Under the pieces are notes generated by a model. The model was not told the origin of the DNA, did no database searches, and saw nothing but the letters and a program-made list of their open reading frames with translations. 64,000 nucleotides of DNA from Legionella sp. Its GTDB lineage: Bacteria > Pseudomonadota > Gammaproteobacteria > Legionellales > Legionellaceae. This document shows, in pieces, positions 1 to 64,000 of the stretch. A program made the position numbers and the translations under genes. The stretch spans positions 29,739-93,738 of the forward strand of contig JAOATK010000004.1 in the NCBI GenBank assembly GCA_030158115.1. Reading direction: 5' to 3'. Each line of letters opens with the position of its first letter. Positions within the stretch are counted from its first letter, which is position 1.

Positions 1-439
1 CAACTGATTTACGAGCAATAACTCCTGGAGCTACTTTCTCAATAGGAGCCATTGCAGATGCATCAATAGGACCTTTACCATCAATAGGGTTACCTAATGC
101 ATCAACTACACGACCTAAAAGTCCGTTACCAACTGGAACCTCAAGAATACGACCAGTACATTTACCCTTTTGGCCTTCAGCTAATGTGCTTGCTTCACCT
201 AAAACCACGGCACCGACTGCATCTCGCTCAAGGTTAAGAGCCAAGCCATAAACACCGCCTGGAAATTCAATCATTTCGCCAGCCATAACATCTTCAAGGC
301 CGTGTAAAGTCACAATGCCGTCTTTCAGACTAACAACTGTACCTTCATTACGTGCTTCAGATACCACACTAAAATTTTCTATTTTCTTTCTGATTAATTC
401 GCTGATTTCAGAAGGATTTAAAGCTACTTGTTCTGACAT
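1..439 (-). CDS. atpA: F0F1 ATP synthase subunit alpha, N-terminal part (continues beyond window start)
   Basis: Own translation of the minus strand from ATG at 439-437 gives [23 protein letters not shown]...[18 protein letters not shown], a typical AtpA N-terminus. It sits downstream of atpH in the canonical operon order. Confidence 0.9.
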
Positions 440-456
440 TGAAATTATCCTCTAAA

Positions 457-999
457 TTAAGCGGCCAAGCCGGTGCGAAGTTTATTGAGCTTGCCCCGAA
501 TTGAACCATCGATAACTAAATCACCGGCCTGAATTATTGCTCCGCCAAGCAAGGTAGGATCAATATTGATTTTTAACGCAACTTTGCGCTGGAGGCGCTG
601 ACTTAACGATTCCATTAGCCGTGCTTGTTGTTCACTTGATAAGTCAGAATAACTGCTTACGTCCACCTCCAGAGTTTTTTCTTGCTCTGCGCGATGCGCT
701 TCATAAAGAGCGCTAATCTCAGGTAATAACATGAGCCTTTTATTTGCCGCTAACAATTCAATTAGATTATTTGCTGACTCGTCTTTATTTGATTCTGAAC
801 TAATCACGCATTGGAGCAGTTCCACATGCTGTTTTACTGTAGACATTGGATTCGCAATAAACTGTGCAGCCTCGGAAGATAACACGGCCTGTGCCAATGC
901 TATCAAATTGACTGACCACTGGGCTAATTTTTTCTCAGCTAAAGCATGTTCGAAAATTGCTTTGGCATAGGGTCTGGCAATGGTGGTGCTATCAGACAT
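457..999 (-). CDS. atpH: F0F1 ATP synthase subunit delta (OSCP)
   Basis: 180-aa ORF with a delta/OSCP-like sequence ([10 protein letters not shown]..., C-terminal [20 protein letters not shown]). It lies between atpF and atpA. Confidence 0.9.
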
Positions 1000-1000
1000 T

Positions 1001-1477
1001 TTAAATCTCTTCTATTAGGTTATCTAACAGGGCTGTGTTTGCTTTAACGTCTACTTCGCGCATTAAAATTTTCTCAGCGCCAGTAATCGCTAACATAGCA
1101 ACTTGCTTGCGTAGCGCTTCTTTTGCGTGATTCACTTCTTGCAGCAATTGCTCTTGTCCCAACTTAACTTGCATTTGTACTTCTTGTTTAGCAGCTTCTT
1201 TTGCTTCTTCAATGATTTGAGCAGCGCGCTTATTTGCTTTTTCAATCACCTCTGCTGAATTAGCTTTTGCTTGCTTTAACTCATCTTTTACACGATGCTG
1301 TGCTAATTCAAGCTCCTTGCGACCACGTTCTGCAGCAGATAAACCATCAGCAATTTTGTCTTGTCTTTCTTCTAGAGCTTTTGCTAAAGGAGGCCAAACC
1401 AATTTCATGGTAAATACAACAAAGGCTGCGAATACCAGCATTTGTACTATTAATGTTAAATTAATATCCACCGTCAT
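1001..1477 (-). CDS. atpF: F0F1 ATP synthase subunit b
   Basis: N-terminal TM helix followed by a long charged helix ([20 protein letters not shown]), typical of subunit b. The track ORF starts at TTG 1492. ATG 1477 or GTG 1471, both downstream of a GGAGA, are more plausible starts. Confidence 0.85.
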
Positions 1478-1523
1478 ATCTCCAAGCAACAATTAGGGCG
1501 CAAGGCGCCCCAATCATTTGTTA

Positions 1524-3059
<1,536 letters not shown>

Positions 3060-3374
3060 ATATTCACCTAAGTTTCACCGCGCGAAGTATAAAACAACTG
3101 GTTTTAATAATCAACGACCCTGTGTCATTATGTTAAGGATCTTATCCTTCTACCAGCAACGGAAGAAGGAATAACTGTTCGCTTAAGGTAACTAATGTTA
3201 CTTTAAATACGAGTATCTAGTCGTTGCAGAAAATGCACCTGGTTTGAGTGTCTCAAAATTATATTGATTAAAAATTAACCTAATTTGTATCTACTGTCTA
3301 TAATTACTATGTGGAGCTTATTATCCCAACATTGATAGTAAGCGGTGTTTATAAATCTCGTTTAAGGAAATAAT

Positions 3375-3617
3375 ATGCCTGAGAAAACTCAACACACTGC
3401 AGCCAGTCTGCATGAAAAAATGTTAACTCGTTATAATGATGGGTTATCCCACAAACACAACAAACATCACTTGGAATATCGAAAACATTTTAAATCCCAT
3501 CCTTGTAACCTAGCAAATGGAATAGAGAAAGAGGAGTTAAATGGCTCCACGGGATTATTACGTGAATTTAAATTAAAAAAACTTCGCAAACGAATGAATA
3601 AAGGACAAGTACACTAA
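3375..3617 (+). CDS. Hypothetical small basic His/Lys-rich protein (80 aa)
   Basis: An AAGGAA Shine-Dalgarno lies 6 nt upstream of the ATG and a hairpin terminator follows the ORF at 3626-3650. I recognise no family. Confidence 0.45.
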   Translation: MPEKTQHTAASLHEKMLTRYNDGLSHKHNKHHLEYRKHFKSHPCNLANGIEKEELNGSTGLLREFKLKKLRKRMNKGQVH

Positions 3618-3625
3618 AAAAGTAA

Positions 3626-3650
3626 CTTGATGCAGCTATGCTGCATCAAG
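3626..3650. terminator. Bidirectional hairpin CTTGATGCAGC-TAT-GCTGCATCAAG between convergent genes
   Basis: Perfect 11-bp stem. A T-run follows on the minus strand (rc of ...ctaaaaaagtaa). The same stem sequence recurs at 43771-43803. Confidence 0.7.
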
Positions 3651-3657
3651 ATTATCT

Positions 3658-4224
3658 TTATGATTTCACATAAGTGAAGTATTTTAGAATTTTGACCACT
3701 CTAATCACACCTGCTGTTCGACGAGAAATATTGATTACTGTTTCAGCTTGGTCTGGATGAACATCTCCCATCAAATAAACGATGCCATCTGATGTCACTA
3801 TTTTAAATGCATTCGGGTCAATGGAGTCATCAGCAAAAATTTGGCTGCGAATTTTAGTAGTAATCCAGCTGTCTTGCAGTGCATTAGAGGGTGTATTACT
3901 CAATTGAATCGCATTAAATAAACGCCTGTACCCATGGATTGTGCTCATACGTTGATTTAATTCAGTGATAAGCTCCGGTGTAGGCAAATGGCCGGCTATT
4001 AAAATATCCCCATTAAAAAGAGCCAGATCAATCACACAATTAGTGCATTGAAACATTTTACCAACGGCTAATGCATTATTTATTTTAACATACAACTGAT
4101 AATCATCTAATTTTTTATACACCCCATGCCGATCATAAACCAAGTTAGCGCCTGTCCATAAACCGCCCACACAACTAGATAAAGATATCCCTATTATCAG
4201 TCCTAAAAAAAGGCGCTTAAACAT
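3658..4224 (-). CDS. BON-domain lipoprotein (second DolP/OsmY-like paralogue)
   Basis: Start taken at ATG 4224 (MFKRLFLGLIIGISLSSC, a lipobox). It has two BON-like halves (...ILIAGHLPTPE..., ...IVYLMGDVHPDQAE...RRTAGVIRVVK). Confidence 0.75.
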   Translation of the reverse strand: MFKRLFLGLIIGISLSSCVGGLWTGANLVYDRHGVYKKLDDYQLYVKINNALAVGKMFQCTNCVIDLALFNGDILIAGHLPTPELITELNQRMSTIHGYRRLFNAIQLSNTPSNALQDSWITTKIRSQIFADDSIDPNAFKIVTSDGIVYLMGDVHPDQAETVINISRRTAGVIRVVKILKYFTYVKS

Positions 4225-4225
4225 C

Positions 4226-4798
4226 TTAGCGAATGTACTGGAAAATTTTAACAACTTTGTTCACACCATTCACGCGTCGAGCAACATCCACAGAAAGTCT
4301 TGCTTGCTCATCGGTTACAATCCCCATAAGATAAACCACTCCATTTTCAGTTGTTACGCGAATGGAACCCGATTCTAATCCCTTTTTAGCCAGCATACTG
4401 CTTCTAACTTGACTTGTGATCCAGCTATCATTCGTTCGTTGTGTTAGTGAAATCGAATCGCCCACACTAATCTCATCATAGACTCTCTTAACCCCTGGAG
4501 CGCTTTGTGCTATTTTTTCAGCCATCACACGCAACGATGCGGCCGGAGTTTGTCCGACTAATAAAACCACACGATTAAAACTTGTTACCAGTATACGTGA
4601 ATCCTTTAACTGTGGATTCGTCACAATGTTTGTATGAATGATATGAAATAAACGAGCATCTGCTTCTAGGGTAACCAGACTACGCCTATCATAAACCATG
4701 CCCGCAGCGGCACCAACAACAACAGCTGCAACACAACCGGTGAGTAAAGCAAATAGTAAAACGACAATAATCCATTTTAATTTGAAATTTAAATTCAT
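4226..4798 (-). CDS. dolP: Outer-membrane lipoprotein DolP (YraP), dual BON domain
   Basis: Lipobox LLTGC and two BON domains (VVLLVGQTP..., VVYLMGIVTDEQA...VNGVNKVVKIF). It keeps the conserved position after diaA, as in the yraN-diaA-dolP cluster. Confidence 0.8.
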   Translation of the reverse strand: MNLNFKLKWIIVVLLFALLTGCVAAVVVGAAAGMVYDRRSLVTLEADARLFHIIHTNIVTNPQLKDSRILVTSFNRVVLLVGQTPAASLRVMAEKIAQSAPGVKRVYDEISVGDSISLTQRTNDSWITSQVRSSMLAKKGLESGSIRVTTENGVVYLMGIVTDEQARLSVDVARRVNGVNKVVKIFQYIR

Positions 4799-4802
4799 TT
4801 TT

Positions 4803-5402
4803 TTATCCTAAAACCTGACCAAATAAAGATTGATCAATTAAATCACAAAAACAGTGCAATATGAACAGATGCATTTCTCTTATTCGCGCAGAACTATCTG
4901 AGGTTACTCGCAGCTCTATGTCTTCTGGGCCTAGATGATTTGCCAACACCCCTCCATCTCGGCCACTCAAGGCAATGGTATCCATACCACGCTCATTAGC
5001 TGCCTGTAGTGCGTGGAGCATGCTGTCAGAATTACCAGAGGTGGTTAATAAAATCAATACGTCTTGCTCATGACCTAAGGCTTGTATTTGACGTGCAAAT
5101 ACCTGGCTGTAATGATTTTCATTAGCAAAAGAACTAAGAACTGGCGCATCAGCACCCAAATTAAATACAGGTAAAGATGGTCTTTCAACCTCAAAATGAT
5201 TAAACATGGCACTAGAAAAATGCATGCTATTTGCACTTGAACCACCATTTCCACAAATTAATATTTTTCCATCACCTAATAAACAATTTACTAAACGTTG
5301 TCCGGCTTTAGCAATTATCTCAGATAAAGTATCAGCAAGTGCAATTTTTGTTTCGATGTGTGCACCGAAAAGATGCCTTACTCTTTCTTCCATTTGAACC
5401 AT
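4803..5402 (-). CDS. diaA: SIS-domain DnaA initiator-associating protein DiaA / phosphoheptose isomerase family
   Basis: Matches my recollection of E. coli DiaA along its length (GKILICGNGGSSANSMHF..., ERPSLP, ARIREMHLFILHCFCDLID). Start may be ATG 5393. Confidence 0.8.
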   Translation of the reverse strand: MVQMEERVRHLFGAHIETKIALADTLSEIIAKAGQRLVNCLLGDGKILICGNGGSSANSMHFSSAMFNHFEVERPSLPVFNLGADAPVLSSFANENHYSQVFARQIQALGHEQDVLILLTTSGNSDSMLHALQAANERGMDTIALSGRDGGVLANHLGPEDIELRVTSDSSARIREMHLFILHCFCDLIDQSLFGQVLG

Positions 5403-5463
5403 ATTTTAACCTTAATTTTTGGTCTTAGATCATCCCTATCGCAAGCAAGGATGACATAGAACC

Positions 5464-5823
5464 CTAATAATCTACCCCAAACGCGTCTTTTATCCAGCTA
5501 ATGTTAGCTACTTTTCCATCAATACTGATTACATCAAAACGCATAGCCAATTGACTCGGATTTTTATGGGTCATTGCATAATATGAAGCTGCTTTTATTA
5601 TTTTTTGGCGTTTACTATAAGTAATACTTGCAAGGCCACCGCCAAAATTTACGGAAACACGCGATCGAACTTCCACAAAAACCAAATGATCCTTATCCTG
5701 CATAATTAAATCTATTTCACCAAGACGACAAGTGTAATTTTTGTTTACTAATTTCAAGCCTTGCGCGATTAAATAGGTTAACGCTTTTTCTTCCCCAATA
5801 CGTCCCTTCTCTTGTGTAATCAA
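5464..5823 (-). CDS. yraN: UPF0102 (YraN) endonuclease-like protein
   Basis: 119 aa with GEIDLIM...LVFVEVRSR, typical of the YraN family. Synteny with diaA and rsmI supports the call. Confidence 0.85.
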   Translation of the reverse strand: MITQEKGRIGEEKALTYLIAQGLKLVNKNYTCRLGEIDLIMQDKDHLVFVEVRSRVSVNFGGGLASITYSKRQKIIKAASYYAMTHKNPSQLAMRFDVISIDGKVANISWIKDAFGVDY

Positions 5824-5919
5824 TTAAACTGCCTCAATGACGAAAAAAACACACTATTCAGGTAGAATAGTGGCTCTAACCTAATTTTTATTTATTATCT
5901 CGATACCAAAGGATAAACC

Positions 5920-6771
5920 ATGACTAACTCACTAGCAACAGGAATAGGCTCTCTCTATATTGTTGCCACCCCAATTGGAAATCGTGAGGATATTACGCAA
6001 AGAGCATTAAATATACTTAAATCAGTGGATGTCATTTTGGCTGAAGACACGCGTCATTCCATACAGCTTTTAACCTCTTTAGGAATAAAGAACAATCTTA
6101 GTTCACTGCATGCTCATAATGAAAATGACAAAAGCAAACACATTATTGAGCAGCTATTAGAAGGAAAATCTGCAGCCCTGATTAGTGATGCGGGTACGCC
6201 ATTAATTAGTGACCCTGGTTATTTACTAGTAAAACTCGCGCGTGAACATGAAATACCAGTGATTCCTATTCCTGGAGCTTGTGCCTTAATTACAGCTTTA
6301 TGTGCTGCAGGCGTACCTTGTGATTCCTTTTTATTTCTAGGGTTTCTTCCAGCAAAACAAAATGCACGTAAAATAAAATTTGAATCCTTGCGTACCCAAC
6401 CGCATACGTTAATTTTTTATGAATCAACACACCGTATTCTTGATTGCCTTAATGATTTGGCAGAAGTTTATGGTGAGACATGCAAGATTGTGTTGGCAAA
6501 GGAGTTAACGAAAACTTTTGAACGATTCATCACTGGAACCATTGTGGCGGTTAAAGAATGGTTATTGGCAGAGGCCGCTCATGTGAAAGGTGAATTTGTC
6601 CTTATTATACCTCCTCGTGAAGAAATTGTGGCGCAAGCGGAACATGAGGAATTGCTTTCTGTATTGCTGGCTGAATTGCCCTTGAAACAAGCTGTAGGGA
6701 TTGCTTGTAAATTAACTCATGCCAATAAAAATGAAATTTATGAATTAGCATTGAAATTAAAAAATGAATGA
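5920..6771 (+). CDS. rsmI: 16S rRNA (cytidine1402-2'-O)-methyltransferase
   Basis: LYIVATPIGNREDITQRAL...ILAEDTRHS tetrapyrrole-methylase-fold N-terminus. It is divergent from yraN, as in E. coli. Confidence 0.9.
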   Translation: MTNSLATGIGSLYIVATPIGNREDITQRALNILKSVDVILAEDTRHSIQLLTSLGIKNNLSSLHAHNENDKSKHIIEQLLEGKSAALISDAGTPLISDPGYLLVKLAREHEIPVIPIPGACALITALCAAGVPCDSFLFLGFLPAKQNARKIKFESLRTQPHTLIFYESTHRILDCLNDLAEVYGETCKIVLAKELTKTFERFITGTIVAVKEWLLAEAAHVKGEFVLIIPPREEIVAQAEHEELLSVLLAELPLKQAVGIACKLTHANKNEIYELALKLKNE

Positions 6772-6774
6772 GAC

Positions 6775-6839
6775 GTAGCCTGGTTCCTTGCAACCGGGGT
6801 TGTCTAGAATGGGACCCTGGTTGCAAGCAACCAGGCTAC
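6775..6839. repeat. REP-like palindromic element, family 1 (GTAGCCTGGTTNCTTGCAACCGGG ... CCCTGGTTGCAAGCAACCAGGCTAC)
   Basis: ~24-bp inverted arms around a 17-nt spacer, located between the convergent rsmI and ORF 6849-8408. Related copies lie at 38823, 40068 and 51435, and as the outer element at 20764. Confidence 0.9.
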
Positions 6840-6848
6840 TAAACTACT

Positions 6849-8408
6849 TTAACTCATAGCTAATGCATTATTTGGTGCGTCTAAAACCGCAACGGGCGGT
6901 TTTGGTTTATTTTCAGGATGTTTATTGTAAGCGCTAAATAGTTCATAACCTAAATAAGCAACTGTTAATGCAATGGCTGCAGGCCAACAAATAGCAAACG
7001 TCGCAATTAATAGGGTTGGCATAAACGTATTTTTTATTAGCTTAAAAATAAAATCATTACGCGCTGTTTGATATTCTTTTAGTGCTAATGCGCGCTCTGT
7101 TGGATTAAAATCCATATGGTCTAAACGGAATTTTTTTTGTTGGTAGTTTGCAAAAGAATCTCCAGTAAAATAAATAGCCGCGGCTAACGTACACACGAAA
7201 AAGCTCGCCACTACCATGCCTGGAGGCGTAAATAGTAAGGCTGCCGAAAACCCTAGCATGAGCAATCCTGCTGCGGAAGCCGCAAAGCATAAACTTGATT
7301 TTTTCGTTTTCCACTCCACTTCCAGTTCGGCCAGCTGTCTGTTTAACACCGCAATGTGCTGATCTCGTTCAGACTGCTTGAGTTCGCTATATTTCATGGG
7401 ATCTTTGTAATCAGCAAGTTCTTGTAAATATTGACTTTTCTTAAAAACATAATTCTTTTTAGCTACCATAAGTCGATACAATAACAAACTCATATCAAAC
7501 CCCAGGAATACCGCTGTAATAATACCTGTTACTGGCGAAGGAATTCGTGAAATTTGATTAAAATTAGTTAAGAAATTCACTGTGGCCCACACCAAATCGT
7601 TAGCAAAATTAAATTGCCTTTTATACAATTCGTGTTTAAAGCGCTCGAAAGTAGTTGATTTTTTTTCCTCTTCACTAGGGAAGAAGGTATGTCGAATTAA
7701 TAAACCCGCATCAATCATAAAACGTGCCAGAAATAAGCCTACGCTAAAATAATTAAGAACCCCATTTGGCGCTTGCAAGGTCGCTATTATTTTATCCGCA
7801 TTAATCTGTGTTCCCAAAGCCACGTTTATTTTATCAAGTAAGTGAATACTTTTTGCAAAAGCAAAACCTGAGGTTAACGTTAGTCGGCAAAAAACCCAAT
7901 AAAGACGGCTTAGGTTAATAAAAGCTACGTACTCTCGTAGTTTTGAAAGATGCCAAGGAGCTTTCATGATGTTTTGAAAACTCTCAATAAAACTTTGTAT
8001 CATTGAATCAACAAAATCTATTTCAGGTTCTTCTGTGGAAAACACACGTGTTTTAATTTTTTCTTTGAGTTGCTTATAATATGCCTCTTTACCTATGGGG
8101 ATATAAGTGCCCTCATTATTTTTTGGAGCAGGAGAATAGGCTTTATAAAAATTTTCTAAAAGGGAAGCACAATAGTAGCAATAGGCCCAGAAGGCATCGC
8201 TATTTTCATCTTTTCTACTCTTTAAAACAGCGAGTATCTGTACGAACTCAGCTTCGAGTTCCATTTGATTATTTAATAAAAAAGAATATTTTTTAGTACC
8301 TACAATTGCATCAGTTGCCCTAATTTTATCGTCGTGATTTCTAATTTGTGAAAAAAACTGATTTTTATCGCTGTGAAAAGCAGAATAAGGACTCATAGTA
8401 CAGCTCAC
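6849..8408 (-). CDS. Hypothetical polytopic membrane protein with a central coiled coil (519 aa), effector-like orphan
   Basis: Long ORF with several hydrophobic helices and a coiled-coil stretch (QHIAVLNRQLAELEVEWKTKK). I recognise no family. Confidence 0.6.
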   Translation of the reverse strand: MSCTMSPYSAFHSDKNQFFSQIRNHDDKIRATDAIVGTKKYSFLLNNQMELEAEFVQILAVLKSRKDENSDAFWAYCYYCASLLENFYKAYSPAPKNNEGTYIPIGKEAYYKQLKEKIKTRVFSTEEPEIDFVDSMIQSFIESFQNIMKAPWHLSKLREYVAFINLSRLYWVFCRLTLTSGFAFAKSIHLLDKINVALGTQINADKIIATLQAPNGVLNYFSVGLFLARFMIDAGLLIRHTFFPSEEEKKSTTFERFKHELYKRQFNFANDLVWATVNFLTNFNQISRIPSPVTGIITAVFLGFDMSLLLYRLMVAKKNYVFKKSQYLQELADYKDPMKYSELKQSERDQHIAVLNRQLAELEVEWKTKKSSLCFAASAAGLLMLGFSAALLFTPPGMVVASFFVCTLAAAIYFTGDSFANYQQKKFRLDHMDFNPTERALALKEYQTARNDFIFKLIKNTFMPTLLIATFAICWPAAIALTVAYLGYELFSAYNKHPENKPKPPVAVLDAPNNALAMS

Positions 8409-8529
8409 GTAAAAGGCAATTAATTGAATTAGGTAACGTTATCATTTGGGTTTTATTTTGACAAGCTTTTGTTGTTTTTATTTTGATCAAAATGATATTT
8501 AAAAAGAGAATTCAAATCTATTATGTAAA

Positions 8530-9963
8530 TTATTTACCTATACAAAAACTAGAAAAAATTCTTCCCAATAAATCGTCAGAGCTGAATTCGCCTGTAATTT
8601 CACATAAAGTGTGATGGGCTAAACGTAGATCTTCTGCTAATAATTCTCCAGCACGATGAGTTGATAATTGATGCTGGCCTGTCGATAATAAATCTTTTGC
8701 TTCATCTAAAGCCTGTAGATGACGTCTTCTAGCAAGAAATTGACCTTCATTGGGTTGGTAGCCGACCACTTGTTTAATTACTTGTTTTAAACCTTCAATT
8801 CCCTCGCCTGATTTAGCGGAGAGATAGACGGTATGATCTTGGACTTTTGCAGGGTAGTGAGTGATATCAATTTTATTAAATACTGTGATAATAGGAACTT
8901 CTTCTGGTAATGCAGCCCTGATTTCTTCAGTGAGCACATGATGCTCTTCTGGATCATTGATATCGACCAGCAATAAAACACAATCGGCTTGTTTTAATTC
9001 CTGCCAGGCACGCTTAATGCCTTCCTTTTCAACAATATCATCTGACTCTCGCAGGCCTGCTGTGTCAATGATATGTAGGGGAATGTCATCTAATAAAATA
9101 TGTTCCCGCATGACATCGCGGGTTGTTCCTGCAATTTCAGTCACAATGGCAATGTCACGACCAGCAAGGCTATTGATTAAAGTAGATTTTCCCGCATTGG
9201 GACGGCCGGCAATCACTAAAGATAGCCCTTCGCGCAAAAGAACACCTTGATTTGCTTGAGATCGAATGGCATTAAGATCAACTAAAATGGCATTTAATAA
9301 ATTAGACACTTTTCCATCGTTAAGAAAATCAATTTCTTCTTCAGGAAAATCAATCGCGGCTTCAACATATAAACGCAAATAAATCAGTTGTTCATTTAAT
9401 TGATTTATTTTTTGCGAAAATTCGCCTTGCAAGGACTTAAATGCCATGCGCGCCGCGGTTTGTGAGCTGGCTTGAATTAAATCCGCAATCGCTTCTGCTT
9501 GAGTTAGGTCAATTTTATCATTTAAAAAGGCACGCTCAGAAAACTCACCAGGTCGAGCCAAACGTGCTCCTATTTGCACACAGGCTTTAGTCAACATATC
9601 CAAAACTATGGGAGAACCATGCGCTTGAATTTCAACTATATCTTCACCAGTAAAAGAATGGGGAGCCTTAAAATAGATCATTAAGCCTTGATCAATTGTT
9701 ACTGCTTGACCATTTCCTACGTCCCGAGGCCTGTCCGCGGGATCCATGGGGCTAGCTAGATCACTGGATCCCACGGGCAAGCCTCGGGACGTAGGGATTG
9801 AGTCAGAGTAAAAAGAACAAAAGGTAGCTAATCGAGGTTTTAAAACTTTATTACCATTTATCACTAAAGCAATAGAATATGCTTTAGGACCAGAGAGTCT
9901 TAAGATGCCTACCCCACCACGTCCTGGTGGGGTAGCTATGGCTACTATCGTATCGGTAACCAT
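8530..9963 (-). CDS. mnmE: tRNA modification GTPase MnmE (TrmE), carrying a 27-aa in-frame insertion
   Basis: [22 protein letters not shown]-terminus, G-domain motifs GRPNAGKST / DTAGLR / NKID, and C-terminal FCIGK. The protein is 477 aa versus about 450 aa typical. Confidence 0.95.
9716..9796. repeat. 81-bp GC-rich palindromic element inserted in-frame in mnmE
   Basis: CCTACGTCCCGAGGC (9716-9730) pairs perfectly with GCCTCGGGACGTAGG (9781-9795). An inner arm pair CCGCGGGATCCA / TGGATCCCACGG has one mismatch. The element encodes about 27 aa ([27 protein letters not shown]) in a loop where E. coli MnmE reads only DADGS. Confidence 0.85.
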
Positions 9964-11640
9964 TTATTTTGCTGTAGCAACAGATTTCTTAGCGGGCTTT
10001 TCATCAGAATACTTACGCGTAATATACCATTGCTGAAGTATGGATAAGGTATTATTCACAATCCAATAGAGCACTAAACCTGCCGGGAAATTCCAAAATA
10101 AACCGGTAAACAATATTGGTAAGAACATCATTACCTTAGCTTGCATTGGATCAGGCGGCGCTGGATTTAATTTTTGCTGAATCAACATCGTGGCACCCAT
10201 GATAAGCGGTAACACATGATAAGGATCTGCAGCTGCTAAATCTTTAATCCAGAAAATAAATGGCGCTTGGCGTAACTGAACACTTTCAAGTAATACCCAA
10301 TATAAAGCAATAAATACCGGAATCTGAATAACAATAGGTAAGCAACCACCTAATGGATTTACTTTTTCTTGCTTATAAAGCTCCATAGTAGCTTGGCTAA
10401 TTTTAGCTTTATCATCACCATAGCGCTCACGTAGGGCTTGTAATTTAGGCTGCAATTTACGCATACCCGCCATTGATTTATAGCTAGTGGCTGATAATCT
10501 GTAAAAAGCTAATTTGATTAATACCGTCACTAAGACAATGGACCAACCCCAATTGCCAACCACGTTATAGATGGCCTTCATTAACGAGAATAGTAAGGAA
10601 GAGACAAACCAAAGAATGCCATAATCCACAGTTAAATCCAGAGAAGGAGCGATACTTTTTAACGTATCAGTAATTTCCGGTCCTATGTATAATTTAGAAC
10701 CCACTGTTTTTTGTTCTTGTGGCTGAAGAGAAACCGGCTGACTTACCGCGCCAATCGTATAATCGCCATTCGCTGAGCGAGTATAAAATTGATTGTTTGC
10801 ACTTGCATCAGGAATCCAGGCGCTTAAAAAGTAATGCTGTTGCATAGCAATCCAGCCACCTTTGCTGTGTATCTCCAGATTTTTTTTACTCATATCGCTA
10901 AAAGCTACTTTCTGATAGCGATGTTTTCCTGGCTCTGAATAGGACGCACCCGTGTAAGATCCTACATGGAACATGCTTGATTTATCTTCTGGAGGCGTAG
11001 TACGTAATAGTTGGGTATTCATGTACCCTTTCCATTCACTATCCCCTTGATTGACAATCTTGTAATTGACATCAATCAGATAACTGCCTTTCGTAAAGAC
11101 GAATTCTTTTTTTACCGCTACACCATCTTCTGATTTACCATTCAGAGTAACAACAAGTTCGTTTTCATTTGGCTGTAATACGTAAGCAGACTGCTCTGTG
11201 GTAAAACCAAAATTTAAGGGTTTAACGGATTGCCCTGCCGCAACAAATAGGCTGCTATTTGCCACATAACGTTCGCCACCTTGATTTTGTAGCAACATGA
11301 AAGGCTTATTTTTCTCATCAACACTTAAGGGATAATCCAATAACTGTCCTGATACAACATCCCCATGTTGCAAATCAATTGTTACATCCAACACATCTGT
11401 TTTAACTTGAACTAATGAAGCTGGTTGAGTTTCTGATTGCATCCCTGAAGGCGTTATGGGAGTTGTACTTGAAGAACTTGCGTCATTAACCTGTGGCAAT
11501 AAGGGTTCTGCAGAATTTTTTTGGGTAATGGAACTTTCTGCCGTAGCACGCTTAGGAGGATAATCTATTTGCCAAGCATTCCAAAGAGATAAACTAACTA
11601 GCGCGAGCGCCATATATGAAATAATACGTCGTATATCCAT
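9964..11640 (-). CDS. yidC: Membrane protein insertase YidC
   Basis: 558 aa with an N-terminal TM helix, a large periplasmic domain and the conserved C-terminal core ([20 protein letters not shown]...). Confidence 0.95.
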
Positions 11641-11888
11641 TAAACTTTCTCATCGTTAGGGAGTACAGGATCATAACCACCACGTGCCCAAGGGTGGCAG
11701 CGCAATACTCTTTTTAAAGCCATCCATAAACCTTTGGTTATGCCACGTTGTTTGATGGCACTTTCAGCGTATTGCGAACAACTAGGATAATAGCGACAGG
11801 ATGGATTAAGCAAGGGACTGATCAAATATTGATATATTTTGATAGGAAAACAAATTACTTGCCGAAGCATGAAGTTAATTTTTCCCAT
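11640..11888 (-). CDS. yidD: Membrane protein insertion efficiency factor YidD
   Basis: [21 protein letters not shown]...HPW..GGYDPV signature. Its stop overlaps the yidC ATG by 1 nt. Confidence 0.9.
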
Positions 11889-12199
11889 GTTTTACCCAAT
11901 CTGGTATTAATATTCGAGTTTGCTTGTTTTGCTACACCATGTCTAGCTAAAAAAATCATATCAACGGCAGGTAATTCCTTTTGCCGAAAGCTTTCTCTCA
12001 ATAGCCGCTTAATACGATTACGATCATGGGCTTTTGCTATCATTTTTTTTGATAGCGCCAACCCTAGTCGAGCATAACCTAAATTATTCTCTCGAAAAAG
12101 AACAATAAATTCGGATGTTACAATTTTTTTTGCCTGATCAAACACATGATCATAATCTTTTTTAATTAATAATCGCTGTGCTTTTTTAAAAGCAAACAC
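11855..12199 (-). CDS. rnpA: Ribonuclease P protein component
   Basis: 114-aa basic protein ([10 protein letters not shown]...[13 protein letters not shown]) in the position after rpmH. The start is GTG. Confidence 0.9.
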
Positions 12200-12333
12200 T
12201 AGGCGGACAAACGCTTACGGCCTTTAGCACGACGACGTTTAATCACTAATCTTCCTGCACGAGTTGCCATACGTTCACGAAAACCATGATCGCGTTTACG
12301 TTTTAAGTTACTGGGTTGAAAGGTGCGTTTCAT
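12199..12333 (-). CDS. rpmH: 50S ribosomal protein L34
   Basis: Own translation gives [44 protein letters not shown]. This ORF is too short to appear in the ORF track. Confidence 0.95.
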
Positions 12334-12775
12334 GATGAACCTGTAAATAAAATTATGAGGTTGGCAATGATAGAGAACTTTTTTTCTACTGTCAATTTAG
12401 ATAGTTGATTATTTTTTGGTTATTTTGCATTTTGAGTAAAAAATTGAACAGTATTCATGAAAAAACGATTATCTTGTCGCACTGTAATTATTAATATAAG
12501 TTAATCTTTTAAAAAACTTATTGTTATTATTAGTAAGAACAATACCTGTTTATAACTCTATTTTTACTTTTAAATTCAATTGGTTAAGTCGTGTTAAACG
12601 CTGTTTGTAAAGCTCATTATAGACTGTGTCTAATCTGTTGACTGTTTTACGATTAAAGTTACCCACTGATTTATCTTCATCTTATACGCACTATTTAACC
12701 CTAGTTATACATAGTTAACTTGATCCAAAGTGAGTTATATTTGTTCTTTGTTCATCAGTTATTCTTTTCTTTAGG

Positions 12776-13032
12776 TTCTAAATACTTTCGGTAACGCAGG
12801 CGGTAACGGAAACGTTCACGTGAATGAGCGCTACGCGCAACTTTTAGATTAAATTTTTTGTGTTGCTATTTATAATAAAATAGCTTGGATTTCGTTTGGA
12901 AATATAAAATAAACTTTTTTCATAGCTAATCTGGTTGTAACCAACAAGGTTACCAAATTTAATAAACCGCGCGAAAGCGCTCATTCACGTGAACGTTTCC
13001 GTTACCGCCTGCGTTACCGAAAGTATTTTTCA
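12776..13032. other. Long-hairpin module, copy A (52-bp perfect inverted arms 12781-12832 / 12976-13027 around a 143-bp core)
   Basis: AATACTTTCGGTAACGCAGGCGGTAACGGAAACGTTCACGTGAATGAGCGCT and its exact reverse complement. The core is the reverse complement of the core in copy B. Confidence 0.9.
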
Positions 13033-13354
13033 CTAGCAGGAATCATTGCTTACCCACGTTTGCTAATTATTAATATAAGTTAATCTTTTAAATAACTTAT
13101 TGTTATTATTAGTAAGGGCTATATCTGTTAGTAACCCATATTTTGCTTTTACATTCAACAAGTTAACTCTTGTTAAACGCTGTTTGTAAAGTTAGTTATT
13201 GACTGTGACTAATCTGTACATTCTTTTACGATTAAAGTTACCCACTGATTTATCTTCATCTTATACGCAGTATTTAACACTAGTTATACATAGTTAACTT
13301 GATCCAGAGTGAGTTGTATTTGTTCTTTGTTAAGTAATTCTTTTTTTCTTTAGG

Positions 13355-13612
13355 TGAAAAATACTTTCGGTAACGCAGGCGGTAACGGAAACGTTTACGT
13401 GAATGAGCGCTACGCGCGATTTATTAAATTTGGTAAACGTGTTAGTTGCAAACAGATTAGCTACGAAAAAAGTTTATTTTATATTTCCAAATGAAATCAG
13501 AGCCATTTTATTATGAATAGCAACACAAAAGCATTTAATCTAAAAATTGCGCGTAAGCGCTCATTCACGTAAACGTTTCCGTTACCGCCTGCGTTACCGA
13601 AAGTATTTAAAA
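13355..13612. other. Long-hairpin module, copy B, in inverted orientation relative to copy A (arms 13360-13411 / 13556-13607)
   Basis: The arms are identical to copy A except for one compensated change (GTTCACG to GTTTACG on the left, CGTGAAC to CGTAAAC on the right). The 144-bp core is about 88% identical to rc(core A). The 5 bp outside the arms also look flipped. Confidence 0.9.
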
Positions 13613-13823
13613 CCCGCAGGAATCATTACTTACCCACTGATTTATCTCCATCTTATACGCACTATTTAACCCTACTTATACATAGTTAACTTGATCCAAA
13701 GTGAGTTTTTTTGTCCTGCGCAAAGACGAATTATTAGCCATTTTATTAAAATGGCTAAAGTCCAGTACTTCCAACTCACGCGTTTTTATATATAATCTTG
13801 GAATGTATTTAAGGGATATCAAT

Positions 13824-15776
13824 ATGAAAAAATGGAATTTAGTTAACAAAATACTTTTTGGCGCATGGGCTTTACTGACCATGACCCAGACTTATGCCGG
13901 AATACCCCTTTGGACGTTTGAGCCGCTTACTGCAACCACAATCAGTGTTACAGCAACTGGTACGGCAAACATCAAGTACCGAGTTACCAATCAATCGAAA
14001 AAATCACATACCTTGTCGATGCGACTGATACCAGGTATTACTCAAGAGACAACAGCAGGCTATTGCTCTAGTCCCTTTGTTTTGGCTTATCAGCAATCAT
14101 GCACCTTAGGCTTATCAGTGAATGGAGGTTCCTTATCAGGAAATGTGGTTGGAGGGCCCATAGTATGCCAAGGAGGCAATCCTTTGCAATGTTATCAACC
14201 AAGCCAGGCAAATAGTTTAAATATTACTAAAATTTCAAGCTTTACAGTAGGAGGTACCGTTACGGGTCTTACAGAAACGGTGACCCTGTTAAACAATAAT
14301 ACGAACTCAACTCTGATTAGCAGGGATGGCTCGTTTACTTTTTCAACTCCCATTGCGAATGGTAGCACCTATTCAGTGACGGTAGGAACCCAACCGCCAG
14401 ACCAAACCTGTACCGTATTCAATGGCACAGGCACCGTAAATGGTGCTGATGTGACCAATGTCGTAGTGACCTGCTCTACGAATGCTTACTATGTAGGAGG
14501 TACTATTTCGGGTCTTACAGGAACAGTGGTCTTGTTAAACAATGACACGAACCCCACCGCGAGAAGCACGAACGATGGTTTTATCTTTTCAATTCCGATT
14601 GCAGATGGTAGTCCTTACTCAGTGACAGTAGCAACCCAACCTGTAGATCAAACTTGTTCAGTAGCTAATGGTACTGGCATCATGAGTGGTGCTGATGTGG
14701 ATGATGTCGTAGTAACTTGCTCTGCGGATACTTACAAGGTTGGAGGTAACATTACGGGTCTTGCTCAAGGAGAAACAGTGACTTTGTTAAACAATGGCAC
14801 GGATGCTACTTTGTTTAGCGCGAACGGTGCTTTTGCCTTCCCAACTGAGATTGCAGATGGTAGCCCTTACGCGGTTACGGTGAAAACCCAACCTATAGCT
14901 CAAACGTGTACAGTAGTGAACGGCACTGGCACCATAACAGGTGGAAATGTAACCAATGTCGCAGTGACTTGCGTTACTCAGAACACAACCCTACGGGTAA
15001 GTGCTACGGGAACTATTCCTGTTAATAATGGTACTAACACGCTCACTGTAACCAATATCGGAACAACCTTTGCTGCGCTAAAAGTTCATGCCGTATTGCC
15101 TAGTGGTTGGACTACTAATGTAACACAAAATGTCGCAGATTGTGATGAAATAGCACCGGGTGATTCGTGTGGATTAGTATTTTCTTCAACCCAACCATAT
15201 GTAGCCCAAGGAAATATTACGATTACGGGGGATAACATTACCTCGCCACCAACAACAGCACTTGCATTTACTGCTACTGCTAGTAATTATTTAATTTGGA
15301 ATGTAACACCCATATCAGTAAACGTCATTGGTACGTTTAACTCGTTAACACCAGGGGCATTGCCGTGGGGGTCTTTGGCTCCACCAGCTGGGGCTACAAG
15401 TAATACGGACGGCAAAACTAATACAACTAATATTGTTACTGCGCTAGGAGTCGGCAACTATGCAGCATATTTCTGCTATAGCACTGATCCGCTAGGTTCG
15501 TGGTATTTACCTGCGATTTGTGAAATGAGCGAATCATCATATGCTGGATGTCCTACTATTAACAATATTGATACCAACTTGGTTCAGCTTGGTTTTGGCG
15601 GACTTTCGGAACCATCAACCAACATCTTCTGGAGTTCTACCGAGATGACAGGGTTTGGCGATATCAACGCATTTGATCAGACCTACATCACGGGTGGCAA
15701 GAGCACGGTGTATTATAATCTTAAGGTCGTGCCAAGATATGTTATTTGTTCTCTGAGTTTAAATCCTTTTCCTTGA
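13824..15776 (+). CDS. Secreted Lcl-like surface protein: signal peptide, Cys-containing N-domain, three ~83-aa beta-sandwich-like repeats, C-terminal DUF1566 (Lcl C-terminal) domain
   Basis: Start taken at ATG 13824 (AAGGGA SD; MKKWNLVNKILFGAWALLTMTQTYAG signal peptide). Three repeats match VGGxxTGL..TVxLLNN..(8-9 aa)..G.F.F...IA.GS.Y.VTV.TQP..QTC.V.NGTG...G..V..V.VTC. The C-terminus WYLPAICEM...IFWSSTEM resembles DUF1566. Confidence 0.8.
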   Translation: MKKWNLVNKILFGAWALLTMTQTYAGIPLWTFEPLTATTISVTATGTANIKYRVTNQSKKSHTLSMRLIPGITQETTAGYCSSPFVLAYQQSCTLGLSVNGGSLSGNVVGGPIVCQGGNPLQCYQPSQANSLNITKISSFTVGGTVTGLTETVTLLNNNTNSTLISRDGSFTFSTPIANGSTYSVTVGTQPPDQTCTVFNGTGTVNGADVTNVVVTCSTNAYYVGGTISGLTGTVVLLNNDTNPTARSTNDGFIFSIPIADGSPYSVTVATQPVDQTCSVANGTGIMSGADVDDVVVTCSADTYKVGGNITGLAQGETVTLLNNGTDATLFSANGAFAFPTEIADGSPYAVTVKTQPIAQTCTVVNGTGTITGGNVTNVAVTCVTQNTTLRVSATGTIPVNNGTNTLTVTNIGTTFAALKVHAVLPSGWTTNVTQNVADCDEIAPGDSCGLVFSSTQPYVAQGNITITGDNITSPPTTALAFTATASNYLIWNVTPISVNVIGTFNSLTPGALPWGSLAPPAGATSNTDGKTNTTNIVTALGVGNYAAYFCYSTDPLGSWYLPAICEMSESSYAGCPTINNIDTNLVQLGFGGLSEPSTNIFWSSTEMTGFGDINAFDQTYITGGKSTVYYNLKVVPRYVICSLSLNPFP

Positions 15777-15883
15777 TGGTCGATTTAATTAGAGAGAATT
15801 CGCTTTAGGATAAGGAATGGCAGTTTTGAAAAATGTCGTGTATTTTAGTGCGTTAGCCTGTTTTTAGTAAGCAAGGAGCCTTA

Positions 15884-16624
15884 ATGAACAAGAATTCTGT
15901 GGTGCTGATGTTGTTAACAAGTTTTTTAACTGGTAATGCGTTTGCGGGCTCAATGGGGCAACCTGATTGGGCTTGGGTAGGCACGTTGAGCATGGGGCCT
16001 GCCTGGCAAAGCAATGGTGTCACACAAACCTTTTATTTGGCACCAGAAATTGAAAAAACCTATGTGGCGAATCAAACTTCAAGTACTTTATTCAATGGCG
16101 AGTTGTTTGTTGGTCTGCAAGATAGACTCTCGCAAACTTTTTACGGTCAGATTGGGTTAGCACTTGCTGTAACTAGTAGTGCTAATCTTTCGGGCGTGAT
16201 TTGGGATGATGCAGATCCTCAGTTTGATAATTATACTTACAGCTACAAAATACAACACACTCAGCTTACGGTAAAAAGTAAGCTCCTAGCAGATATGGGT
16301 TATTGGCTTGATCCGTGGATAAGTGGAAGTTTGGGTGTTGGGTTTAACAGCGCTCATTCTTTCGGTGATACACCCACAATTTTTGAAGCCCTTCCTAATC
16401 CCAATTTTGGATCTCACACTGAACTGGCATGGGCCTATTCTCTAGGTGTTGGTGTACAAAAAGTACTAAATGAGGATTGGCAGATTGGGGTGGGTTACGA
16501 ATTTGAAGCCGACTGGGGCAAGAGTAGTCTTGGCCGAGCTGAGGGACAAACACTAAACAGTGGTCTTTGGCTGAATCACCTTTACTCCAATGGTATTTTA
16601 TTTAACATTACTTATGTGGCATAA
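15884..16624 (+). CDS. Outer-membrane beta-barrel protein (246 aa)
   Basis: Signal peptide ending NAFAG, alternating amphipathic strands with aromatic girdles (GVGVQKVL...WQIGVGYEFE), and an AAGGAG SD. Confidence 0.6.
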   Translation: MNKNSVVLMLLTSFLTGNAFAGSMGQPDWAWVGTLSMGPAWQSNGVTQTFYLAPEIEKTYVANQTSSTLFNGELFVGLQDRLSQTFYGQIGLALAVTSSANLSGVIWDDADPQFDNYTYSYKIQHTQLTVKSKLLADMGYWLDPWISGSLGVGFNSAHSFGDTPTIFEALPNPNFGSHTELAWAYSLGVGVQKVLNEDWQIGVGYEFEADWGKSSLGRAEGQTLNSGLWLNHLYSNGILFNITYVA

Positions 16625-16663
16625 GGATGCATTGGTGCGCTGTCATTAAGTCTAGCATTTAGT

Positions 16664-16796
16664 ATCAAAAGTAGCCTGGATGCAGCGAAGCGTAATCCGG
16701 GAGTTCCCGCGAAGCTGCTCAATTGCTATAATTAAGGTGCCATGCTTTGCATGGTCTTCCCGGATTTCGCTTCGCTGCATCCAGGCTACTTTTGAT
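16664..16796. repeat. REP-like palindromic element, family 2 (ATCAAAAGTAGCCTGGATGCAGCGAAGCGTAATCCGGGA ... rc)
   Basis: 39-bp arms with one mismatch around a ~55-nt centre that contains its own small hairpin (CCATGC-TT-GCATGG). Confidence 0.9.
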
Positions 16797-16898
16797 TTTT
16801 CCCCATGGAGGGATAATGGATAATATCCTTAGGCAGTGTGCCATTAGCGGCATCTAGATCGCCTCAAGCAAGAATTATCTGATTTATTCATTTTTATT

Positions 16899-16907
16899 TG
16901 TGGATAA
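16899..16907 (-). promoter_or_regulatory. Consensus DnaA box (TGTGGATAA = rc of TTATCCACA)
   Basis: Perfect 9-mer whose 3' end lies 3 bp upstream of the -35 hexamer (16910) of the predicted dnaA promoter. Confidence 0.7.
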
Positions 16908-16909
16908 CT

Positions 16910-16938
16910 TTGCCTTTGCCTTAAAGCCTGGGTATAAT
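16910..16938 (+). promoter_or_regulatory. Candidate sigma70 promoter of dnaA (TTGCCT-17 nt-TATAAT)
   Basis: Perfect -10 at 16933-16938 and a 4/6 -35 at 16910-16915 with a 17-nt spacer. Confidence 0.45.
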
Positions 16939-17035
16939 TCCTTTTTAGTATCTTAGTGAATTTCAACTTTTTAACCGTGAAGTTCATGCTTATTTGTCTT
17001 GCTGTTTCGGTACATTCAGTGGCACTATTTATATT

Positions 17036-17044
17036 CGTGGATAA
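17036..17044 (-). promoter_or_regulatory. DnaA box with one mismatch (CGTGGATAA)
   Basis: 8/9 match to the consensus, located in the dnaA leader. Confidence 0.5.
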
Positions 17045-17180
17045 TTAGATCTAACCTAATGTAAGCAACTTTCTCGTTGTATGAGTTACCTGTGTAATGA
17101 GTTTTAAACTCAGCTTATGGTGTGGTAATTTTTTGGGTTTAATTCTCTTTTTACCATCCTTCTTTGATAGGAGTTATGCT

Positions 17181-18560
17181 GTGTCAGCAGCTGTTTGGCA
17201 AAAATGTTTGGGTTTATTGCAAGATGAATATTCTGCACAACAATTTAATACGTGGTTACGTCCTTTACAGGCTCACATAGAAGAGCAGCGCTTTGTATTG
17301 TTTGCGCCGAATCGTTTTGTTGTTGATTGGGTGAAAAAGCATTTTTTCTCACGCATTGAAGAGTTAATTAAACAATTTAGTGGGGAAGATATTAAGTCAA
17401 TTTCTATTGAAATTGGCAGTAAGGCTTCTGAGTCAAGCGCCTCTTCTTCTGCTGATGTGAGTGGGGCAATGACTACTACTCATACAACAACAGAGGTTAT
17501 GATAGGAAAATCGGCTCCTAAAAAGGCAGTGGATTACAAAAGTAGCCATTTAAATAAAAAGTTTTTATTTGAAAGCTTTGTGGAAGGTAACTCGAACCAA
17601 TTGGCTCGTGCAGCCTCTATGCAGGTGGCGGAGCGTCCTGGAGATGCTTATAACCCCTTGTTTATCTATGGTGGTGTTGGTTTAGGTAAAACCCATTTAA
17701 TGCACGCCATTGGTAATGAGATTCTTAGAAATAATCCTGATGCAAAAATATTATATTTGCATTCGGAGCGTTTTGTGGCAGATATGGTTAAAGCGCTACA
17801 AACTAATTCAATTAATGAATTTAAACGTTTTTATCGTTCTCTTAATGCCTTATTAATTGATGATATTCAATTTTTTGCTGGTAAAGACCGCTCTCAGGAA
17901 GAGTTTTTTCATACGTTTAATGCATTACTTGAAGGTCAACAACAAATTATTTTAACCAGTGATCGTTATCCTAAAGAAATTGAAGGCATGGAAGAGCGAT
18001 TGAAATCTCGTTTTGGTTGGGGGCTTACTGTTGCTGTAGAGCCTCCGGAGTTAGAGACTCGCGTAGCTATTTTAATTAGTAAAGCTGAGCAATCTAACAT
18101 CGAATTACCTTATGAAGTGGCTTTTTTTATTGCCAAACGTATTCGCTCAAATGTTAGAGAACTCGAAGGCGCTTTGCGACGTGTTATTGCGAATGCTCAT
18201 TTTACAGGTAGGCCGATTACCGTTGAATTTGTTCACGAAGCCTTGCGAGATCTTTTGGCATTGCAAGACAAATTAGTCACTATAGAAAATATTCAGAAAA
18301 CTGTTGCTGAATATTATAAGGTTAAAGTGGCGGATTTATTATCCAAGCGCCGCAGTCGCTCCATTGCAAGACCAAGGCAAATGGCCATGGCCTTGAGTAA
18401 GGAATTAACGAACCATAGTTTGCCTGAAATTGGGGATCATTTTGGTGGCCGCGATCATACTACGGTTATTCACGCATGTAGGAAGGTTAAGGAGTTGGTC
18501 CAGGATGAGAGTGATTTTGCTGAAGATCATAAAAATTTGATGCGGATTTTATCTTCTTAA
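17181..18560 (+). CDS. dnaA: Chromosomal replication initiator protein DnaA
   Basis: AAA+ motifs ([23 protein letters not shown]) and a C-terminal DNA-binding domain ([21 protein letters not shown]). Start taken at GTG 17181, 7 nt after AGGAG. The track ORF adds an implausible hydrophobic extension. Confidence 0.95.
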
Positions 18561-18573
18561 TAGGGAGTCTATT

Positions 18574-19677
18574 GTGTTTGAATTCACTATAAAAAAGGAA
18601 AATTTACTAACTCCTCTTCTTACTGTTGCTGGAGCTGTTGATAAAAAACAATCTTTAGCCATTTTATCTAATTTTTTATTTAAGGTATCCGATGGGTTGT
18701 TATGCATCACGGCAACTGATTTAGAAATAGAAATTTCCGCTCAGGTTGCCTGCGAGTCAAAGCAGACTACAGGCGCTATTACAGTCCCTGCGAAAAAATT
18801 TATTGATATTATTCGTTCTTTGGATGATGAGGCTTGTCCTGCTTTTAAGGTCGATAATGGCGTTCTGACGATTAAGCAAGGGCGTAGTTCATTTAAGCTT
18901 ACCACCTTGCCAGCAAATGATTATCCTTTGAGTGAAGATGAGTGCAATGAGGTTGAATTAAATATTCCTCGTCTAGTTTTGCTCCAATTATTGCAGTCGA
19001 CTCATTTTTCAATGTCTCAGCAAGATGTACGTGTATTTCTTAATGGTTTATACCTTGATTTTGAGCCAAACCTTATTTCCGCAGTAGCTACTGATGGACA
19101 TCGAATGGCCATTAGTCGTTATCAATGCACCCATGTCAGTGATAAAAAATTACTTTTACCTAAAAAAGGTGTTCAAGAGTTAATGCGACTTCTTAATTGC
19201 ATTGATGATGAGGAAGTTTTGTTAGCGGCAGGAAAGTCACATTTTAAACTGGTCAGTAGTCAATTTGTTTTTTTATCAAAATTAATTGAGGCTCGCTTTC
19301 CCCCTTATGGAAAAGCAATTCCTCGTAATCAAGATAAACAAATTACTGTTGATTGTGCCACGTTCAAACGTTCATTATCTCGCACTGTTATCTTAGCCCA
19401 TGAGAAGTCTAAAGCGGTTATGCTGCACATGCAGCCTGGTTTGTTGACATTAATTGCTAACAATAATGAGCAAGAAGAAGCGATGGAGTCCCTAGTGGTT
19501 GACACGGTGGGCGACGAGCTAAAAATCGGACTTAATGCCACTTATTTGCTCGATGTGCTCTCTCATTTTGGAGAAGGACAAATTCGCTTATCCTTATCTA
19601 ACACAGACAGCAGTATTCTAATTGAGTCATTAGAAAATGATCAGTACCAGTATATAATTATGCCTATGAAGATATGA
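18574..19677 (+). CDS. dnaN: DNA polymerase III beta sliding clamp
   Basis: 367 aa with typical beta-clamp sequence, in canonical position after dnaA. The start is GTG. Confidence 0.95.
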   Translation: MFEFTIKKENLLTPLLTVAGAVDKKQSLAILSNFLFKVSDGLLCITATDLEIEISAQVACESKQTTGAITVPAKKFIDIIRSLDDEACPAFKVDNGVLTIKQGRSSFKLTTLPANDYPLSEDECNEVELNIPRLVLLQLLQSTHFSMSQQDVRVFLNGLYLDFEPNLISAVATDGHRMAISRYQCTHVSDKKLLLPKKGVQELMRLLNCIDDEEVLLAAGKSHFKLVSSQFVFLSKLIEARFPPYGKAIPRNQDKQITVDCATFKRSLSRTVILAHEKSKAVMLHMQPGLLTLIANNNEQEEAMESLVVDTVGDELKIGLNATYLLDVLSHFGEGQIRLSLSNTDSSILIESLENDQYQYIIMPMKI

Positions 19678-20738
19678 TTCTTACCCAATTAAAAATTCAT
19701 AATTTGCGTAATGTTTTATCAGCGCACTTGATACTCAATACTAAGTTTAATTTTATTTTTGGGGCTAACGGAAGTGGAAAAACTTCCGTTCTTGAAGCCC
19801 TCTATCTGCTTAGCTGTGGCCATTCTTTTCGTTCTCGCGAAATTTCTCCGATTATTAATCATGAACAATCCTCCTTTACTGTTTTTGCACGTGGTGCTGA
19901 GCAAGAAACAATAAGTATACAAAAATCCGCTTTTAACGCGACGCAAATCAAGCTTAATAATCAGTTTTGTTCCACTACAAGTCAATTAGCTTATGCACTA
20001 CCTTGCCAAATTTTTTACTCAGATATTTTTCAAATCATTGACGCTGGTGCTGCTGTACGGAGAAGTGTTTTAGATTGGGGATTGTTTCACGTGAAACCTA
20101 ATTATCTTCTTTTATTAAAAGAATATAGAAAAATACTAAAACAACGCAATGCCTTATTAAAAAAACATGCTCCTTATGCACACTTTGTCCCTTGGGATAA
20201 ACAGCTTAGTGAATTGGCAGAACAATTACATCTGCTAAGAACTAATTATTTCATGCAATGGGAGAAAGAGTTTTTAAAAGTATTGTCACAGTTAAGCGAT
20301 CTTGACTGTACCATTAGTTATTATAAAGGCTGGGATAAAAAAAATAGCGGGAAAAATTTAGAGCAAGTACTTATTGATAGTTTTGAAAGTGATAATCATA
20401 AATTATACACGCAATACGGAGCGCATCAGGCAGATATTATTATTGAAAGCAATTCCAATAAAGCCAAGCAGTTTTTATCTCGTGGACAGCAAAAAATAAT
20501 TTTAATGGCTTTAAAATTATCTCAGTCTAATCTCTTGAGTCAAGATTGCTTGTATCTTATTGATGATTTACCCGCAGAGCTTGATGAGTTGCACCAAAAG
20601 AAATTATTAATTTATTTATCCGGGATGAAAGGACAATATGTTATTACAACTAATGCAAATCCTGATAATTTGAGTGCGTATTGTTCAGCCCCGGATTATA
20701 CAACGCATCAAATCATTAATGGTCAACTCAGTAACTAA
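19674..20738 (+). CDS. recF: DNA replication/repair protein RecF
   Basis: Walker A GANGSGKTSVLEA and an ABC-like signature SRGQQK. It overlaps the dnaN stop by 4 nt. Confidence 0.95.
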   Translation: MILTQLKIHNLRNVLSAHLILNTKFNFIFGANGSGKTSVLEALYLLSCGHSFRSREISPIINHEQSSFTVFARGAEQETISIQKSAFNATQIKLNNQFCSTTSQLAYALPCQIFYSDIFQIIDAGAAVRRSVLDWGLFHVKPNYLLLLKEYRKILKQRNALLKKHAPYAHFVPWDKQLSELAEQLHLLRTNYFMQWEKEFLKVLSQLSDLDCTISYYKGWDKKNSGKNLEQVLIDSFESDNHKLYTQYGAHQADIIIESNSNKAKQFLSRGQQKIILMALKLSQSNLLSQDCLYLIDDLPAELDELHQKKLLIYLSGMKGQYVITTNANPDNLSAYCSAPDYTTHQIINGQLSN

Positions 20739-20763
20739 TCTAAATCGTATTAAAAGAATTACT

Positions 20764-20951
20764 TAGCCTGGTTGCCTGTAACTAACGATGCTTACTTAAG
20801 GGCTTTACGCTCTTGTAGCCTGGATGCAGCGCAGCGTAATCCGGGAATTCGGTGCCACTGATCCCGGATTGCGCTGCGCTGCATCCAGGCTACAAGGGTA
20901 TAGACGATTACTAAAACTCATTAAGTAAGCGTCATCAGTGCAAGCAACCAG
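20764..20951. repeat. Outer REP-like element (family-1-like ends TAGCCTGGTTGC...GCAAGCAACCAG, imperfect arms) hosting a nested element
   Basis: The left arm TAGCCTGGTTGCCTGTAACTAACGATGCTTACTTAAG pairs imperfectly with CTTAAGTAAGCGTCATCAGTGCAAGCAACCAG-type sequence on the right. Element 20815-20893 sits in its centre. Confidence 0.7.
20815..20893. repeat. Family-2 REP-like element nested inside the 20764-20951 element
   Basis: GTAGCCTGGATGCAGCGCAGCGTAATCCGGGA ... TCCCGGATTGCGCTGCGCTGCATCCAGGCTAC: 32-bp arms with one mismatch. Confidence 0.9.
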
Positions 20952-20999
20952 TTTCTATTATTTTTTTTCATTTGTGTTGAAGCTGTTATAGGTGCTCTC

Positions 21000-21025
21000 T
21001 AATATGTTTCACGTGAAACATATTA
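21000..21025. promoter_or_regulatory. Perfect 26-bp palindrome TAATATGTTTCACGTGAAACATATTA about 100 bp upstream of gyrB (candidate operator)
   Basis: Verified by eye as self-complementary. Its 14-bp core GTTTCACGTGAAAC recurs at 20084-20097 inside recF. Confidence 0.5.
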
Positions 21026-21114
21026 ACCCCCTATTCTTCTCCAATTGAACATGTAAACCCTATGTAAAATATGCTATGATAGGGTCAATTTTAAAATGCA
21101 GTAATCGAGTTTAA

Positions 21115-23544
<2,430 letters not shown>

Positions 23545-23548
23545 ATGC

Positions 23549-23629
23549 TAGCTTGGATGGTGCGTTGCGCAAACTGGGAATTCGGGCTACTGATCCCGGA
23601 TTGCGCGACACTCCACTCATCCAGGCTAT
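23549..23629. repeat. Degenerate family-2 REP-like element downstream of gyrB
   Basis: TAGCTTGGATGGTGCGTTGCGCAAACTGGGAATTCGGGCTACTGATCCCGGATTGCGCGACACTCCACTCATCCAGGCTA. It is recognisably related to 20815-20893 but has many mismatches. Confidence 0.7.
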
Positions 23630-23744
23630 GTAAGTTCTTTATCTCTTCAAAAATAGATAATCTTCCTTTATTTCCTTCCTATACATTATAAACTGTACTA
23701 AGATTAACTTAATATGTTTTTTATTGCACTAAATAAGGTATTGA

Positions 23745-24200
23745 ATGGACGCATTTGCCGATGTGCCACAAGATGTATTAAGTGCTATTTCTCACGCTCC
23801 TGTTTTTTCTGGGATAGGTCTTGTTGAGCAAAAAATGCTTGCAGAAAAAAGTGTGGTGACACAATGTGGCGCTGAAGAAATTATTATTGAGCAAGGCGAG
23901 GTTGGAGATAAGCTTTATATTATTATGAAAGGCCAGATGCTGGTTTCTGTAAAAACCTTATCCATGGGTTGGAAAAAGGTGAATGTTTTAGGGCCTGGTG
24001 ATGTGGTTGGGGAAATTGCTGTTTTAAGACGAATCCCAAGAACCGCACGTGTCAGCACACTCACCGCTTGTAAATACCTTACTATAAGCGCAGAAGATTT
24101 TCTTCACGTATATCAATATTTTTCTGCCAATGCGCGTGATAACATTCAATTGGTAATGGCAAAACGGTTACAAGAATTGGGTGTATTTATTAAAATCTGA
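23745..24200 (+). CDS. Cyclic-nucleotide-binding (CAP effector) domain protein, 151 aa
   Basis: cNMP-binding pattern GDKLYIIMKGQ...GPGDVVGEIAVLRRIPRTARV. Confidence 0.75.
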   Translation: MDAFADVPQDVLSAISHAPVFSGIGLVEQKMLAEKSVVTQCGAEEIIIEQGEVGDKLYIIMKGQMLVSVKTLSMGWKKVNVLGPGDVVGEIAVLRRIPRTARVSTLTACKYLTISAEDFLHVYQYFSANARDNIQLVMAKRLQELGVFIKI

Positions 24201-24515
24201 GTCTGATGAATAAGTGCTGCCTCCATGCAGCGAAGCACATCCGTGCGCCGGTCCTTTCTATGGTGACATCCTGTCAGACATATCCATGTCATCCCTTTTG
24301 AAATTGAAGTATATCTTATTGGAGTTGATTGTCATTCCGTGAAATGATCAGTGGCATGCAAGAGATCTCTCAAAGACGAGGTGGCTATGTCTCGCTTTAT
24401 TACATGGTGTTAAAGAGTAACGCATGTCTTGTGTTGTTTCAGAAGGGCTTCTAATGTTGATAAAATCTTGTTCCAACCTACGTTGATAAGTAAAAGCCCT
24501 CTTAATTGGGAAAAA

Positions 24516-24556
24516 GCATAACCTCACAGCTAGTTTTGCTGGTTGTGAGGTTATGC
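24516..24556 (-). terminator. Intrinsic terminator of ORF 24581-25204
   Basis: 13-bp stem GCATAACCTCACA / TGTGAGGTTATGC with a 15-nt loop, followed on the minus strand by TTTTT. Confidence 0.7.
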
Positions 24557-24580
24557 TCAGATCGTATTATCAATTCATCG

Positions 24581-25204
24581 TCAAATAATATTAAATTGAT
24601 GGGCTGATTCTTCAGGGGATTGTGGCGGTTGTTTTGGTGGCGTGCTAAATAAAGTATCTGCTGATTGAGCTACTGATACTTGACCTTCGGGAGTTTCTTT
24701 TTCGTACTGTGAAATAAAGGCTTTATTTATCTCTTTCGTCAAGGTGCTTTCTGGGAAAGCATAATGAGCATTTTGTATCAGTTTAAAATGAGAATTTTTC
24801 GGGGCACAAAGAACTAATCGTTCAGCGATTCTTTTTTCGTTACCACTTAATGTATCTAGTGCAAGTGAATTGAACTCCTTAAATGCATTCAGATCAAACT
24901 CAGCTAATAAAAAATCATAGGGGCGTCGGTTTCTCTCATCTAGAGAGGCAAGAATAATTGATTTAACTTTATGCGCCGTGGCTATGATAGGATAAAAAGT
25001 ACCCTCAGGTGCTATTGCTGCCTGAATAATAATATTAAAGTTTCTCAGTTCGCTAGGAGGGCAGTTTGTAATCATTTCATTAGCAAGTTTTTTTTGTTCC
25101 TCTTCGGAGCAACTATTAAAAACAGTCCGATGCTCGGCAAAATAATCAGCATCTAATAAATGACGCGGGTGGTCAGTTAGTATCTCTTCTTTGGTATAGG
25201 GCAT
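24581..25204 (-). CDS. Hypothetical protein (207 aa), effector-like orphan
   Basis: Start taken at ATG 25204 after AAGGAAG. The C-terminal tail is S/T/P/Q/E-rich. I recognise no family. Confidence 0.55.
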   Translation of the reverse strand: MPYTKEEILTDHPRHLLDADYFAEHRTVFNSCSEEEQKKLANEMITNCPPSELRNFNIIIQAAIAPEGTFYPIIATAHKVKSIILASLDERNRRPYDFLLAEFDLNAFKEFNSLALDTLSGNEKRIAERLVLCAPKNSHFKLIQNAHYAFPESTLTKEINKAFISQYEKETPEGQVSVAQSADTLFSTPPKQPPQSPEESAHQFNII

Positions 25205-25408
25205 GTAATCTTCCTTAAGTTTAAAAAAACCATTAATCCATTCGCCAATTTTAAATGCTACATGTAGTGGGAACACAAGAGCCAAATTTGCACAATAATA
25301 ATAACGGATTCACTAAAAATAATCTAAAGTTTTCTTTAGATAAGCCGAATAAGCTAATAGATACACGTTTTGCCTTTTAAAATTACAATAACAACAAGGG
25401 GGTAGGCA

Positions 25409-25666
25409 ATGTCTAAACATCACTTATTACAAGACTCATTTTTAAATGAGCTGCGTAAAGAAAAGGTGCCTGTTTCCATTTTTTTAGTGAATGGAATTAA
25501 GTTACATGGGGTAGTTGATTCATTTGACCAATACGTTGTAATGCTCAAAAATTCTCTTACCCAAATGGTATACAAGCATGCAATATCAACTGTAGTACCC
25601 GCACATGCTATAAAAATGCCTATGCATGAAGGAACTGGTGGAGTTGAAGAAAATATGGCAGACTAG
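25409..25666 (+). CDS. hfq: RNA chaperone Hfq
   Basis: [42 protein letters not shown]...[13 protein letters not shown] Sm-like core. Confidence 0.97.
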
Positions 25667-25681
25667 CTTTTTTATAGGATA

Positions 25682-25721
25682 CCGTAGCCATGCTTCAATC
25701 AAGGCTACGGCTCTTGTTTTT
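25682..25721 (+). terminator. Hairpin plus T-run between hfq and hflX (attenuator/terminator)
   Basis: CCGTAGCC-13 nt-GGCTACGG followed by CTCTTGTTTTT. Confidence 0.5.
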
Positions 25722-25734
25722 GGAGAAAGAGCTA

Positions 25735-26994
25735 GTGTTTGAACGTCCTCAAGGTGGTGAGCGAGCGGTGTTAGTGCAATTGGCACTGCCTGGGGTTGAT
25801 GCCGAAAAAGCGCTTCAAGAGTTTGAGGAATTAGCTCTTTCTGCGAATGCCGAGCTCTTGGATTGTGTTTTAGGTACTCGAGCCACACCTGATGCTAAGT
25901 ATTATGTTGGCAAGGGTAAAGCAGAAGAAATTGCTCAGCTGGTTAAAGCGTTAGATGCCGAAATTGTTTTAATTAATCACGAATTATCACCCTCCCAAGA
26001 ACGAAACTTAGAACGATTGTTTGAATGTCGTGTGGTTGATCGCAGTGGCTTGATTCTGGATATCTTTGCGCAACGTGCAAGAACGTTTGAAGGTAAATTA
26101 CAGGTTGAGCTGGCGCAATTAAAGCATTTATCTACACGTCTCATCCGCGGCTGGACTCATTTAGAACGACAAAAAGGTGGGATTGGATTACGAGGTCCTG
26201 GAGAAACTCAGTTAGAAACTGACCGTCGTTTGTTGCGTGAACGAATCAAATACATTAATAAACGATTAGAAAAAGTTCGTTGCAGTCGTGACCAAAACCG
26301 CCAGGCCAGGCGTAAAGCTTCTATGCCTACCGTTTCTTTAGTGGGTTACACTAATGCGGGTAAATCCACATTATTTAATAGGCTGACGGGTGAAAATATT
26401 TATGTGGCAAACCAATTATTCGCTACCTTAGATCCGACGATGCGTCAATTGAGCCTACCTGGTTCTTCCAATGTTATTCTGGCCGATACCGTGGGCTTTA
26501 TTCGTGATTTGCCGCATCATTTGGTTGAGGCCTTTCGAGCTACCTTAGAGGAAACACAACAGGCCGATTTATTATTACATGTCATTGATATTTCAGATCC
26601 GCATTGGCGAGATACCGTTTTTTCCGTACAAAAAGTTCTAGATGAGTTAAAAGTAAATGATATTCCGGTCATCCAGGTCTTTAATAAAATTGATTTAAAA
26701 GAAGATTGGGAAGCTAAAATTGATTACACCGATGAGTGGTGTAAAGTTTGGATTTCTGCAGCAGCTAATGAAGGGTTAGATTTATTGAAGGAGGCAATAA
26801 GTACACAATTGCACGGCATGGTATTAATAGAACAGGTTGTTCTTAAGGCTAGTCAAGCAAAATTGCGTGCACAGTTGTATCAATTAGGCGCCATATTAAA
26901 TGAATCAATAAATGATGAAGGAGAGTGGGTGCTTAAGATTCGTATTACTAAAGAGCAAAAAAGGCGTTTATTTCATGGCGATAGCCTGCTCTAA
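25735..26994 (+). CDS. hflX: GTPase HflX
   Basis: FERPQGGERAVLV N-terminus and G-domain motifs GYTNAGKSTLFN / DTVGF / NKID. Start taken at GTG 25735 after GGAGAAAGAG. The track ATG at 25690 lies inside the upstream hairpin. Confidence 0.93.
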   Translation: MFERPQGGERAVLVQLALPGVDAEKALQEFEELALSANAELLDCVLGTRATPDAKYYVGKGKAEEIAQLVKALDAEIVLINHELSPSQERNLERLFECRVVDRSGLILDIFAQRARTFEGKLQVELAQLKHLSTRLIRGWTHLERQKGGIGLRGPGETQLETDRRLLRERIKYINKRLEKVRCSRDQNRQARRKASMPTVSLVGYTNAGKSTLFNRLTGENIYVANQLFATLDPTMRQLSLPGSSNVILADTVGFIRDLPHHLVEAFRATLEETQQADLLLHVIDISDPHWRDTVFSVQKVLDELKVNDIPVIQVFNKIDLKEDWEAKIDYTDEWCKVWISAAANEGLDLLKEAISTQLHGMVLIEQVVLKASQAKLRAQLYQLGAILNESINDEGEWVLKIRITKEQKRRLFHGDSLL

Positions 26995-27429
26995 ATTCCT
27001 TACATCCTGGCCTCCATACAAAGTGTTTACAAGAGTTCCTTCAGGATCAAATACAAAGGTTACTGGAACACCTGTGATGTCACCTAAGCCTAATGCAAAA
27101 GAGGGATCGGTGAGTAAGGATGGGTATTGAATATTAAATTTTTTGATTAATTTGGTTTGTTGGTTAGTGGGTAGATCATCATAATTTACTGCAAATAAAG
27201 CAACGGATTCATTTTCGTGTTTGCGGTAAAACTGATTCAATGCGGGAATTTCTGCAATGCAGGTGTTACACCAGCTGGCCCAATAGTTAATAAGTACCCA
27301 TTTTCCTTTTAAAGACGAAAAAGAAATATCGTGGCCTCGAGAATCTTTAAGTAAAACATCAGCTTGGCTGAATGTTGTTGTGGTCACTAAAACTAAAATC
27401 AACAATATATTTTTTATCAAATTCATCAT
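26968..27429 (-). CDS. Periplasmic thioredoxin-fold thiol:disulfide oxidoreductase (TlpA/ResA-like)
   Basis: Signal peptide and a WASWCNTC CxxC motif. Its 3' end overlaps the hflX 3' end by 27 nt. Confidence 0.8.
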   Translation of the reverse strand: MMNLIKNILLILVLVTTTTFSQADVLLKDSRGHDISFSSLKGKWVLINYWASWCNTCIAEIPALNQFYRKHENESVALFAVNYDDLPTNQQTKLIKKFNIQYPSLLTDPSFALGLGDITGVPVTFVFDPEGTLVNTLYGGQDVRNLEQAIAMK

Positions 27430-27443
27430 TATCTCTTTTATCC

Positions 27444-27482
27444 AGTAGGCCTGATTCCACGTTGGGTGGAGTCAGGCCTACT
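27444..27482. repeat. Short REP-like hairpin AGTAGGCCTGATTCCAC-GTTGG-GTGGAGTCAGGCCTACT
   Basis: 17-bp stem with one mismatch, located in the divergent promoter region between the tlpA-like gene and cydA. Confidence 0.7.
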
Positions 27483-27660
27483 TTTGTATATTAGGCCTTC
27501 ATTTTACCCCATAGAAAAACATATTTTGGTGAACAAAGCCAGATTATGTTAAATTTTTTTCAAAAGAACTTATTATTATGTTATCTTATTTTGGTAGCTT
27601 AAAAAGCGTTAAAAAACCATGAAATAATACCAACCATCATCTGATGATGAGGATAATAAA

Positions 27661-29064
27661 ATGATTATATTAGACCCCGTTCTGTTAGCACGAATTCAAT
27701 TTGCATTTACGATAAGTTTTCATATCGTTTTCCCGGCATTTACTATTGGCTTGGCAAGTTTTCTAGCTGTTTTAGAATGGCGCTGGCTTGCAACTGGTAA
27801 TAAAAATTATCGGGATACTTATCGATTTTTAGTTAAAATTTTTGCTGTGGTTTTTGGCATGGGCGTTGTGTCTGGCGTCGTAATGTCCTATCAATTTGGT
27901 ACCAACTGGTCCGTATTTTCTGACAAAGTGTCTAACGTGATTGGTCCATTATTAGGATTTGAGGTGCTTACGGCCTTTTTCCTGGAGGCATCGTTTTTAG
28001 GCATTATGCTTTTTGGCTGGGAGCGAGTCAGCCCAAGAATGCACTTCACATCGACTTGTATCGTAGCAATTGGTACATTAATCTCCGCATTTTGGATACT
28101 TTCAGCTAATTCTTGGATGCAAACACCACAAGGATTTAGTGTTGGCGAAGATGGTCGATTGTTTCCCCTTGATTGGTTACAAATAATTTTCAATCCATCC
28201 CTTCCTTATCGATTAGCTCATATGGTAATCGCTGCATACCTTACCACCGCTTTAGTGGTCGGCGGGATCGGCGCATTTTATTTGTGGGGTAAAAGGTATC
28301 TACCCCAGGCCAAAATCATGCTGGGAATGGCGACTTTAATGGCCGCTTTAGCCTCCCCTCTACAACTTGTCATTGGCGATATGCATGGGTTAAATACTTT
28401 AAAATACCAGCCTGCAAAAGTAGCTGCAATGGAAGGCATCTGGGATACTGAGCAAGGCGCGGGTTTGAGGCTTTTTGCTTTGCCTGATTCCAAAAACGAA
28501 ATAAACCGCTATGAAATAAAAGTACCCTTTCTGACAAGCCTTATCCTCACGCATCATTACAATGGAGAGGTTCGAGGTTTAAAATCATTTAAAAAAGAAG
28601 ATAGACCCCCTGTTGCTTTGGTATTTTGGTCATTTAGAGTCATGGTTGGTCTAGGTTTATTAATGATTTTTCTGAGTTTAACCAGTGCAGTTCAATATTA
28701 CCGTAAAAAATTATTTGAGAGTCGTTTTTTACAAGGCTGGTGGATGCTTATGATGCCATCAGGTTTTATTGCCCTTTTAGCGGGTTGGTTTGTTAATGAA
28801 GTTGGGCGTCAGCCTTATACTGTGTATGGTTTTATTCGTACAACAGAGTCAGTATCCCCTGCAATCATAGGAAGCCAGGTGGGATGGTCGTTGTTGGCTT
28901 TTGTAATCATGTATACCCTGGTATTTGGCGCAGGTAGCTATTATATTTTAAAGCTGATACGTCAAGGAATTCCTGCCATAAAGGATGAGGAACAATATTA
29001 TAAACACGGCACAGAAGCTTCCGTTATTGAAGGGTTAACTCATCAAGGAGATAGTCATGTTTGA
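27661..29064 (+). CDS. cydA: Cytochrome bd-type quinol oxidase subunit I (short Q-loop, CioA-like)
   Basis: 467 aa with LARIQFAFTISFH...GFEVLTAFFLEASFLG and the GRQPY motif. Confidence 0.93.
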   Translation: MIILDPVLLARIQFAFTISFHIVFPAFTIGLASFLAVLEWRWLATGNKNYRDTYRFLVKIFAVVFGMGVVSGVVMSYQFGTNWSVFSDKVSNVIGPLLGFEVLTAFFLEASFLGIMLFGWERVSPRMHFTSTCIVAIGTLISAFWILSANSWMQTPQGFSVGEDGRLFPLDWLQIIFNPSLPYRLAHMVIAAYLTTALVVGGIGAFYLWGKRYLPQAKIMLGMATLMAALASPLQLVIGDMHGLNTLKYQPAKVAAMEGIWDTEQGAGLRLFALPDSKNEINRYEIKVPFLTSLILTHHYNGEVRGLKSFKKEDRPPVALVFWSFRVMVGLGLLMIFLSLTSAVQYYRKKLFESRFLQGWWMLMMPSGFIALLAGWFVNEVGRQPYTVYGFIRTTESVSPAIIGSQVGWSLLAFVIMYTLVFGAGSYYILKLIRQGIPAIKDEEQYYKHGTEASVIEGLTHQGDSHV

Positions 29065-30079
29065 TTTTTCATCTTCAATTGATTTGGCTCTTATTTGGGC
29101 TCTTTTGATTGGAACCGGAATATTGATTTATGTTTTATTAGATGGTTTTGATTTAGGGGTTGGCATTTTATTTCCTTATGCGCCTTCTAATAAATGTCGC
29201 GATCGAATGATGAATTCAATTGCCCCATTTTGGGATGGCAATGAAACTTGGCTAGTACTTGGCGGTGGCGGGTTGTTTGCGGCATTTCCTCTTGCTTATG
29301 CTATTTTATTACCTGCATTTTATATCCCTATTATTTTGATGCTTCTAGGGCTGATTTTGCGCGGGGTTTCTTTTGAATTTCGCTTTAAGGCAAGCGAGCG
29401 ATCACGTCGAATATGGGATATTTCATTTCATATTGGTTCTTTAGTGGCAGCTTTATCTCAAGGTTTTATTTTGGGTGCATTTATTCAAGGTGTTAAGGTT
29501 GATGGACGAAATTTTTCCGGAGGACCTTTTGATTGGATAACCGGATTTTCTGCTTTAACGGCCATTGCGTTGGTTTTTGGCTATGTCTTATTAGGCTCAA
29601 GCTGGTTGATTATGAAAACCGAAGATAAAACGCAGGAGTGGGCACGCAAAATGGCAACCTACTCTTTGGTTGCGGTTGGTTTTTTTGTGTTGTTGATTAC
29701 TTTGGTGATGCCAGTGATTAATAGCGATATAAAACACTTTTGGTTTAATACAAACGCATTTTTCTTTTTAATGATTTTGCCTTTAATTAGCCTGGTGTTC
29801 TTTTTTATTATTTGGAAGGACTTGCAAGGTAAGCGTGCTGAAAGTCGGCCTTTTCTTTTATCAATGGGGATTTTTTTAATGTGTTACTTAGGTCTTGGGA
29901 TTAGTTTTTATCCCTGGATCATTCCATTTGATTATACTATTTGGCAAGCGGCAGCATCAGGCCCCGGCCTTTCTTTAATGTTAGTCGGTGTTGTACCCTT
30001 ACTACCCCTCATCCTGGCTTATACAGGCTATTGCTATTATATTTTCCGAGGTAAGACGGGCCATGAACATATGTATTAA
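29057..30079 (+). CDS. cydB: Cytochrome bd-type quinol oxidase subunit II
   Basis: 340-aa polytopic protein (DGFDLGVGIL..., WDGNETWLV). It overlaps the cydA stop by 8 nt. Confidence 0.93.
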   Translation: MFDFSSSIDLALIWALLIGTGILIYVLLDGFDLGVGILFPYAPSNKCRDRMMNSIAPFWDGNETWLVLGGGGLFAAFPLAYAILLPAFYIPIILMLLGLILRGVSFEFRFKASERSRRIWDISFHIGSLVAALSQGFILGAFIQGVKVDGRNFSGGPFDWITGFSALTAIALVFGYVLLGSSWLIMKTEDKTQEWARKMATYSLVAVGFFVLLITLVMPVINSDIKHFWFNTNAFFFLMILPLISLVFFFIIWKDLQGKRAESRPFLLSMGIFLMCYLGLGISFYPWIIPFDYTIWQAAASGPGLSLMLVGVVPLLPLILAYTGYCYYIFRGKTGHEHMY

Positions 30080-30218
30080 TAAAATTTTAACAGTAGGCAG
30101 GAAGTTAAATCCTAAATTACAACAATGGTTATGGTTTATAGGGCTATGGTTTATGGGATTGGTTTCAGTGGTTCTCATAACCATTCCCATAAAATTATTA
30201 GTTAAAGCCTGCCAATAG
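30063..30218 (+). CDS. Small single-TM protein of cio/cyd operons (DUF2474-like), 51 aa
   Basis: ATG 30063 overlaps the cydB 3' end in another frame. The sequence QQWLWFIGLWFMGLVSVVLITIPIKLLV resembles DUF2474 proteins found after cioB. Confidence 0.5.
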   Translation: MNICINKILTVGRKLNPKLQQWLWFIGLWFMGLVSVVLITIPIKLLVKACQ

Positions 30219-30226
30219 CATCACGT

Positions 30227-30263
30227 CCCACGTCATCCCTCACTGTGTTCGGGATGACGTGGG
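30227..30263. repeat. GC-rich hairpin CCCACGTCATCCC-11 nt-GGGATGACGTGGG after the cyd operon
   Basis: Perfect 13-bp stem with no clear T-run. It may act as a terminator or stabiliser. Confidence 0.6.
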
Positions 30264-30385
30264 GAGTTACCGTTTATTATATAAATTGCAGTTGACTGCG
30301 AAATGATTATTTAAAATTCCAAGCAAATTTTAAATAGAGATCTATACTTCTTATGGATGATAAAAAACACTATAAGGAAATTATC

Positions 30386-30823
30386 ATGTATAAAAAAATA
30401 TTAGGTACAACAGCATTAGTTTTTTCTTTGGCAATCAGCCCTGCAGTTTTTGCTCACGATAGTTGTGGTGGCGGCATGAAGAAGATGTTGGAATCTTTGA
30501 AGCTTGATGCAACTCAAAAAGAAAAAATTAAGCCAATTATGGACAATATGAAATCCACTATGAAAGCCGATGTTGCACAAATGAAAGATTTAAATAAGCA
30601 ACTAAATGAACAAACGCTTTCAGCTACAATGGATCAATCTACAGTGGATGGTCTATTAGATAAGAAAGTTAAATTGATGGGCGATATGATGAAAGCTAAA
30701 GTAATGGCTAAAAATCAAATTTATGTTGTTTTAAAACCAGAGCAAAAAACTAAGCTCCAAGATGACATGAAAAAGATGGAAGCTAAAATGGAAGCTAAAT
30801 TTAAAAGCTGTGAACAAGAGTAA
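30386..30823 (+). CDS. Periplasmic Spy/CpxP-family (LTXXQ-motif) chaperone-like protein
   Basis: Start taken at ATG 30386 after AAGGAAA. It has a signal peptide ...AVFAHD and two LTXXQ-like motifs (LDATQ, LKPEQ). Confidence 0.7.
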   Translation: MYKKILGTTALVFSLAISPAVFAHDSCGGGMKKMLESLKLDATQKEKIKPIMDNMKSTMKADVAQMKDLNKQLNEQTLSATMDQSTVDGLLDKKVKLMGDMMKAKVMAKNQIYVVLKPEQKTKLQDDMKKMEAKMEAKFKSCEQE

Positions 30824-30840
30824 TTGATAAGCAATCGCTG

Positions 30841-30868
30841 ATTGGCACTTATGTTTGTAAGTGCCAAT
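30841..30868 (+). terminator. Intrinsic terminator after the spy-like gene
   Basis: ATTGGCACTTA-6 nt-TAAGTGCCAAT followed by CTATTTTATT. Confidence 0.7.
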
Positions 30869-30893
30869 CTATTTTATTAGTTAGAATCCACGG

Positions 30894-33290
30894 CTATTGT
30901 TCTAGGCTTAACCAGTCATTTATTTGTTTTTTAGTTTCGTTAATCACGATGAACAACTGTTGATATAATAGTTCGGGTAACTGACGGCATACTTCTTTAG
31001 AGTAATGCTCAATGTACTGACAAAGGTGAACTAGTTGGGTTGCACCGCAGTAGATAAAGCTACTTTTCATGCGATGTATTACTTTGCCAATGGTACTCCA
31101 ATCATCGAGCATATAAGCTTTTTCAAGCTCAGATATATCGATAGGAATTTCTTTTTCTATGATGGACGCTAAAATATCTTTTAGTAAATTAATATCACCA
31201 CCTATACCTACCAGAGCATATTGCGCATCAAAGACAGGACTTTTTTCTAGTTTCAATAATTCTTCACGAAGCTCAGATAATTCTTGTGTTTGCTGGGCTA
31301 AGTTTGCTTCATGTTCGGAGGCAGCATGTGCTTGGGTGGGGTCAAAATAAATCTCTTTGATTTTCATCAAAATATCGAGCGTCATCGGTTTAGTAAAGAC
31401 TTTATCCATTCCAGATTCAAGGCAGCTTTTCTTTATTTTTTCTTCTGAATGAGCGGTTAATCCAATAATAGGAATGGGTCTTTTTCGTTCTTCTTTTTCT
31501 AAGGTGCGAATTCTAGAGGTTAACTCAATTCCAGATAAATCAGGCAAGCCTAAATCAGTAATAATCAAATCAAATGATTCGCTTTGTGATAAATGAAGAG
31601 CAGACTCTCCATCCATCACACTGATAAACTTCAATCCTGCTTGCGATATTAGATTTTCAAGAGTAAAAAGAGCTACTTTATTGTCTTCTACTAGTAGTAA
31701 TTTGGGCTCTTTTTTATTGGAAGTAGATATTTTTAATGAATTAGTAGGGTTTATTGTATTTAATCCATCAGATTTGGATGGCGTGCTTTTAAGTTGGCTG
31801 TCATCAATTTTCAATGCTAGGGTAAAACAAAAAGTAGTGCCTATCCCTTGTTTGCTGGTAAATGAAATCTTTCCACCTAATAAATCAGCATATGACTTTG
31901 CGATATGTAAGCCAATACCATGGCCGGTGTAAGTCCCTTTGTGTGAGGGAGTACCGCGATAAAACCTATCGAATACTTTATCCTGCAATTCGGTTGAAAT
32001 ACCAATACCTGTGTCTTTAATGCGAAACTGTACTACCATATCCGTTTCATCTTGTCCTAAAAGTAGGACATTAATCTCAACTTGGCCTACTTGAGTAAAT
32101 TTAATAGCATTACCTAATAAATTTAATAAAATACGATGAATTTTAGTGGCGTCACTGATAAGAGAAGAGGGGATGTTTTCGTCTACATAAGTGACCAACT
32201 GAAGTCCTTTAATTAATGTAGAAGGGCGTTCAAGTTGCACAATATCTTGAATCACTTGGTGTAAATTAAATGCTTCTTCATGCACGTCAGAGTCATGCAC
32301 GTTATCAGCTGATACTACATCCAAAATCCCATTGAGCATATGTAATAATTGCTTTCCACTTTCGTTAAGCCAATGCGCATATTGTTTTTGATTAGGATCT
32401 TGAAGACTTTCTTCTAGCATTTTAGACATCCCTACCACTCCGGTTAAAGGCGTGCGGATGTCATGGCTCATATTAGCAATGAATTCAGTTTTTGCATGGC
32501 TAGCTGCCTCAGCCGCTTCCTTTGCTTTGTTTAATTCGGTTTGCGCATTTTTTAGTTCGGTAATGTCTAAAGAGTTACCTAAAATACCGATAATGTTCCC
32601 TTCGTCGTCTAAAAGTGGCATTTTAATGACTGTAAAAAACCTAATTTTTCCACTCAGAGTCACGGTTTCTTCAAAAAAAACAGGGTTTTTTTCTCTGATG
32701 ACCATCTCGTCATTCTTTTTCAACTCCTCTGCGTGAGCAGGCCAAAGATCTAAGTCAGTTTTACCCACCAATTCATGGAGTGATTTGAAACCTAAGGTTT
32801 GTAGAAGGGTTTGATTACATCCTAAATATTGCTCTTCTTTGTTTTTCCAATAAAAGTTACCGGGAACACAAAGGGATATTTTTTTAATTTGATCAAAAAT
32901 AGTGATGTTTTGTAAGGCTAATCTTTTTTTATCGGTTTTATCATTTCCTAAAATAATTATTACCGACTGCTCCGGCTGGCTTATAAATTTCCAGTTAACA
33001 TAGCGTTTTGATTTATTGCGATACATTATTTGACTGAAGTTAAAGTCTTTTCCACGGCTCAGTGCTTTGAATTTTTCAAATGGAAAGGGTACGTTATCCG
33101 GGTATTCTTGATAAATAGACTCAAGAGATTTTCCCAATATTTCATGCTCTTTCCAGCGTAAAAGAGATTTAGCGCTTTCGTTAAAATCAATAATACAGTA
33201 ATGAGTATCAAGGACTATGATGTAGTCTTCTGATAAGAGAAGTAACGTTTTTAATTGCGGATGCAGTAAGTCTACGGAGTTTTTTTTCAT
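30894..33290 (-). CDS. Soluble hybrid sensor histidine kinase (PAS-PAS-HisKA-HATPase-REC-HPt)
   Basis: H-box [14 protein letters not shown]-box [13 protein letters not shown]-boxes DTGIGIS and [12 protein letters not shown] domain (LLLVEDN...ITDLGLPD...KPM) and HPt ([12 protein letters not shown]). No TM segment is seen. Confidence 0.9.
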
Positions 33291-33297
33291 AGTAGGC

Positions 33298-36200
33298 CTA
33301 CCAAATATTAGTCCGGTTTAAAAACCCTGTTTGCTCTAAATAAGTAAAATAGGTATTTAATAGCGGTTCGTTTATTAGAGGAAATTTCATTTTATTTTCT
33401 TTAAACGCATGCAATGTATTTTGGTTATTTGCATCCGATATTTTTAAATTATTCATCCAATCATTATCATTTTTATTAATATATAAAGTAAGCAATGAAT
33501 ACAGCGCATTATTGGGGGCAATTTCTTTTGAAAGAATATTCTTCCATTGCTTTGGAGAGCATAAGGACAGGTGATATCCTCTCTTGCTAAGATAAGTCAT
33601 TAAATCATTCCATGCAAGTTTATTTGGATTAATTAAATTAAAAATATTGTAGGGTATTTTTTTATTTAACGATGTTTTTACAATCAATTGACTGATCTGA
33701 TCGACCGGAAAAATATCCAGAGAAACATTCCAATCCGGTGCGAATCCTAATTGCAAGCAGCTTTTAATAAGCAGCAATAAATGATTTTTTTCTGCATTAA
33801 TAATGCCTGAAGTGGAATGACCTAAAATCCAGCCAGGGCGATATATTTTAATGGGTAATTGTTGTTGATGTGCTTTTGCAAGAAGCTGTTCTGCTACCCA
33901 TTTTGTCTGACTATACCCATCTTCAGGTGGCGCATTGGGATGTGAGTAAATAAAATCCTCAATAATGGTATTAAAGTTATCAGTATAATTTTTTGCAGCA
34001 GATAGTGACGACACATAATGGATAGGGATTTTTCTTTTAATCGTTGCCAGTTTTAATAATTCTTTAATACTAAGTACATTGGCTGCGCGTAATTGTTCAT
34101 AGCTATAGAGATGATGAACTATCGCGCCATTGTGATAAATGATATCTATGGTTTCTGCAAGTTCCATAAATTTCTCTATAGTTAAACCCAGATAACTTTT
34201 TTCTAAATCGCCGGCTAAGAGTTTGATACGATGAGACTCTTTGAATGGCGATCCAGCATGCTGCATTTTGTGATTTATATCCTCAGAATTTTCTCCCCTG
34301 ATAAGGCAATAAATCGTGGCAGTTGTTAAATGATAGAGTTGGTAGAGAAGGTTTGAGCCTAAAAAGCCATTCGCTCCCGTTAATAAAACCGCGTTGGGCA
34401 TTGAATGGAGAGATTGACGTTTTTGAGGCAAAGTAAGAAGATTTAGTTCAGTGTCAAATTGCCAATGGGATAAAGTGGATGCTTCCGATTGGCGATTCGT
34501 ATCAATAAGTCTCGCTAAGTGTGAAATCGTGGGATTTTCAAGAAAATGTTGAAGGGGTAAATTAAAACAAAGTTGCTCTTTAATTTTTAAAATCAATTGG
34601 GTAATCATCAGGGAATGCCCCCCGAGATCAAAAAAAGAATCATGAATTCCAATTTGAGCCATCTTAAATAAATCACACCATATTTTCTCTATATTTTTTT
34701 CAGTCTGGGAATGGGGTGCAATATAATCGGTCCGTAAAAAATGAGAAGAAAAATTAGGAGGAGGTAATTTTTCAAAATTAACTTTGCCATTTAAGGTGAG
34801 TGGAATTTTATCTATCTTAATAAAAAAAGCAGGAATCATATAGTTTGGTAAATGAGCCTCCATATAGCGCTGAATATCAATGGTTGGCGTATTATCGTTG
34901 AGAATAATATAAGCCACAATTAATTTTTGCAGGCGTTCATTTTCAACGATATTAACGGCGCATTGGTTAATGGACTCGTGACGCAGCAAAATCATATAAA
35001 TGGCGTCGAGCTCCACACGAAAACCGCGAATTTTTATTTGATGATCTTCACGCCCTAAATAATCAATCGTTCCATCCGGCATCCATCGGGCTATATCACC
35101 TGTTTTATACAGCAGTCCTAAATTATCATTATAAAGATTAGGAATAAAACGTGAGGACGTACTTTGGGGATGATTTAAATAGCCCAAGGCAACCCCATCG
35201 CCTCCTGTATATAATTCACCAGGTGCTCCGATAGGTAGAGGTTGTAAAAATTTATCGAGAATATAAACCGTTGTGTTGGAAATAGGTGTTCCAATAGGAA
35301 TAGATTGATATCCTTCTTCCTTTGCTTTAATTTCATAAACGGTAGTAAATGTTGTATTTTCGGTGGGCCCATATCCATTCAAAATAAACTGAGGAGCCCC
35401 TTCCTTACAATGCAGCACATTCATGATGTGCTCAGAGTTTAAAACATCACCACCCACCAATAAATAAGTCAGTTTGCGAAACATGGCAGGATTTAGTGAG
35501 GCATATTCATTAAATAGAGCTGAGGTTAACCAGAGAATACTGATCTGTTCTTCAATAAGAAAGTGACTTAACTCCGTGATGTTGAGCAATACGGAGTGAG
35601 GAATTGGTACAAGCATTGCTCCATTTAACAAGGCTCCCCAAATTTCAAAAGTTGCTGCATCAAAACCAATGCTGGCTGCGTGGGCGATACGATCATGGGG
35701 GCTGATTTTTATGTAGTTGGTTTCTTTAACTAAGCGACTAATTCCTCGGTGAGGAATCATAACACCCTTAGGTTTGCCTGTAGTTCCCGAGGTATACATA
35801 ATATAAGCTAAATCATCAGGCTTTGCGCTTTCAAAATGAGCGACTGGTCCGCTCGCTGTCTCTCGCATTAAAGCATCTAGAGTTAATAGTGGTATTTGTT
35901 GATTTTCACAACAAATTTGAATTTTATGTTGGATTGATTCAGAAGTTAGTGCCAAGACAGCGTGGCTATCATTCAGAATAAATTGAATGTGGTTTGAAGG
36001 GTAATTTGTATCTATAGGAATATAAGCGGCACCGGATTTTAAAATAGCTAACAACCCAATAATCAACGCTATTTTTTCATCGGTAAATAACGCAATATGA
36101 GCCCCTGAAATGGCTCCATTTTGCTGTAATTGATAAGCTATGTGATTGGATTTTTGATGCAATTCTTGATAAGTCAGAGCGGTGCTTGCATAAGATAACG

Positions 36201-37980
36201 CTATTTTTTTAGGATTTTTTTTGACTTGTTCTAAAAAGAGAAGTATGACATTGGAGCTGCCTCGATAAGCTGTTTGGGTCTGGTTCCAAGTAATAAGTAA
36301 TTGTGCTCTTTCATGCTGAGAAAGCAGGGGGATTTTTAAAATAGGCTGTGTTGGATGAGTGAGCATTGCTTGAATCAAAATAGGCAAATGCTGGACACTA
36401 TTTTGAATAATACTAAGGAGCATGGTATTTTTTTCACGGCAATACCAATGTATTTTATACGTATTATCAATGCTAATGATGATAGGTGATTTGAGTGTAT
36501 GAATTTGTTTTGCTAATTCTTTCTCATTTCCAAGAATCACAGCAATTGGATAAGAGGACTCTAAAATAGGCGTCAACTCCGGATAACGGTGATAAATATC
36601 ATTGGCAAAAGTGATGTGCTTATCAATTAATGTCAGCTGATTAAAAAAAAGAATCAAAAATTCTTCTACAGTGAGCCCTTCTTCCAAAGTTAGAGAAAAA
36701 GGGACTATTTTAGAAAATAATGGTGCTATTTTTTCGGGTAATTGATGTAATTTAGGATGGGAAAATCCTAATCCCACGTGCTCTTTATTGCCTAAACGAT
36801 AAAGATAAATAAATAAAGCCGCAAGAATAAAATAACTAGGATTGTCAGTATAGTCATTATGAAAAGTTTGCAAAATAGGCATAGCATCACAGTATGCAAT
36901 AGGATTTAACACGGTATTGTTTGTACAGACTTGCCCTGGCGATTGAAAAGGGAGCATTGCGGGGTTAAATTCACTTGCTTGTTTAACCCAAAATAACTCA
37001 TGTATCGCATACATTTCGGCAATCCGTTCATATTGCAGTAAAGTGATTACTGCCTCTGAAGGAAGGCAACAGCCAACAGTTAATTCATAATGGGTTGCAA
37101 TGTCATCTAATTCACGATAATTAGTATTAATAGGCGTCACTTGCTCTAATTGCAGTATTTGATTTCGAGTAGCGATGTGCCAATAATCTGGGGTAATTTT
37201 TACAAGCGTACCAGGTGGTTCAGAGCTTGACTCACTAATTGCACGGGCCTGTGAGATAAGAAAAAAATCATTTCCTATATGGAATTTAGGGAGCCCTAAG
37301 CGATTACGATAATGATGTCCTAAATTAAGTGCGTGGCATAATCTACCTATCGTTTCTGCTGCCTCATGCCAATTGATCCAACCTCCATGACGCGGTTTTT
37401 TATAGTAATCAAAATAGGTGCGATTCTTTAAATTTTGAGCGACAGGGACTACTTGGTTCAGTGTGATGTCATAAATTAATTCTTTAAACGTTTTAAGGGC
37501 TTCCTGATAACATTTAACACTCAAACTTAAGCCGGTTTCATCTGGTTCTATTTGAATCTGGGCTTGTTTTAAAATATCTCCAGCATCAATCTCTTCAACC
37601 ATGGTGTGCCAGGTTACGCCATGAACGACTTCTTTGTTTAAAATAGCCCAAGAAGGCGCGTGCAAACCTGCATATTTAGGTAAGAGGCTATTATGATAAT
37701 TAATAGATAATTTGTTTGCTTTTTGTAGTAATGAAATAGGTAGTGTTATGCCATTTACAATACTGAAAAAATAATCAAATGGAGTAGCTGATAACACAGG
37801 ATAGGCATCACTAAGCTTTTTAAAATAGGGTATTTTTTTTGTGGCTGCAAAATGTTCGGCATTGGGTAGCGGTGAGATAATACCCAAGATTAAATGATTA
37901 TAAGATAAAATAATTTCAGCGCATTCTAAAACTAACTGATCATCTCCTATTAAATAACAATTAAATAATTGTTTTTTCAA
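33298..37980 (-). CDS. Single-module NRPS-like synthetase: formyltransferase (F) - partial condensation-like region - adenylation (A) - thiolation (T) - thioester reductase (R)
   Basis: F: HNSLLPKYAGLHAPSWAI...DAGDIL (aa ~95-136). A: LAYIMYTSGTTGKPKGV, GELYTGGDGVALGYL, YKTGDIARW, LNGKVNFEKL. T: FFDLGGHSLMITQL. R: VLLTGANGFLGSNLL...YSQTKWVAE. Residues ~300-560 resemble the C-terminal half of a C domain without HHxxxDG. Confidence 0.9.
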   Translation of the reverse strand: MKKQLFNCYLIGDDQLVLECAEIILSYNHLILGIISPLPNAEHFAATKKIPYFKKLSDAYPVLSATPFDYFFSIVNGITLPISLLQKANKLSINYHNSLLPKYAGLHAPSWAILNKEVVHGVTWHTMVEEIDAGDILKQAQIQIEPDETGLSLSVKCYQEALKTFKELIYDITLNQVVPVAQNLKNRTYFDYYKKPRHGGWINWHEAAETIGRLCHALNLGHHYRNRLGLPKFHIGNDFFLISQARAISESSSEPPGTLVKITPDYWHIATRNQILQLEQVTPINTNYRELDDIATHYELTVGCCLPSEAVITLLQYERIAEMYAIHELFWVKQASEFNPAMLPFQSPGQVCTNNTVLNPIAYCDAMPILQTFHNDYTDNPSYFILAALFIYLYRLGNKEHVGLGFSHPKLHQLPEKIAPLFSKIVPFSLTLEEGLTVEEFLILFFNQLTLIDKHITFANDIYHRYPELTPILESSYPIAVILGNEKELAKQIHTLKSPIIISIDNTYKIHWYCREKNTMLLSIIQNSVQHLPILIQAMLTHPTQPILKIPLLSQHERAQLLITWNQTQTAYRGSSNVILLFLEQVKKNPKKIALSYASTALTYQELHQKSNHIAYQLQQNGAISGAHIALFTDEKIALIIGLLAILKSGAAYIPIDTNYPSNHIQFILNDSHAVLALTSESIQHKIQICCENQQIPLLTLDALMRETASGPVAHFESAKPDDLAYIMYTSGTTGKPKGVMIPHRGISRLVKETNYIKISPHDRIAHAASIGFDAATFEIWGALLNGAMLVPIPHSVLLNITELSHFLIEEQISILWLTSALFNEYASLNPAMFRKLTYLLVGGDVLNSEHIMNVLHCKEGAPQFILNGYGPTENTTFTTVYEIKAKEEGYQSIPIGTPISNTTVYILDKFLQPLPIGAPGELYTGGDGVALGYLNHPQSTSSRFIPNLYNDNLGLLYKTGDIARWMPDGTIDYLGREDHQIKIRGFRVELDAIYMILLRHESINQCAVNIVENERLQKLIVAYIILNDNTPTIDIQRYMEAHLPNYMIPAFFIKIDKIPLTLNGKVNFEKLPPPNFSSHFLRTDYIAPHSQTEKNIEKIWCDLFKMAQIGIHDSFFDLGGHSLMITQLILKIKEQLCFNLPLQHFLENPTISHLARLIDTNRQSEASTLSHWQFDTELNLLTLPQKRQSLHSMPNAVLLTGANGFLGSNLLYQLYHLTTATIYCLIRGENSEDINHKMQHAGSPFKESHRIKLLAGDLEKSYLGLTIEKFMELAETIDIIYHNGAIVHHLYSYEQLRAANVLSIKELLKLATIKRKIPIHYVSSLSAAKNYTDNFNTIIEDFIYSHPNAPPEDGYSQTKWVAEQLLAKAHQQQLPIKIYRPGWILGHSTSGIINAEKNHLLLLIKSCLQLGFAPDWNVSLDIFPVDQISQLIVKTSLNKKIPYNIFNLINPNKLAWNDLMTYLSKRGYHLSLCSPKQWKNILSKEIAPNNALYSLLTLYINKNDNDWMNNLKISDANNQNTLHAFKENKMKFPLINEPLLNTYFTYLEQTGFLNRTNIW

Positions 37981-38158
37981 AAAAGAGCTCCCTGAAGTTT
38001 ATTAATCTAATATGACTCAAAGTATTATACTCTACATGCCGAAAATTAACACTTATTGAATCTTTTAAATCATTTTTCATTGGGGATTGGTGGAAAGCTT
38101 CTATCCTGAGGCTGTTCGAGATAAAATGGGCTTCATCCCCACTCTCCATGATAAATTT

Positions 38159-38800
38159 ATGAGCCATGCCAATTTTCTTGATACCTTAATCGCTGAAGTA
38201 GATAATGCGCTTCGCACGATCTTACCCCCTAAGAAACGCATTAGTACACGCAATTCTCCAGCAGAACACATCAAGGATAGCCTTCTCCTAGATAAAGAAA
38301 AAAAATATATTGCTGGATTAATGCGGGTTAATCACTCTGGGGAAGTGTGCGCTCAGGCACTGTATCAAGGACAAGCGCTCACCGCCGAATTAACCCATAT
38401 TAAAAAACAAATGAGTGAGGCGGCTGCAGAAGAAGTGGATCATTTAGCTTGGTGTGAAGAGCGTTTGGCTGAATTGGGCTCAAAACCTAGCCTACTCAAT
38501 CCTATATGGTATTGTGGCTCGATTTTGTTAGGTGCCTTAGCCGGCTTTGCTGGGGATAAAGTGAGCTTAGGTTTTGTGGCAGAAACTGAGCGGCAAGTCA
38601 CCGCTCATTTACAACAACATTTACAAAAGTTACCAGCAGCTGATAAAAAATCACAAGCCATATTGAGACAAATGCAAGAGGATGAAACGCAGCACGCACA
38701 AATGGCGGTCGATGCAGGAGCTATCGAACTTCCTTACCCAGTTAAAGAATTGATGAGCATTGTTTCAAAATTAATGACAAAAAGTAGTTATTATATATAA
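38159..38800 (+). CDS. coq7: Demethoxyubiquinone hydroxylase Coq7 (di-iron)
   Basis: Four di-iron helices (NHSGEVCAQALY, EEVDHLAW, ETERQVTAHL, EDETQHAQMA). Start taken at ATG 38159. Confidence 0.9.
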   Translation: MSHANFLDTLIAEVDNALRTILPPKKRISTRNSPAEHIKDSLLLDKEKKYIAGLMRVNHSGEVCAQALYQGQALTAELTHIKKQMSEAAAEEVDHLAWCEERLAELGSKPSLLNPIWYCGSILLGALAGFAGDKVSLGFVAETERQVTAHLQQHLQKLPAADKKSQAILRQMQEDETQHAQMAVDAGAIELPYPVKELMSIVSKLMTKSSYYI

Positions 38801-38822
38801 TACAAACAAGGCCTTATTAATG

Positions 38823-38893
38823 AAAGTAGCCTGGTTGCTTGCAACCGGGATCACTTGTACCAAACCCCGGTTGCAAGCAACCAGGCTACTTTG
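38823..38893. repeat. REP-like element, family 1
   Basis: AAAGTAGCCTGGTTGCTTGCAACCGGG-17 nt-CCCGGTTGCAAGCAACCAGGCTACTTT: perfect 27-bp arms. Confidence 0.92.
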
Positions 38894-38916
38894 CTCTTGC
38901 ACTTAGGTTAAACCGA

Positions 38917-39483
38917 ATGAAAAAAATAATTATTGGCCTGCTTTTTTTGTTTTCTTTAAGTGCACATACGGCTGAAACGCAGGAGCATTGTACTCACTCC
39001 TCATTATTTAAACCGGTTTGCCAACGCTTGCATCAAATATGGACTGAAGGGCACACCGATCTCTACATCTCAGGTTACGCTTGGCATAATCGTTATACTT
39101 ATAGTCGTGAGATGTTGCGCACTAAAAAATACAATGAGCTTGCCTGGGGTGGTGGCTTAGGGAAAGGTTTTTTTGATGAAAAGGGAAACTGGCATGGTCT
39201 TTATGCGTTTGCCTTTCTTGACTCTCATAAGAATTTAGAGCCGGTAGTCGGATATGCTTTTTTATTTGTCGGATCCTTAACGCCCGATATTAAGGCAGGA
39301 CTAGGTTATTCCATTTTAGTGACTTCACGTCCTGACATTATGCATAGCATTCCTTTTCCTGGAGCAGTTCCTTGGGCTGGTTTTTTTATAAAAAAGCTAT
39401 CAATAAAAGCAGCCTATATTCCTGGTCATGCAAACAATGGGAATGTTTTGTATTTAGTAGGGACCTATTCTTTTGAGACTTAG
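38917..39483 (+). CDS. pagP: Lipid A palmitoyltransferase PagP (Legionella Rcp-like)
   Basis: [14 protein letters not shown]...[44 protein letters not shown] matches the E. coli PagP core. Start taken at ATG 38917, which gives a signal peptide. Confidence 0.9.
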
Positions 39484-39528
39484 GATAATATGCTATGTTG
39501 TGAATACCAGCTTAAAAGGACGAAGCCA

Positions 39529-40044
39529 ATGAAATCATTTATTGAACAAGCACAGGTTTACGCAGACTACCACCATAATAAAAACACACGTTATACGCAC
39601 CTAGCAGGGGTGCCGTTAATCATTCTTTCCATGATGATACTGCTTGGTTTCGTACAAATAATTATTCCCGGTGTGTTTGCTACTACACTGGCCTTTTTCG
39701 CGACTATCGGTGCGTTAATTTATTATTATCGGTTAAATTGGAAGTTAGCGTTGGTTTTAACGCCCATCATGCTGGTTCTCTTATTAATTGCGCATTGGTT
39801 TAGTGAAGATGGACCCACAAAATTTGGTATTTGGTCCTTCGTAGTGATTTTTGTAGTGGGCTGGGGATTACAGCTCTATGGTCATTTTCTGGAAAGAAAA
39901 CGACCCGCTTTTATGGATAGTTTATCGCAAGCCGGTATTGCACCTCTTTTTCTCATTGCAGAACTTTTTTTCATGGCTGGATATATGAAGTCATTAAAAG
40001 ATCAAGTTTATGGTGCTTCAGATTTGGAAAAAGAGGGTTTGTAA
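39529..40044 (+). CDS. DUF962 (Mpo1/YGL010w-like) membrane protein
   Basis: Sequence FIEQAQVYADYHHNKNTRYTHLAGVPL plus 4 TM helices. Start taken at ATG 39529 after AAAAGGA. Confidence 0.7.
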   Translation: MKSFIEQAQVYADYHHNKNTRYTHLAGVPLIILSMMILLGFVQIIIPGVFATTLAFFATIGALIYYYRLNWKLALVLTPIMLVLLLIAHWFSEDGPTKFGIWSFVVIFVVGWGLQLYGHFLERKRPAFMDSLSQAGIAPLFLIAELFFMAGYMKSLKDQVYGASDLEKEGL

Positions 40045-40067
40045 TTTGGGAATGTGGTGCTATTGAT

Positions 40068-40134
40068 CCCGGTTGCAAGCAACCAGGCTACTTTGTCATT
40101 ATGAGTACCGTAGCCTGGTTGCTTGCAACCGGGG
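40068..40134. repeat. Family-1 REP arms in inside-out arrangement (CCCGGTTGCAAGCAACCAGGCTAC-18 nt-GTAGCCTGGTTGCTTGCAACCGGGG)
   Basis: The same 24-bp arms as the other family-1 copies, but here the GTAGCC ends face the spacer. Confidence 0.85.
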
Positions 40135-40152
40135 TCGTTTAACTCGCCACAC

Positions 40153-42273
40153 TCAAGCAAATTGAGGCATCATTATTTTAAAGCAATAATGAATTTTAGG
40201 ATTACGTTTGAAATCTTGATCAATCGTTTGAGCGCTAATATCCTGCACAGAATATTTTTCTGCTAGCTCCTGATCTAATTTAAATTGTCGGAAATTCGTT
40301 GAAAAATATAAAATACCATTAGGGTTTAATAAACGCATGGTCGAACTAATTAACGCACTGTGATCACGCTGAATATCTAAGGTATCGGTCATTCGCTTTG
40401 AATTAGAAAAACTAGGTGGATCTAAAAATATCACATCAAAGCGATCGCGAGTTATTTTCAACCATTCGCGGCAGTCATATTGAACAAATTGGTGTTGGGA
40501 TAGATCCAGATGATTTAATCTGAAATTATCTTCCGCCCAAAGTAAATAAGTATTGGATAAGTCGATATTAGTGGTCTTTGCCCCCGCTAAAGCCGCATGA
40601 ACGCTAGCACTTCCTGTATAACAAAAACAATTCAGAAAGCGAGTCCCAGGGTTTAATTTTGCAAAACTTAAGCGAAGTGGACGGTGATCCAAAAATAGGC
40701 CTGTATCTAAATAATCATAGAGATTAATCTTTAATTTAGCTTGGCCTTCAGTCACGACCATCGTCTGACGAGTTTGACCCATTTTTTGATATTGATCAGA
40801 ACCTTTTTGTTGTTTACGCTGCTTGACTACTAGTTTATCTGTAGCAAAACCTAAAGCCCTGGGAACCACTTGCATCACTTCTAAACTGCGTTTTTCAGCG
40901 GTATGGACTGGGATGCTAGATGGTGCTGTGTATTCTTGTAAGACCGCATGATCATTGTAAATATCAATCGCATAAGCGTATTCAGGCAAATCGGCATCAT
41001 ATACTCGATAACAAGAGATATTATTTTTTTGTGCCCATTTTTGTAAATGACGGTAATTTTTTTCCAGGCGATTAAGAAGCATTTGCGCGTTGTCAGATAA
41101 AGGCGTGTTCACTGTACCTTTTAGTTCATTTGAAGCAATGACATCAAAACAATACAATTTACATTCCAAGGCACCATTATATAGGGTGTATTGTTTATTT
41201 GAACGCAAGCCAATGGCTTTCGCTAAAATCGGATTAGAGGTAATGACTGCCGCCTTCCATCCTTGATAATGCTCATGTAATGCTTTTCCTAGTTGTTGAT
41301 AAACCGGTACTAACTGAGTGGCGTCACCTAAACGTTCGCCATAAGGTGGATTACATACCAATAAACCTTTTTCTGTTGATGGGTCGTTTAGTTCAGCTAA
41401 AGAGAGGGTTTTAAATTCAACTAAGGGAGCAACACCTGCGTGCTCTGCATTTAAACGAGCAAGCTCTATGGCTTTGGGATTTTCATCACTGCCTAATAAA
41501 ACCATGGGAATTGGTTTCACCTGCTGTAAAGCTTGGGCGCGCAAGCTTTCCCATAATGAGGGCTGATGTTGCGCCCAATAGCTTAAGGATTGATCTTGGC
41601 GCAATAAACCAGGCGCAACATGAGCTGCCATCATCGCCGCTTCGATCACTAGGGTTCCAGAACCACAAAAGGGATCATGCAGTGCATAGCCCTGAGCTGC
41701 CAGTTCAGGCCATTTGGCTCTAAGGAGTAAGGCAGCTGCTACGTTTTCTTTTATCGGCGCCATTCCTGCGCGAGTACGATACCCTCTTTGATGCAGACTG
41801 TATCCAGTGAGATCAAAGCTTACGGTGATTTCATCATGTTTTAAATAAGCATGAATTAAGATTTGAGGGTGTTCTTTATCAATCGAAGGACGCGAGCCAT
41901 TTAAACGGCGAAAATGATCAACTATGCCATCTTTAACTACTTGCCCACCATACATGGTATTGCGGATGTGTTCAGAAGAACCATGAAACTCGATAGCAAA
42001 GGTTTTATCTTCTGTAAACACCGTTTGCCAATGAAATTCAGTACATAATTGATGTAGGCTTTGCTCATTCGCCGCATAACCACTAAAAAGAATTAATTGT
42101 ACGCGGTTTGCAATACGTGACCAGATGCATAATTGATAAATCGTGGTTAACGTCGCTTCTCCATACACGCCTTGCGGACTCACACGTGTGACTAACATCC
42201 CTAAAGCCTTTACTTCTTCTTCCAGGAGATATTCAAGCCCACGAGGGCAGCTTAAAAACAAGGGGTAATTCAT
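40153..42273 (-). CDS. rlmL: Bifunctional 23S rRNA methyltransferase RlmKL (m2G2445/m7G2069)
   Basis: About 706 aa with THUMP and two SAM-methyltransferase domains (DPFCGSGTL, LVCNPPYGERL, FLDPPSFS). Start taken at ATG 42273 (MNYPLFLSCPRGLE). Confidence 0.92.
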   Translation of the reverse strand: MNYPLFLSCPRGLEYLLEEEVKALGMLVTRVSPQGVYGEATLTTIYQLCIWSRIANRVQLILFSGYAANEQSLHQLCTEFHWQTVFTEDKTFAIEFHGSSEHIRNTMYGGQVVKDGIVDHFRRLNGSRPSIDKEHPQILIHAYLKHDEITVSFDLTGYSLHQRGYRTRAGMAPIKENVAAALLLRAKWPELAAQGYALHDPFCGSGTLVIEAAMMAAHVAPGLLRQDQSLSYWAQHQPSLWESLRAQALQQVKPIPMVLLGSDENPKAIELARLNAEHAGVAPLVEFKTLSLAELNDPSTEKGLLVCNPPYGERLGDATQLVPVYQQLGKALHEHYQGWKAAVITSNPILAKAIGLRSNKQYTLYNGALECKLYCFDVIASNELKGTVNTPLSDNAQMLLNRLEKNYRHLQKWAQKNNISCYRVYDADLPEYAYAIDIYNDHAVLQEYTAPSSIPVHTAEKRSLEVMQVVPRALGFATDKLVVKQRKQQKGSDQYQKMGQTRQTMVVTEGQAKLKINLYDYLDTGLFLDHRPLRLSFAKLNPGTRFLNCFCYTGSASVHAALAGAKTTNIDLSNTYLLWAEDNFRLNHLDLSQHQFVQYDCREWLKITRDRFDVIFLDPPSFSNSKRMTDTLDIQRDHSALISSTMRLLNPNGILYFSTNFRQFKLDQELAEKYSVQDISAQTIDQDFKRNPKIHYCFKIMMPQFA

Positions 42274-42749
42274 AGAACGCATGACCTTAAATAGCGAAAA
42301 AGGGATTTAGCTGCACCAGTATTTTTTTCTTTTTTCTGGTCATCTACTGCTTTTTTAATGAGTTGTCTTAGTTGCTGCACTTCTTCTGGATGGTAGGCTT
42401 CAATAAATTCGGTTAAAGCCACGTTTCCTTCATTTATTAAGCGATCGCGCCACACTTCCACTTCATGAAAGGAAGCAGTCACTGAGCTGTCTTCCGCAAG
42501 AATTTGGTCATAGGCCGCAAGAATTTCTTCATAATCTGAGGCGCGCATTAACTTGCCAATTAATTGCGCCTGTCTTCTTTTTGCGCCATGGCTTTTAATT
42601 AATTTCGCATCAGCAATTGCTTTATACAAATTGTCGGGCAAGGGTAATAAGTCAAGCTTAGCAAAACTAAGCTCAATGAATTTAACACCTATTTTTTGTA
42701 AAAAATCGGCGTCTCGTTTTTTCTGTGATTTACTAACTGGTTCATCCAT
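42270..42749 (-). CDS. yjgA: Ribosome-associated DUF615 protein YjgA (DarP)
   Basis: SKSQKKRDADFLQKIG...GAKRRQAQLIGKLMR matches the YjgA pattern. Confidence 0.85.
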   Translation of the reverse strand: MDEPVSKSQKKRDADFLQKIGVKFIELSFAKLDLLPLPDNLYKAIADAKLIKSHGAKRRQAQLIGKLMRASDYEEILAAYDQILAEDSSVTASFHEVEVWRDRLINEGNVALTEFIEAYHPEEVQQLRQLIKKAVDDQKKEKNTGAAKSLFRYLRSCVL

Positions 42750-42787
42750 AATATGCACTGTTATCTAAAAATTGAGCTGATTATACT

Positions 42788-43705
42788 CTATTTAACGCCT
42801 ACAAGCGAACCAGGAGAGGCGGATTGACCAGAAAATTTCCCGGGTCTTGCCTGTAAATAGGCGCGGCTTACCGAAAAGAAATTATAAATCAAGATACACA
42901 GCAACAGTGAATGTAACCAGCTAACGGTTAAATGCGTCAGAATAGGCAAAGTAACAAATACTCCTAAGCATCCAGCTAGGCTTAACACAAGGGTTTTCTT
43001 TAAGGGAATTTTATTTTGCTGCAAGAAGACTAATGTTGTTAAGGGTTGTTGCATGGCGCCCGCGGTAGTCATAATTGGAAAGGCGACTAGAGGGGAAACG
43101 TTCATTAAAAATAAAACACCTTGTACCATGACAAACAAGCCGACACCCACCGACGTTAGTCCACCACATATTACCATAGCGAAGAATCCGACAACCAATT
43201 TCCAAGAATGCAGCTCGGTTAGGTTGCCACCAATCGGTAGTAATTGGAATTGATGAGAAATTAAAAGAAAAATAATTAAAGCAAAGGCACAGCTCATCGC
43301 TAAACGTACGGCTTGTTTACTCAGTTTGCTGACTACGAACCCACCCAGTAAACCACCAACACAAGTACCGGCAACTAACGTTAATAGCGTAGTTAGGTCT
43401 ACCTCAATGAATTTGATAAAGAATAAGGATTCTATTGTTCCGGGAATCACTTGAGCGCCGTTATTGACAGCGGGCATTTCATCATCAGAAAAAGTTCCTA
43501 GTAATTTAGCCAAGGCAACGTTCACAGCAAAACTACCTACACCGATAGTATCAGCAATAAATGCAATAAAACCACTGAGTGTGAGTTTAACATATTGCCC
43601 TAAGGATAATGTTTCTGCCGGTTGACGACTGAATTTGAAAAACATGACTGCCGTACAGGCCAGGCTTAATCCTAATATGCTAAGAGTAATTAATGTGATG
43701 AACAT
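42788..43705 (-). CDS. Polytopic membrane protein, probable TauE/SafE (TSUP) anion exporter family
   Basis: 305 aa with about 8 TM helices and glycine-rich helices (GTCVGGLLGGFV, GGLTSVGVG). The family assignment is tentative. Confidence 0.5.
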   Translation of the reverse strand: MFITLITLSILGLSLACTAVMFFKFSRQPAETLSLGQYVKLTLSGFIAFIADTIGVGSFAVNVALAKLLGTFSDDEMPAVNNGAQVIPGTIESLFFIKFIEVDLTTLLTLVAGTCVGGLLGGFVVSKLSKQAVRLAMSCAFALIIFLLISHQFQLLPIGGNLTELHSWKLVVGFFAMVICGGLTSVGVGLFVMVQGVLFLMNVSPLVAFPIMTTAGAMQQPLTTLVFLQQNKIPLKKTLVLSLAGCLGVFVTLPILTHLTVSWLHSLLLCILIYNFFSVSRAYLQARPGKFSGQSASPGSLVGVK

Positions 43706-43770
43706 TTGATTCCTAATTTAAAAAAACAGCCGATTCTATATCATTTCTGACTAAAAAAAAATCAAAACGT

Positions 43771-43803
43771 AACCTTGATGCTGCTAGGCTGCATCAAGGT
43801 TAC
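43771..43803 (-). terminator. Intrinsic terminator of the M4 protease gene (stem overlaps its stop codon)
   Basis: TAACCTTGATGC...GCATCAAGGTTA stem, followed on the minus strand by TTTTGATTTTTTTTT. The stem core matches the terminator at 3626-3650. Confidence 0.75.
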
Positions 43804-45445
43804 AAGTGCTTGTATCAACTCCCACCTGACCAAAGACATTTTTAACCATCTTATTATCCACAGACAAATCACGAGCAGCGTAGAGAACACCGCAAGCACC
43901 TTGGATAAAGTCAGTTGTAGGGGTCCAATATTTGCTATTAGCAATAATCATCATATGATAAGATTTTTTGATGCCAATGTTTTTGGATAGTAGATAAAAC
44001 GCTTTGTTAAATACCCCGCTGGCTGTGTGAACAATAAAGCCTTGTCTGCTTTGGGGGGAGGGCATGTGTGAGCTGGCGTAAGCGACTACCTCATCATAAC
44101 TAATGGCGCAATAAGCCCCATGACTTTGGGCAAGTTTCTTATCCAAACAATCGGCGGAGCTACCGTCAGATGAGGGCAAATCCATAAAACGAAGTGCCTT
44201 GCCAAACGAATCACGCACAATGGTTTCTCCAATGCCCCAAGTGACGACATTGGGCTCAAGATAAAGCCGGTTATAAAGATTTGGGAATTTTTCTAAAAGA
44301 TAGGCTCGCGCAGTTTGCCCTGCCATATCAGACAATGATTCATTTAATGCACCAGATTGATCGTGGTATTCAAGATTGGCATGCTGCTCTGTAAAACCAT
44401 GCGTTACCTCATGACCGGCAACATCAAGAGACACTAAAGGATAAAAATCATCGCCATCGCCAAAAGACATATATTGCCCATCCCAAAAGGCATTGTCATA
44501 ATGCTGACCAAAATGGACGCGCATCACTAGCTGCTGTGAACTACCTTGAGTGTTTTGCAGCGCGTTCACGCCATACCACTCTTTATACATATTTACGATG
44601 GTATGTCCAAAATAATAGGCGTCATTAGTGGGTGAGAAAGCACCGTTGATCTTATCTTCTTGATTATCGCCGCAAGTGTATTGATAAGGCATGACTAAAA
44701 GACCGTCCCAATCCCAGGCTGATTTTAAATTGACTAACTTAACTTCGGGTGTATCCATGATACACATCCTGGCATTTTGTTTAACTTCCAGGGGAGGTAG
44801 ACCATCTTTCCCATACCAGAATTCGTGAACTTTTTCATTACCACCAGGGCCATTGTCAGAATAGTTTTTAATATTGTTCCATTGCTTAATTAACTTTCCA
44901 GTTTGTGCATCCACCACGAAAAAGGGCCATGAGGGTTTGCCATCAGTTTCTTCGCTTTTAAATGCCACTAGATAAACTAGTTTGAGTTCATTGTCTGCTC
45001 CTGGTCTAATTTGGAGTTCAATGGATTCATCATGAATAGGAGTTTGTGGATTAAAATTTTGCCAGGATTTTTTTGCAATACCCAGAGCATCTTGGGCACT
45101 CAAAGAAGGTCTAGTATTGATTTCAATGCCCTCTAATAAATGGCCATTAACCTGATTTTGGGTAATCATGATTTGAGCACCAACAACGGGTAAGCCTTTA
45201 TATAGTTGCTGATAACGGATAATTTTTTTTGCCTCTGCTTGGGTTTGACTTACTTCTTGCAACACATTATTGTCTATAATAGACATAATGCTCTTATTCG
45301 TTGATTTTTTTGTTTTTTCTTTGAAAGTAAATTGTTTTAAATCGCCCATAGGCGCTTGATATAAATCGAGTGGGGTCGCTGCAAGAGTCTTGTAGGACAT
45401 CAGAATTAAGCTAAACACTAAGAGCTTTTTTAACATAAAAAACAC
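43784..45445 (-). CDS. Secreted zinc metalloprotease, M4 (thermolysin/ProA-Msp-like) family
   Basis: Signal peptide and propeptide, HEXXH (VAGHEVTHGF) and the downstream GALNESLSDM glutamate motif. Confidence 0.9.
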   Translation of the reverse strand: MFFMLKKLLVFSLILMSYKTLAATPLDLYQAPMGDLKQFTFKEKTKKSTNKSIMSIIDNNVLQEVSQTQAEAKKIIRYQQLYKGLPVVGAQIMITQNQVNGHLLEGIEINTRPSLSAQDALGIAKKSWQNFNPQTPIHDESIELQIRPGADNELKLVYLVAFKSEETDGKPSWPFFVVDAQTGKLIKQWNNIKNYSDNGPGGNEKVHEFWYGKDGLPPLEVKQNARMCIMDTPEVKLVNLKSAWDWDGLLVMPYQYTCGDNQEDKINGAFSPTNDAYYFGHTIVNMYKEWYGVNALQNTQGSSQQLVMRVHFGQHYDNAFWDGQYMSFGDGDDFYPLVSLDVAGHEVTHGFTEQHANLEYHDQSGALNESLSDMAGQTARAYLLEKFPNLYNRLYLEPNVVTWGIGETIVRDSFGKALRFMDLPSSDGSSADCLDKKLAQSHGAYCAISYDEVVAYASSHMPSPQSRQGFIVHTASGVFNKAFYLLSKNIGIKKSYHMMIIANSKYWTPTTDFIQGACGVLYAARDLSVDNKMVKNVFGQVGVDTSTCNLDAA

Positions 45446-45515
45446 CCAGGAAAATCATAATGGCGACATTGTGTCACAAAAGTGAACACAAGGCAATGGT
45501 GTGAAAAGGAATCTC

Positions 45516-47024
45516 ATGAAAAAAAACAAACCCTCTGTATTAATTATTGGAGCGGGGCCAACAGGCTTAGTATTAGCGCTTTGGTTGACTAAACTAGGTG
45601 TTGCCGTTCGGATTATTGATAAAAATGAAAAACCAGGACAGACTTCCCGAGCTCTTATTATCCAAGCGCGCACGCTGGAGTTTTACGATCAGATTGGCAT
45701 CGCAAAGGATGTGATTGCTGCGGGCATTAAACTCGAATATTTTGCTCTGCGTAAAGATGGACAACCTATTAAAACAGTGAACATAGGTGAGTTTGGCACA
45801 GGAATTAGTCCTTATTCATTTGTGCTTTCTTTTCCTCAAGATGATCATGAAAAGCTGCTTTTAACTCATTTGAAAGCGCTTGGGGTGGAGGTAGAGCGAC
45901 ATACCGAATTAGTTTCTTTGACGCAAACAGCAGAAAAAGTAACTGCTGTGATGGAATGTAAAGGCCAACAAGAAACCATTCAATTTGACTATCTTTGTGG
46001 TTGTGATGGGGCTCGTAGCACAATACGAGAGCAACTAAAAATTAATTTTCCTGGAGGAACCTATTCGCAAATGTTTTTTGTAGCAGATGTTACTTCTCCA
46101 GATGAAGCTCAGCAAGGCTTACAAATTGGAGTGAGTAAGACTGATTTTTGTTTGGCTTTTCCAGTACGTAGCTCAAAGACGGTACGTTTTATTGGGATGG
46201 TGCCACCAGAGCATGCAAAGAAACAAGACATTCAATTTGCAGACGTTCAAGAGAGTGTCTCAAAAAACATGGATATCCCTATCGCGCAAGTTAATTGGTT
46301 TTCAACCTATCATGTTCATCATCGTGTGGTTACTAAGTTTAATGTGGGGCGCGTTTTTTTAGTGGGTGATGCAGCACATATTCATAGTCCTGTAGGCGGG
46401 CAAGGTATGAATACTGGGATTGGTGATGCGATTAATCTTGCTTGGAAGTTAGCTGCAGTATTACAGAATAAAAGCCCTCAGAGTCTCTTGGAAACCTATG
46501 AGATAGAGCGCTTACCCTTTGCTAAACTGTTGGTTTCTACCACCGATCGTATCTTTCAAATAGTTACCTCAACCTCTTTTTTAGGTTTTGCGTGGAGAGA
46601 GGTTATTTTTCCGCATTTATTTCCATTGATTTTTAACTACCAGATCTTCAAGCAATTTTTCTTTAAGTTTATTTCTCAAATAAGAATTAATTATCGTCAA
46701 AGTCCCCTAAGCATGAAAAATAAGGGGAAAATACAAGCAGGGGACCGATTGCCTTGGGTTTGTTATGAACAAACAGATAATTTTAAGGCCCTACAATCAT
46801 TAGTGTGGCAAATACATGTATATGGCAAAGCGGCTACTTCATTACAAATTTATCTGAAAAAGAAAAACATTCCTTTGTTTGAATTTGTTTGGTCGGAAGC
46901 TGCAAAAAACCAAGGATTTATTCAAAATGCTGCTTATTTGATTCGTCCTGATGGTTATATTTCAGTCATTGATTTAACCCCAGAGGGTGAGCGAATTAAA
47001 ACTTTTAATCAGACATGGAGCTAA
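45516..47024 (+). CDS. FAD-dependent aromatic-ring monooxygenase (PheA/TfdB-like)
   Basis: GxGxxG (VLIIGAGPTGLVLALWL), the DG motif (CGCDGARSTIR) and GDAAHIHSPVGGQGMNTG. Start taken at ATG 45516 after AAAAGGA. Confidence 0.85.
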   Translation: MKKNKPSVLIIGAGPTGLVLALWLTKLGVAVRIIDKNEKPGQTSRALIIQARTLEFYDQIGIAKDVIAAGIKLEYFALRKDGQPIKTVNIGEFGTGISPYSFVLSFPQDDHEKLLLTHLKALGVEVERHTELVSLTQTAEKVTAVMECKGQQETIQFDYLCGCDGARSTIREQLKINFPGGTYSQMFFVADVTSPDEAQQGLQIGVSKTDFCLAFPVRSSKTVRFIGMVPPEHAKKQDIQFADVQESVSKNMDIPIAQVNWFSTYHVHHRVVTKFNVGRVFLVGDAAHIHSPVGGQGMNTGIGDAINLAWKLAAVLQNKSPQSLLETYEIERLPFAKLLVSTTDRIFQIVTSTSFLGFAWREVIFPHLFPLIFNYQIFKQFFFKFISQIRINYRQSPLSMKNKGKIQAGDRLPWVCYEQTDNFKALQSLVWQIHVYGKAATSLQIYLKKKNIPLFEFVWSEAAKNQGFIQNAAYLIRPDGYISVIDLTPEGERIKTFNQTWS

Positions 47025-47069
47025 GGATTAATGTCATATCCTTCTCTCCATGTATGGGGCCTTAATTTT

Positions 47070-48320
47070 TTAATGAGGTTGCAATTGCGTTGCTGAAGAA
47101 GACTGCTGGTGGTTTGGAGGGGTTCCTCCATACATTCCAAGAGTTGCAAGTAATGGGGCATAGGGAGGGGGCGATTGTGTTGTAGGCAGTTGTTTAAGTA
47201 TAGTTTGTAACTCTTCTATTTGTGACCTATGAGTTTCAAGGAGGCTTTCATAGTGGGTGTTGTTTGCGGCAAGTAATTTTTGGGTTACCTCAAGTTGTTT
47301 TTTAGTTTGACATATACTAGTGAAAATCTCAGCCGTAGATTCTTTATTTTGGAGAAGCTGTTGCATGGATTCATTAAATCGCGCTCTTTCCCCTTCATTG
47401 TTAATGACAAGAGAGCTCATTCCTGCAGTAACCTCCCCTAATACAGTAGTTAGTTTTCCTGCCTCTTCTAAGCTTTCTTGTAGTTGTGCTTGTTTGTTGG
47501 CAAGCACAATAGATTGCTCCTCTAATTTTATTACAGCTTCTTTATAAGCTTGCATGGTTTGCTCTTGTGCTTTTTCGCTTGCTGTAAGTAAGGCGGTTAG
47601 TTTGGTTGTTTCAATTTCTAGCTCACTGGAGGTGCTTTCTAAATTATTTTTAATGAGTTGTAATTCACAAACTAAAGTTGCAGTGGCATCAAGCTCTATG
47701 GCTAATTGTTTATTTTGTTCCTTGAATGCTTCACTGCTCTTTTGCAGCGTCATATTTTCCTCAGAAAATTTATTTACTTCTGCGGCTAACTGTTCGCGTA
47801 TGGAATCAAGCGCGGTAATGGTTAGTTCTAAAAGATCTGCCAATCCAAAAACGCCTTGTTCTAAATGTTCAGTCGCATTAGTTTGGCACTTTTGATGATT
47901 ATGAAATAGGATCGTAGCTCCTGTGTAAATAATTGCTGTGACGCCGCAGATAGCTAGTAAAAACCATAGATGGAATACAATACCCAAGGTTAATGTAGGG
48001 ATAGTAATGGCAATTCCAATCAGAATTTTTTTCCACAGAGCAAACTGCCCCCAAAATTTCGAAGCTCGGGATAGGTAACTGGGATTTTGTTCCATGCTGG
48101 CAATAGTATCATGCAATGCATCTTTGATTTTTTTGAATATTTCTTTTGTAATGACTATTTTTTGTATGCTGGCTTTATCGCCAGTTTGAGCCTCGTTTAA
48201 TAAAGCTTTAATCTCAGCTTCTGTAGTCAAAGGGGTTTTAGGGGCTTCTTGAGAATGAATATTGTTTTCGGGTTGAATAGTATCTGGTTCTTGTGGTAAG
48301 TCATTTTCATTGATAGCCAT
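47070..48320 (-). CDS. Hypothetical coiled-coil protein with a central TM hairpin (effector / inclusion-membrane-like)
   Basis: Two adjacent hydrophobic helices (aa ~110-160 of the track ORF) are followed by about 230 aa of heptad-like E/Q/L-rich sequence. Start taken at ATG 48320 (SD AAGGAA). Confidence 0.6.
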   Translation of the reverse strand: MAINENDLPQEPDTIQPENNIHSQEAPKTPLTTEAEIKALLNEAQTGDKASIQKIVITKEIFKKIKDALHDTIASMEQNPSYLSRASKFWGQFALWKKILIGIAITIPTLTLGIVFHLWFLLAICGVTAIIYTGATILFHNHQKCQTNATEHLEQGVFGLADLLELTITALDSIREQLAAEVNKFSEENMTLQKSSEAFKEQNKQLAIELDATATLVCELQLIKNNLESTSSELEIETTKLTALLTASEKAQEQTMQAYKEAVIKLEEQSIVLANKQAQLQESLEEAGKLTTVLGEVTAGMSSLVINNEGERARFNESMQQLLQNKESTAEIFTSICQTKKQLEVTQKLLAANNTHYESLLETHRSQIEELQTILKQLPTTQSPPPYAPLLATLGMYGGTPPNHQQSSSATQLQPH

Positions 48321-48578
48321 GCTCATTTCCTTGTGATTAAGAATTTCCCTTAGGCTCTTATTTTTAATCAAAATTACCTGGATGACAAGAGTTAATTTAG
48401 CAATGAATTCAAGGCGTTATTTATTTTATGGGCGATAAGTTTAAAAAATAATCATCGGTCTTCTGTTTATTAGAAGAGTATTTTGAGACATGTATTTTAA
48501 AAAATGATATTCTGTGCCGCTGAGATTCTCTCATTTTTTGATTAATTCCCCCGATTTTAAGAAAGGAAGATGTGCTCT

Positions 48579-51431
48579 ATGACATTTCGTATTGGTCAGC
48601 GCTGGATAAGTAACACTGAATCACAATTAGGTTTAGGTATTATTACGGATTTAAATGGCAGACAGGTGAGCGTGAGCTTTCCTGCTGCGAGTGAGGAGCG
48701 AATCTACTCCACTGATAATCCTCCCTTAAGCCGTATTATTTATAAAGAAGGCGATGAAATTGTTACCATTGAGCAACAAAAAATATGTCTTACTGAAGTC
48801 GAAGAGCGACAAGGTCTGTTTTTTTATACAGGAGTAGATGAGGCAGGTGCCGAAGTACGAATTAGTGAAATAACACTCAATTGTTTTATTAGCTTGAACA
48901 CCCCACAACAAAGACTTTTAAGTGGTCTATTAGATAAATTAAATTCTTTTAAACTAAGAATAGACTCTTTAAATCATGCCAGTAGATTACAACAATCAAC
49001 AGTTCAAGGACTACTTGGATCGCGGACTAGTCATCTCCCTCATCAAGTGTATATTGCTAGTGAAGTTGCGCGGCGCCATGCTCCCAGAGTTTTGTTAGCG
49101 GATGAAGTGGGGCTGGGTAAAACCATAGAAGCGGGGATGATTCTCCATTATCAATTATCCACTGGGCGTGCTAATCGTGTCTTAATTGTGGTGCCACAAA
49201 CTTTAATTCATCAATGGCTTGTTGAAATGATACGACGTTTTAACCTGCATTTTTCCATTATTGATGCCAGTCGTTATGCTGATTGCTACGATCCCTATGA
49301 TTATGAGGCAGAGGACCGAGGTATTTTTGAAGAAGAAGAGCCTCAAGTCGCAGTCAATCCTTTTGAAACGCAATCGTTGGTTTTATGTAGCCTTGATTTT
49401 CTGATGGATGATGAAGAGGCCTACAGGCATGCCATTGCCAGTGAGTGGGATTTAATGATTGTAGATGAGGCACATCATTTGCATTGGTCCGAAGAGGAAA
49501 AAAGTCCAGAATATCAGTGTATTGAGGAATTATCGGCGCGCAGCAAAGGTTTGCTGCTCTTGACAGCAACCCCGGAGCAAGCAGGAATTACTAGTCATTT
49601 TGCCCGTTTACGCCTGTTAGATCCCTCCCGTTTTTATGAGTTAACAGCCTTTAAAAAAGAAGAAGAAGGCTATAAAAAAATCAATCAGTTGGTACAAGAG
49701 CTGCTTTCTGGAAACGCCACGACCGTGGTTGATTTAAGTGCCGAACTAAAGCAGAAATTGAGTGATTATTTGGGGGTGCTGGACGATGTTTCTCTTAATG
49801 AGATCATTAAACAACTACTCGATCGCCATGGGACTGGACGAGTGTTATTTCGTAACACGCGCGCTGCAATTAAAGGCTTTCCGCAACGACATGTCCATGC
49901 CTATCCTTTAGATGCTCCTGTGAGTTACACGGATTTTAGTGCTCTTTATCCAGAAACCACGCTTAATAAAGAGTTATGGTTAGGATGCGACCCTAGGGTC
50001 GCCTGGTTAACTCAGACAATCAATGCGTTATTTCCTAAAAAAATATTGGTCATTTGTGCTCATGCCAGTACCGCTATTGCCTTAGAGCAATATCTTAAAT
50101 TAAAAGCAGGCATTCGCAGCATCGCGTTTCATGAACAGCTTTCTATTATTGAGCGAGATAGGGCTGCGGCTTATTTTGCTGAAGAAGACAATGGAGCTCA
50201 GGTTCTTATTTGTTCTGAAATTGGTAGTGAAGGGCGTAATTTCCAATTTGCACATCATTTAGTTTTATTTGATTTACCTATGAATCCTGATTTATTAGAG
50301 CAGCGTATTGGGCGCCTAGATCGAATAGGACAGTCTCATGATATTGAAATTCATGTTCCTTATTTAATAAATACCGCACAAGAACAGTTGTTTCGTTGGT
50401 ACCATGAGGGCATCAATTTATTTACTAAGAGTTGTTCTGTAGGGTATTCTCTTTATGAAGAGTTTGAATCTCGTTTAATCCCTATTCTTAAATACGAAAC
50501 TAATGCAAAGGACTTGGAGTTGCTGATTGCTGATACTCAGGTTCGTGCTGCAGCAATCAACTTAGCTTTGCATGAAGGCCGTGATCGACTGCTAGAAATG
50601 AACTCATGTAATCTACCTCATGCCCAAGAGTTAATTGCTCATATAGAAGCAGAGGAAAATTGCCTGGATTTAGAAAACTACATGGCACAAGTATTTCATG
50701 AGTATGGTATTGATCATGAATATCATTCTGAATTCACAGAAATTCTTCATCCTACTGAACACATGAAAACCAGTCATTTTCCAGGACTTAAAGACGATAG
50801 TATGACCGTCACCTATTCTCGCTCTAAAGCATTGCAACGCGAGGATATTGCGTTTTTAAGTTGGGAACATCCAATGGTTAGTGAAAGCATAGAAATGATT
50901 TTAGATTCAGAAATGGGTAATGCCGCTTTAGCAACTATCTCTATTAAAAGCATTAATCCTGGGACAGTATTTTTGGAATCTTTTTATACGGTCAATTGTG
51001 CCGCCCCTAAATATCTGCAGTTAGGCCGTTTTTTACCTTTAACACCGATTCGTATTTTTATGGATGTTTCGGGAAAAAATCTGAGTAAAATATTAGATTA
51101 TACCAAGCTGAATCAATTATGCGAGCCTGTGAAACGTCACTTAGGTTATCCCATTATCAAGCAAATTCAAGGGGATATTGAAATGATATTAGCGCAAAGT
51201 AATGTGTTGGCTGAAAATCAATTACAAGGTCTGATTGAGCAGGCAAAGGAGTCAATGGAGAAAAGTCTTGGTTATGAAATAAATCGCCTTGAAGCCTTGC
51301 AAAAGATAAACCCGGCTATTCGAGATGAGGAAATAATCTTTTTCAAAAAACAACGTCAAGAAAGCCAGGAGTATATGCATAGCGCTACATTGAAGTTACA
51401 AGCACTTCGAGTGATTGTAAATAAAGTCTAA
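48579..51431 (+). CDS. rapA: RNA polymerase-associated SWI2/SNF2 ATPase RapA (HepA)
   Basis: The N-terminus MTFRIGQRWISNTESQLGLG matches E. coli RapA. Helicase motifs are present: DEVGLGKTIEAG, DEAHHL, LLLTATP, QRIGRLDRIGQ. Confidence 0.95.
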   Translation: MTFRIGQRWISNTESQLGLGIITDLNGRQVSVSFPAASEERIYSTDNPPLSRIIYKEGDEIVTIEQQKICLTEVEERQGLFFYTGVDEAGAEVRISEITLNCFISLNTPQQRLLSGLLDKLNSFKLRIDSLNHASRLQQSTVQGLLGSRTSHLPHQVYIASEVARRHAPRVLLADEVGLGKTIEAGMILHYQLSTGRANRVLIVVPQTLIHQWLVEMIRRFNLHFSIIDASRYADCYDPYDYEAEDRGIFEEEEPQVAVNPFETQSLVLCSLDFLMDDEEAYRHAIASEWDLMIVDEAHHLHWSEEEKSPEYQCIEELSARSKGLLLLTATPEQAGITSHFARLRLLDPSRFYELTAFKKEEEGYKKINQLVQELLSGNATTVVDLSAELKQKLSDYLGVLDDVSLNEIIKQLLDRHGTGRVLFRNTRAAIKGFPQRHVHAYPLDAPVSYTDFSALYPETTLNKELWLGCDPRVAWLTQTINALFPKKILVICAHASTAIALEQYLKLKAGIRSIAFHEQLSIIERDRAAAYFAEEDNGAQVLICSEIGSEGRNFQFAHHLVLFDLPMNPDLLEQRIGRLDRIGQSHDIEIHVPYLINTAQEQLFRWYHEGINLFTKSCSVGYSLYEEFESRLIPILKYETNAKDLELLIADTQVRAAAINLALHEGRDRLLEMNSCNLPHAQELIAHIEAEENCLDLENYMAQVFHEYGIDHEYHSEFTEILHPTEHMKTSHFPGLKDDSMTVTYSRSKALQREDIAFLSWEHPMVSESIEMILDSEMGNAALATISIKSINPGTVFLESFYTVNCAAPKYLQLGRFLPLTPIRIFMDVSGKNLSKILDYTKLNQLCEPVKRHLGYPIIKQIQGDIEMILAQSNVLAENQLQGLIEQAKESMEKSLGYEINRLEALQKINPAIRDEEIIFFKKQRQESQEYMHSATLKLQALRVIVNKV

Positions 51432-51434
51432 AGA

Positions 51435-51505
51435 GTAGCCTGGTTGCTTGCAACCAGGACTTCCTGTAGGGCTGAAAAAATCCCGGTTGCAAGCAACCAG
51501 GCTAC
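51435..51505. repeat. REP-like element, family 1
   Basis: GTAGCCTGGTTGCTTGCAACC...CCCGGTTGCAAGCAACCAGGCTAC, located between the convergent rapA and the FGase-like gene. Confidence 0.9.
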
Positions 51506-51521
51506 GGGTATTCGCGTTGAG

Positions 51522-52220
51522 CTACATCAATGGCAAAAAACTGCTGGCCAAACAGTCTTTTAATTTTTTCAAAGTCTGTGGATTTTGTGTTATGGCCTGA
51601 TTAGACTCAACTTCAATCCCTACATAGGCATCAGGAGCGTATTTCTTACGTAGGCTAGTGACTAGGCCATCACTGATCCCTTTGTAGGGATAATTCATTC
51701 TGACTCGATAATCCTTGGTTTGTTTTTTAATTTCTAACATCCATTCTTTGGCCAAGGTTTTTTCTAAAGTCCTACGTGGATCATAAAGCAAACCAATGTC
51801 TGCATTGCGCACTTTGTTATCCATTATAGGGGTGAAACTGTGAATGGAAAGGTGTATGACTCGGGCGCCTTCTCGTTGGTGTTTTTCGATATGATCCATA
51901 ACACTTTGGCGGTAGGGTAAATAATATTGCGTGATAATTTCTTGTTTTTGTTGCTCAGGCAGTGGGTGAGTAACTTCTGAAAATAAACGCTTATGATTTA
52001 TACTACGATTGCATTCAATGAACATTCTTGAGGTGGATGCCAAAATTAAATCACAGGGCAATACTTCTTTAAAATGTAAGGCGATCTCCAAAGCGCCAAA
52101 ATCTATTCCCCTGTGCGATTCCAGAAGATTTTTAAAGGGCTGGAATAACATTTGATAGGCAGGAGGAATGGCATTTGTGCCATGTTCACAACTGATTACG
52201 AGGGCAGTTTTTTTGCTCAT
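51522..52220 (-). CDS. N-formylglutamate amidohydrolase-family (FGase, PF05013-like) protein
   Basis: LVISCEHGTNAIPPAY N-terminal motif and ...HLSIHSFTP. It overlaps the upstream gene by 4 nt. Confidence 0.75.
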   Translation of the reverse strand: MSKKTALVISCEHGTNAIPPAYQMLFQPFKNLLESHRGIDFGALEIALHFKEVLPCDLILASTSRMFIECNRSINHKRLFSEVTHPLPEQQKQEIITQYYLPYRQSVMDHIEKHQREGARVIHLSIHSFTPIMDNKVRNADIGLLYDPRRTLEKTLAKEWMLEIKKQTKDYRVRMNYPYKGISDGLVTSLRKKYAPDAYVGIEVESNQAITQNPQTLKKLKDCLASSFLPLM

Positions 52221-53458
52221 GATTGAAAGCCTTGGTTAGAAAGTAAACAAAATTGAAGTTGGGCGTACACTCTTTTTAAAGACTCTAGATTAATATCTTT
52301 TCCAACCGCTTGGAGTATCCGCTCACTTAAATTACCTAAAGATAAGATTTGTTCTAAAGCCAGTTGTTCTTGTAACTCAAGCGCAGTACTGTTTTTTTCA
52401 ATCAGTTGCGACCAGATATCGCGCAATGTTTTTAAATGGGTTGGTAGTTGCCATTGAATAAATAGTTTGGGGTCATCTACTGGAGTAGATAATCCGCTTT
52501 TGATGGACTGATCAAAAAGATTTTTCAGGCGTTTTGTTTCACAAGGATTTTCTAAATAATACGAAGAGGTTTCGCACCAATTTTTTAATACAGCATTGAT
52601 AATTTTCGCAATAGCAAGATCCGCAGTCACACATTCTTGGCTATCTAAGATACGAATTTCAATCGCTTTATGGGCAAATTTTGGAATAGAGGCGCGTGAG
52701 TTTAACCAGGAATGTTGCAATATGCCCATGGGATCTAAAGCGCTAATGTCTTGATACATGGGGTTTAGGATTTTTTCTTGGTATTCCTTTTCTGTTTTAA
52801 TAAATTCAGGAATAATCTCCCCGCTTATCGAAGGAATACGTTTTTGATTTTCACTGTAAAAATACAGGCGCGAATCTAATAAGCCAGTCGGTTTTCCATC
52901 AAGAATAGGAGTGCTTGCGGCAAGAGCAGGAAGCAGAGGCAGTATTAACCTGATGCTATTATGTAGCTGACAAAATTCCTCATCGTTAGCATAGGGTAAA
53001 TTGACATGCATACTTTGTAAATTAGACCAGCCATGACCTTTGCAGTCAAAAATGGTGTCATATTGTTGGTATATTTCATTATTCCCATGTGGCCAGCGTA
53101 CAGTTTCTGTATGAGGATTCATCCAAGGGTGTGCACCTGATGGCATTAACAAGAGATGGTGTTCTGCGAGGAGTGGTTGAATGTCCAAAATGGTTTTTTG
53201 AAATTGTTCTACAATAGGTGCTGAGGGTGGTTTAGGCCCGTTGGTTTTTAACTCCAGTACGTGCATAACTAATTCATTGCTGATCGCAATATCACCCAAG
53301 GCTACTTCTTCAACTTGCTCTCCTGCTAATGCTTTAAGAATAAGATCGCTTTTGGGCTGGATATTGAGATGTTCTTTATCTACTAGCATGTACTCTATCT
53401 CAATACCAAGCACAGAAAAAATAGGGAAATTAAACATACCCATGTTTCCTACGTACAC
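52217..53458 (-). CDS. Glutamate-cysteine-ligase family 2 (GCS2 / carboxylate-amine ligase-like) protein
   Basis: GIEIEYMLVD start of the GCS2 fold and the internal HVNLPY. The true start is possibly ATG 53437-53443. Confidence 0.7.
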   Translation of the reverse strand: MYVGNMGMFNFPIFSVLGIEIEYMLVDKEHLNIQPKSDLILKALAGEQVEEVALGDIAISNELVMHVLELKTNGPKPPSAPIVEQFQKTILDIQPLLAEHHLLLMPSGAHPWMNPHTETVRWPHGNNEIYQQYDTIFDCKGHGWSNLQSMHVNLPYANDEEFCQLHNSIRLILPLLPALAASTPILDGKPTGLLDSRLYFYSENQKRIPSISGEIIPEFIKTEKEYQEKILNPMYQDISALDPMGILQHSWLNSRASIPKFAHKAIEIRILDSQECVTADLAIAKIINAVLKNWCETSSYYLENPCETKRLKNLFDQSIKSGLSTPVDDPKLFIQWQLPTHLKTLRDIWSQLIEKNSTALELQEQLALEQILSLGNLSERILQAVGKDINLESLKRVYAQLQFCLLSNQGFQS

Positions 53459-54884
53459 GTTGTAAAAAGAGACTCATAATTTGTTGATATAAATTTTCGC
53501 CCAAAATTTTATCTTCAATGCCATGATCTATATTGGGATTATCATTGATTTCAATCACGTAGCACACATCTCCTTTGGTTTTAATATCCACTCCATATAA
53601 TCCATCACCAATTAATTTGGTGCATTTTAAAGCGGTTTTAATAATAACTGGGGGAACCTCATGCAGAGGAATAGCTTCTGATTTCCCTTCTTTTGCAGCG
53701 CCGGTTCCCTGCCAATCATAAATTTGCCAGTGATTTTCGGCCATGAAATAGCGACAAGCAAAAAGAGGTTTATTATCGAGAACGCCAATGCGCCAGTCAA
53801 AATCTGTGGGAATAAATGATTGGGCTAATACTAAGTCTGAGGTTTTAAAAAAATCATGGAGCATCTTTTGCAAAGAATGTTCATCCTCAACTTTTACAAC
53901 GCCAAGTGAAAAAGCGCTGTCTGGTTTTTTTAAAATGCAGGGAAATTCAATGGAGGGTAATTTTTTATCGTGTTTATTAAAAAGAACCGTGTGCGGCGTT
54001 TTTATTTGATGATTATTTAATAAATCGGCCAAGTACACCTTATTAGAGCATTTTATGATGGATTGTGGATCGTCAATTACCACCAAATTTTCTTGATCTG
54101 CTTGGCGTGCTAATCGATAAGTATAATGATTGACAGCGGTAGTTGTTCTAATAAATAAGGCATCGTACTCAGCGATGGCTTTATTGTCATTCTTCTCTAT
54201 GAGATCAACATTAAACCCCATGTCTTCACCGGAAGAAATAAAAAAGTCCAAGGCTTTTTTATTGGAGGGGGTATTCCTTTCTTCAGGATCTATCAAAATT
54301 GCCAGATCATGATAACGCTGTTTCTTACGGCATTGATGAATTCTTTTTCTGGAAAGATAGTTTTTAGCCGCTTCTTGCATAAACTCCAGATGATGTGGTG
54401 GTACATCCATAATTGATAAGGGAGTGATTCGTTTAATGCGCCATTCTTTTTTCATTTCCAATGTGAAGCGCATTAAGGGAAGAGGGAATAAATTGTGTAA
54501 CTGTTTGGCTAAGGCTGTGTAACGTTTTGCTATATTTTGTCCAAAATATAAACTTAAAGTAAATTCTTCCGTTTTAATATCATGTAAACTGTGTTGAATT
54601 TCTTCATTTGTTTCTTGTGAAATGAGTTTTGATAAGCGAGAGTTCAATACGTCCTGAATAGCGTGTACAGATGGAAATGCCCTATGAGAGCGAGCCTGCG
54701 CTAAAAGAGAGATATAATAACCTATCGTTTGATAATTATATGATCGGCAGAGATTAATCACTCGAAAGGATTTACTTTGGTGATATTCATCATCATTTAA
54801 GTAGTTTGAGCTAGAAATTATTGGAGCAAACTCTTTAAGAAATTCCCACTGTTCTGAATCATCCGTAATTATAATTGTTTGCAT
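53430..54884 (-). CDS. RimK-type ATP-grasp ligase with a ~200-aa N-terminal extension
   Basis: C-terminal ATP-grasp region (ILKKPDSAFSLGVVKV..., LYGVDIKTKGDVCYVIEINDNPNIDHGIED). Confidence 0.8.
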   Translation of the reverse strand: MQTIIITDDSEQWEFLKEFAPIISSSNYLNDDEYHQSKSFRVINLCRSYNYQTIGYYISLLAQARSHRAFPSVHAIQDVLNSRLSKLISQETNEEIQHSLHDIKTEEFTLSLYFGQNIAKRYTALAKQLHNLFPLPLMRFTLEMKKEWRIKRITPLSIMDVPPHHLEFMQEAAKNYLSRKRIHQCRKKQRYHDLAILIDPEERNTPSNKKALDFFISSGEDMGFNVDLIEKNDNKAIAEYDALFIRTTTAVNHYTYRLARQADQENLVVIDDPQSIIKCSNKVYLADLLNNHQIKTPHTVLFNKHDKKLPSIEFPCILKKPDSAFSLGVVKVEDEHSLQKMLHDFFKTSDLVLAQSFIPTDFDWRIGVLDNKPLFACRYFMAENHWQIYDWQGTGAAKEGKSEAIPLHEVPPVIIKTALKCTKLIGDGLYGVDIKTKGDVCYVIEINDNPNIDHGIEDKILGENLYQQIMSLFLQRVRRKHGYV

Positions 54885-55107
54885 TTATCCCTCTTTGGAT
54901 TCAATCATGAGTATGATTATAGGTGGCCATAATCATACAACAAAGCTAGTTCTAACTTAGACTTGGAGAAGACGTTTGTCAAATAGGTTTTTTATGTTTT
55001 TAATTTGGATCTAGGGCAGAAGGGTGCTCTGTTTCAAAGCTGATGAAAGCGAAGATTAGAATGGATGCTAGGTTAAAAAAATAAAGTGGGGTCTTGTCTT
55101 GAATAAG

Positions 55108-55147
55108 TAAGTCTGGGTAGCCTGGATTAATCCAGGCTACCCAGACT
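55108..55147 (-). terminator. REP-like hairpin AAGTCTGGGTAGCCTGGA-TTAA-TCCAGGCTACCCAGACTT downstream of the OMP gene
   Basis: Perfect 18-bp stem containing the GTAGCCTGG core shared with the other REP families. Confidence 0.7.
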
Positions 55148-55153
55148 TATTGT

Positions 55154-55819
55154 TTAAAATTTATAAATCAAGGAAAGCTCACCAGCTAAGGTGCTAAATG
55201 TGTTTTTATAAATCTGAACCGTGCCAGCTGTTAAACCTAGACCAGTGTTCTTTTGAGATCCATAAATATCATAAATCGCATCGACCCTCATAGAGAAGCT
55301 TTCGTTAATAACCGTAGTAAATCCTAATCCAGTTTGAAAACCACTTTTGTTATAACCTGTTTTAATAAGGCCGTACACGCCATTATCAGAAATATTAAAT
55401 TTTCCATTGGTATACCCTAAAATAAGATGGCCAGAGGTCATTGGAGTAAATGCGTATTTAGGTAAAACACGTACACCAAGATCATAGCTTTGGTTGTGAT
55501 GATACGTATAAGGTGAATGGGTAATTGCTGCGTTTAACCCAGTTGCATCAGCGAAAAATTCGAGCGCTAAGCCAAGAGTATCATTAAAGCCATATTCATA
55601 ACCCACATAGCCACCACCAATAATTCCTATAGCACCCAATTGATGCGTTTCAGGTGAGGAATAATGCGTTTCTTTATCAACAAAACCCGCTGTTCCAATC
55701 TCTCCAGCTACATAAAATCCATTACGAATAGTGCCTGCAGACTCCCCCATTGTGCCAGCAAATGCACCTGTCCAAGTCAATAAAAGAGCGCTTGTTATTG
55801 TTTTTAACATGTTATTCAT
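55154..55819 (-). CDS. Outer-membrane beta-barrel protein (OmpA-like 8-strand / Opa-type), 221 aa
   Basis: Signal peptide ...GAFAG, alternating beta-strand pattern and a C-terminal ...LSLIYKF with terminal Phe. Confidence 0.75.
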   Translation of the reverse strand: MNNMLKTITSALLLTWTGAFAGTMGESAGTIRNGFYVAGEIGTAGFVDKETHYSSPETHQLGAIGIIGGGYVGYEYGFNDTLGLALEFFADATGLNAAITHSPYTYHHNQSYDLGVRVLPKYAFTPMTSGHLILGYTNGKFNISDNGVYGLIKTGYNKSGFQTGLGFTTVINESFSMRVDAIYDIYGSQKNTGLGLTAGTVQIYKNTFSTLAGELSLIYKF

Positions 55820-56054
55820 TATGTAATCCTTTATCCGTTAAAAAGTATAGAAATCTATAAATCAAAGTGAATGACCTTCTATTGTTGCAAAATTCTTGTG
55901 GAAATTTAAGAGTGTTAGTGAAGATGATAGGCCTAAAGAGGTTTTCGATCCATAGGTCGTATACATCATATTGCCATGAGAGCGGAGTTGGCCGCTCCAT
56001 TTGCCCTAATTTTGTACTACAATATAAGAGGTATGATAAAAAGGAGTTTTAACT

Positions 56055-56465
56055 ATGAACGATTCATTGCATTCTTTATTTTTGGCTCAAGCTATGGGTT
56101 TGTATTTTGTAATAGTCGCAATTATTATGTTGACCCGAGCGCGTTATTATCAAAATATTTTAACTCGAGCCCATGCTGGAAGTTCTTCCATAGTGGTGGC
56201 CGGAACGATAGGGCTAATTCTAGGTATCCTCCTGGTATTAGTACATAATATTTGGGTCATGGATATAGAAGTACTCATTACCATGGTGGCATGGCTAGTA
56301 TTGATCAAGTCCATTTTATGGCTTGGGTTCCCTGAAATGATGGCAGACTATACGCACAAGGTCTATCAAGGGCCTGGTTACTACCTTCTTGCGATTCTTG
56401 CAGGTATTTTGGGTATTATTTTGATGTCCTATGGTTTTTATCATTTTGGTTTTAATAAAATGTAG
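56055..56465 (+). CDS. Hypothetical 4-TM membrane protein (136 aa)
   Basis: AAAGGAG SD 7 nt upstream and four hydrophobic helices. Confidence 0.6.
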   Translation: MNDSLHSLFLAQAMGLYFVIVAIIMLTRARYYQNILTRAHAGSSSIVVAGTIGLILGILLVLVHNIWVMDIEVLITMVAWLVLIKSILWLGFPEMMADYTHKVYQGPGYYLLAILAGILGIILMSYGFYHFGFNKM

Positions 56466-56494
56466 AGGAATTTTTATTAAAAGTTCTCTCTTAA

Positions 56495-56544
56495 TATCTT
56501 TCGCGTCCTAAAGAGGTTGAAATCTCTTTAAGGCGGGAAAGATA
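56495..56544. terminator. Imperfect hairpin between convergent genes
   Basis: TATCTTTCGCGTCCTAAAGAG-8 nt-CTCTTTAAGGCGGGAAAGATA, with 3 mismatches in 21 bp. Confidence 0.5.
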
Positions 56545-56560
56545 TACTGGCTTGCAAGTA

Positions 56561-57541
56561 TTAATATACTTGATTAATGAGATTACCTTGTTCAAATGAC
56601 GTGATATTGTTTACGGTGGTTTTAACAATATTTTCTATTGCTTCTTGGGTCAGGAATGCTTGATGAGGCGTAATAATAACATTGGGTAATGAACGCAATT
56701 TTAAAAATAATTCGTCATGGATAATTTCTCCTGAGTGATCTTTAAAAAACAGATCTTTTTCTTTTTCATACACATCCAAGCCGGCATAACCTAAATGACC
56801 TGATTCAAGAGCTTGAATCAATGCACCAGTATCACATAATGCTCCCCGACCGGTATTAATCAACATAGCGTTTTTTTTCACTTTAGAGCACGTTTCTTCA
56901 TTCATCAAATGCATCGTTTGTTCATTTAGAGGACAGTGAAGACTGATAATATCTGATTCACGCAGTAAATAATCTAACGAAACATAATTAACATTTAAAT
57001 TCCTGCAAATATCATTGGGCTCTGGATCAACAGCAAGTAGCCGGCACCCAAAACCGTTCATAATTTTAATAAACGCAGTTCCTATATTTCCTGTACCAAT
57101 TACACCCACTGTTTTTTTATAAAGATTAAAGCCTATCAATCCGTCCAACGAAAAATTATTATCTAGACCTTGCAAATAGGATTTAAGAATTTTTCTGTTT
57201 AATATTAAAATTAAGGCCGCAGCAAATTCGGCAATAGCTTCTGGTGAGTATTTGGGAACACGGACAACAGTTATTCCAGCTAACTTTGCAGCAGTTAAAT
57301 CCACATGATCAAATCCAGCCGAACGAAGAGCAATTAACTTAATTTTGTTGCGCTCTAGTTTATTAATCATTTCACTATTTAAACAATCGGTTACAAAGCA
57401 AGAAATCCCATCACATCCTTTTGCTTTTTCAATCGTTATCAATGACAAGGCCTCAGTCACAAATACAAGATGATGTTTGTGTTCAAGGGTATTAAAAATA
57501 GTCTTTTCGTAATCTTTTGTATTGTATACCGCTATCTTCAT
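56561..57541 (-). CDS. ldhA: D-isomer-specific 2-hydroxyacid (D-lactate) dehydrogenase
   Basis: MKIAVYNTKDYE..., NAD-binding site VGVIGTGNIGTAF, and the catalytic region ...NTGRGAL...LDVYE...ITPHQAF. Confidence 0.85.
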   Translation of the reverse strand: MKIAVYNTKDYEKTIFNTLEHKHHLVFVTEALSLITIEKAKGCDGISCFVTDCLNSEMINKLERNKIKLIALRSAGFDHVDLTAAKLAGITVVRVPKYSPEAIAEFAAALILILNRKILKSYLQGLDNNFSLDGLIGFNLYKKTVGVIGTGNIGTAFIKIMNGFGCRLLAVDPEPNDICRNLNVNYVSLDYLLRESDIISLHCPLNEQTMHLMNEETCSKVKKNAMLINTGRGALCDTGALIQALESGHLGYAGLDVYEKEKDLFFKDHSGEIIHDELFLKLRSLPNVIITPHQAFLTQEAIENIVKTTVNNITSFEQGNLINQVY

Positions 57542-58178
57542 AAAAAGCCCCATGGATATTTTTGCTGCGCATAATGAGACAGTGCAGAAGGAAAAGAAAC
57601 GACGTAAACCGTTAAAGATAGGGGATGAAATCTATTGATGACTTATATCGCAACCCTAATTTATTAACCATGTTATCTATTCTTGTCTTCAGCTCCCGAT
57701 CCTTTGGTATATCTTGTACAAAAGCATGAACAGCATAAGAAACCCCTCCATAATGTTGTATGTCAACCGATAATTCCCATATTTGCGTGCAATATACATC
57801 ACCATTTCTTGGAGTTAACTCGGCCTTTTTTCATGTTAATGGTCGAGTTAACTTCGACACCAAACATCTTGGCAACTTCTGTTACAACTGTTGAGATTAA
57901 TAGCCGTTTATAAGCCTGAGAATAACGTGGTATTTCTGTAGATGGTTTAACCAGCCTGAGTGAATCTATAAATGAATCATCACTTAAATTATACGCTGAG
58001 ATCTGGACAAAATAGTTGTCCAAAAAAATAAAAAAAGTATACAACAACTAGAATAAATTCATCAATAGATTAGATTTTCTTTCCTGGCATAGTGCTTTTC
58101 AATAGATATTAAAGACAACTAGTTGCGCATGCGTATTTATTGTAAATAGACATCTAAGAGATAACCTGATAGTTTTAA

Positions 58179-59528
58179 ATGTTTTTATGTGCAGTTTATA
58201 TTTGTTTAGGATTTTTATTAATCATGTCTACAGCCTCTGAAAGTATTACAACCAAAAATATTCCTATGATTTTTTTACCTTGGATTGTATGGTTATTGGG
58301 CTGCGTCTTTTATTTTTATGAATTTTTACTACAGGTGTCTCCCAGTGTAATGGGTACTGAGTTAATGCGGGATTTTTCAATTACAGGCCAAACACTTGGT
58401 GTTTTATCTGGATTTTATTATTACTCATATACTCCCATGCAATTACCCTGCGGAATATTAATGGACCGTTTTGGTCCACATCGAATGCTTACTTTGGCAA
58501 CAATTATCTGTGCTTTAAGTACGCTTGCTTTTTCAATGACTGATAATTTACTAACCGCTTTTATGGCACGTTTGATGATAGGTTTTGGCTCAGCATTTGC
58601 CGCAGTGGGTACAATGAAGCTTGCTTCCAACTGGTTTTCAACCAAGCGTTTTGCTTTACTCACAGGTCTTATGGTGACGATAGGAATGCTGGGCGCGATA
58701 GGTGGTGAAGCGCCTCTGGCTCTATTAGTCGATCATTACGGTTGGCGGCAAAGTATGTTTGGAATAGGTGTTACAGGTCTTGTCCTTGCCTTTTGTATAT
58801 TCGTAATAGTAAAAGATCATCCGGTACAATCACTAGACTCTTTCGTAGATGTAGAGACTATTGAACAGGTCTCTATGTTGCGCAGTTTATTTGTTTTAGT
58901 AAAAAACAAACAGTTATGGCTAGTAGCTATTTATGGTAGTTTAATGTTCATGGCAACGCCAGTATTTTGCGGGTTGTGGGGCGTACCTTTTCTGATGCTC
59001 AAAATGGATATTGTAAAAGCCACCGCTGCTAATTATGTTTCTCTAGTTTTTATTGGTTGGGCAATTGCGAGTCCTTTATGGGGAATCTACTCTAATCGTA
59101 TCGGTTTGAGAAAACCTCCCTTGTATATTGGAGCGATTGGTGCGGTGATAAGCTCGATGTTGTTTATCTATGCTCCAATTAACGCCTCATGGATAATGGA
59201 ATTTTTGCTGTTTGCTTTCGGGATATTTTCAGCGGGGTTCCTCCCTTCATTTTCAGTTGCAAAAGAGTTATGTAGTAAACATTATGTGGCTACGGGATTG
59301 GGTTTCATGAATATGTTTAATATGATAGGTATTGCGTTCTCACAGCCATTTATTGGCTATGTTTTAGATAAAATGTGGCAAGGTGATTTAGTCAATAATG
59401 TGCGTATTTATCCTTTGGAAGCTTATTATAAAGGGTTGGCAATTTTACCCATTGGCATGCTCCTAGCTTTGCTTATTTTGCCCTTCATTCGCGAGACTCA
59501 TTGTCGAGCAGTAGAAGATTCTGTTTAA
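58179..59528 (+). CDS. MFS transporter
   Basis: About 12 TM helices and the MFS loop motif (GILMDRFGPHRM). Start may be ATG 58224. Confidence 0.8.
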   Translation: MFLCAVYICLGFLLIMSTASESITTKNIPMIFLPWIVWLLGCVFYFYEFLLQVSPSVMGTELMRDFSITGQTLGVLSGFYYYSYTPMQLPCGILMDRFGPHRMLTLATIICALSTLAFSMTDNLLTAFMARLMIGFGSAFAAVGTMKLASNWFSTKRFALLTGLMVTIGMLGAIGGEAPLALLVDHYGWRQSMFGIGVTGLVLAFCIFVIVKDHPVQSLDSFVDVETIEQVSMLRSLFVLVKNKQLWLVAIYGSLMFMATPVFCGLWGVPFLMLKMDIVKATAANYVSLVFIGWAIASPLWGIYSNRIGLRKPPLYIGAIGAVISSMLFIYAPINASWIMEFLLFAFGIFSAGFLPSFSVAKELCSKHYVATGLGFMNMFNMIGIAFSQPFIGYVLDKMWQGDLVNNVRIYPLEAYYKGLAILPIGMLLALLILPFIRETHCRAVEDSV

Positions 59529-59787
59529 TCTATTTGGATGCGTCAGGGAACTGGCGATCCAATCAAATATTTCTTAATGCAATTATAGAGGGGCTAAGGG
59601 TTAATTCTAGATGAGCCATCGCTTTTTTAGACCAATGATGACTTCAGTTTGCTTATGCCCCCTGACCAATATACTTCATAACACCAGAATCAGTTTGTAA
59701 ATCATATAAATTATTAAAATCCTCTGCTTGAGGAGTCTTAGTGATTCAATTTATTGTTTCTAAAAATACACTCATGATCTTTTCTTG

Positions 59788-60294
59788 TTATTCGTAGAGT
59801 AAAGCCATGCTAATTTGGTTCTCATACTTAGTGTCAATACGCACAGCATTTCGATGAAGGCCTTCTATCAAAAAACCTTCTTTTTCATACAAAGCAATTG
59901 CTCGTTTATTTTTTTCTCGTACGGTTAGCTCAATTCGAGTTAATCCTATTTCTTTGGCTTGATCAAGCGCTGCACGTATCAAGGCGAGTCCAATACCTTG
60001 TTCTCGATAAGGTCCTAAGACACCAATTCCTAAGCTACCTGTATGAGCAAAGGCATGGCGATGAAGCGATGTAATATCGCACCATCCAACTACCTTTCCT
60101 TCCACAAGGGCTATAAAGTGTGGCCAGTTACCCTGAATATTCTCTAAAACAAACGATCGGGCCATTTCTAAGGGTGGCCCTTCTAAAAAGGCTAAATATT
60201 TATGTTCTCGAGCAACACTATCTACTGCTGCTCTAAAGCCTTCAATGTGCTCTTCTGTAATTGGAAGAATTTGATAATTTAGCACGTTAGTCAC
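59788..60294 (-). CDS. GNAT-family N-acetyltransferase
   Basis: 168 aa with acetyl-CoA motif A (YREQGIGLALIRAAL). Confidence 0.85.
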   Translation of the reverse strand: MTNVLNYQILPITEEHIEGFRAAVDSVAREHKYLAFLEGPPLEMARSFVLENIQGNWPHFIALVEGKVVGWCDITSLHRHAFAHTGSLGIGVLGPYREQGIGLALIRAALDQAKEIGLTRIELTVREKNKRAIALYEKEGFLIEGLHRNAVRIDTKYENQISMALLYE

Positions 60295-60397
60295 TAATAA
60301 ATTTGAAAAGATGATTATAACGAAGAAAAGGAAATAGGAAATATTGTGGGCAGAGGTATTGCAACTCTAATCTGCCCACAAGACAGCTATACCTAGC

Positions 60398-63300
60398 CTA
60401 TCGTTCATATCCACTAGAGCGCTTTACAGGCATACTGTTAAGAAGCTCATTAAAATCTACAGTTGAAATAGCTTGGCTCAGCTGTTGAGAAGTCAAAACC
60501 GCAGTTTCTAGAGTATTCACTGCCTTAGCACTTGTACCATATCCTTCTGGCGCGGTTCTTACTAGTGTCAAAAACTCACCAAGGCTTGCAGGCGGGCTAA
60601 AATGCACTGGTGCCCAATTGCGATGAGTGCCGCATATGGATTTAATAAGGGTTAACAACTTGGTTTGATTAGCTACATCAATAATCCAACTATCATCCTG
60701 TTTGTTAACAAATGTTTCTAACGCGCGTAGCACCTGCACTTTTTGAGACCTAGAACCACCAGAAGTCCATCTTGGTTTATTTCCTGACTCAACATTTTGA
60801 GCTAATGCCTTTAACAAATCGGTATAATTATTTTTAAAAGGTGGAGTGGTAGTCAACAGCACTTGCTCTTGTTGAGCTTTTACCTTAACTTCATCCAAAG
60901 ACAAGGCTGAGTTAGATACTGTATTATGCTGTGGTACCGTTACCTCGGGATTTTCTTGTTCTTTTTTACCTATGTGGCCTAGATTTTCTCCAGGCTCGGC
61001 CTGCAAAGTTGTTATGTCGCTCTGTGCATTAGCTATTTCTACAACCGTTTCTTCGGGTAGCTCTGAAAGTTCTAAATAAGCATCAAGGTCTTTGCGAAAA
61101 TCCTCTCGATATTGTTGGTACGTGCTTCCACTTAAACCTTGCTCTGCTTGTAACCACTCATCAACATGTGATTTCAATTCAGCTTGCGACCCAACTGCTG
61201 CCTCATATTGCTGTAGAAAAGCACCAAGTGATGCAGCTACAGTGCTCCTTACTAAAGACAGATTCACAGCTGTATCGGTGGGAATTTCAGCAGACGTGCT
61301 TTGCACATCAATTGGAATTTCACGGTCAATATGAGCACCTTCAAGTCTGCCTTGTAATATACCAACGGCAATGTGTTGTAACTTCCCTGGGTTACAAACC
61401 ACGGCACCATCTTCATAAGCATCAGCTAAGTTTAGGATTAAGCCAACCCTAGCATTTTCTCTATCTGTAGCCAAAGCTTTTGCATCAGTAATCCCCATAA
61501 ACTCGCCATATTGGATATAGTGCCAACAACGTGCCAAAAATTCTTTGCCAGTAATATTTAGGTCATAACTGGTTATCACAGTATCTGCAGATAACGGTGC
61601 AAACCCTTCTGTTTGTGATGATGCTAACCCTAAAACAAACTGAGCAGAGGTTCTTTTAAAAGTGCTTGGAAAGTCATCTAAATAAGCTATCAATGCCGCA
61701 TAATCATTATCAATCTGACTTGTGTCGTAAGGCAAAGCGAGTAACTGTTTTAGCGCATTCCCGGTGCCGCCTTCTCTACCTTCAGCGTGCACGTTGATCG
61801 CTCTAGCATTAGCTACTGCTGCCTGATGCATATTGCCTAGTTGGTTAGTCGGTGTTCCTAATATCTGAAGCATTTGCTTGTAATATTCTTGGGGATTTTG
61901 TGGCATCAAATCACGTGCAATCTCATCTTGAACCACTGCGATGCGTGCCAAACGTTCATTGTCATCATAAGTTGGCATGATCCTATCAATCCGATACTCT
62001 TGTTTGGTTATTTCATATAGTGCATGCATCACACATCCTCGGTCTTCTGCGGGCAACGGCGGAGCAAACAAGGGTTGTGCTAAAGCATAAATGTTCTCCC
62101 ATTGACGTACAGAGGGGATTTGAGCCAGGCCGTAAATCACATGTTCATCATTAATATTATATTCATCAACAAAAGCGCACAAAAAATGAAAGTGTTGTGA
62201 TGAAATATTTTCAAGTTTTCTTAAGTTCCAAAAATCGGAGATGTTGCGTCTAACAATAAGATCAGCACATGCCGCCCATTCTTCTGGTACTCTGCTTGCT
62301 ATAGCAGAAAGTTGTTTCACATGTGTTAACTGATTTTCTTCAATCAGGGCTGTAAAACGTGGCCAGTATTCGATCGGAACTTTTCTAAAAGTTGAAACGT
62401 TAAAGCTTTTTAGTTGATATTTCTGAATGAAATCGAATAGGTAGCCACGTTGAAGAGCAGACATTTGTGCATATTCATTTATCATCTCAAATTCGTGAAT
62501 TTGATTGACATCAAGAAAACGATTAAATTCGGGCCAGTCTTCATCAGAAATTTTAATCAATGCATCAATGGTATATGTTGATAATTTTGTGTTACCAGGC
62601 TGCACATGGCGTTCAATGAAGTTAGAAACTCTAGGCCATATGTCTTCGGGCATCGTTCTAAAAGCAGAAATACTTAAATTATGCTTACAAACAAAATCCC
62701 AAATCAGTTGTCTTAATGCTTGTGCTATATCTACCAATACATTTTTAGCATCCCAATCATCAACTTTATTCGTAGCAATAAACCTTATGTAATCCAAACA
62801 GGCTGTAGCTGGCATCTTGGCCAATTCACCTAATACGTAATCACTAACCTCTACCTGCTTTAAGAAATTGTCTATTTCCGGCCAAAATTCTGGCGTATGC
62901 TGTTGAAAAATCAACCCACCTTTTAAGCCATTAATATCGTATTGCTTTGCCTTGCAAAAATGAATGAAATGTTCTCGATATTGCGCAGGCATTGCTACTA
63001 AAGCTCGCCAAATTTTAGGTTTTTGCAACAAGTCATGGTCTTCAACTAGCTGGATTAAAGGATGAAGCTCCTCAGCGCTCACGTTTGATAAAGCAAATAA
63101 TACCTCACCACTTGTTATATTGCGCTGCGTGGCAAAATCAATCACCATAGTCAGCAGGTCTAAGGGCATTTGAGACAGCGTACGGATTGTGCCGCCGTCG
63201 AATTTATTTCGACACGTAGTACTCAAAAACGTTGAAATGATAGCCCATTTGTCAACTGAAATACGGCTTAATTCATAAATGCACTGTTGTTCATTAAATG

Positions 63301-63424
63301 CAAGGAGGCGATTTTCCCTTATAAATTGCTGTACTAGTTCTGGCGCTACTGAACCTTGTGGTGGCGGGGCTAGAACGAATCTGGTTTCACTTGGATCAGG
63401 GACAGCATTAAAATTGATTGGCAT
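60398..63424 (-). CDS. Large orphan protein (1008 aa) with an N-terminal array of ~60-70-aa helical repeats, effector-like
   Basis: A recurring pattern ...(M/V)P...(Y/I/F)WP(E/R)xxxF(I/L)... appears at least 4 times (WPEIDNFLKQ, WPRVSNFIERH, WPEFNRFLDVN, WPRFTALIEEN) with weaker flanking copies. I recognise no family. Confidence 0.65.
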   Translation of the reverse strand: MPINFNAVPDPSETRFVLAPPPQGSVAPELVQQFIRENRLLAFNEQQCIYELSRISVDKWAIISTFLSTTCRNKFDGGTIRTLSQMPLDLLTMVIDFATQRNITSGEVLFALSNVSAEELHPLIQLVEDHDLLQKPKIWRALVAMPAQYREHFIHFCKAKQYDINGLKGGLIFQQHTPEFWPEIDNFLKQVEVSDYVLGELAKMPATACLDYIRFIATNKVDDWDAKNVLVDIAQALRQLIWDFVCKHNLSISAFRTMPEDIWPRVSNFIERHVQPGNTKLSTYTIDALIKISDEDWPEFNRFLDVNQIHEFEMINEYAQMSALQRGYLFDFIQKYQLKSFNVSTFRKVPIEYWPRFTALIEENQLTHVKQLSAIASRVPEEWAACADLIVRRNISDFWNLRKLENISSQHFHFLCAFVDEYNINDEHVIYGLAQIPSVRQWENIYALAQPLFAPPLPAEDRGCVMHALYEITKQEYRIDRIMPTYDDNERLARIAVVQDEIARDLMPQNPQEYYKQMLQILGTPTNQLGNMHQAAVANARAINVHAEGREGGTGNALKQLLALPYDTSQIDNDYAALIAYLDDFPSTFKRTSAQFVLGLASSQTEGFAPLSADTVITSYDLNITGKEFLARCWHYIQYGEFMGITDAKALATDRENARVGLILNLADAYEDGAVVCNPGKLQHIAVGILQGRLEGAHIDREIPIDVQSTSAEIPTDTAVNLSLVRSTVAASLGAFLQQYEAAVGSQAELKSHVDEWLQAEQGLSGSTYQQYREDFRKDLDAYLELSELPEETVVEIANAQSDITTLQAEPGENLGHIGKKEQENPEVTVPQHNTVSNSALSLDEVKVKAQQEQVLLTTTPPFKNNYTDLLKALAQNVESGNKPRWTSGGSRSQKVQVLRALETFVNKQDDSWIIDVANQTKLLTLIKSICGTHRNWAPVHFSPPASLGEFLTLVRTAPEGYGTSAKAVNTLETAVLTSQQLSQAISTVDFNELLNSMPVKRSSGYER

Positions 63425-63819
63425 GATTATTCATTTCCTAATAAATTAATTAATAGAAATTGTAGCATATAAATTAAAAGAGGAGAATAATTTATTAACA
63501 AGATGTTTTTTTAATAATCTTTTTTGGCGTTTTAGGAGATTCTCTTTGCATAGGGTTTTAGTCCCTTAGCTAGAAGATGAGATAGCATCGCAAATCCTTT
63601 TTGTTGGGTTGTTATATTAATTGCCACAGCAGCCGTTACATCCAGCCCGAATGCTATTCGAGGATTACTAGAATATTTACAGAAAAAGGGTTTGAGACAA
63701 GCGTATTAGCTCATGCAAAGGCAACGCCAGTAAAGCATTTAGATGAGACGGGTTTTCATGTATATTGAATATTAGCGGCATATTTTTCGCAGATGAATAA
63801 GTATGCCGCTTTAAATAAC

Positions 63820-64000
63820 CTAGCTAATGCAACAATTTTGATTCACTGCGTTGATGAACGCTTCATTTTCTGGAGTGGCATCTCCAAATAAATCTCTTCT
63901 AATTTGTTGTTGTGCTTGCTGATTAAATATGGTCATGCCATTTCTAATGCGATACTCTTGTGCTGTGACTCCAATGCTGTCAAGTAGGAGGCTGTTACCT
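63820..64000 (-). CDS. C-terminal 59 codons of an ORF running off the window end; ends in the CaaX-like tetrapeptide CCIS
   Basis: Own translation of the minus strand gives ...GNSLLLDSIGVTAQEYRIRNGMTIFNQQAQQQIRRDLFGDATPENEAFINAVNQNCCIS-stop (TAG at 63822-63820). The frame is open to the window edge in an AT-rich context. Confidence 0.4.
   Translation of the reverse strand, partial: GNSLLLDSIGVTAQEYRIRNGMTIFNQQAQQQIRRDLFGDATPENEAFINAVNQNCCIS

Follow-up and report, generated by a model that had tools for sequence, protein, structure and literature searches.

An in-frame REP-type palindrome in a Legionella mnmE gene and its dispersed relatives in Legionellales

Results

A GC-rich palindrome lies in frame within mnmE

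The window, as we call the whole 64-kb stretch of DNA analysed here, comes from a Legionella and carries, on the minus strand, the conserved gene cluster rnpA-yidD-yidC-mnmE. Its MnmE is 74–87% identical to Legionella MnmE and matched MnmE entries of the PDB in both sequence and fold. The gene is interrupted, in frame, by a palindrome made of two REP-type units around a spacer. The features of the locus are:

8530–9963, minus strand: mnmE, tRNA uridine-34 modification GTPase, 477 aa, intact (from the ORF list, orthologue identity and PDB matches)
9716–9795, minus strand: REP-type dimer, head-to-head, 80 nt, in the translated frame of mnmE (from sequence, search and fold)
9716–9747, plus strand: REP unit 1, with CCTAC head, stem GTCCCGAGG, loop CCTGT, stem CCGCGGGAT and tail CCAT
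9748–9763, no strand: spacer of 16 nt (GGGGCTAGCTAGATCA), read from the sequence
9764–9795, minus strand: REP unit 2, inverted, with CCTAC head, stem GTCCCGAGG, loop CTTGC, stem CCGTGGGAT and tail CCAG
9697–9715, minus strand: extra 19 nt (gene sense AAATGGTCAAGCAGTAACA, encoding NGQAVT), from the DNA alignment with four insert-free mnmE genes

An earlier note on this DNA had described a hairpin-capable, GC-rich element of 81 bp at 9716–9796, amounting to 27 codons without a stop. The palindrome is present and near-perfect, at a length of 80 nt (9716–9795) instead of 81, and the 27 stop-free codons do exist, at 9715–9795 rather than 9716–9796. Both arm pairs named in that note were found by sequence search: the exact outer arms, CCTACGTCCCGAGGC at 9716–9730 with its complement at 9781–9795, and an exact inner pair of 8 nt (GGGATCCA / TGGATCCC). 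Overall, the 45-nt halves of the element are 80% complementary. The GC content of the element is 67%, compared with 38.4% across the window, and its folding potential is pronounced: the sense-strand RNA of the 101 nt around the element was predicted to fold at −68.6 kcal/mol, against −32.4 ± 3.6 kcal/mol for shuffled sequences (z = −10.1, with none of 200 shuffles reaching the energy of the element), and the DNA of the region at −35 kcal/mol (z = −8.3).

Each of the two units matched a profile built from 208 arms of the repeat family described below (nhmmer, E = 5.8e-6 for unit 1 and 2.6e-5 for unit 2), with 2 and 3 mismatches, respectively, to the 26-nt core of the family. The outer ends of the copy read CCTAC...GTAGG and the inner ends GGGAT-CCA. 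Within each arm, 8 of the 9 stem positions pair (by inspection for unit 1), leaving one A-G mismatch apiece. In the long stem of the sense mRNA, 30 of 31 positions pair, with one internal mismatch. An identical C-to-A change (CCCGAGG) occurs on both arms, so that pairing between the arms is kept, and where two transitions occur, the sense strand has G-U pairs, not C-A mismatches. As no U-tract follows the hairpin, it is no intrinsic terminator.

This is the sole copy within the 64 kb of its own genome that we analysed. Neither an exact search allowing up to 3 mismatches nor BLAST with a word size of 7 found a second copy in the window, and a regular expression with 5 substitutions and the 208-arm nhmmer profile likewise returned only the two arms of this element.

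The insertion is restricted to one lineage

The element is read through without a stop, and the frame used (PTSRGL...) is the sole open one of the three on the minus strand. Among the best 120 matches to the protein, the MnmE orthologues were Legionella-type proteins of 443–467 aa, save for one (P0118, 555 aa) with an insert elsewhere; a protein identical to the 477-aa host MnmE, recorded from an NCBI source, was also among the best matches. The earlier note had taken the segment to be a lineage-specific insertion, and this is what the alignments (18 and 62 sequences) support: it was absent from all 61 aligned orthologues, and empty sites are visible in the DNA of the nearest relatives. The four insert-free mnmE genes that we aligned read TCTGAYTC(A/T)TT and then AATTGATCAAGG at the site.

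Relative to these genes, the indel comprises 99 nt or 33 codons (approximately 9697–9795), that is, the 80-nt palindrome plus the 19 nt listed above. The 19 nt that encode NGQAVT either arrived with the element or represent an older, lineage-specific extension of the loop. They are perhaps older than the insertion, as the length of this loop varies among Legionella MnmE proteins (+8–10 aa for the Fluoribacter group, +21 aa for the orthologue P0057). Searching the flanks of other copies for AAATGGTCAAGCAGTAACA gave no match, and no convincing target duplication accounts for it.

The insert is predicted to replace a β-hairpin turn

We examined the site in the protein in two ways. First, a HMMER alignment to 9hip (E. 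coli-type MnmE in the MnmE-MnmG complex, 454 aa) matched residues 3–51 and 88–477 of the query, and the intervening 36 query residues take the place of chain residues 52–56. Second, in an AlphaFold2 model (62 sequences), residues 57–84 were coil with pLDDT below 50, between strands at 46–53 and 88–98. The model as a whole was only moderately confident (mean pLDDT 70.9); it resembles MnmE structures, and its N-terminal domain, taken by itself, matches 1xzq_B with a TM-score of 0.82. From both, the insert is predicted to replace a five-residue β-hairpin turn of the N-terminal domain, which is the dimerization and folate-binding domain of MnmE, and to be disordered. The position in a loop that had been suggested from the sequence is thus also the one given by the structural comparison.

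The palindrome belongs to a dispersed REP-dimer family

We derived a scan pattern from the core common to the palindromes of the window copy and of the P0118 locus, and applied it to contigs of the genome collection. This yielded at least 119 loci, several of them in frame within genes; the earlier note had proposed a search for other copies and for any within coding sequences. Among the loci listed, about 110 were from Legionella, Legionellales or Coxiellaceae genomes. The hosts include Legionella bozemanae, L. shakespearei, L. anisa, L. resiliens, L. massiliensis and several further Legionella species, as well as metagenome-assembled genomes (MAGs) of Legionellales and Coxiellaceae and Gammaproteobacteria MAGs that carry the full element. 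Copies are dispersed within genomes, with at least 10 loci in L. shakespearei, at least 7 in L. resiliens and at least 13 in MAG MFD01633. About 9 of the listed loci were from unrelated phyla and lacked the palindrome, which agrees with our estimate of chance matches.

From the loci listed we extracted 105 dimeric copies, a sample skewed towards conserved copies because the scan pattern demanded one exact arm. The 26-nt consensus core is matched identically by 120 of 208 arms. In the family consensus, the left arm reads CCTAC, CCGTC or CCGCC, then GTCCCGCGG, CTTGT, CCGCGGGAT and CCAG, and is followed by the spacer and the mirror image. The unit consists of a 4-nt head, a 9-bp GC-rich stem (GTCCCGCGG / CCGCGGGAT), the 5-nt loop CTTGT and a CCA tail. 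Heads differ by lineage: CTAC (GTAG on the other strand) is found in most of the named Legionella, and CGTC or CGCC in other lineages. By count, CGTC-type heads (xxGTCGT) lead among the 7-nt arm heads, with CTAC and CGCC next.

Copies from L. massiliensis (L046) and a Lac Pavin MAG (L023) share 85% identity with the window copy over 80 nt. The identity to these two copies extends into part of the spacer (GATCTAGCTA), and the spacer is partly common to a third copy (L041) too. A subfamily defined by the CCCGAGG variant was considered as well. The metagenome scan gave 3 loci with the variant, on one arm only in each, so the subfamily was rejected and the double change looks private to the window copy.

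Covariation supports the hairpin within each arm as the conserved unit. Across 95 distinct arms, 93.5% of cells paired, and double-sided changes were present in 6 of the 9 stem pairs. The number of compensatory cells was 35, compared with 5.0 ± 1.9 in shuffled alignments (0 of 500 shuffles reached 35), and controls in which the pairing was slid scored far lower.

Some copies are read through in frame

Judging from the surrounding ORFs, most copies appear to be intergenic, with examples in the surE-nlpD-rpoS and ettA-ldt spacers. An ORF reaching at least 120 nt on both sides spans 11 of the 105 dimers, and we put the intragenic share at about 5–10% of the 105. The window copy is one of these intragenic exceptions.

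Pfam supported several further in-frame copies. In AstA, the insert splits the domain and contributes a 27-aa peptide, read in the frame that is also used in the window. Others lie in the linker between the ACP and KS domains of a polyketide synthase from Legionella sp. PATHC038, in a 967-aa ATPase-domain protein of L. shakespearei, in an RlmI-like methyltransferase and in a CheR-TPR linker. In addition, the metagenome scan found a mutY with two in-frame inserts. The 555-aa MnmE (P0118) is from another Legionella (JGI metagenome, locus L001) and has an insert of 333 nt or 111 aa in its G domain, at a site different from that in the window mnmE; in its DNA, a unit of 150 nt occurs twice in tandem, and both units contain a palindrome with clear homology to that of the window. 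Considering these reading frames, in-frame survival at seemingly permissive places is a recurrent outcome in this family.

Discussion

Origin of the mnmE insertion

We consider it very probable that the segment represents a copy from a small, non-autonomous REP-dimer family of Legionellales and that this copy inserted into mnmE as a passenger in a single lineage. Two REP-type hairpin units placed head-to-head around a short spacer together form the longer palindrome (the REPIN or REP-dimer architecture). One copy would have entered mnmE after this lineage split from its nearest sequenced relatives, landing in the β-hairpin turn of the N-terminal domain. As the added length is divisible by three and the frame used is free of stops, the gene would have stayed open and the element would be translated, as a Pro/Ser/Gly/Asp/Arg-rich and probably disordered surface loop that MnmE tolerates. 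From the sequence we infer that the segment is retained in both mRNA and protein, and that it is neutral. Gene-breaking insertions would be lost, with a few in-frame ones in permissive loops or linkers persisting, and the 2 and 3 arm mismatches of the window copy would reflect drift since the insertion. The best reading of the element is as a passenger and not an adaptation.

Mobility of REPs and REPINs has been linked in the literature to single-strand HUH tyrosine transposases (RAYTs). By analogy, the present element may be mobilized as a single-stranded hairpin by a RAYT-like tyrosine HUH transposase or by another enzyme. A search for a RAYT-like gene by tblastn with an E. coli RayT query, a weak test that covered the window and about 1 Mb of loci, returned no hit with E below 0.3. 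The ORFs between elements were considered as REPtron candidates and rejected, as one is nlpD (L006) and the other encodes an L,D-transpeptidase (L028), neither a transposase. For CGTC REPs, no dedicated transposase is known (Di Nocera et al, 2013; PMC3733652). A bolder version of the account would be that this CCGCGG-stem family is still active by way of an enzyme that is not a classical RAYT, and that it switches between GTAG and CGTC heads, which would connect the two REP superfamilies. It would also have seeded disordered loops in housekeeping proteins time and again (mnmE twice, mutY twice, astA, rlmI), with selection maintaining some of these loops or the corresponding mRNA hairpin. We regard this as unlikely; if true, culturable Legionella would offer a tractable model for the origin and tolerance of RPE-like insertions.

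Alternative explanations

It is quite unlikely that the insertion inactivated or crippled MnmE and that the gene is a young pseudogene in which stops have yet to accumulate. Some bacteria tolerate loss of mnmE, and 33 additional residues in the N-terminal domain could be harmful. However, all 477 codons are open, every column that is invariant across the 62 Legionella orthologues is kept in the host protein, and the element itself has diverged (2 + 3 arm mismatches, 85% identity to the nearest copies) without acquiring a stop or a frameshift. Moreover, Legionella MnmE proteins differ in the length of this hairpin turn, with extensions of 8–10 aa (Fluoribacter group) and 21 aa (P0057), and the second Legionella MnmE tolerates its insert of 111 aa.

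We judged it very unlikely that the hairpin has been co-opted and is under selection, whether as an mRNA structure that RNase III or RNase E would cut or that would pause translation, or as a loop with a new function in the protein. The nearly perfect sense RNA stem of 30 pairs with one internal mismatch would fit such a role, as would the C-to-A change shared by the arms, which keeps them paired, and the transitions that give G-U instead of C-A. However, this amounts to only one compensatory and two wobble pairs, for which chance suffices easily, and the pairing pattern in the window copy is too little to indicate selection on the RNA. The hairpin is also not an intrinsic terminator and has no Rfam match, and related copies lie in unrelated genes or, mostly, between genes, as would be the case for a passenger.

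A classical MITE, meaning a deletion derivative of a DDE-transposase IS that moved by cut-and-paste or copy-and-paste and left target-site duplications, is highly improbable. The element is small, palindromic, multi-copy and non-coding, as a MITE would be, and about 14 of the 103 dimers have an outer inverted repeat (ATTAAGTTAAG ... CTTAACTTAAT) on at least one side, which is reminiscent of Coxiella QMITE2 with its long and short forms. This outer repeat is missing from the window copy, however, and the flanks of the 103 dimers gave no target-site duplications beyond shuffled expectation: 79 had no flanking direct repeat, and repeats of 1, 2 and 3 nt flanked 16, 5 and 3 dimers, respectively. 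Nor did the DNA alignment with insert-free mnmE reveal a target-site duplication at the window copy. This lack of duplications speaks against a transposase-derived MITE and suits a REP or REPIN. In addition, the conserved unit is the hairpin of each arm with its 4-nt head and CCA tail, a REP signature and not a terminal repeat bound by a transposase.

Lastly, we give next to no credence to an artefact of assembly or binning, or to removal of the segment from the transcript or the protein as an intron, intein or bypass element. The DNA does stem from a metagenome-assembled genome, and strong palindromes may confuse assemblers. However, the same 100 nt are found in four contigs, each from a different sequencing run and an assembly of its own, so the element is not an assembly artefact; the same 477-aa protein is also recorded from the NCBI source. 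At 27–33 aa, the segment is too short for an intein, and 80–99 nt lies far below the size of group I/II introns. The whole window has no match to an intron or any other family in Rfam at gathering thresholds, and several other genes have homologous copies that are read through.

Implications

With a very probable REP-dimer passenger in mnmE, in-frame and presumably translated palindromic repeats are found in Legionella too, beyond Rickettsia, and conserved housekeeping genes are among those hit. The analysis also defines a previously uncharacterized REP-dimer family ranging from Legionellaceae through Coxiellaceae. For annotation, peptides of the element recur in real as well as spurious ORFs, and may mislead homology searches and start-codon calls. 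For evolutionary work, the insertions flag permissive protein loops and linkers, and whether a given site is occupied or empty serves as a clean phylogenetic marker. Cultured hosts with intragenic copies are available (L. shakespearei DSM 23087, with the gene on NZ_KB892400.1 at locus L116, and Legionella sp. PATHC038, with the polyketide synthase at locus L085), which makes testing of translation and tolerance easier than in Rickettsia. The understanding of MnmE and of REP biology is unchanged by this result.

Comparison with known repeat systems

Searching the literature for a Legionella palindromic element, REPIN, RAYT, REP or MITE, and for six signature peptides, returned nothing specific. 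A 2024 census counts computationally predicted MITEs in 99.6% of Legionella genomes but does not describe them. Neither for the present family nor for in-frame palindromes in Legionella did we find an earlier description; the phenomenon itself is known. The earlier note was unaware of such elements in this lineage; they are on record for its order, since Coxiella has in-frame REPs (Di Nocera et al, 2013; PMC3733652).

The closest architecture is that of the GTAG and CGTC REPs (Di Nocera et al, 2013; PMC3733652), which share with the present family a 4-nt head, a GC-rich stem of 8–9 bp, a loop of 4–5 nt and a CCA tail. REP dimers of that survey, like REPINs (Bertels and Rainey, 2011; PMC3116915) and the present dimers, are arranged head-to-head and can fold into one long hairpin; their spacers are 20–100 nt or shorter (PMC3733652). 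These REPs and our family are both dispersed, multi-copy and largely intergenic, with occasional intragenic dimers that encode 20–30 aa, and such in-frame dimers occur in many bacteria, including Coxiella burnetii (PMC3733652). They differ in that the survey separates GTAG and CGTC superfamilies, whereas here a single REP body carries CTAC, CGTC or CGCC heads. The stem TCCCGCGG with loop CTTGT was absent from the text and supplements of PMC3733652 that were searched, and Legionella is unmentioned in the paper.

Within the same order, the GTAG REP or QMITE2 of C. burnetii (Wachter et al, 2018; PMC5896051) can be compared by description only. Like the present family, the Coxiella elements are REP-like hairpins (about 83–100 nt, predicted at about −68 kcal/mol) and also exist in longer versions with outer inverted repeats. 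Copies within C. burnetii ORFs include an extension of enhC and a 26-aa insert in CBU_1229 (PMC5896051; PMC3733652 Additional file 3), and both QMITE1 and QMITE2 overlap ORFs (Wachter et al, 2018; PMC5896051). In contrast to the 103 dimers analysed here, full-length QMITE2 has direct repeats of 7–11 nt. The intragenic peptides of C. burnetii (SPYEAQRNTG..., VIPACAGMT) also stem from REP families other than ours (PMC3733652 Additional file 3).

The dRS3 element of Neisseria (CGTC-1) resembles the present family in its CGTC head, the GC-rich end of its stem (...GGGAAT, compared with ...GGGAT) and its CCA tail. The dRS3 stem is 8 bp and its loop 4 nt, whereas ours are 9 bp and 5 nt, and dRS3 repeats are clustered in arrays and are used by phages and ISs as integration sites. 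We know of no in-frame insertions of dRS3.

The behavior for which the earlier note invoked Rickettsia palindromic elements, a palindromic repeat in frame within a protein-coding gene whose ORF remains open, is what we observed in mnmE. RPE-1 to RPE-8, the repeats of an intracellular bacterium, are similarly palindromic, lie in frame, including in housekeeping genes, and add a peptide to the protein. RPE-1 is longer than the present element, and intragenic copies are a small minority of the present family, unlike in the RPEs. The hosts also differ, as RPEs occur in Alphaproteobacteria and the present family in Gammaproteobacteria (Legionellales). The likeness that the literature provides is one of architecture, by way of the CGTC REP class. 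The comparison is apt because RPE-4 and RPE-6 have been classed as CGTC-tagged REPs (Di Nocera et al, 2013; PMC3733652), the architecture found here. The mnmE element adds to the in-frame REP and RPE insertions that have already been documented, those of Coxiella among them.

In-frame copies in other genes

Copies of the REP-type hairpin family to which the mnmE element belongs also lie in frame within a second Legionella mnmE and a mutY, at two JGI metagenome loci:

L001 3124-3480 (JGI 3300062805, Ga0604603_0002486): second Legionella mnmE, its G domain carrying an in-frame insert of 333 nt
L129 (JGI Ga0075163_10017768), at ~3080-3160 and again farther downstream: 365-aa mutY with two in-frame inserts of the mnmE-element family

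The mnmE insert of L001 is built from two 150-nt units (97% identical), each corresponding to one REP dimer of the family, and two 27-nt repeats, and it is bracketed in its entirety by the inverted repeat CACTGCCATTAAGTTAAGC. This outer repeat was also observed on at least one side of about 14 of the 103 flank-checked dimers at other loci. In the mutY of L129, one insert is a single REP unit that adds a 10-aa peptide near the helix-hairpin-helix region, and the other is a full REP dimer encoding a 27-aa peptide.

The hairpin turn of MnmE that receives the element in the window varies in length across Legionella orthologues (alignment A1, columns 54-90). In the same alignment, this turn is 8-10 aa longer in the Fluoribacter group, and one orthologue (P0057) carries a 21-aa extension there of unrelated sequence.

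REP dimers situated directly upstream of genes were seen to generate false N-terminal extensions in ORF calls, which constitutes an annotation hazard for the entire mnmE-element REP family. For example, the apparent start of nlpD in another of the loci (L006, 1935-2816) reads MLFAKKLSQNYVVPRLVRGIH..., while the true start is likely the lipoprotein signal further inside the ORF.

Other repeats and ORFs in the window

Two other GTAG-headed REP-dimer families, with four and three copies, are far commoner in the window than the mnmE-element family, and further features were noted:

6774-6843, 38823-38896, 40055-40143, 51434-51509: GTAG-headed REP-dimer family GTAGCCTGGTTGCTTGCAACCGGG
16664-16796, 20812-20896, 23548-23615: GTAG-headed REP-dimer family GTAGCCTGGATGCAGCGAAGCGTAATCCGGGA
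55099-55158: additional palindrome with a GTAGCC motif
6849-8408, minus strand: 519-aa ORF between mnmE and rsmI
12200-13712: repeat-filled stretch of ~1.5 kb adjoining rnpA/rpmH
13701-15776: 691-aa ORF with coding repeats at 14247-14990

The 519-aa ORF has no Pfam family on record; its position is occupied by 515-520-aa counterparts in relatives and by two shorter ORFs in another relative. The repeat-filled stretch is devoid of any ORF of at least 90 aa and contains 300-nt direct repeats lying 579 nt apart, as well as inverted repeats of 53-118 nt (90-100% identity). dnaA, presumably the neighbor of rnpA/rpmH by the usual gene order, is not adjacent in the window. The 691-aa ORF looks like a repeat-domain surface protein, in which a 246-nt coding repeat occurs three times in tandem (64-74% identity), each copy encoding a VGG.ITGL...TV.LLNN motif.

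Comparison with described REPs

Across the arms of the mnmE-element family (loci L006-L124), one REP body is combined with three heads. Most of the named Legionella have CTAC (GTAG-type), many Legionellales MAGs have CGTC, and L. shakespearei has CGCC. In the literature, GTAG and CGTC tags mark two separate REP superfamilies (Di Nocera, De Gregorio and Rocco, 2013, PMC3733652). As one body occurs here with either head, these tags are therefore two substitutions apart inside a single family. The same survey reported repair genes as a frequent site of intragenic REPs, which the mutY inserts of L129 echo.

Follow-up and report, generated by a model that had tools for sequence, protein, structure and literature searches.

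Two oppositely oriented copies of a long-armed hairpin module in the probable replication-origin region of an uncultured Legionella

Two long hairpin modules that face in opposite directions upstream of a gene for a secreted repeat protein raise the question of whether they switch that gene on and off or are something else altogether. The modules are part of a repeat array between rpmH and dnaA of an uncultured Legionella, whose DnaA is 92-93% identical to those of L. lytica, L. rowbothamii and L. saoudiensis. A sequence-only reading of this DNA had proposed an inverton-like switch for an adhesin gene, the alternative being a foldback element, MITE-like in type, that had become fixed in both orientations. 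We analyzed the array within a contiguous stretch of 64 kb (the window), in which the gene order is mnmE-yidC-yidD-rnpA-rpmH, the repeats and, farther along, dnaA-dnaN-recF-gyrB. The gene rpmH, encoding ribosomal protein L34 (12199-12333, minus strand; 44-aa translation), forms the left boundary of the probable, non-coding origin region, and dnaA (17097-18560, plus strand) is the right end of the rpmH-dnaA region. PF00468 is present on contigs identical to the rpmH region, and a consensus scan finds a strong promoter-like site by this gene (TTGACA-17-TATCAT, 12395-12367). The annotated dnaA ORF probably starts ~27 codons too early, because the homologs measure 453-465 aa.

The array consists of a 579-bp unit duplicated in tandem, as had been described: 12485-12784 matches 13064-13363, which lies 579 nt farther along, at 87% of 300 nt, and a second direct-repeat stretch pairs 12964-13057 with 13544-13637 (89%, spacing 580). 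Each unit contains, in order, a segment X, a segment Y, a hairpin module and a link, with X, Y and the links reading along the plus strand. In the first unit, X_A (12485-12658) is AT-rich (24% GC), and Y_A (12659-12773), a DnaA-box-like cluster, comprises an 83-nt core (12659-12741) and a 32-nt tail. Self-alignment places link A and the duplication junction (TAGCAGGAATCATTGC TTACCCAC GTTTGC) at 13034-13063, where the link closes with the initial 8 nt of a Y copy, directly followed by X_B. The second unit comprises X_B (13064-13237), Y_B with its tail (13238-13353), a module and link B (CCGCAGGAATCATTAC, 13614-13629), the position of link B again coming from self-alignment; its X+Y flank is 87-88% identical to that of copy A. 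A third, partial copy, absent from the earlier account, is an 83-nt Y segment, Y_C (13630-13712), which is also a DnaA-box-like cluster and has no module behind it. The three Y copies in the window are 92-95% identical.

Both modules share the same architecture. Module A (12775-13033, plus strand) has arms at 12780-12832 and 12976-13028 around a core at 12833-12975, and module B (13354-13613, minus strand) has arms at 13359-13411 and 13556-13608 around a core at 13412-13555, giving a module length of 259-260 bp with a core of ~143 bp. The arms had been described as 52 bp long and perfect; the perfect pairing holds (100% in A), although the length is 53 nt. A 52-mer of the arm occurs four times in the window against zero expected. 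Read directly, each arm is a series of three 12-nt sub-repeats, CGGTAACG-N4, CGGTAACG-N4 and CGTTCACG-N4. The arms have a GC content of 49%, the core 29% and the surroundings 24-29%. Computed folding energies are -91 kcal/mol for A and -89 kcal/mol for B (z = -18 and -16, respectively).

No ORF is conserved between the two module copies. The ORFs differ in frame and start, and coding potential in the core was rejected on this ground. For a 46-aa module ORF, an HMMER search of 1.84 billion representative proteins returned no related protein, only two weak, unrelated matches to long proteins, and the junction-spanning ORFs 13354-13494 and 13547-13669 were not on record in an exact look-up. Among Rfam 15 families none reached its gathering score, the only hit being to the plant miRNA precursor MIR530 (41.8 bits versus a required 85); such sub-threshold matches to eukaryotic miRNA models were rejected as generic to long hairpins. 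No tRNA or tmRNA was found.

The arms are flanked on the outside by a 3-nt asymmetric tip and a dinucleotide. Module A begins with GT (12775-12776) and the tip TCT (12777-12779) and ends with the tip TTC (13029-13031) and AC (13032-13033). Module B begins with GT (13354-13355) and GAA (13356-13358) and ends with AAA (13609-13611) and AC (13612-13613). The core of B is the reverse complement of the core of A, as first noticed by eye (118 nt at 90%; whole module 93% identical), and when B is reverse-complemented, A follows it colinearly over the full length, tips included, with agreement in 241 of 259 ungapped columns. The suspicion that the bases just outside the arms had flipped as well is borne out by inverted matches of 59 nt at 97% and 58 nt at 98%. 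If the tips are taken as unflipped, all six orthologous positions differ even though the flanks are 88-95% identical; if they are taken as flipped, five of six agree. The exchange points therefore do lie beyond the arms, with the break points at GT/AC, 3 nt outside the perfect arms.

This geometry bears on how the inversion arose. Perfect 53-bp arms are generally long enough for low-frequency homologous exchange, so the core could flip by RecA-dependent exchange or replication slippage between the arms with no dedicated enzyme. The arms do carry signs of arm-to-arm sequence transfer, namely perfect complementarity within each copy and a mirrored substitution: the arms of A and B differ at one position, which, as had been seen, is compensated in both arms (C-G to U-A). 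Yet exchange inside the arms cannot move the sequence outside them, and the 3-nt tips are inverted with the core. In both copies the tips and the core point the same way, so that no independent flip of a core is recorded. Since the asymmetric tips flipped with the element, a simple arm-to-arm homologous exchange is excluded, and we hold core flipping through the arms to be highly improbable. The position of the break points instead argues for a flip by a reaction at the element ends or at the hairpin base.

The arms are also better conserved than their surroundings, in agreement with the sequence-only reading, with 2 differences in 104 positions as against 17 of 143 in the core and 37 of 289 in the flanks (Fisher p = 0.003 and 0.0008, respectively). 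The mirrored arm substitution serves here as an observation rather than as a covariation statistic, because that statistic has no power with two sequences; the observed value was reached in 251 of 500 shuffles.

When k is below 53, a de Bruijn assembler has no means of orienting a core that lies between 53-bp perfect inverted repeats, and the core orientation, or the tandem duplication itself, could in principle have been made by the assembler. However, the tips outside the arms, which unique k-mers tie to the flanks, agree with the core orientation in both copies, and the units differ at ~12% of positions, which shows that they do not stem from one copy collapsed or expanded by the assembler. 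In Logan assemblies at k = 31, contigs of five independent sequencing runs stop at 12674 and a contig of another set begins at 13678, precisely where 31-mers cease to be unique in the window sequence. Because the contig ends match the predicted repeat boundaries, the repeat structure is not an artefact of one assembly. The runs SRR21369202-SRR21369213 belong to the same strain, with 100% identical contigs; at k = 31 the 53-nt arms collapse. Given the tips, the divergence of the units and the contig ends, an assembly artefact is extremely improbable.

Within the 64-kb window, the cumulative GC-skew minimum falls in the bin 12001-14000, and the whole repeat array is inside this bin. Alignments of X and Y extend over five Legionella genomes, in which DnaA boxes occupy homologous positions, and 12302-12727 aligns to L. 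lytica (74%) and to a Legionella MAG (73%) directly beside rpmH. X_A aligns with an X that lies next to rpmH in L. lytica, the Legionella MAG, a JGI Legionella contig and L. pneumophila, and X_B is of the same rpmH-proximal 'X' type rather than the 'X2' type of the L. lytica clade. Y is kept in L. lytica, L018 and L. pneumophila. The boxes are degenerate in this species, for example TTACCCACT and TGTTTATAA, and perfect or near-perfect at homologous positions in L. lytica and L018. Thus, CTGTGGATAAC, a perfect DnaA box in X of L. lytica, is CCTGTTTATAAC here, and where Y has TTACCCACT here its conserved counterparts have TTATCCACG. Each Y copy contains one GATC, with TTATACGCA and TTATACATA as one-mismatch boxes. 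The X/Y region has five one-mismatch DnaA boxes per kb compared with a window mean of 1.4, and the IHF consensus, with one-mismatch sites only, is uninformative. A second conserved part of the probable origin region between rpmH and dnaA is a dnaA-proximal block of DnaA boxes (16899-17044, minus strand; TTATCCACA at 16899, TTATACCCA at 16929 and TTATCCACG at 17036) that matches the region upstream of dnaA in L. pneumophila.

Judged by position, composition, skew and motif conservation, the duplicated X-Y unit is most likely oriC-region DNA. The flanks lie at the GC-skew switch in the order rpmH, repeats, dnaA, and they are genus-conserved rpmH-proximal sequence, not regulatory DNA of the adhesin gene. 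In L. pneumophila the homologous X-Y is found within the 760-bp rpmH-dnaA spacer, an intergenic region that is the oriC of that species in predictions of the Ori-Finder/DoriC type. Like that predicted origin, to whose rpmH-proximal part X and Y are homologous, the array lies at the skew switch. Unlike it, the array has a tandemly duplicated X-Y plus a third Y, its DnaA boxes are degenerate, each unit has a foldback element inside it, and two genes stand between X-Y and the dnaA promoter. Legionella is among the listed applications of Ori-Finder (PMC4009844).

The two genes encode putative surface proteins. The first (13824-15776, plus strand) encodes a secreted, 650-aa protein in which a signal peptide is accompanied by three repeats of ~80 aa. 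It had been taken for an Lcl/DUF1566 adhesin. Collagen-like repeats are absent from it, and its full-length homologs, which are 49-50% identical, are called 'DUF1566 domain-containing protein' by their sources. It has no Pfam match at E ≤ 0.001, and the exact protein was found in a Logan contig. Homologs in L. saoudiensis and in an ENA Legionella contig lie in unrelated loci without similar repeats and thus give no comparative information. The second gene (15884-16624, plus strand) encodes a putative outer-membrane β-barrel protein of 246 aa, with a weak match to OMP_b-brl (E = 0.015), and it adjoins the adhesin gene also in the sister species, to which the runs ERR14822391 and ERR14789931 belong.

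The adhesin gene has an upstream region of its own (13719-13823, plus strand). It contains a perfect 12+12 palindrome, TTAGCCATTTTA-T-TAAAATGGCTAA, at 13734-13758 and, read directly and not called by the consensus scan, TTCCAA-16-TATAAT with its -10 hexamer at 13791-13796. This block is identical to the sister species contig L024 at 99 of 105 nt (94%), compared with ~80% for a 3-kb alignment spanning the gene.

Could the modules nevertheless act as a switch? In an active inverton, a trans-acting site-specific recombinase would flip the modules at GT/AC and thereby direct a core promoter toward or away from the adhesin and OMP genes. Both copies do have inverted repeats bounding a short segment (53-bp arms, 143-bp core), and less than 300 bp between inverted repeats is the usual inverton size (PMC11602134). 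The break points lie at a shared GT, on the outer margin of an imperfect inverted repeat of 58 bp, which fits a 2-bp crossover, and the gene downstream encodes a secreted repeat protein with homologs named as DUF1566 proteins. The promoter-like motif that had been reported is also there, TTGYAA-17-TTTAAT being conserved in both modules (12935-12963 on the plus strand and 13423-13451 on the minus strand). However, it is not a convincing promoter, as the -10 hexamer lacks an A at position 2, and the consensus scan calls no promoter in either module; it finds 2 sites in the region compared with 6.1 in shuffles. Module A is 790 bp from the ATG, so that its transcript could reach the adhesin gene only through ~800 bp of probable origin repeats and a second 53-bp hairpin, and module B, 210 bp from the ATG, points away as assembled. 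The gene's own upstream block is conserved and includes a TATAAT and a palindrome resembling an operator, and the flanks of the modules are probable origin DNA that is conserved in species without the adhesin.

The module boundaries have no dyad-symmetric site of the recombinase type, and, as the sequence-only reading had stated, none of the 36 scanned window ORFs of at least 120 aa has a recombinase, integrase or transposase Pfam domain. A scan of these 36 ORFs is not decisive, as trans-acting invertases are known; global invertases that act on distant sites exist, such as Mpi, which is cited in PMC11602134. The cores, 11% diverged, contain nothing that demands recent flipping. Compared with known invertons (fimS of E. 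coli, the hin/gin type and the Bacteroides PhaseFinder promoters; PMC11602134, PMC11892184), the modules are alike in having a segment of <300 bp between inverted repeats, both orientations relative to homologous flanks, a surface-protein gene downstream and break points at a shared dinucleotide. They differ in that opposite orientations occur at a pair of paralogous sites 11% diverged and not at one site in a population, that the length of the inverted repeats is several times the usual, that no convincing promoter and, in the 36 ORFs, no recombinase was found, that the gene has its own promoter region and that the flanks are probable origin DNA. An active inverton is therefore improbable, and the adhesin switch finds no support in the -10 hexamer, the gene's separate upstream block or the flanks. 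A related view would make the modules a new kind of invertible element of the origin region, flipped whole at GT/AC by a distant recombinase. Orientation might then affect transcription into the DnaA-box clusters, and hence initiation, or expression of the surface-protein operon. We consider this very improbable.

The distribution of the module is restricted. An exact 20-mer of the arm gave chance single matches only among 185,579 species genomes, JGI metagenomes and IMG/VR; these fall in glycine-rich coding DNA and do not extend past ~21 nt. Blastn found no match to the module in plasmids or phages, and sensitive blastn with module and core found no further copy in the window or in any of the Legionella loci fetched. 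Where the module sits here, the relatives have ~270 bp of spacer that is not similar to the module and lacks a long inverted repeat. Homologous X-Y flanks are thus present without a module in L. lytica, the Legionella MAG and L. pneumophila, a presence/absence polymorphism of the kind expected of a MITE. The module is lineage-specific, being absent from the relatives and from every collection searched.

This restriction is compatible with a second view of the modules, as a structural or protein-binding part of the origin that was never mobile, for example a cruciform or a platform between DnaA-box clusters. It would have arisen in the spacer of this lineage and been duplicated with the unit, and a single template switch at the base of the hairpin would have inverted one copy. 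Module and link together measure ~290 bp; in position, and roughly in size, they correspond to the spacer of ~270 bp that separates X-Y from X2-Y2 in the L. lytica clade; the copies occur at this locus only in the searches made; the arms are more constrained than their surroundings, and, on direct reading, the 12-nt sub-repeats and CACGTG and AGCGCT palindromes resemble binding sites. Equal divergence of core and flank is likewise in keeping with it. Against it, the relatives replicate without a module, the two orientations imply an independence of orientation that does not suit a polar function, and the contrast in arm composition suggests a foreign origin. To our knowledge, no comparable structure exists in any characterized oriC. 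On balance, we judge an origin part to be unlikely, if clearly worth keeping in mind.

We favor a reading close to the alternative that had been offered from the outset, and give it about an even chance: the modules would be two representatives of a non-coding foldback element, MITE-like in type and restricted to this lineage. They are small and non-coding with terminal inverted repeats (259-260 bp, 53-bp TIRs). The element would run from GT through a 3-nt asymmetric tip and a 53-bp perfect terminal inverted repeat of three 12-nt sub-repeats into the 143-bp AT-rich core, and it would have settled in a fast-evolving spacer of the rpmH-proximal Legionella origin region, beside the AT-rich X and the DnaA-box cluster Y. 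The block of X, Y, module and link would then have been tandemly duplicated in this lineage, with one Y left behind it. One module now lies reversed as a whole unit, with break points at GT/AC. Candidates for the flip are a transposase-type re-insertion, an independent insertion into the same target and a one-off template switch at the hairpin base. Arm-to-arm copying (gene conversion) may keep the arms perfectly complementary within each copy. Most likely the origin spacer tolerates the element as a passenger that does not regulate the adhesin gene. The anatomy, the inversion of a whole unit, the conserved origin context, the lack of the module in relatives and the lack of a convincing promoter are observed, whereas mobility, the course of events and the want of a function are inferred.

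Several observations sit less easily with a MITE. Two adjacent copies only are known, and dispersed multiple copies, the defining property, were not seen in the 64 kb and the collections searched. A target-site duplication is equivocal, as module A is bordered by TAG (12772-12774) and TAG (13034-13036) and module B by TAG (13351-13353) and CCG (13614-13616). We know of no transposase with matching ends. The A-B identity is ~89% in the core and ~88% in the flank, and because these are equal, duplication with the unit followed by inversion in place fits at least as well as independent insertion. The strong conservation of the arms may instead reflect a role for the host, for example in protein binding or as a structure in the origin region.

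Hairpin elements are demonstrably mobile in this lineage. The sister species has a ~135-bp foldback insertion upstream of dnaA where the window has none, and mnmE has a 32-aa in-frame insertion derived from a 90-nt palindrome. Related element types are known elsewhere. The Correia elements of Neisseria have 26-bp arms. Within the Legionellales, QMITE1 elements of Coxiella burnetii are promoter-bearing MITEs of 300-400 bp that form long hairpins and have arms of 21-28 nt (PMC5896051). Similar to QMITE1 and Correia elements, the module is small, non-coding and intergenic, occurs in either orientation, has an AT-rich core with promoter-like motifs, and has TIRs that are better conserved than the core and fold into a very stable long hairpin. 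The differences are that its arms are 53 bp, perfect and built of 12-nt sub-repeats, that its known copies number two and are adjacent, where those elements are dispersed in tens, that a target-site duplication is equivocal here and that it has no sequence similarity to any element retrieved. REP/BIME and Rickettsia-RPE types, the GTAG-type REPs of this genome and Coxiella QMITE2 resemble the module as intergenic hairpin repeats in Legionellales, but such REP-type elements have arms of 35-45 nt, small loops and no 143-bp core.

If the foldback reading is correct, the module would add one more foldback/MITE-like repeat family to the Legionellales. An element inside an origin region, itself tandemly duplicated and with three DnaA-box clusters, would show how much structural disturbance an origin spacer tolerates, and the asymmetric tips would be a clean natural record of a long-armed foldback element inverted whole at its ends and not by arm exchange. 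For annotators, inverted repeats plus a surface gene are insufficient to call a phase switch, as comparative context here reassigns the flanks to the origin. Should the minority reading of an active switch in the origin hold instead, phase variation would be tied to replication control, a new connection. Other hairpin repeats of the window, with no sequence similarity to the module, lie at 16664-16796, 20812-20896, 38823-38896 and 40055-40135, along with the one in mnmE.

The repeats lie between two blocks of conserved genes, with mnmE, yidC, yidD, rnpA and rpmH on the minus strand to their left and dnaA, dnaN, recF and gyrB on the plus strand to their right. The cumulative GC skew reaches its minimum in the 12001-14000 bin and, together with the gene order, predicts that the repeats are situated at the chromosome's replication origin. 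DnaA (17097-18560) is 92-93% identical to its homologues in L. lytica, L. rowbothamii, L. saoudiensis and L. drancourtii, which places the window within Legionella. The listed ORF encodes 487 aa compared with 453-465 aa in homologues, and the true start is probably ~22-34 codons downstream.

The array reads X-Y-module-link, X-Y-module-link, Y, where X and Y are repeated flanking segments and the link is a short stretch after each hairpin module. A sequence-only reading had described a duplicated ~579-bp unit, and the repeat finder bears this out with a direct repeat at 579-580 bp spacing, comprising 12485-12784 versus 13064-13363 (87% identity over 300 nt) and 12964-13057 versus 13544-13637 (89%). 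Segment Y (83 nt) occurs a third time, at 13630-13712, which had been overlooked. Logan contigs (k = 31) from five sequencing runs match the window at 100% identity and stop at 12674, and another begins at 13678. These are the exact points at which the window's 31-mers stop and start being unique, so the array is real and not the product of a single assembly. The 53-nt module arms collapse at this k.

The duplicated flanks appear to be conserved origin-region DNA rather than regulatory DNA of the downstream adhesin gene. Window positions 12302-12727 align with rpmH-adjoining DNA of L. lytica (74%) and a Legionella MAG (73%). Across five genomes, X (24% GC) keeps the blocks TTTAAAAnACTTATGTTTrTTATATA, CTGTkGATAAC, CTGTTTGTAAA and TGTGATCTA, and in the same alignments Y keeps TTAyCCAC, CATCTTATAC, GTTATnCATAG and TTGATCC. 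L. lytica carries a perfect DnaA box at the homologous position in X (TGTGGATAA) and reads TTATCCACG at that in Y; the window species has degenerate versions (TGTTTATAA, TTACCCACT). L. pneumophila contains one X-Y homologue within its 760-bp rpmH-dnaA spacer, which we take to be its predicted oriC, and we group the window flanks with this predicted Legionella origin. In the L. lytica clade the element occurs as two diverged paralogues, X-Y and X2-Y2, lying 515-521 bp apart (L018 6764-7530; L020 7705-8400); the ~270-bp spacer between them is non-conserved, and no long inverted repeat was found in it. In a JGI Legionella contig (L019 7240-7410) X2 alone remains and rpmH no longer adjoins. Both window copies are X-type and 87-88% identical to each other, which argues that the tandem duplication is lineage-specific. 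The genes inserted between the X-Y region and the dnaA promoter also vary by lineage: the L. lytica clade has an SDR and a beta-lactamase gene there, and the window and its sister species have the adhesin and outer-membrane protein (OMP) genes.

Modules A (12775-13033) and B (13354-13613) each consist of a core between two arms, with a 3-nt tip just outside each arm. The arms had been put at 52 bp; in module A they are 53 nt and perfectly complementary (12780-12832 / 12976-13028; repeat finder), and the window contains the arm 52-mer four times, always within module arms, where none is expected. A single arm position distinguishes copy B from copy A and, as noted earlier, the partner arm mirrors the change (C-G to U-A), a paired complementary double hit that simple counting expects in ~0.3% of cases if the two were independent. 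That the arms match perfectly within a copy, and that the substitution is mirrored, points to sequence copying from arm to arm. The arms are better conserved than their surroundings, differing between copies at 2/104 positions versus 17/143 in the core (p = 0.003) and 37/289 in the flanks (p = 0.0008). Their GC content is 49% versus 24-29% around them, and each contains three 12-nt sub-repeats (CGGTAACG-N4, CGGTAACG-N4, CGTTCACG-N4). As single strands, modules A and B fold at -91 kcal/mol (z = -18) and -89 kcal/mol (z = -16), respectively.

The claim that core B is the reverse complement of core A extends to the whole module: module A aligns end to end with the reverse complement of module B (241/259 ungapped columns), whereas direct alignment breaks down in the core. 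Module A reads GT-TCT-arm...arm-TTC-AC and module B GT-GAA-arm...arm-AAA-AC, and since the tips are mutually non-complementary they reveal which way the element points. The repeat finder shows them inverted along with the core. Had they stayed in place, 6/6 orthologous positions would differ within flanks otherwise 88-95% identical, whereas a whole-unit flip gives agreement at 5/6, in keeping with the earlier proposal that bases outside the arms were flipped and that exchange occurred beyond them. Homologous arm-to-arm recombination is excluded as the source, because exchange within the arms cannot shift sequence outside them. The break points map to the shared GT/AC dinucleotides or right beside them. 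Three routes fit, without separation among them: a reaction at the element ends, by excision and re-insertion or by the copies inserting independently at one target; site-specific crossing-over at GT; or a one-time template switch at the base of the hairpin via 2-nt microhomology. Because the A-versus-B divergence of the cores (~89% identity) equals that of the flanks (~88%), a module duplicated with the unit and then turned in place is mildly favoured. The pair forms a neat record of whole-unit inversion.

Relatives possess the X-Y flanks without the module. It is small and non-coding, has conserved long TIRs and an AT-rich core that varies, and is present or absent depending on the species; these traits together fit a MITE-type foldback element, an alternative already raised in the sequence-only reading and the one we favour, at roughly even confidence. 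Membership of the MITE class is not established, as multiple copies were not found in the data covered: no counterpart was detected in relatives' spacers, the rest of the window, fetched Legionella loci, plasmids or phages, or by exact arm 20-mer search of 185,579 species genomes, JGI metagenomes and IMG/VR. Target-site duplication is equivocal, with TAG on both sides of copy A but TAG and CCG around copy B. The main uncertainty is whether the module is instead a locus-bound hairpin inverted once. No conserved ORF was found in the modules, and an RNA-family search returned generic hairpin noise alone. The module works most like MITEs and resembles invertons in geometry alone. Its closest described relatives within the order are the QMITE1 elements of Coxiella (300-400 bp, long hairpin, internal promoters, 21-28-nt TIRs, ~50 copies; PMC5896051). 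The module appears to represent a new family of foldback repeats, unusually placed within a tandemly duplicated origin region.

An inverton-type ON/OFF switch for the adhesin gene (13824-15776, plus strand) had been proposed, but nothing testable supports it. The motif TTGYAA-17-TTTAAT is present in both modules as described; however, its -10 lacks A at position 2 and a consensus promoter scan called none in either module (2 sites in the region versus 6.1 in shuffles). The 105-nt block before the adhesin ATG matches the sister species at 94% identity, versus 80% for the gene-spanning alignment. Within this block are TATAAT (13791-13796) and a perfect 12+12 palindrome (13734-13758; TTAGCCATTTTA-T-TAAAATGGCTAA), which differs from the sister at one position of an arm and may be the operator of a dimeric regulator. 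The gene seems to possess a regulated promoter of its own. Module A lies ~790 bp from the ATG with a second long hairpin in between. As reported earlier, no recombinase was found, nor transposase domains, among 36 scanned window ORFs of at least 120 aa, several lacking a Pfam match; invertases acting from distant loci are known. For the protein described earlier as Lcl/DUF1566, a Pfam search gave no match at E <= 0.001; full-length homologues are named DUF1566 proteins. The homologues' loci occupy unrelated positions with no repeats of this kind. An active invertible element within the origin is improbable.

Elsewhere, the window genome and its sister clearly host mobile hairpin repeats: the sister has an insertion upstream of dnaA and mnmE contains an inserted palindrome. 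The former (L025 230-367, Logan ERR14822391) is a ~135-bp GTAG/REP-type foldback element (AGTAATAGGTCAC...GTGACCTATTAC), missing from the corresponding window site (16983-16986) and related to window repeats 38826-38889, 40053-40135 and 51435-51506. In mnmE (8530-9963, minus strand), a 90-nt palindrome at 9711-9800 (45-nt arms, 80% complementary, no spacer) gives a 32-aa in-frame insertion absent from MnmE of L. lytica, the Legionella MAG and L. pneumophila, and appears to be an RPE-like palindromic element in an essential gene. Two long hairpins resembling REPs (arms GTAGCCTGGATGCAGCGAAGCGTAATCCGGGA; lengths 39 and 35 nt; 97% complementarity) lie between the OMP gene and dnaA (16664-16796), where a Logan contig ends, and after recF (20812-20896); an Rfam mir-617 match at the former is spurious. 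Six ORFs (136-1008 aa; 6849-8408, 24581-25285, 47070-48371, 55154-55819, 56055-56465 and 60398-63424) had no Pfam match at the thresholds used and may encode Legionella-specific proteins or effectors. Finally, two pairs of inverted REP-type repeats, at 38823-38896 and 40055-40135, bracket a 1.2-kb segment (38839-40044) with pagP-like and Mpo1-like genes, which could be a REP-flanked gene cassette.

Follow-up and report, generated by a model that had tools for sequence, protein, structure and literature searches.

In the CqsA/CqsS and LqsA/LqsS systems the gene for an autoinducer synthase adjoins the gene for a sensor kinase, and the output goes to a regulator that is encoded elsewhere or does not bind DNA. 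LqsA/LqsS also occurs in Legionella. In the VqmA-DPO system of Vibrio a cytoplasmic PAS domain is the receptor for a small, membrane-permeant signal derived from an amino acid. On the biosynthetic side, linear gramicidin synthetase LgrA (F-A-PCP) opens nonribosomal synthesis by formylating valine on the carrier with a formyl-THF-dependent formyltransferase (F) domain. Terminal reductase (R) domains release amino aldehydes from single- and two-module nonribosomal peptide synthetases (NRPSs) such as the A-T-R enzyme PvfC of Pseudomonas virulence factor and those of the AusA type, and the pvf product is a signalling molecule.

Two published systems come close to the locus described here. For Legionella 'cluster C', a monomodular NRPS, an N-formyl amino aldehyde, alcohol or oxazoline has been predicted as product; clusters B-D adjoin a regulator gene, and signalling compounds were suggested (Tobias et al. 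2016, PeerJ 4:e2720, PMC5126622). The mollusc Fmt-A-T-R NRPS of the bursatellin/oxazinin pathway has been characterised and yields N-formyl-tyrosinol, its T-R portion reducing thioesters to tyrosinols (J Am Chem Soc 2025, PMC11869996). We have analysed a 64,000-nucleotide stretch of DNA from Legionella sp. (the window) that carries an NRPS of this kind directly before a hybrid histidine kinase. Since the pairing is constant and has become a fusion in some relatives, the two genes are a strong candidate for a new chemical signalling system.

Results

The synthetase and the kinase are described in Table 1. Both reading frames lie exactly where a first-pass annotation of the DNA had placed them, and all motifs that it quoted are present; in the NRPS these are HNSLLPKY, DAGDIL, GGHSL, TGANGFLGS and YSQTK at residues 96, 132, 1120, 1201 and 1356. 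The NRPS frame is uninterrupted over 4.7 kb. Its F, A, PCP and R domain calls are each backed by Pfam or NCBIfam models: Formyl_trans_N (4.9e-17) and Formyl_trans_C (1e-4) for F, AMP-binding (8.5e-76) and TIGR01733 (384.9 bits, cut-off 317.4) for A, PP-binding (8.5e-13) for the carrier, and NAD_binding_4 (2.9e-56) and the thioester reductase model TIGR01746 (278.9 bits, cut-off 213.35) for R. The best PDB relatives of the F domain are ArnA formyltransferase (2.5e-17) and Fmt, with LgrA at about 4e-6, and by sequence it is closer to the ArnA/Fmt enzymes than to the F domain of LgrA. The region of about 300 residues between F and A had been read as resembling the C-terminal half of a condensation domain but lacking HHxxxDG. 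Its family profile matches PDB C domains, its AlphaFold model (pLDDT 86.5) has NRPS C domains alone as top Foldseek hits (best 4e-10), and in the TE-terminated homologues L105 and L120 positions 191-456 of the Pfam Condensation model match (3.8e-12). By profile and predicted fold, the region is thus the C-terminal lobe of a condensation domain from which HHxxxDG is absent. In the window protein and 77 F-A-T-R relatives, of which three are kinase fusions, the catalytic residues are kept throughout (78/78), with the F-domain N-H-D triad, the carrier serine and the R-domain motifs each invariant. This strongly supports that the NRPS holds all residues for activation, loading, N-formylation and reductive release, as judged from sequence.

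The specificity code of the A domain, DAFWLGGTFK, was read from columns validated by alignment to SrfA-C and to the best PDB match, PA1221, a Val-activating enzyme. On this code the substrate is predicted to be valine, and the product N-formyl-valinal, N-formyl-valinol or the derived oxazoline. The earlier prediction of an N-formyl aldehyde or alcohol from a single amino acid is in this way supported by the domains and narrowed to valine; aldehyde and alcohol release are indistinguishable in the sequence. Among the relatives the codes vary by clade and include Val-like, Phe-like, Thr-like and other types.

Table 1. Features of the synthetase-kinase locus, in window positions.
Feature	Position	Strand	Basis
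Hairpin with 13-bp stem between kinase stop and convergent LTXXQ gene	30840..30869		terminator scan, sequence
Soluble hybrid histidine kinase gene, 798 aa	30894..33290	minus	ORF, Pfam; H276, D579, H739 present
Receiver, aa 532-643 (D579), and HPt, aa 712-773 (H739)	30972..31697	minus	Pfam 1.7e-22, 1.9e-8
Transmitter core: HisKA, aa 266-329 (H276), and HATPase_c, aa 380-494	31809..32495	minus	Pfam 3.8e-18, 1.5e-25
PAS_4 sensor domain, aa 141-248 (PGNFYWK...YLGCN...GKTDxDLWP)	32547..32870	minus	PAS_4 6.5e-21
N-terminal divergent PAS domain, aa 23-96	33003..33224	minus	PAS_9 1.4e-9
Gene junction: SD-like GGTAGG 33297-33302 spanning NRPS stop TAG 33298-33300; 7-nt spacer 33291-33297; kinase ATG 33288-33290	33291..33302	minus	sequence
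Single-module NRPS gene: F, C-lobe remnant, A, T (PCP), R	33298..37980	minus	ORF, 1560 aa, TTG start; Pfam, NCBIfam
Terminal thioester reductase (R) domain, aa 1198-1554; TGxxGxxG 1201-1208, Y1356/K1360	33319..34389	minus	NAD_binding_4, TIGR01746
Carrier (T/PCP) domain, aa 1097-1159; phosphopantetheine-attachment Ser1123 in GGHSL	34504..34692	minus	PP-binding
Adenylation (A) domain, aa 583-1066; code DAFWLGGTFK, valine type	34783..36234	minus	AMP-binding, TIGR01733
Condensation-domain remnant (C-terminal lobe and C-A linker), aa 286-580, without HHxxxDG	36241..37125	minus	family profile, AlphaFold, Foldseek
Formyltransferase (F) domain, aa 1-285, N- and C-terminal subdomains; catalytic N94/H96/D132	37126..37980	minus	Pfam
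Putative promoter: -10 box TATAAT 38024-38029 and Shine-Dalgarno AGGGAG 37988-37993, before TTG start	37988..38029	minus	consensus and conservation match

The kinase had been described as free of transmembrane segments, with two PAS domains, a receiver and an HPt domain. Pfam finds these domains, and no transmembrane-like segment was seen in the protein, the maximum 19-residue Kyte-Doolittle mean being 1.44. There is strong support in the sequence for a soluble kinase with a complete H-D-H phosphorelay. Its N-terminal PAS domain has a weak PDB match to the PAS domain of a diguanylate cyclase (0.0018). For the PAS_4 domain, whose Pfam match itself spans residues 144-247, the closest solved structure is the cytoplasmic PAS domain of BvgS (6zj8, 3.8e-8); to our knowledge no small-molecule ligand has been established for that domain. 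Among named kinase families ArcB scores best (315.7 against an equivalog cut-off of 838), and TorS reaches 312.6 against 676.5, both falling far short. In the alignment 17 of 20 PAS_4 domains from partner kinases carry the cysteine of the YLGCN motif, while both PAS domains of the L094 kinase have alanine instead. Since BvgS and PAS_4 kinases unlinked to an NRPS carry the same cysteine, it is a feature of the subfamily. Nor is this type of PAS_4 domain dedicated to an NRPS-product ligand, because it also occurs in GGDEF and sigma-54 proteins and, 44-49% identical to that of the window, in kinases that have no NRPS nearby, one encoded after ftsZ (L091) and one among shikimate genes (L092).

The kinase start follows the NRPS stop after exactly 7 nt, and the SD-like GGTAGG reported earlier can be read in the 3' end of the NRPS gene. 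No terminator was predicted between the two genes in the terminator scan, and the junction is too short for one. The hairpin after the kinase is likely the operon terminator. A 72%-identical relative (L081) has kept both the TTG start of the NRPS and, upstream of it, the block AAGTGTTAATTTTCGGCAyrTAGAGTATAATAC. The short gap, the SD-like sequence, the terminator-free junction, the hairpin and the conserved putative promoter block support the proposal, already made in the first-pass annotation, that NRPS and kinase form one co-transcribed two-gene operon. A survey of genes in the window turned up no response regulator, exporter or phosphopantetheinyl transferase.

The coupling of the two genes extends to relatives. 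A PAS_4 kinase adjoins the F-A-T-R gene at all 14 unfused R-terminated loci (the window, L081, L083, L085-L090, L077, L094, L096, L155 and the P0033/P0121 pair), amid unrelated flanking genes; in L094 the two genes are divergently oriented. For 20 further NRPS/kinase pairs the partners lie on contigs of identical size. The formyl-NRPS genes without an R domain that served as controls are mostly kinase-free, with an adjacent PAS_4 kinase at 1 of 22 (Fisher p = 4e-9). Three divergent relatives (P0045, P0049 and P0050) have synthetase and kinase fused into single proteins of 2213-2346 aa in which the R domain directly precedes the PAS_4 domains; for one of the three the fusion was verified on the contig itself. 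A DNA-binding response regulator is missing from all 14 cassettes, and no exporter accompanies them consistently. These comparisons strongly support that the pairing of synthetase and PAS_4 kinase has been conserved, that it is specific to the R-terminated type, and that it has repeatedly become fixed as a fusion. The first-pass annotation had named a lack of synteny in relatives as evidence against its proposal; the relatives instead speak strongly for the pairing.

The PAS_4 domain also appears to evolve in step with the synthetase. Over 16 loci, whose pairs are phylogenetically non-independent, PAS_4 identity follows NRPS identity with r = 0.85 and, with the kinase core held constant, with a partial r of 0.81 (Mantel p = 0.0002), whereas the kinase core itself follows the NRPS weakly (r = 0.52). 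Between the window and L. maioricensis, with Val and Phe codes respectively, the kinase cores are 71% identical, the PAS_4 domains 50% and the NRPSs 35%. Across clades, the PAS motif classes follow the A-code classes. This strongly supports co-variation at the sequence level; shared ancestry could be its cause, as could recombination acting on a PAS-coding region that lies close to the NRPS gene.

Discussion

We give about an even chance to the reading in which one gene of the operon encodes the synthase of a small molecule and the other the cytoplasmic sensor cognate to it. The NRPS would activate an amino acid and load it onto Ser1123 of the carrier, the Fmt/ArnA-type F domain would N-formylate it there with formyl-tetrahydrofolate, and the R domain would release the product reductively with NAD(P)H. 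A two-electron release would give N-formyl-valinal and a four-electron release N-formyl-valinol, as in the mollusc Fmt-A-T-R enzyme, or the derived oxazoline; that the mollusc T-R portion reduces thioesters to tyrosinols is a precedent for releasing an N-formyl amino alcohol by four-electron reduction. We infer that the kinase senses this product through its PAS domain: the small neutral molecule would bind PAS_4 and alter autophosphorylation at H276, and the signal would pass via D579 and H739 to a response regulator encoded elsewhere. Clades would use differing amino acids with matched PAS variants. The molecule might act as an autoinducer between cells or might report, inside the cell that makes it, on how well amino acid, one-carbon units and NAD(P)H are supplied, and the fusions of synthase and sensor suit the intracellular role at least as well as the intercellular one.

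The kinase may instead regulate the pathway and not be a receptor for its product. Its PAS domains would then respond to a different stimulus (the redox or quinone state, for instance, or a signal from the host or from nutrients), the phosphorelay would control expression of the operon, and the N-formyl amino aldehyde or alcohol would be exported as an effector, perhaps as an aldehyde that reacts with proteases or as a formylated ligand directed at the host, an amoeba or macrophage. We consider this rather unlikely. Redox or quinone sensing has been proposed for PAS domains of the BvgS/ArcB type, two-component genes beside biosynthetic genes are commonly regulators, and this view gains from BvgS being the closest solved PAS domain, from ArcB being the best-scoring named family, if far below its cut-off, and from the work of the same PAS_4 subfamily elsewhere without an NRPS. 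Tobias et al. also call the neighbouring gene a 'transcriptional regulator' (PMC5126622). However, the cassettes lack both a DNA-binding response regulator (0/14) and a conserved exporter, their flanks are unrelated each time, and a mere pathway regulator leaves unexplained why PAS_4 follows NRPS identity and A code far more than the kinase core does, and why the two proteins were fused in three divergent lineages.

Synthetase and kinase might also be coupled physically with no freely diffusing signal, the PAS-kinase regulating the synthetase directly or the synthetase modifying the kinase, for instance by an aldehyde thiohemiacetal on the YLGCN cysteine. The placement of the R domain directly before PAS_4 in the fusions and the presence of this cysteine in most partner domains fit such a contact, but the same residue in BvgS and in NRPS-unlinked kinases, its replacement in L094, and the fact that most systems are unfused and one divergently transcribed make it quite improbable. 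That the adjacency means nothing, the kinase being a chance or hitch-hiking neighbour or the NRPS decaying, deserves hardly any credence and is effectively refuted by the pairing at 14/14 loci against 1/22 controls, by the three fusions and the different flanking genes at every locus, and by the intact catalytic residues and unbroken frame of the NRPS.

Returning to the known systems, the parallel with CqsA/CqsS and LqsA/LqsS that had been drawn for this locus stands for the gene layout and for nothing beyond it: CqsA and LqsA are PLP-dependent alpha-hydroxyketone synthases paired with multi-pass membrane kinases, while the window has an NRPS and a soluble PAS kinase. VqmA is a PAS-HTH transcription factor, whereas the sensor here is a kinase, and the sequence similarity between VqmA and the PAS_4 domain is not significant (E about 0.09). 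The tripartite hybrid kinases BvgS, ArcB and TorS share the HisKA-HATPase-REC-HPt phosphorelay, and the PAS domain before HisKA in BvgS is the nearest solved relative, but these kinases sit in the membrane and sense through periplasmic or transmembrane parts, whereas the window kinase is soluble. LgrA has a related, though weakly similar, F domain and runs on into a multi-module line; the window F domain keeps the Fmt C-terminal subdomain, is followed by half a C domain, and belongs to an enzyme that ends in R. PvfC and AusA lack an F domain, and their free amino aldehydes for that reason condense to pyrazines, pyrazinones and imidazoles, a reaction that N-formylation in the window enzyme would block. 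The pvf operon moreover includes an N-oxygenase and is not known to have a dedicated kinase beside it. The mollusc Fmt-A-T-R enzyme has the identical domain order, but it is an animal gene with introns, a Tyr-activating A domain and no kinase partner, and the tailoring cluster around it (aminocarboxypropyl transferase, P450, FMOs) produces a toxin-like metabolite (PMC11869996).

Cluster C shares with the window the host at genus level, the order of formylation, A, T and terminal reductase, and the predicted products (PMC5126622). That work is a genome-mining prediction only, and the words kinase, sensor and quorum are absent from its text (PMC5126622). The enzyme type, the product class and the idea of signalling are nevertheless not new, having been put forward there (PMC5126622); of the first-pass interpretation, the domains, the co-transcription and the product class hold up. 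Not in the paper of Tobias et al. 2016 (PMC5126622), and reported here, are the constancy of the pairing across R-terminated relatives, the fused proteins, the C-lobe remnant, the range of A codes and the co-variation of PAS and NRPS. With the enzyme type already known, the new result is the strength of the link between NRPS and kinase.

Organisation of the synthetase and kinase genes

The first-pass annotation had described an NRPS gene apparently co-transcribed with a hybrid histidine kinase gene and had read the two as a possible signal synthase/sensor pair. The observation is confirmed and the interpretation is partly supported. The coordinates it had reported match two adjacent minus-strand ORFs exactly, and the 7-nt gap and the Shine-Dalgarno-like GGTAGG, which lies across the NRPS stop codon, can both be read in the sequence. 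It had also named a terminator between the genes as evidence against its reading; the terminator scan gave no terminator-like site there. Upstream of the NRPS gene there are a Shine-Dalgarno sequence, AGGGAG, and a TATAAT box, both within a block common to the window and its closest relative (L081, 72% identical), whose NRPS likewise has a TTG start. The call of a putative promoter depends on this conservation, and a promoter consensus scan carries no weight because it gave fewer sites (23) than shuffled sequence (31.4).

Features of the window, with positions in nucleotides
Feature	Position	Strand or location	Basis or description
NRPS gene	33298..37980	minus	ORF, 1560 aa, TTG start
Kinase gene	30894..33290	minus	ORF, 798 aa
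NRPS stop codon TAG	33298-33300	minus	7 nt before the kinase ATG (33290); overlapped by GGTAGG
Hairpin, 13-bp stem	30840-30869	3' of kinase gene	terminator scan and sequence
Putative promoter, TATAAT box	38024-38029	upstream of NRPS TTG start	sequence and conservation with L081
dnaA, dnaN, recF, gyrB	17097-23544		consecutive genes
Small cyclic-nucleotide-binding-domain protein	23745-24200	directly downstream of gyrB	151 aa
N-formylglutamate amidohydrolase-like, glutamate-cysteine ligase family 2, RimK-like ATP-grasp with RLAN domain	51522-54884	minus	three adjoining genes
Large ORF	13701-15776		691 aa, no Pfam match at 1e-5
Large ORF	47070-48371		433 aa, no Pfam match at 1e-5
Large ORF	60398-63424		1008 aa, no Pfam match at 1e-5

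The neighbours of the cassette are cydAB and genes for an LTXXQ protein, COQ7, PagP, an Mpo1-like protein and RlmL. The row from dnaA to gyrB and the cumulative GC-skew minimum nearby (near 12-14 kb) indicate that the window spans the chromosomal replication origin region; the NRPS-kinase operon is about 13 kb away from this row. The three adjoining genes with the amidohydrolase-like protein look like a small peptide-ligase cluster, and the three large ORFs could be lineage-specific secreted proteins, given the Legionella-type genome. In the protein collection searched (NCBI and Logan), P0133 (contig of 97,662 bp) matches the window kinase at 100% identity. The best NRPS match in the same collection is no higher than 72% identical, and the NRPS of this genome therefore seems to be missing or differently called there.

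Domain architecture of the synthetase and its predicted product

The NRPS matches Formyl_trans_N, Formyl_trans_C, AMP-binding, AMP-binding_C, PP-binding and NAD_binding_4 in Pfam, and all motifs quoted for it in the first-pass annotation are in place. The formyltransferase (F) domain has the Fmt/ArnA/GART fold (Formyl_trans_N, 62.7 bits against a cut-off of 26.1), and the adenylation (A) domain (TIGR01733, 384.9 against 317.4) has an invariant K1066, the equivalent of Lys517. The terminal thioester reductase (R) domain reaches 278.9 bits against 213.35 for TIGR01746, so the domain searches bear out both F and R. We aligned the window NRPS with 77 relatives, 78 F-A-T-R proteins in all; the relatives, at 32-72% identity, come mainly from assemblies of Legionella and Legionellaceae. 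All 78 keep the formyltransferase triad N94/H96/D132, the Ser1123 of the carrier (T) domain and the R-domain residues T1201/G1202/G1205/G1208/Y1356/K1360, which cover TGxxGxxG, the motif for NAD(P)H, and the catalytic pair Y...K.

Between F and A the first-pass annotation had seen the C-terminal half of a condensation (C) domain, and several lines of evidence agree. A profile built on aa 286-590 of 21 family members finds PDB C domains (best McyB, 7e-22), and its alignment to them begins at about C-domain residue 189 (about 189-486). An AlphaFold model of the stretch (pLDDT 86.5, pTM 0.82) finds NRPS C domains only in Foldseek, and in homologues ending in a thioesterase (TE) the Pfam Condensation model matches at positions 191-456 (3.8e-12). 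A functional condensation domain can be dismissed, as the C-terminal lobe alone is present and no HHxxxDG was seen in the translation: the N-terminal lobe, with this motif, is replaced by the formyltransferase. The F domain resembles ArnA/Fmt (2.5e-17) more closely than it does the F domain of LgrA (about 4e-6), and it retains the Fmt C-terminal subdomain. An F-A initiation module of the LgrA type does not fit, in view of this distant match and of the C-lobe of about 300 aa that separates F from A.

The A-domain specificity code, which the first-pass annotation had proposed to extract, reads DAFWLGGTFK and is of the valine type. Its ten columns were checked on two alignments. PA1221, a Val-activating enzyme, is the best PDB match of the A-domain segment and differs from the window at one code position, and SrfA-C, read with these columns, gives the code known for it. 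Because the code is of the valine type and the catalytic residues are intact, the predicted product is N-formyl-valinal or N-formyl-valinol, possibly an oxazoline; the sequence would be compatible with either two-electron release as the aldehyde or four-electron release as the alcohol.

Domains of the partner kinase

The soluble kinase with two PAS domains, receiver and HPt of the first-pass annotation stands. Pfam finds PAS_9, PAS_4, HisKA, HATPase_c, Response_reg and Hpt, the four domains of a tripartite hybrid kinase (HisKA, HATPase_c, receiver and HPt) are all above their cut-offs, and no stretch of the protein is hydrophobic enough for a transmembrane segment. The phospho-acceptors H276, D579 and H739 sit within their motifs. 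The kinase falls far short of the equivalog cut-offs for ArcB (315.7 against 838), TorS (312.6 against 676.5), BarA (296 against 890), LuxQ (268 against 1200) and LetS (224.8 against 1650).

The output part differs among the partner kinases of the family: some have a full H-D-H relay, others are plain PAS-HisKA-HATPase proteins, a separate receiver occurs in one, and another transmitter type is seen in the fusions described below. Every partner kinase has a PAS_4 domain, and its motifs PGNFYWK...YLGCN...GKTDxDLWP...EE...GNSLDIT are strikingly conserved. Among solved structures, this domain comes nearest to the BvgS cytoplasmic PAS domain (3.8e-8), for which no small-molecule ligand is known. 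The similarity of the window PAS_4 to the PAS domain of the DPO receptor VqmA is not significant (E about 0.09). We rejected the YLGCN cysteine as the mark of an aldehyde-reactive sensor: BvgS and PAS_4 kinases without an NRPS link have the same cysteine, and it is alanine in the family locus L094.

The synthetase and the kinase travel together

Co-occurrence of the two genes in relatives, a check that the first-pass annotation had proposed, is complete in the loci examined. A PAS_4-containing histidine kinase directly adjoins the NRPS in 14 of 14 unfused F-A-T-R loci (the window, L081, L083, L085-L090, L077, L094, L096, L155 and the P0033/P0121 pair). It lies downstream on the same strand in 13 and is divergent in one; the 13 mostly have a short spacer or an overlap, and about 200 nt separate the genes in L088. 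The flanking genes differ in almost all of the 14 loci, and therefore NRPS and kinase travel as one unit. A further 20 pairs of NRPS and kinase homologues were found on contigs of identical size in the two protein searches, many of them only 8-20 kb long. As a control we used metagenome formyl-NRPS genes with either a terminal thioesterase or further modules, taken from an F-domain alignment scan; such a kinase follows in only 1 of the 22 with enough downstream sequence (Fisher p = 4e-9). The exception (L097, 9746-20249) is a two-module F-(C-lobe)-A-T-C-A-T-TE synthetase followed by a kinase whose PAS_4 is detected by our own model and not by Pfam PAS_4.

In three divergent relatives (P0045, P0049 and P0050, 2213-2346 aa) the F-A-T-R part, two PAS_4 domains and a kinase are fused in one polypeptide, and one of the three is confirmed as a single gene on its contig. 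A contig scan with the full-length family alignment drew on generic NRPS motifs (NGYGPTE, FFxLGGHS) and returned unrelated NRPSs, its only useful loci being L077 and L064. The latter, from L. quateirensis (8825-15191), is an example of the one-module C-A-T-R synthetases ('cluster D' of Tobias et al. 2016), which have a starter condensation domain in place of F; PAS_4 hybrid kinases follow these synthetases too. L077 (5493-17159) has first a C-A-T-R gene, then an F-A-T-R gene and then a single kinase gene. The F-A-T-R type, keeping half a C domain, may derive from a C-A-T-R ancestor.

Some cassettes have extra neighbours that would suit the chemistry or the relay, none of them conserved across loci: a short-chain dehydrogenase (L094, 9492-10214), an iron alcohol dehydrogenase (L089, 6479-7660), and a phosphopantetheinyl transferase and a stand-alone receiver (L086, 7038-7790 and 14351-14728).

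The sensor domain co-varies with the synthetase

Over 16 loci, pairwise identity of the PAS_4 domains follows that of the partner NRPSs (r = 0.85; partial r = 0.81 with the kinase core held constant, Mantel p = 0.0002), while the kinase core tracks the NRPS weakly (r = 0.52, partial r = 0.33). L. maioricensis (L087) and the window share 71% identity in the core, 50% in PAS_4 and 35% in the NRPS, with a Val code against a Phe code; for L096 and the window the values are 39%, 61% and 43%, and both codes are of the aliphatic type. The window/L087 pattern, with the kinase core (31809-32495) alike and the rest far apart, suggests recombination that may have swapped a sensor-plus-synthetase unit onto a conserved transmitter.

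The A-codes vary within the family. DAFWLGGTFK is the code of 42 of the 78 proteins and the Phe-type DAWT[VI]AAVCK that of 11; the others include several aliphatic variants, a DTA[IMV]IGE[IV]WK type, and codes that are Thr-like or Ser-like. For L077, direct inspection gives DAWTIAAVCK, and the DAWIVGAVCK obtained from a small alignment was an artefact. The PAS_4 motifs change along with the code classes: NFYWK, YLGCN and DLWP go with aliphatic codes, [NS]IYWK with Phe codes, AIY[WY]K, YL[GA]CS and [DE]LF[SP] with the DTA type (three loci), and YxGAN with Thr-like codes. In one MAG (locus-tag prefix CK424) a C-A-T-R gene occurs along with two cassettes, one of Val type and one of Phe type. A ligand-receptor relationship would predict such patterns. 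Common descent is a confounder, and so is the short distance between the PAS-coding region and the NRPS gene.

A candidate signal synthase and its possible receptor

Comparative genomics could hardly give better support for a functional coupling between synthetase and kinase. The conserved adjacency, the fusions and the co-variation of PAS and NRPS indirectly support a candidate synthase/receptor pair. The best explanation, whose chances we judge to be roughly balanced, is that the PAS_4 domain of the partner kinase would sense the synthetase product directly. The main rival, in which the kinase would regulate the making of an exported effector, we consider rather unlikely. Some results call for caution about direct sensing. 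Neither a response regulator nor an exporter nor a phosphopantetheinyl transferase turned up among the window genes surveyed. The PAS_4 subfamily is not exclusive to NRPS-linked kinases: domains 44-49% identical occur in a kinase after ftsZ (L091) and in a kinase among shikimate genes (L092), and the subfamily is also found in GGDEF and sigma-54 proteins. A word-index search of proteins with the sensor region (263 aa) is no measure of the specificity of the subfamily, because it returned 12 proteins only and missed known orthologues.

Direct sensing could extend to a hitherto unrecognised signalling family of the Legionellales, which we put forward tentatively. F-A-T-R and C-A-T-R synthetases would produce amino aldehydes or alcohols with an N-formyl or N-acyl group, and a kinase, partner or fused, would read them directly through its BvgS-type cytoplasmic PAS_4 domain. 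Val, Phe, Thr-like and other 'dialects' would each be met by sensor variants, and several orthogonal channels could share one genome, as the Val-type and Phe-type cassettes of the CK424 MAG may illustrate.

Legionella alternates between replicative and transmissive states, and we know of no small-molecule signalling system in this genus other than Lqs. If direct sensing holds, the cassette would provide a second Legionella signal, NRPS-based and with a soluble PAS receptor, and N-formyl amino aldehydes or alcohols would be a new chemical class in bacterial signalling. It would also give the first defined ligand for the widespread BvgS-type cytoplasmic PAS domain, and the evolution of signal specificity could be tested at once on the natural synthase-receptor fusions and 'dialects'. 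The hypothesis is directly testable, since it involves only two genes and a simple, synthesisable predicted product of about 130 Da.

Comparison with known systems

This type of NRPS has already been described as Legionella 'cluster C', with N-formyl aldehyde, alcohol and oxazoline products predicted (Tobias et al. 2016, PMC5126622). The window NRPS is a new member of the type described in silico. The assignment follows the paper's description, in which a monomodular Legionella NRPS with formylation and terminal reduction adjoins a regulator gene; the window architecture, the Legionella relatives and the adjoining hybrid kinase with receiver agree with it. The words 'kinase', 'sensor' and 'quorum' are absent from the text of that paper. 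Literature searches on Legionella NRPS, formylation, kinase and aldehyde, and on N-formyl-valinol and N-formyl-valinal, gave no later experimental characterisation. Thus, the enzyme class and the general signalling idea were known already, as predictions only. What is new is the tightness of the kinase link, that is, an obligate and sometimes fused PAS_4 kinase partner, together with the amino-acid variants.

The only characterised enzyme with such a domain order is the mollusc Fmt-A-T-R of the bursatellin pathway, which yields an alcohol (PMC11869996). The window NRPS shares the order Fmt-A-T-R with it, but the mollusc A domain activates Tyr, whereas the window code is of the valine type. The CqsA/CqsS and LqsA/LqsS modules differ in both partners: their sensors are multi-pass membrane proteins, whereas the window kinase has no transmembrane segment, and their synthases are PLP-dependent enzymes of the CqsA type, whereas the window synthase is an NRPS.
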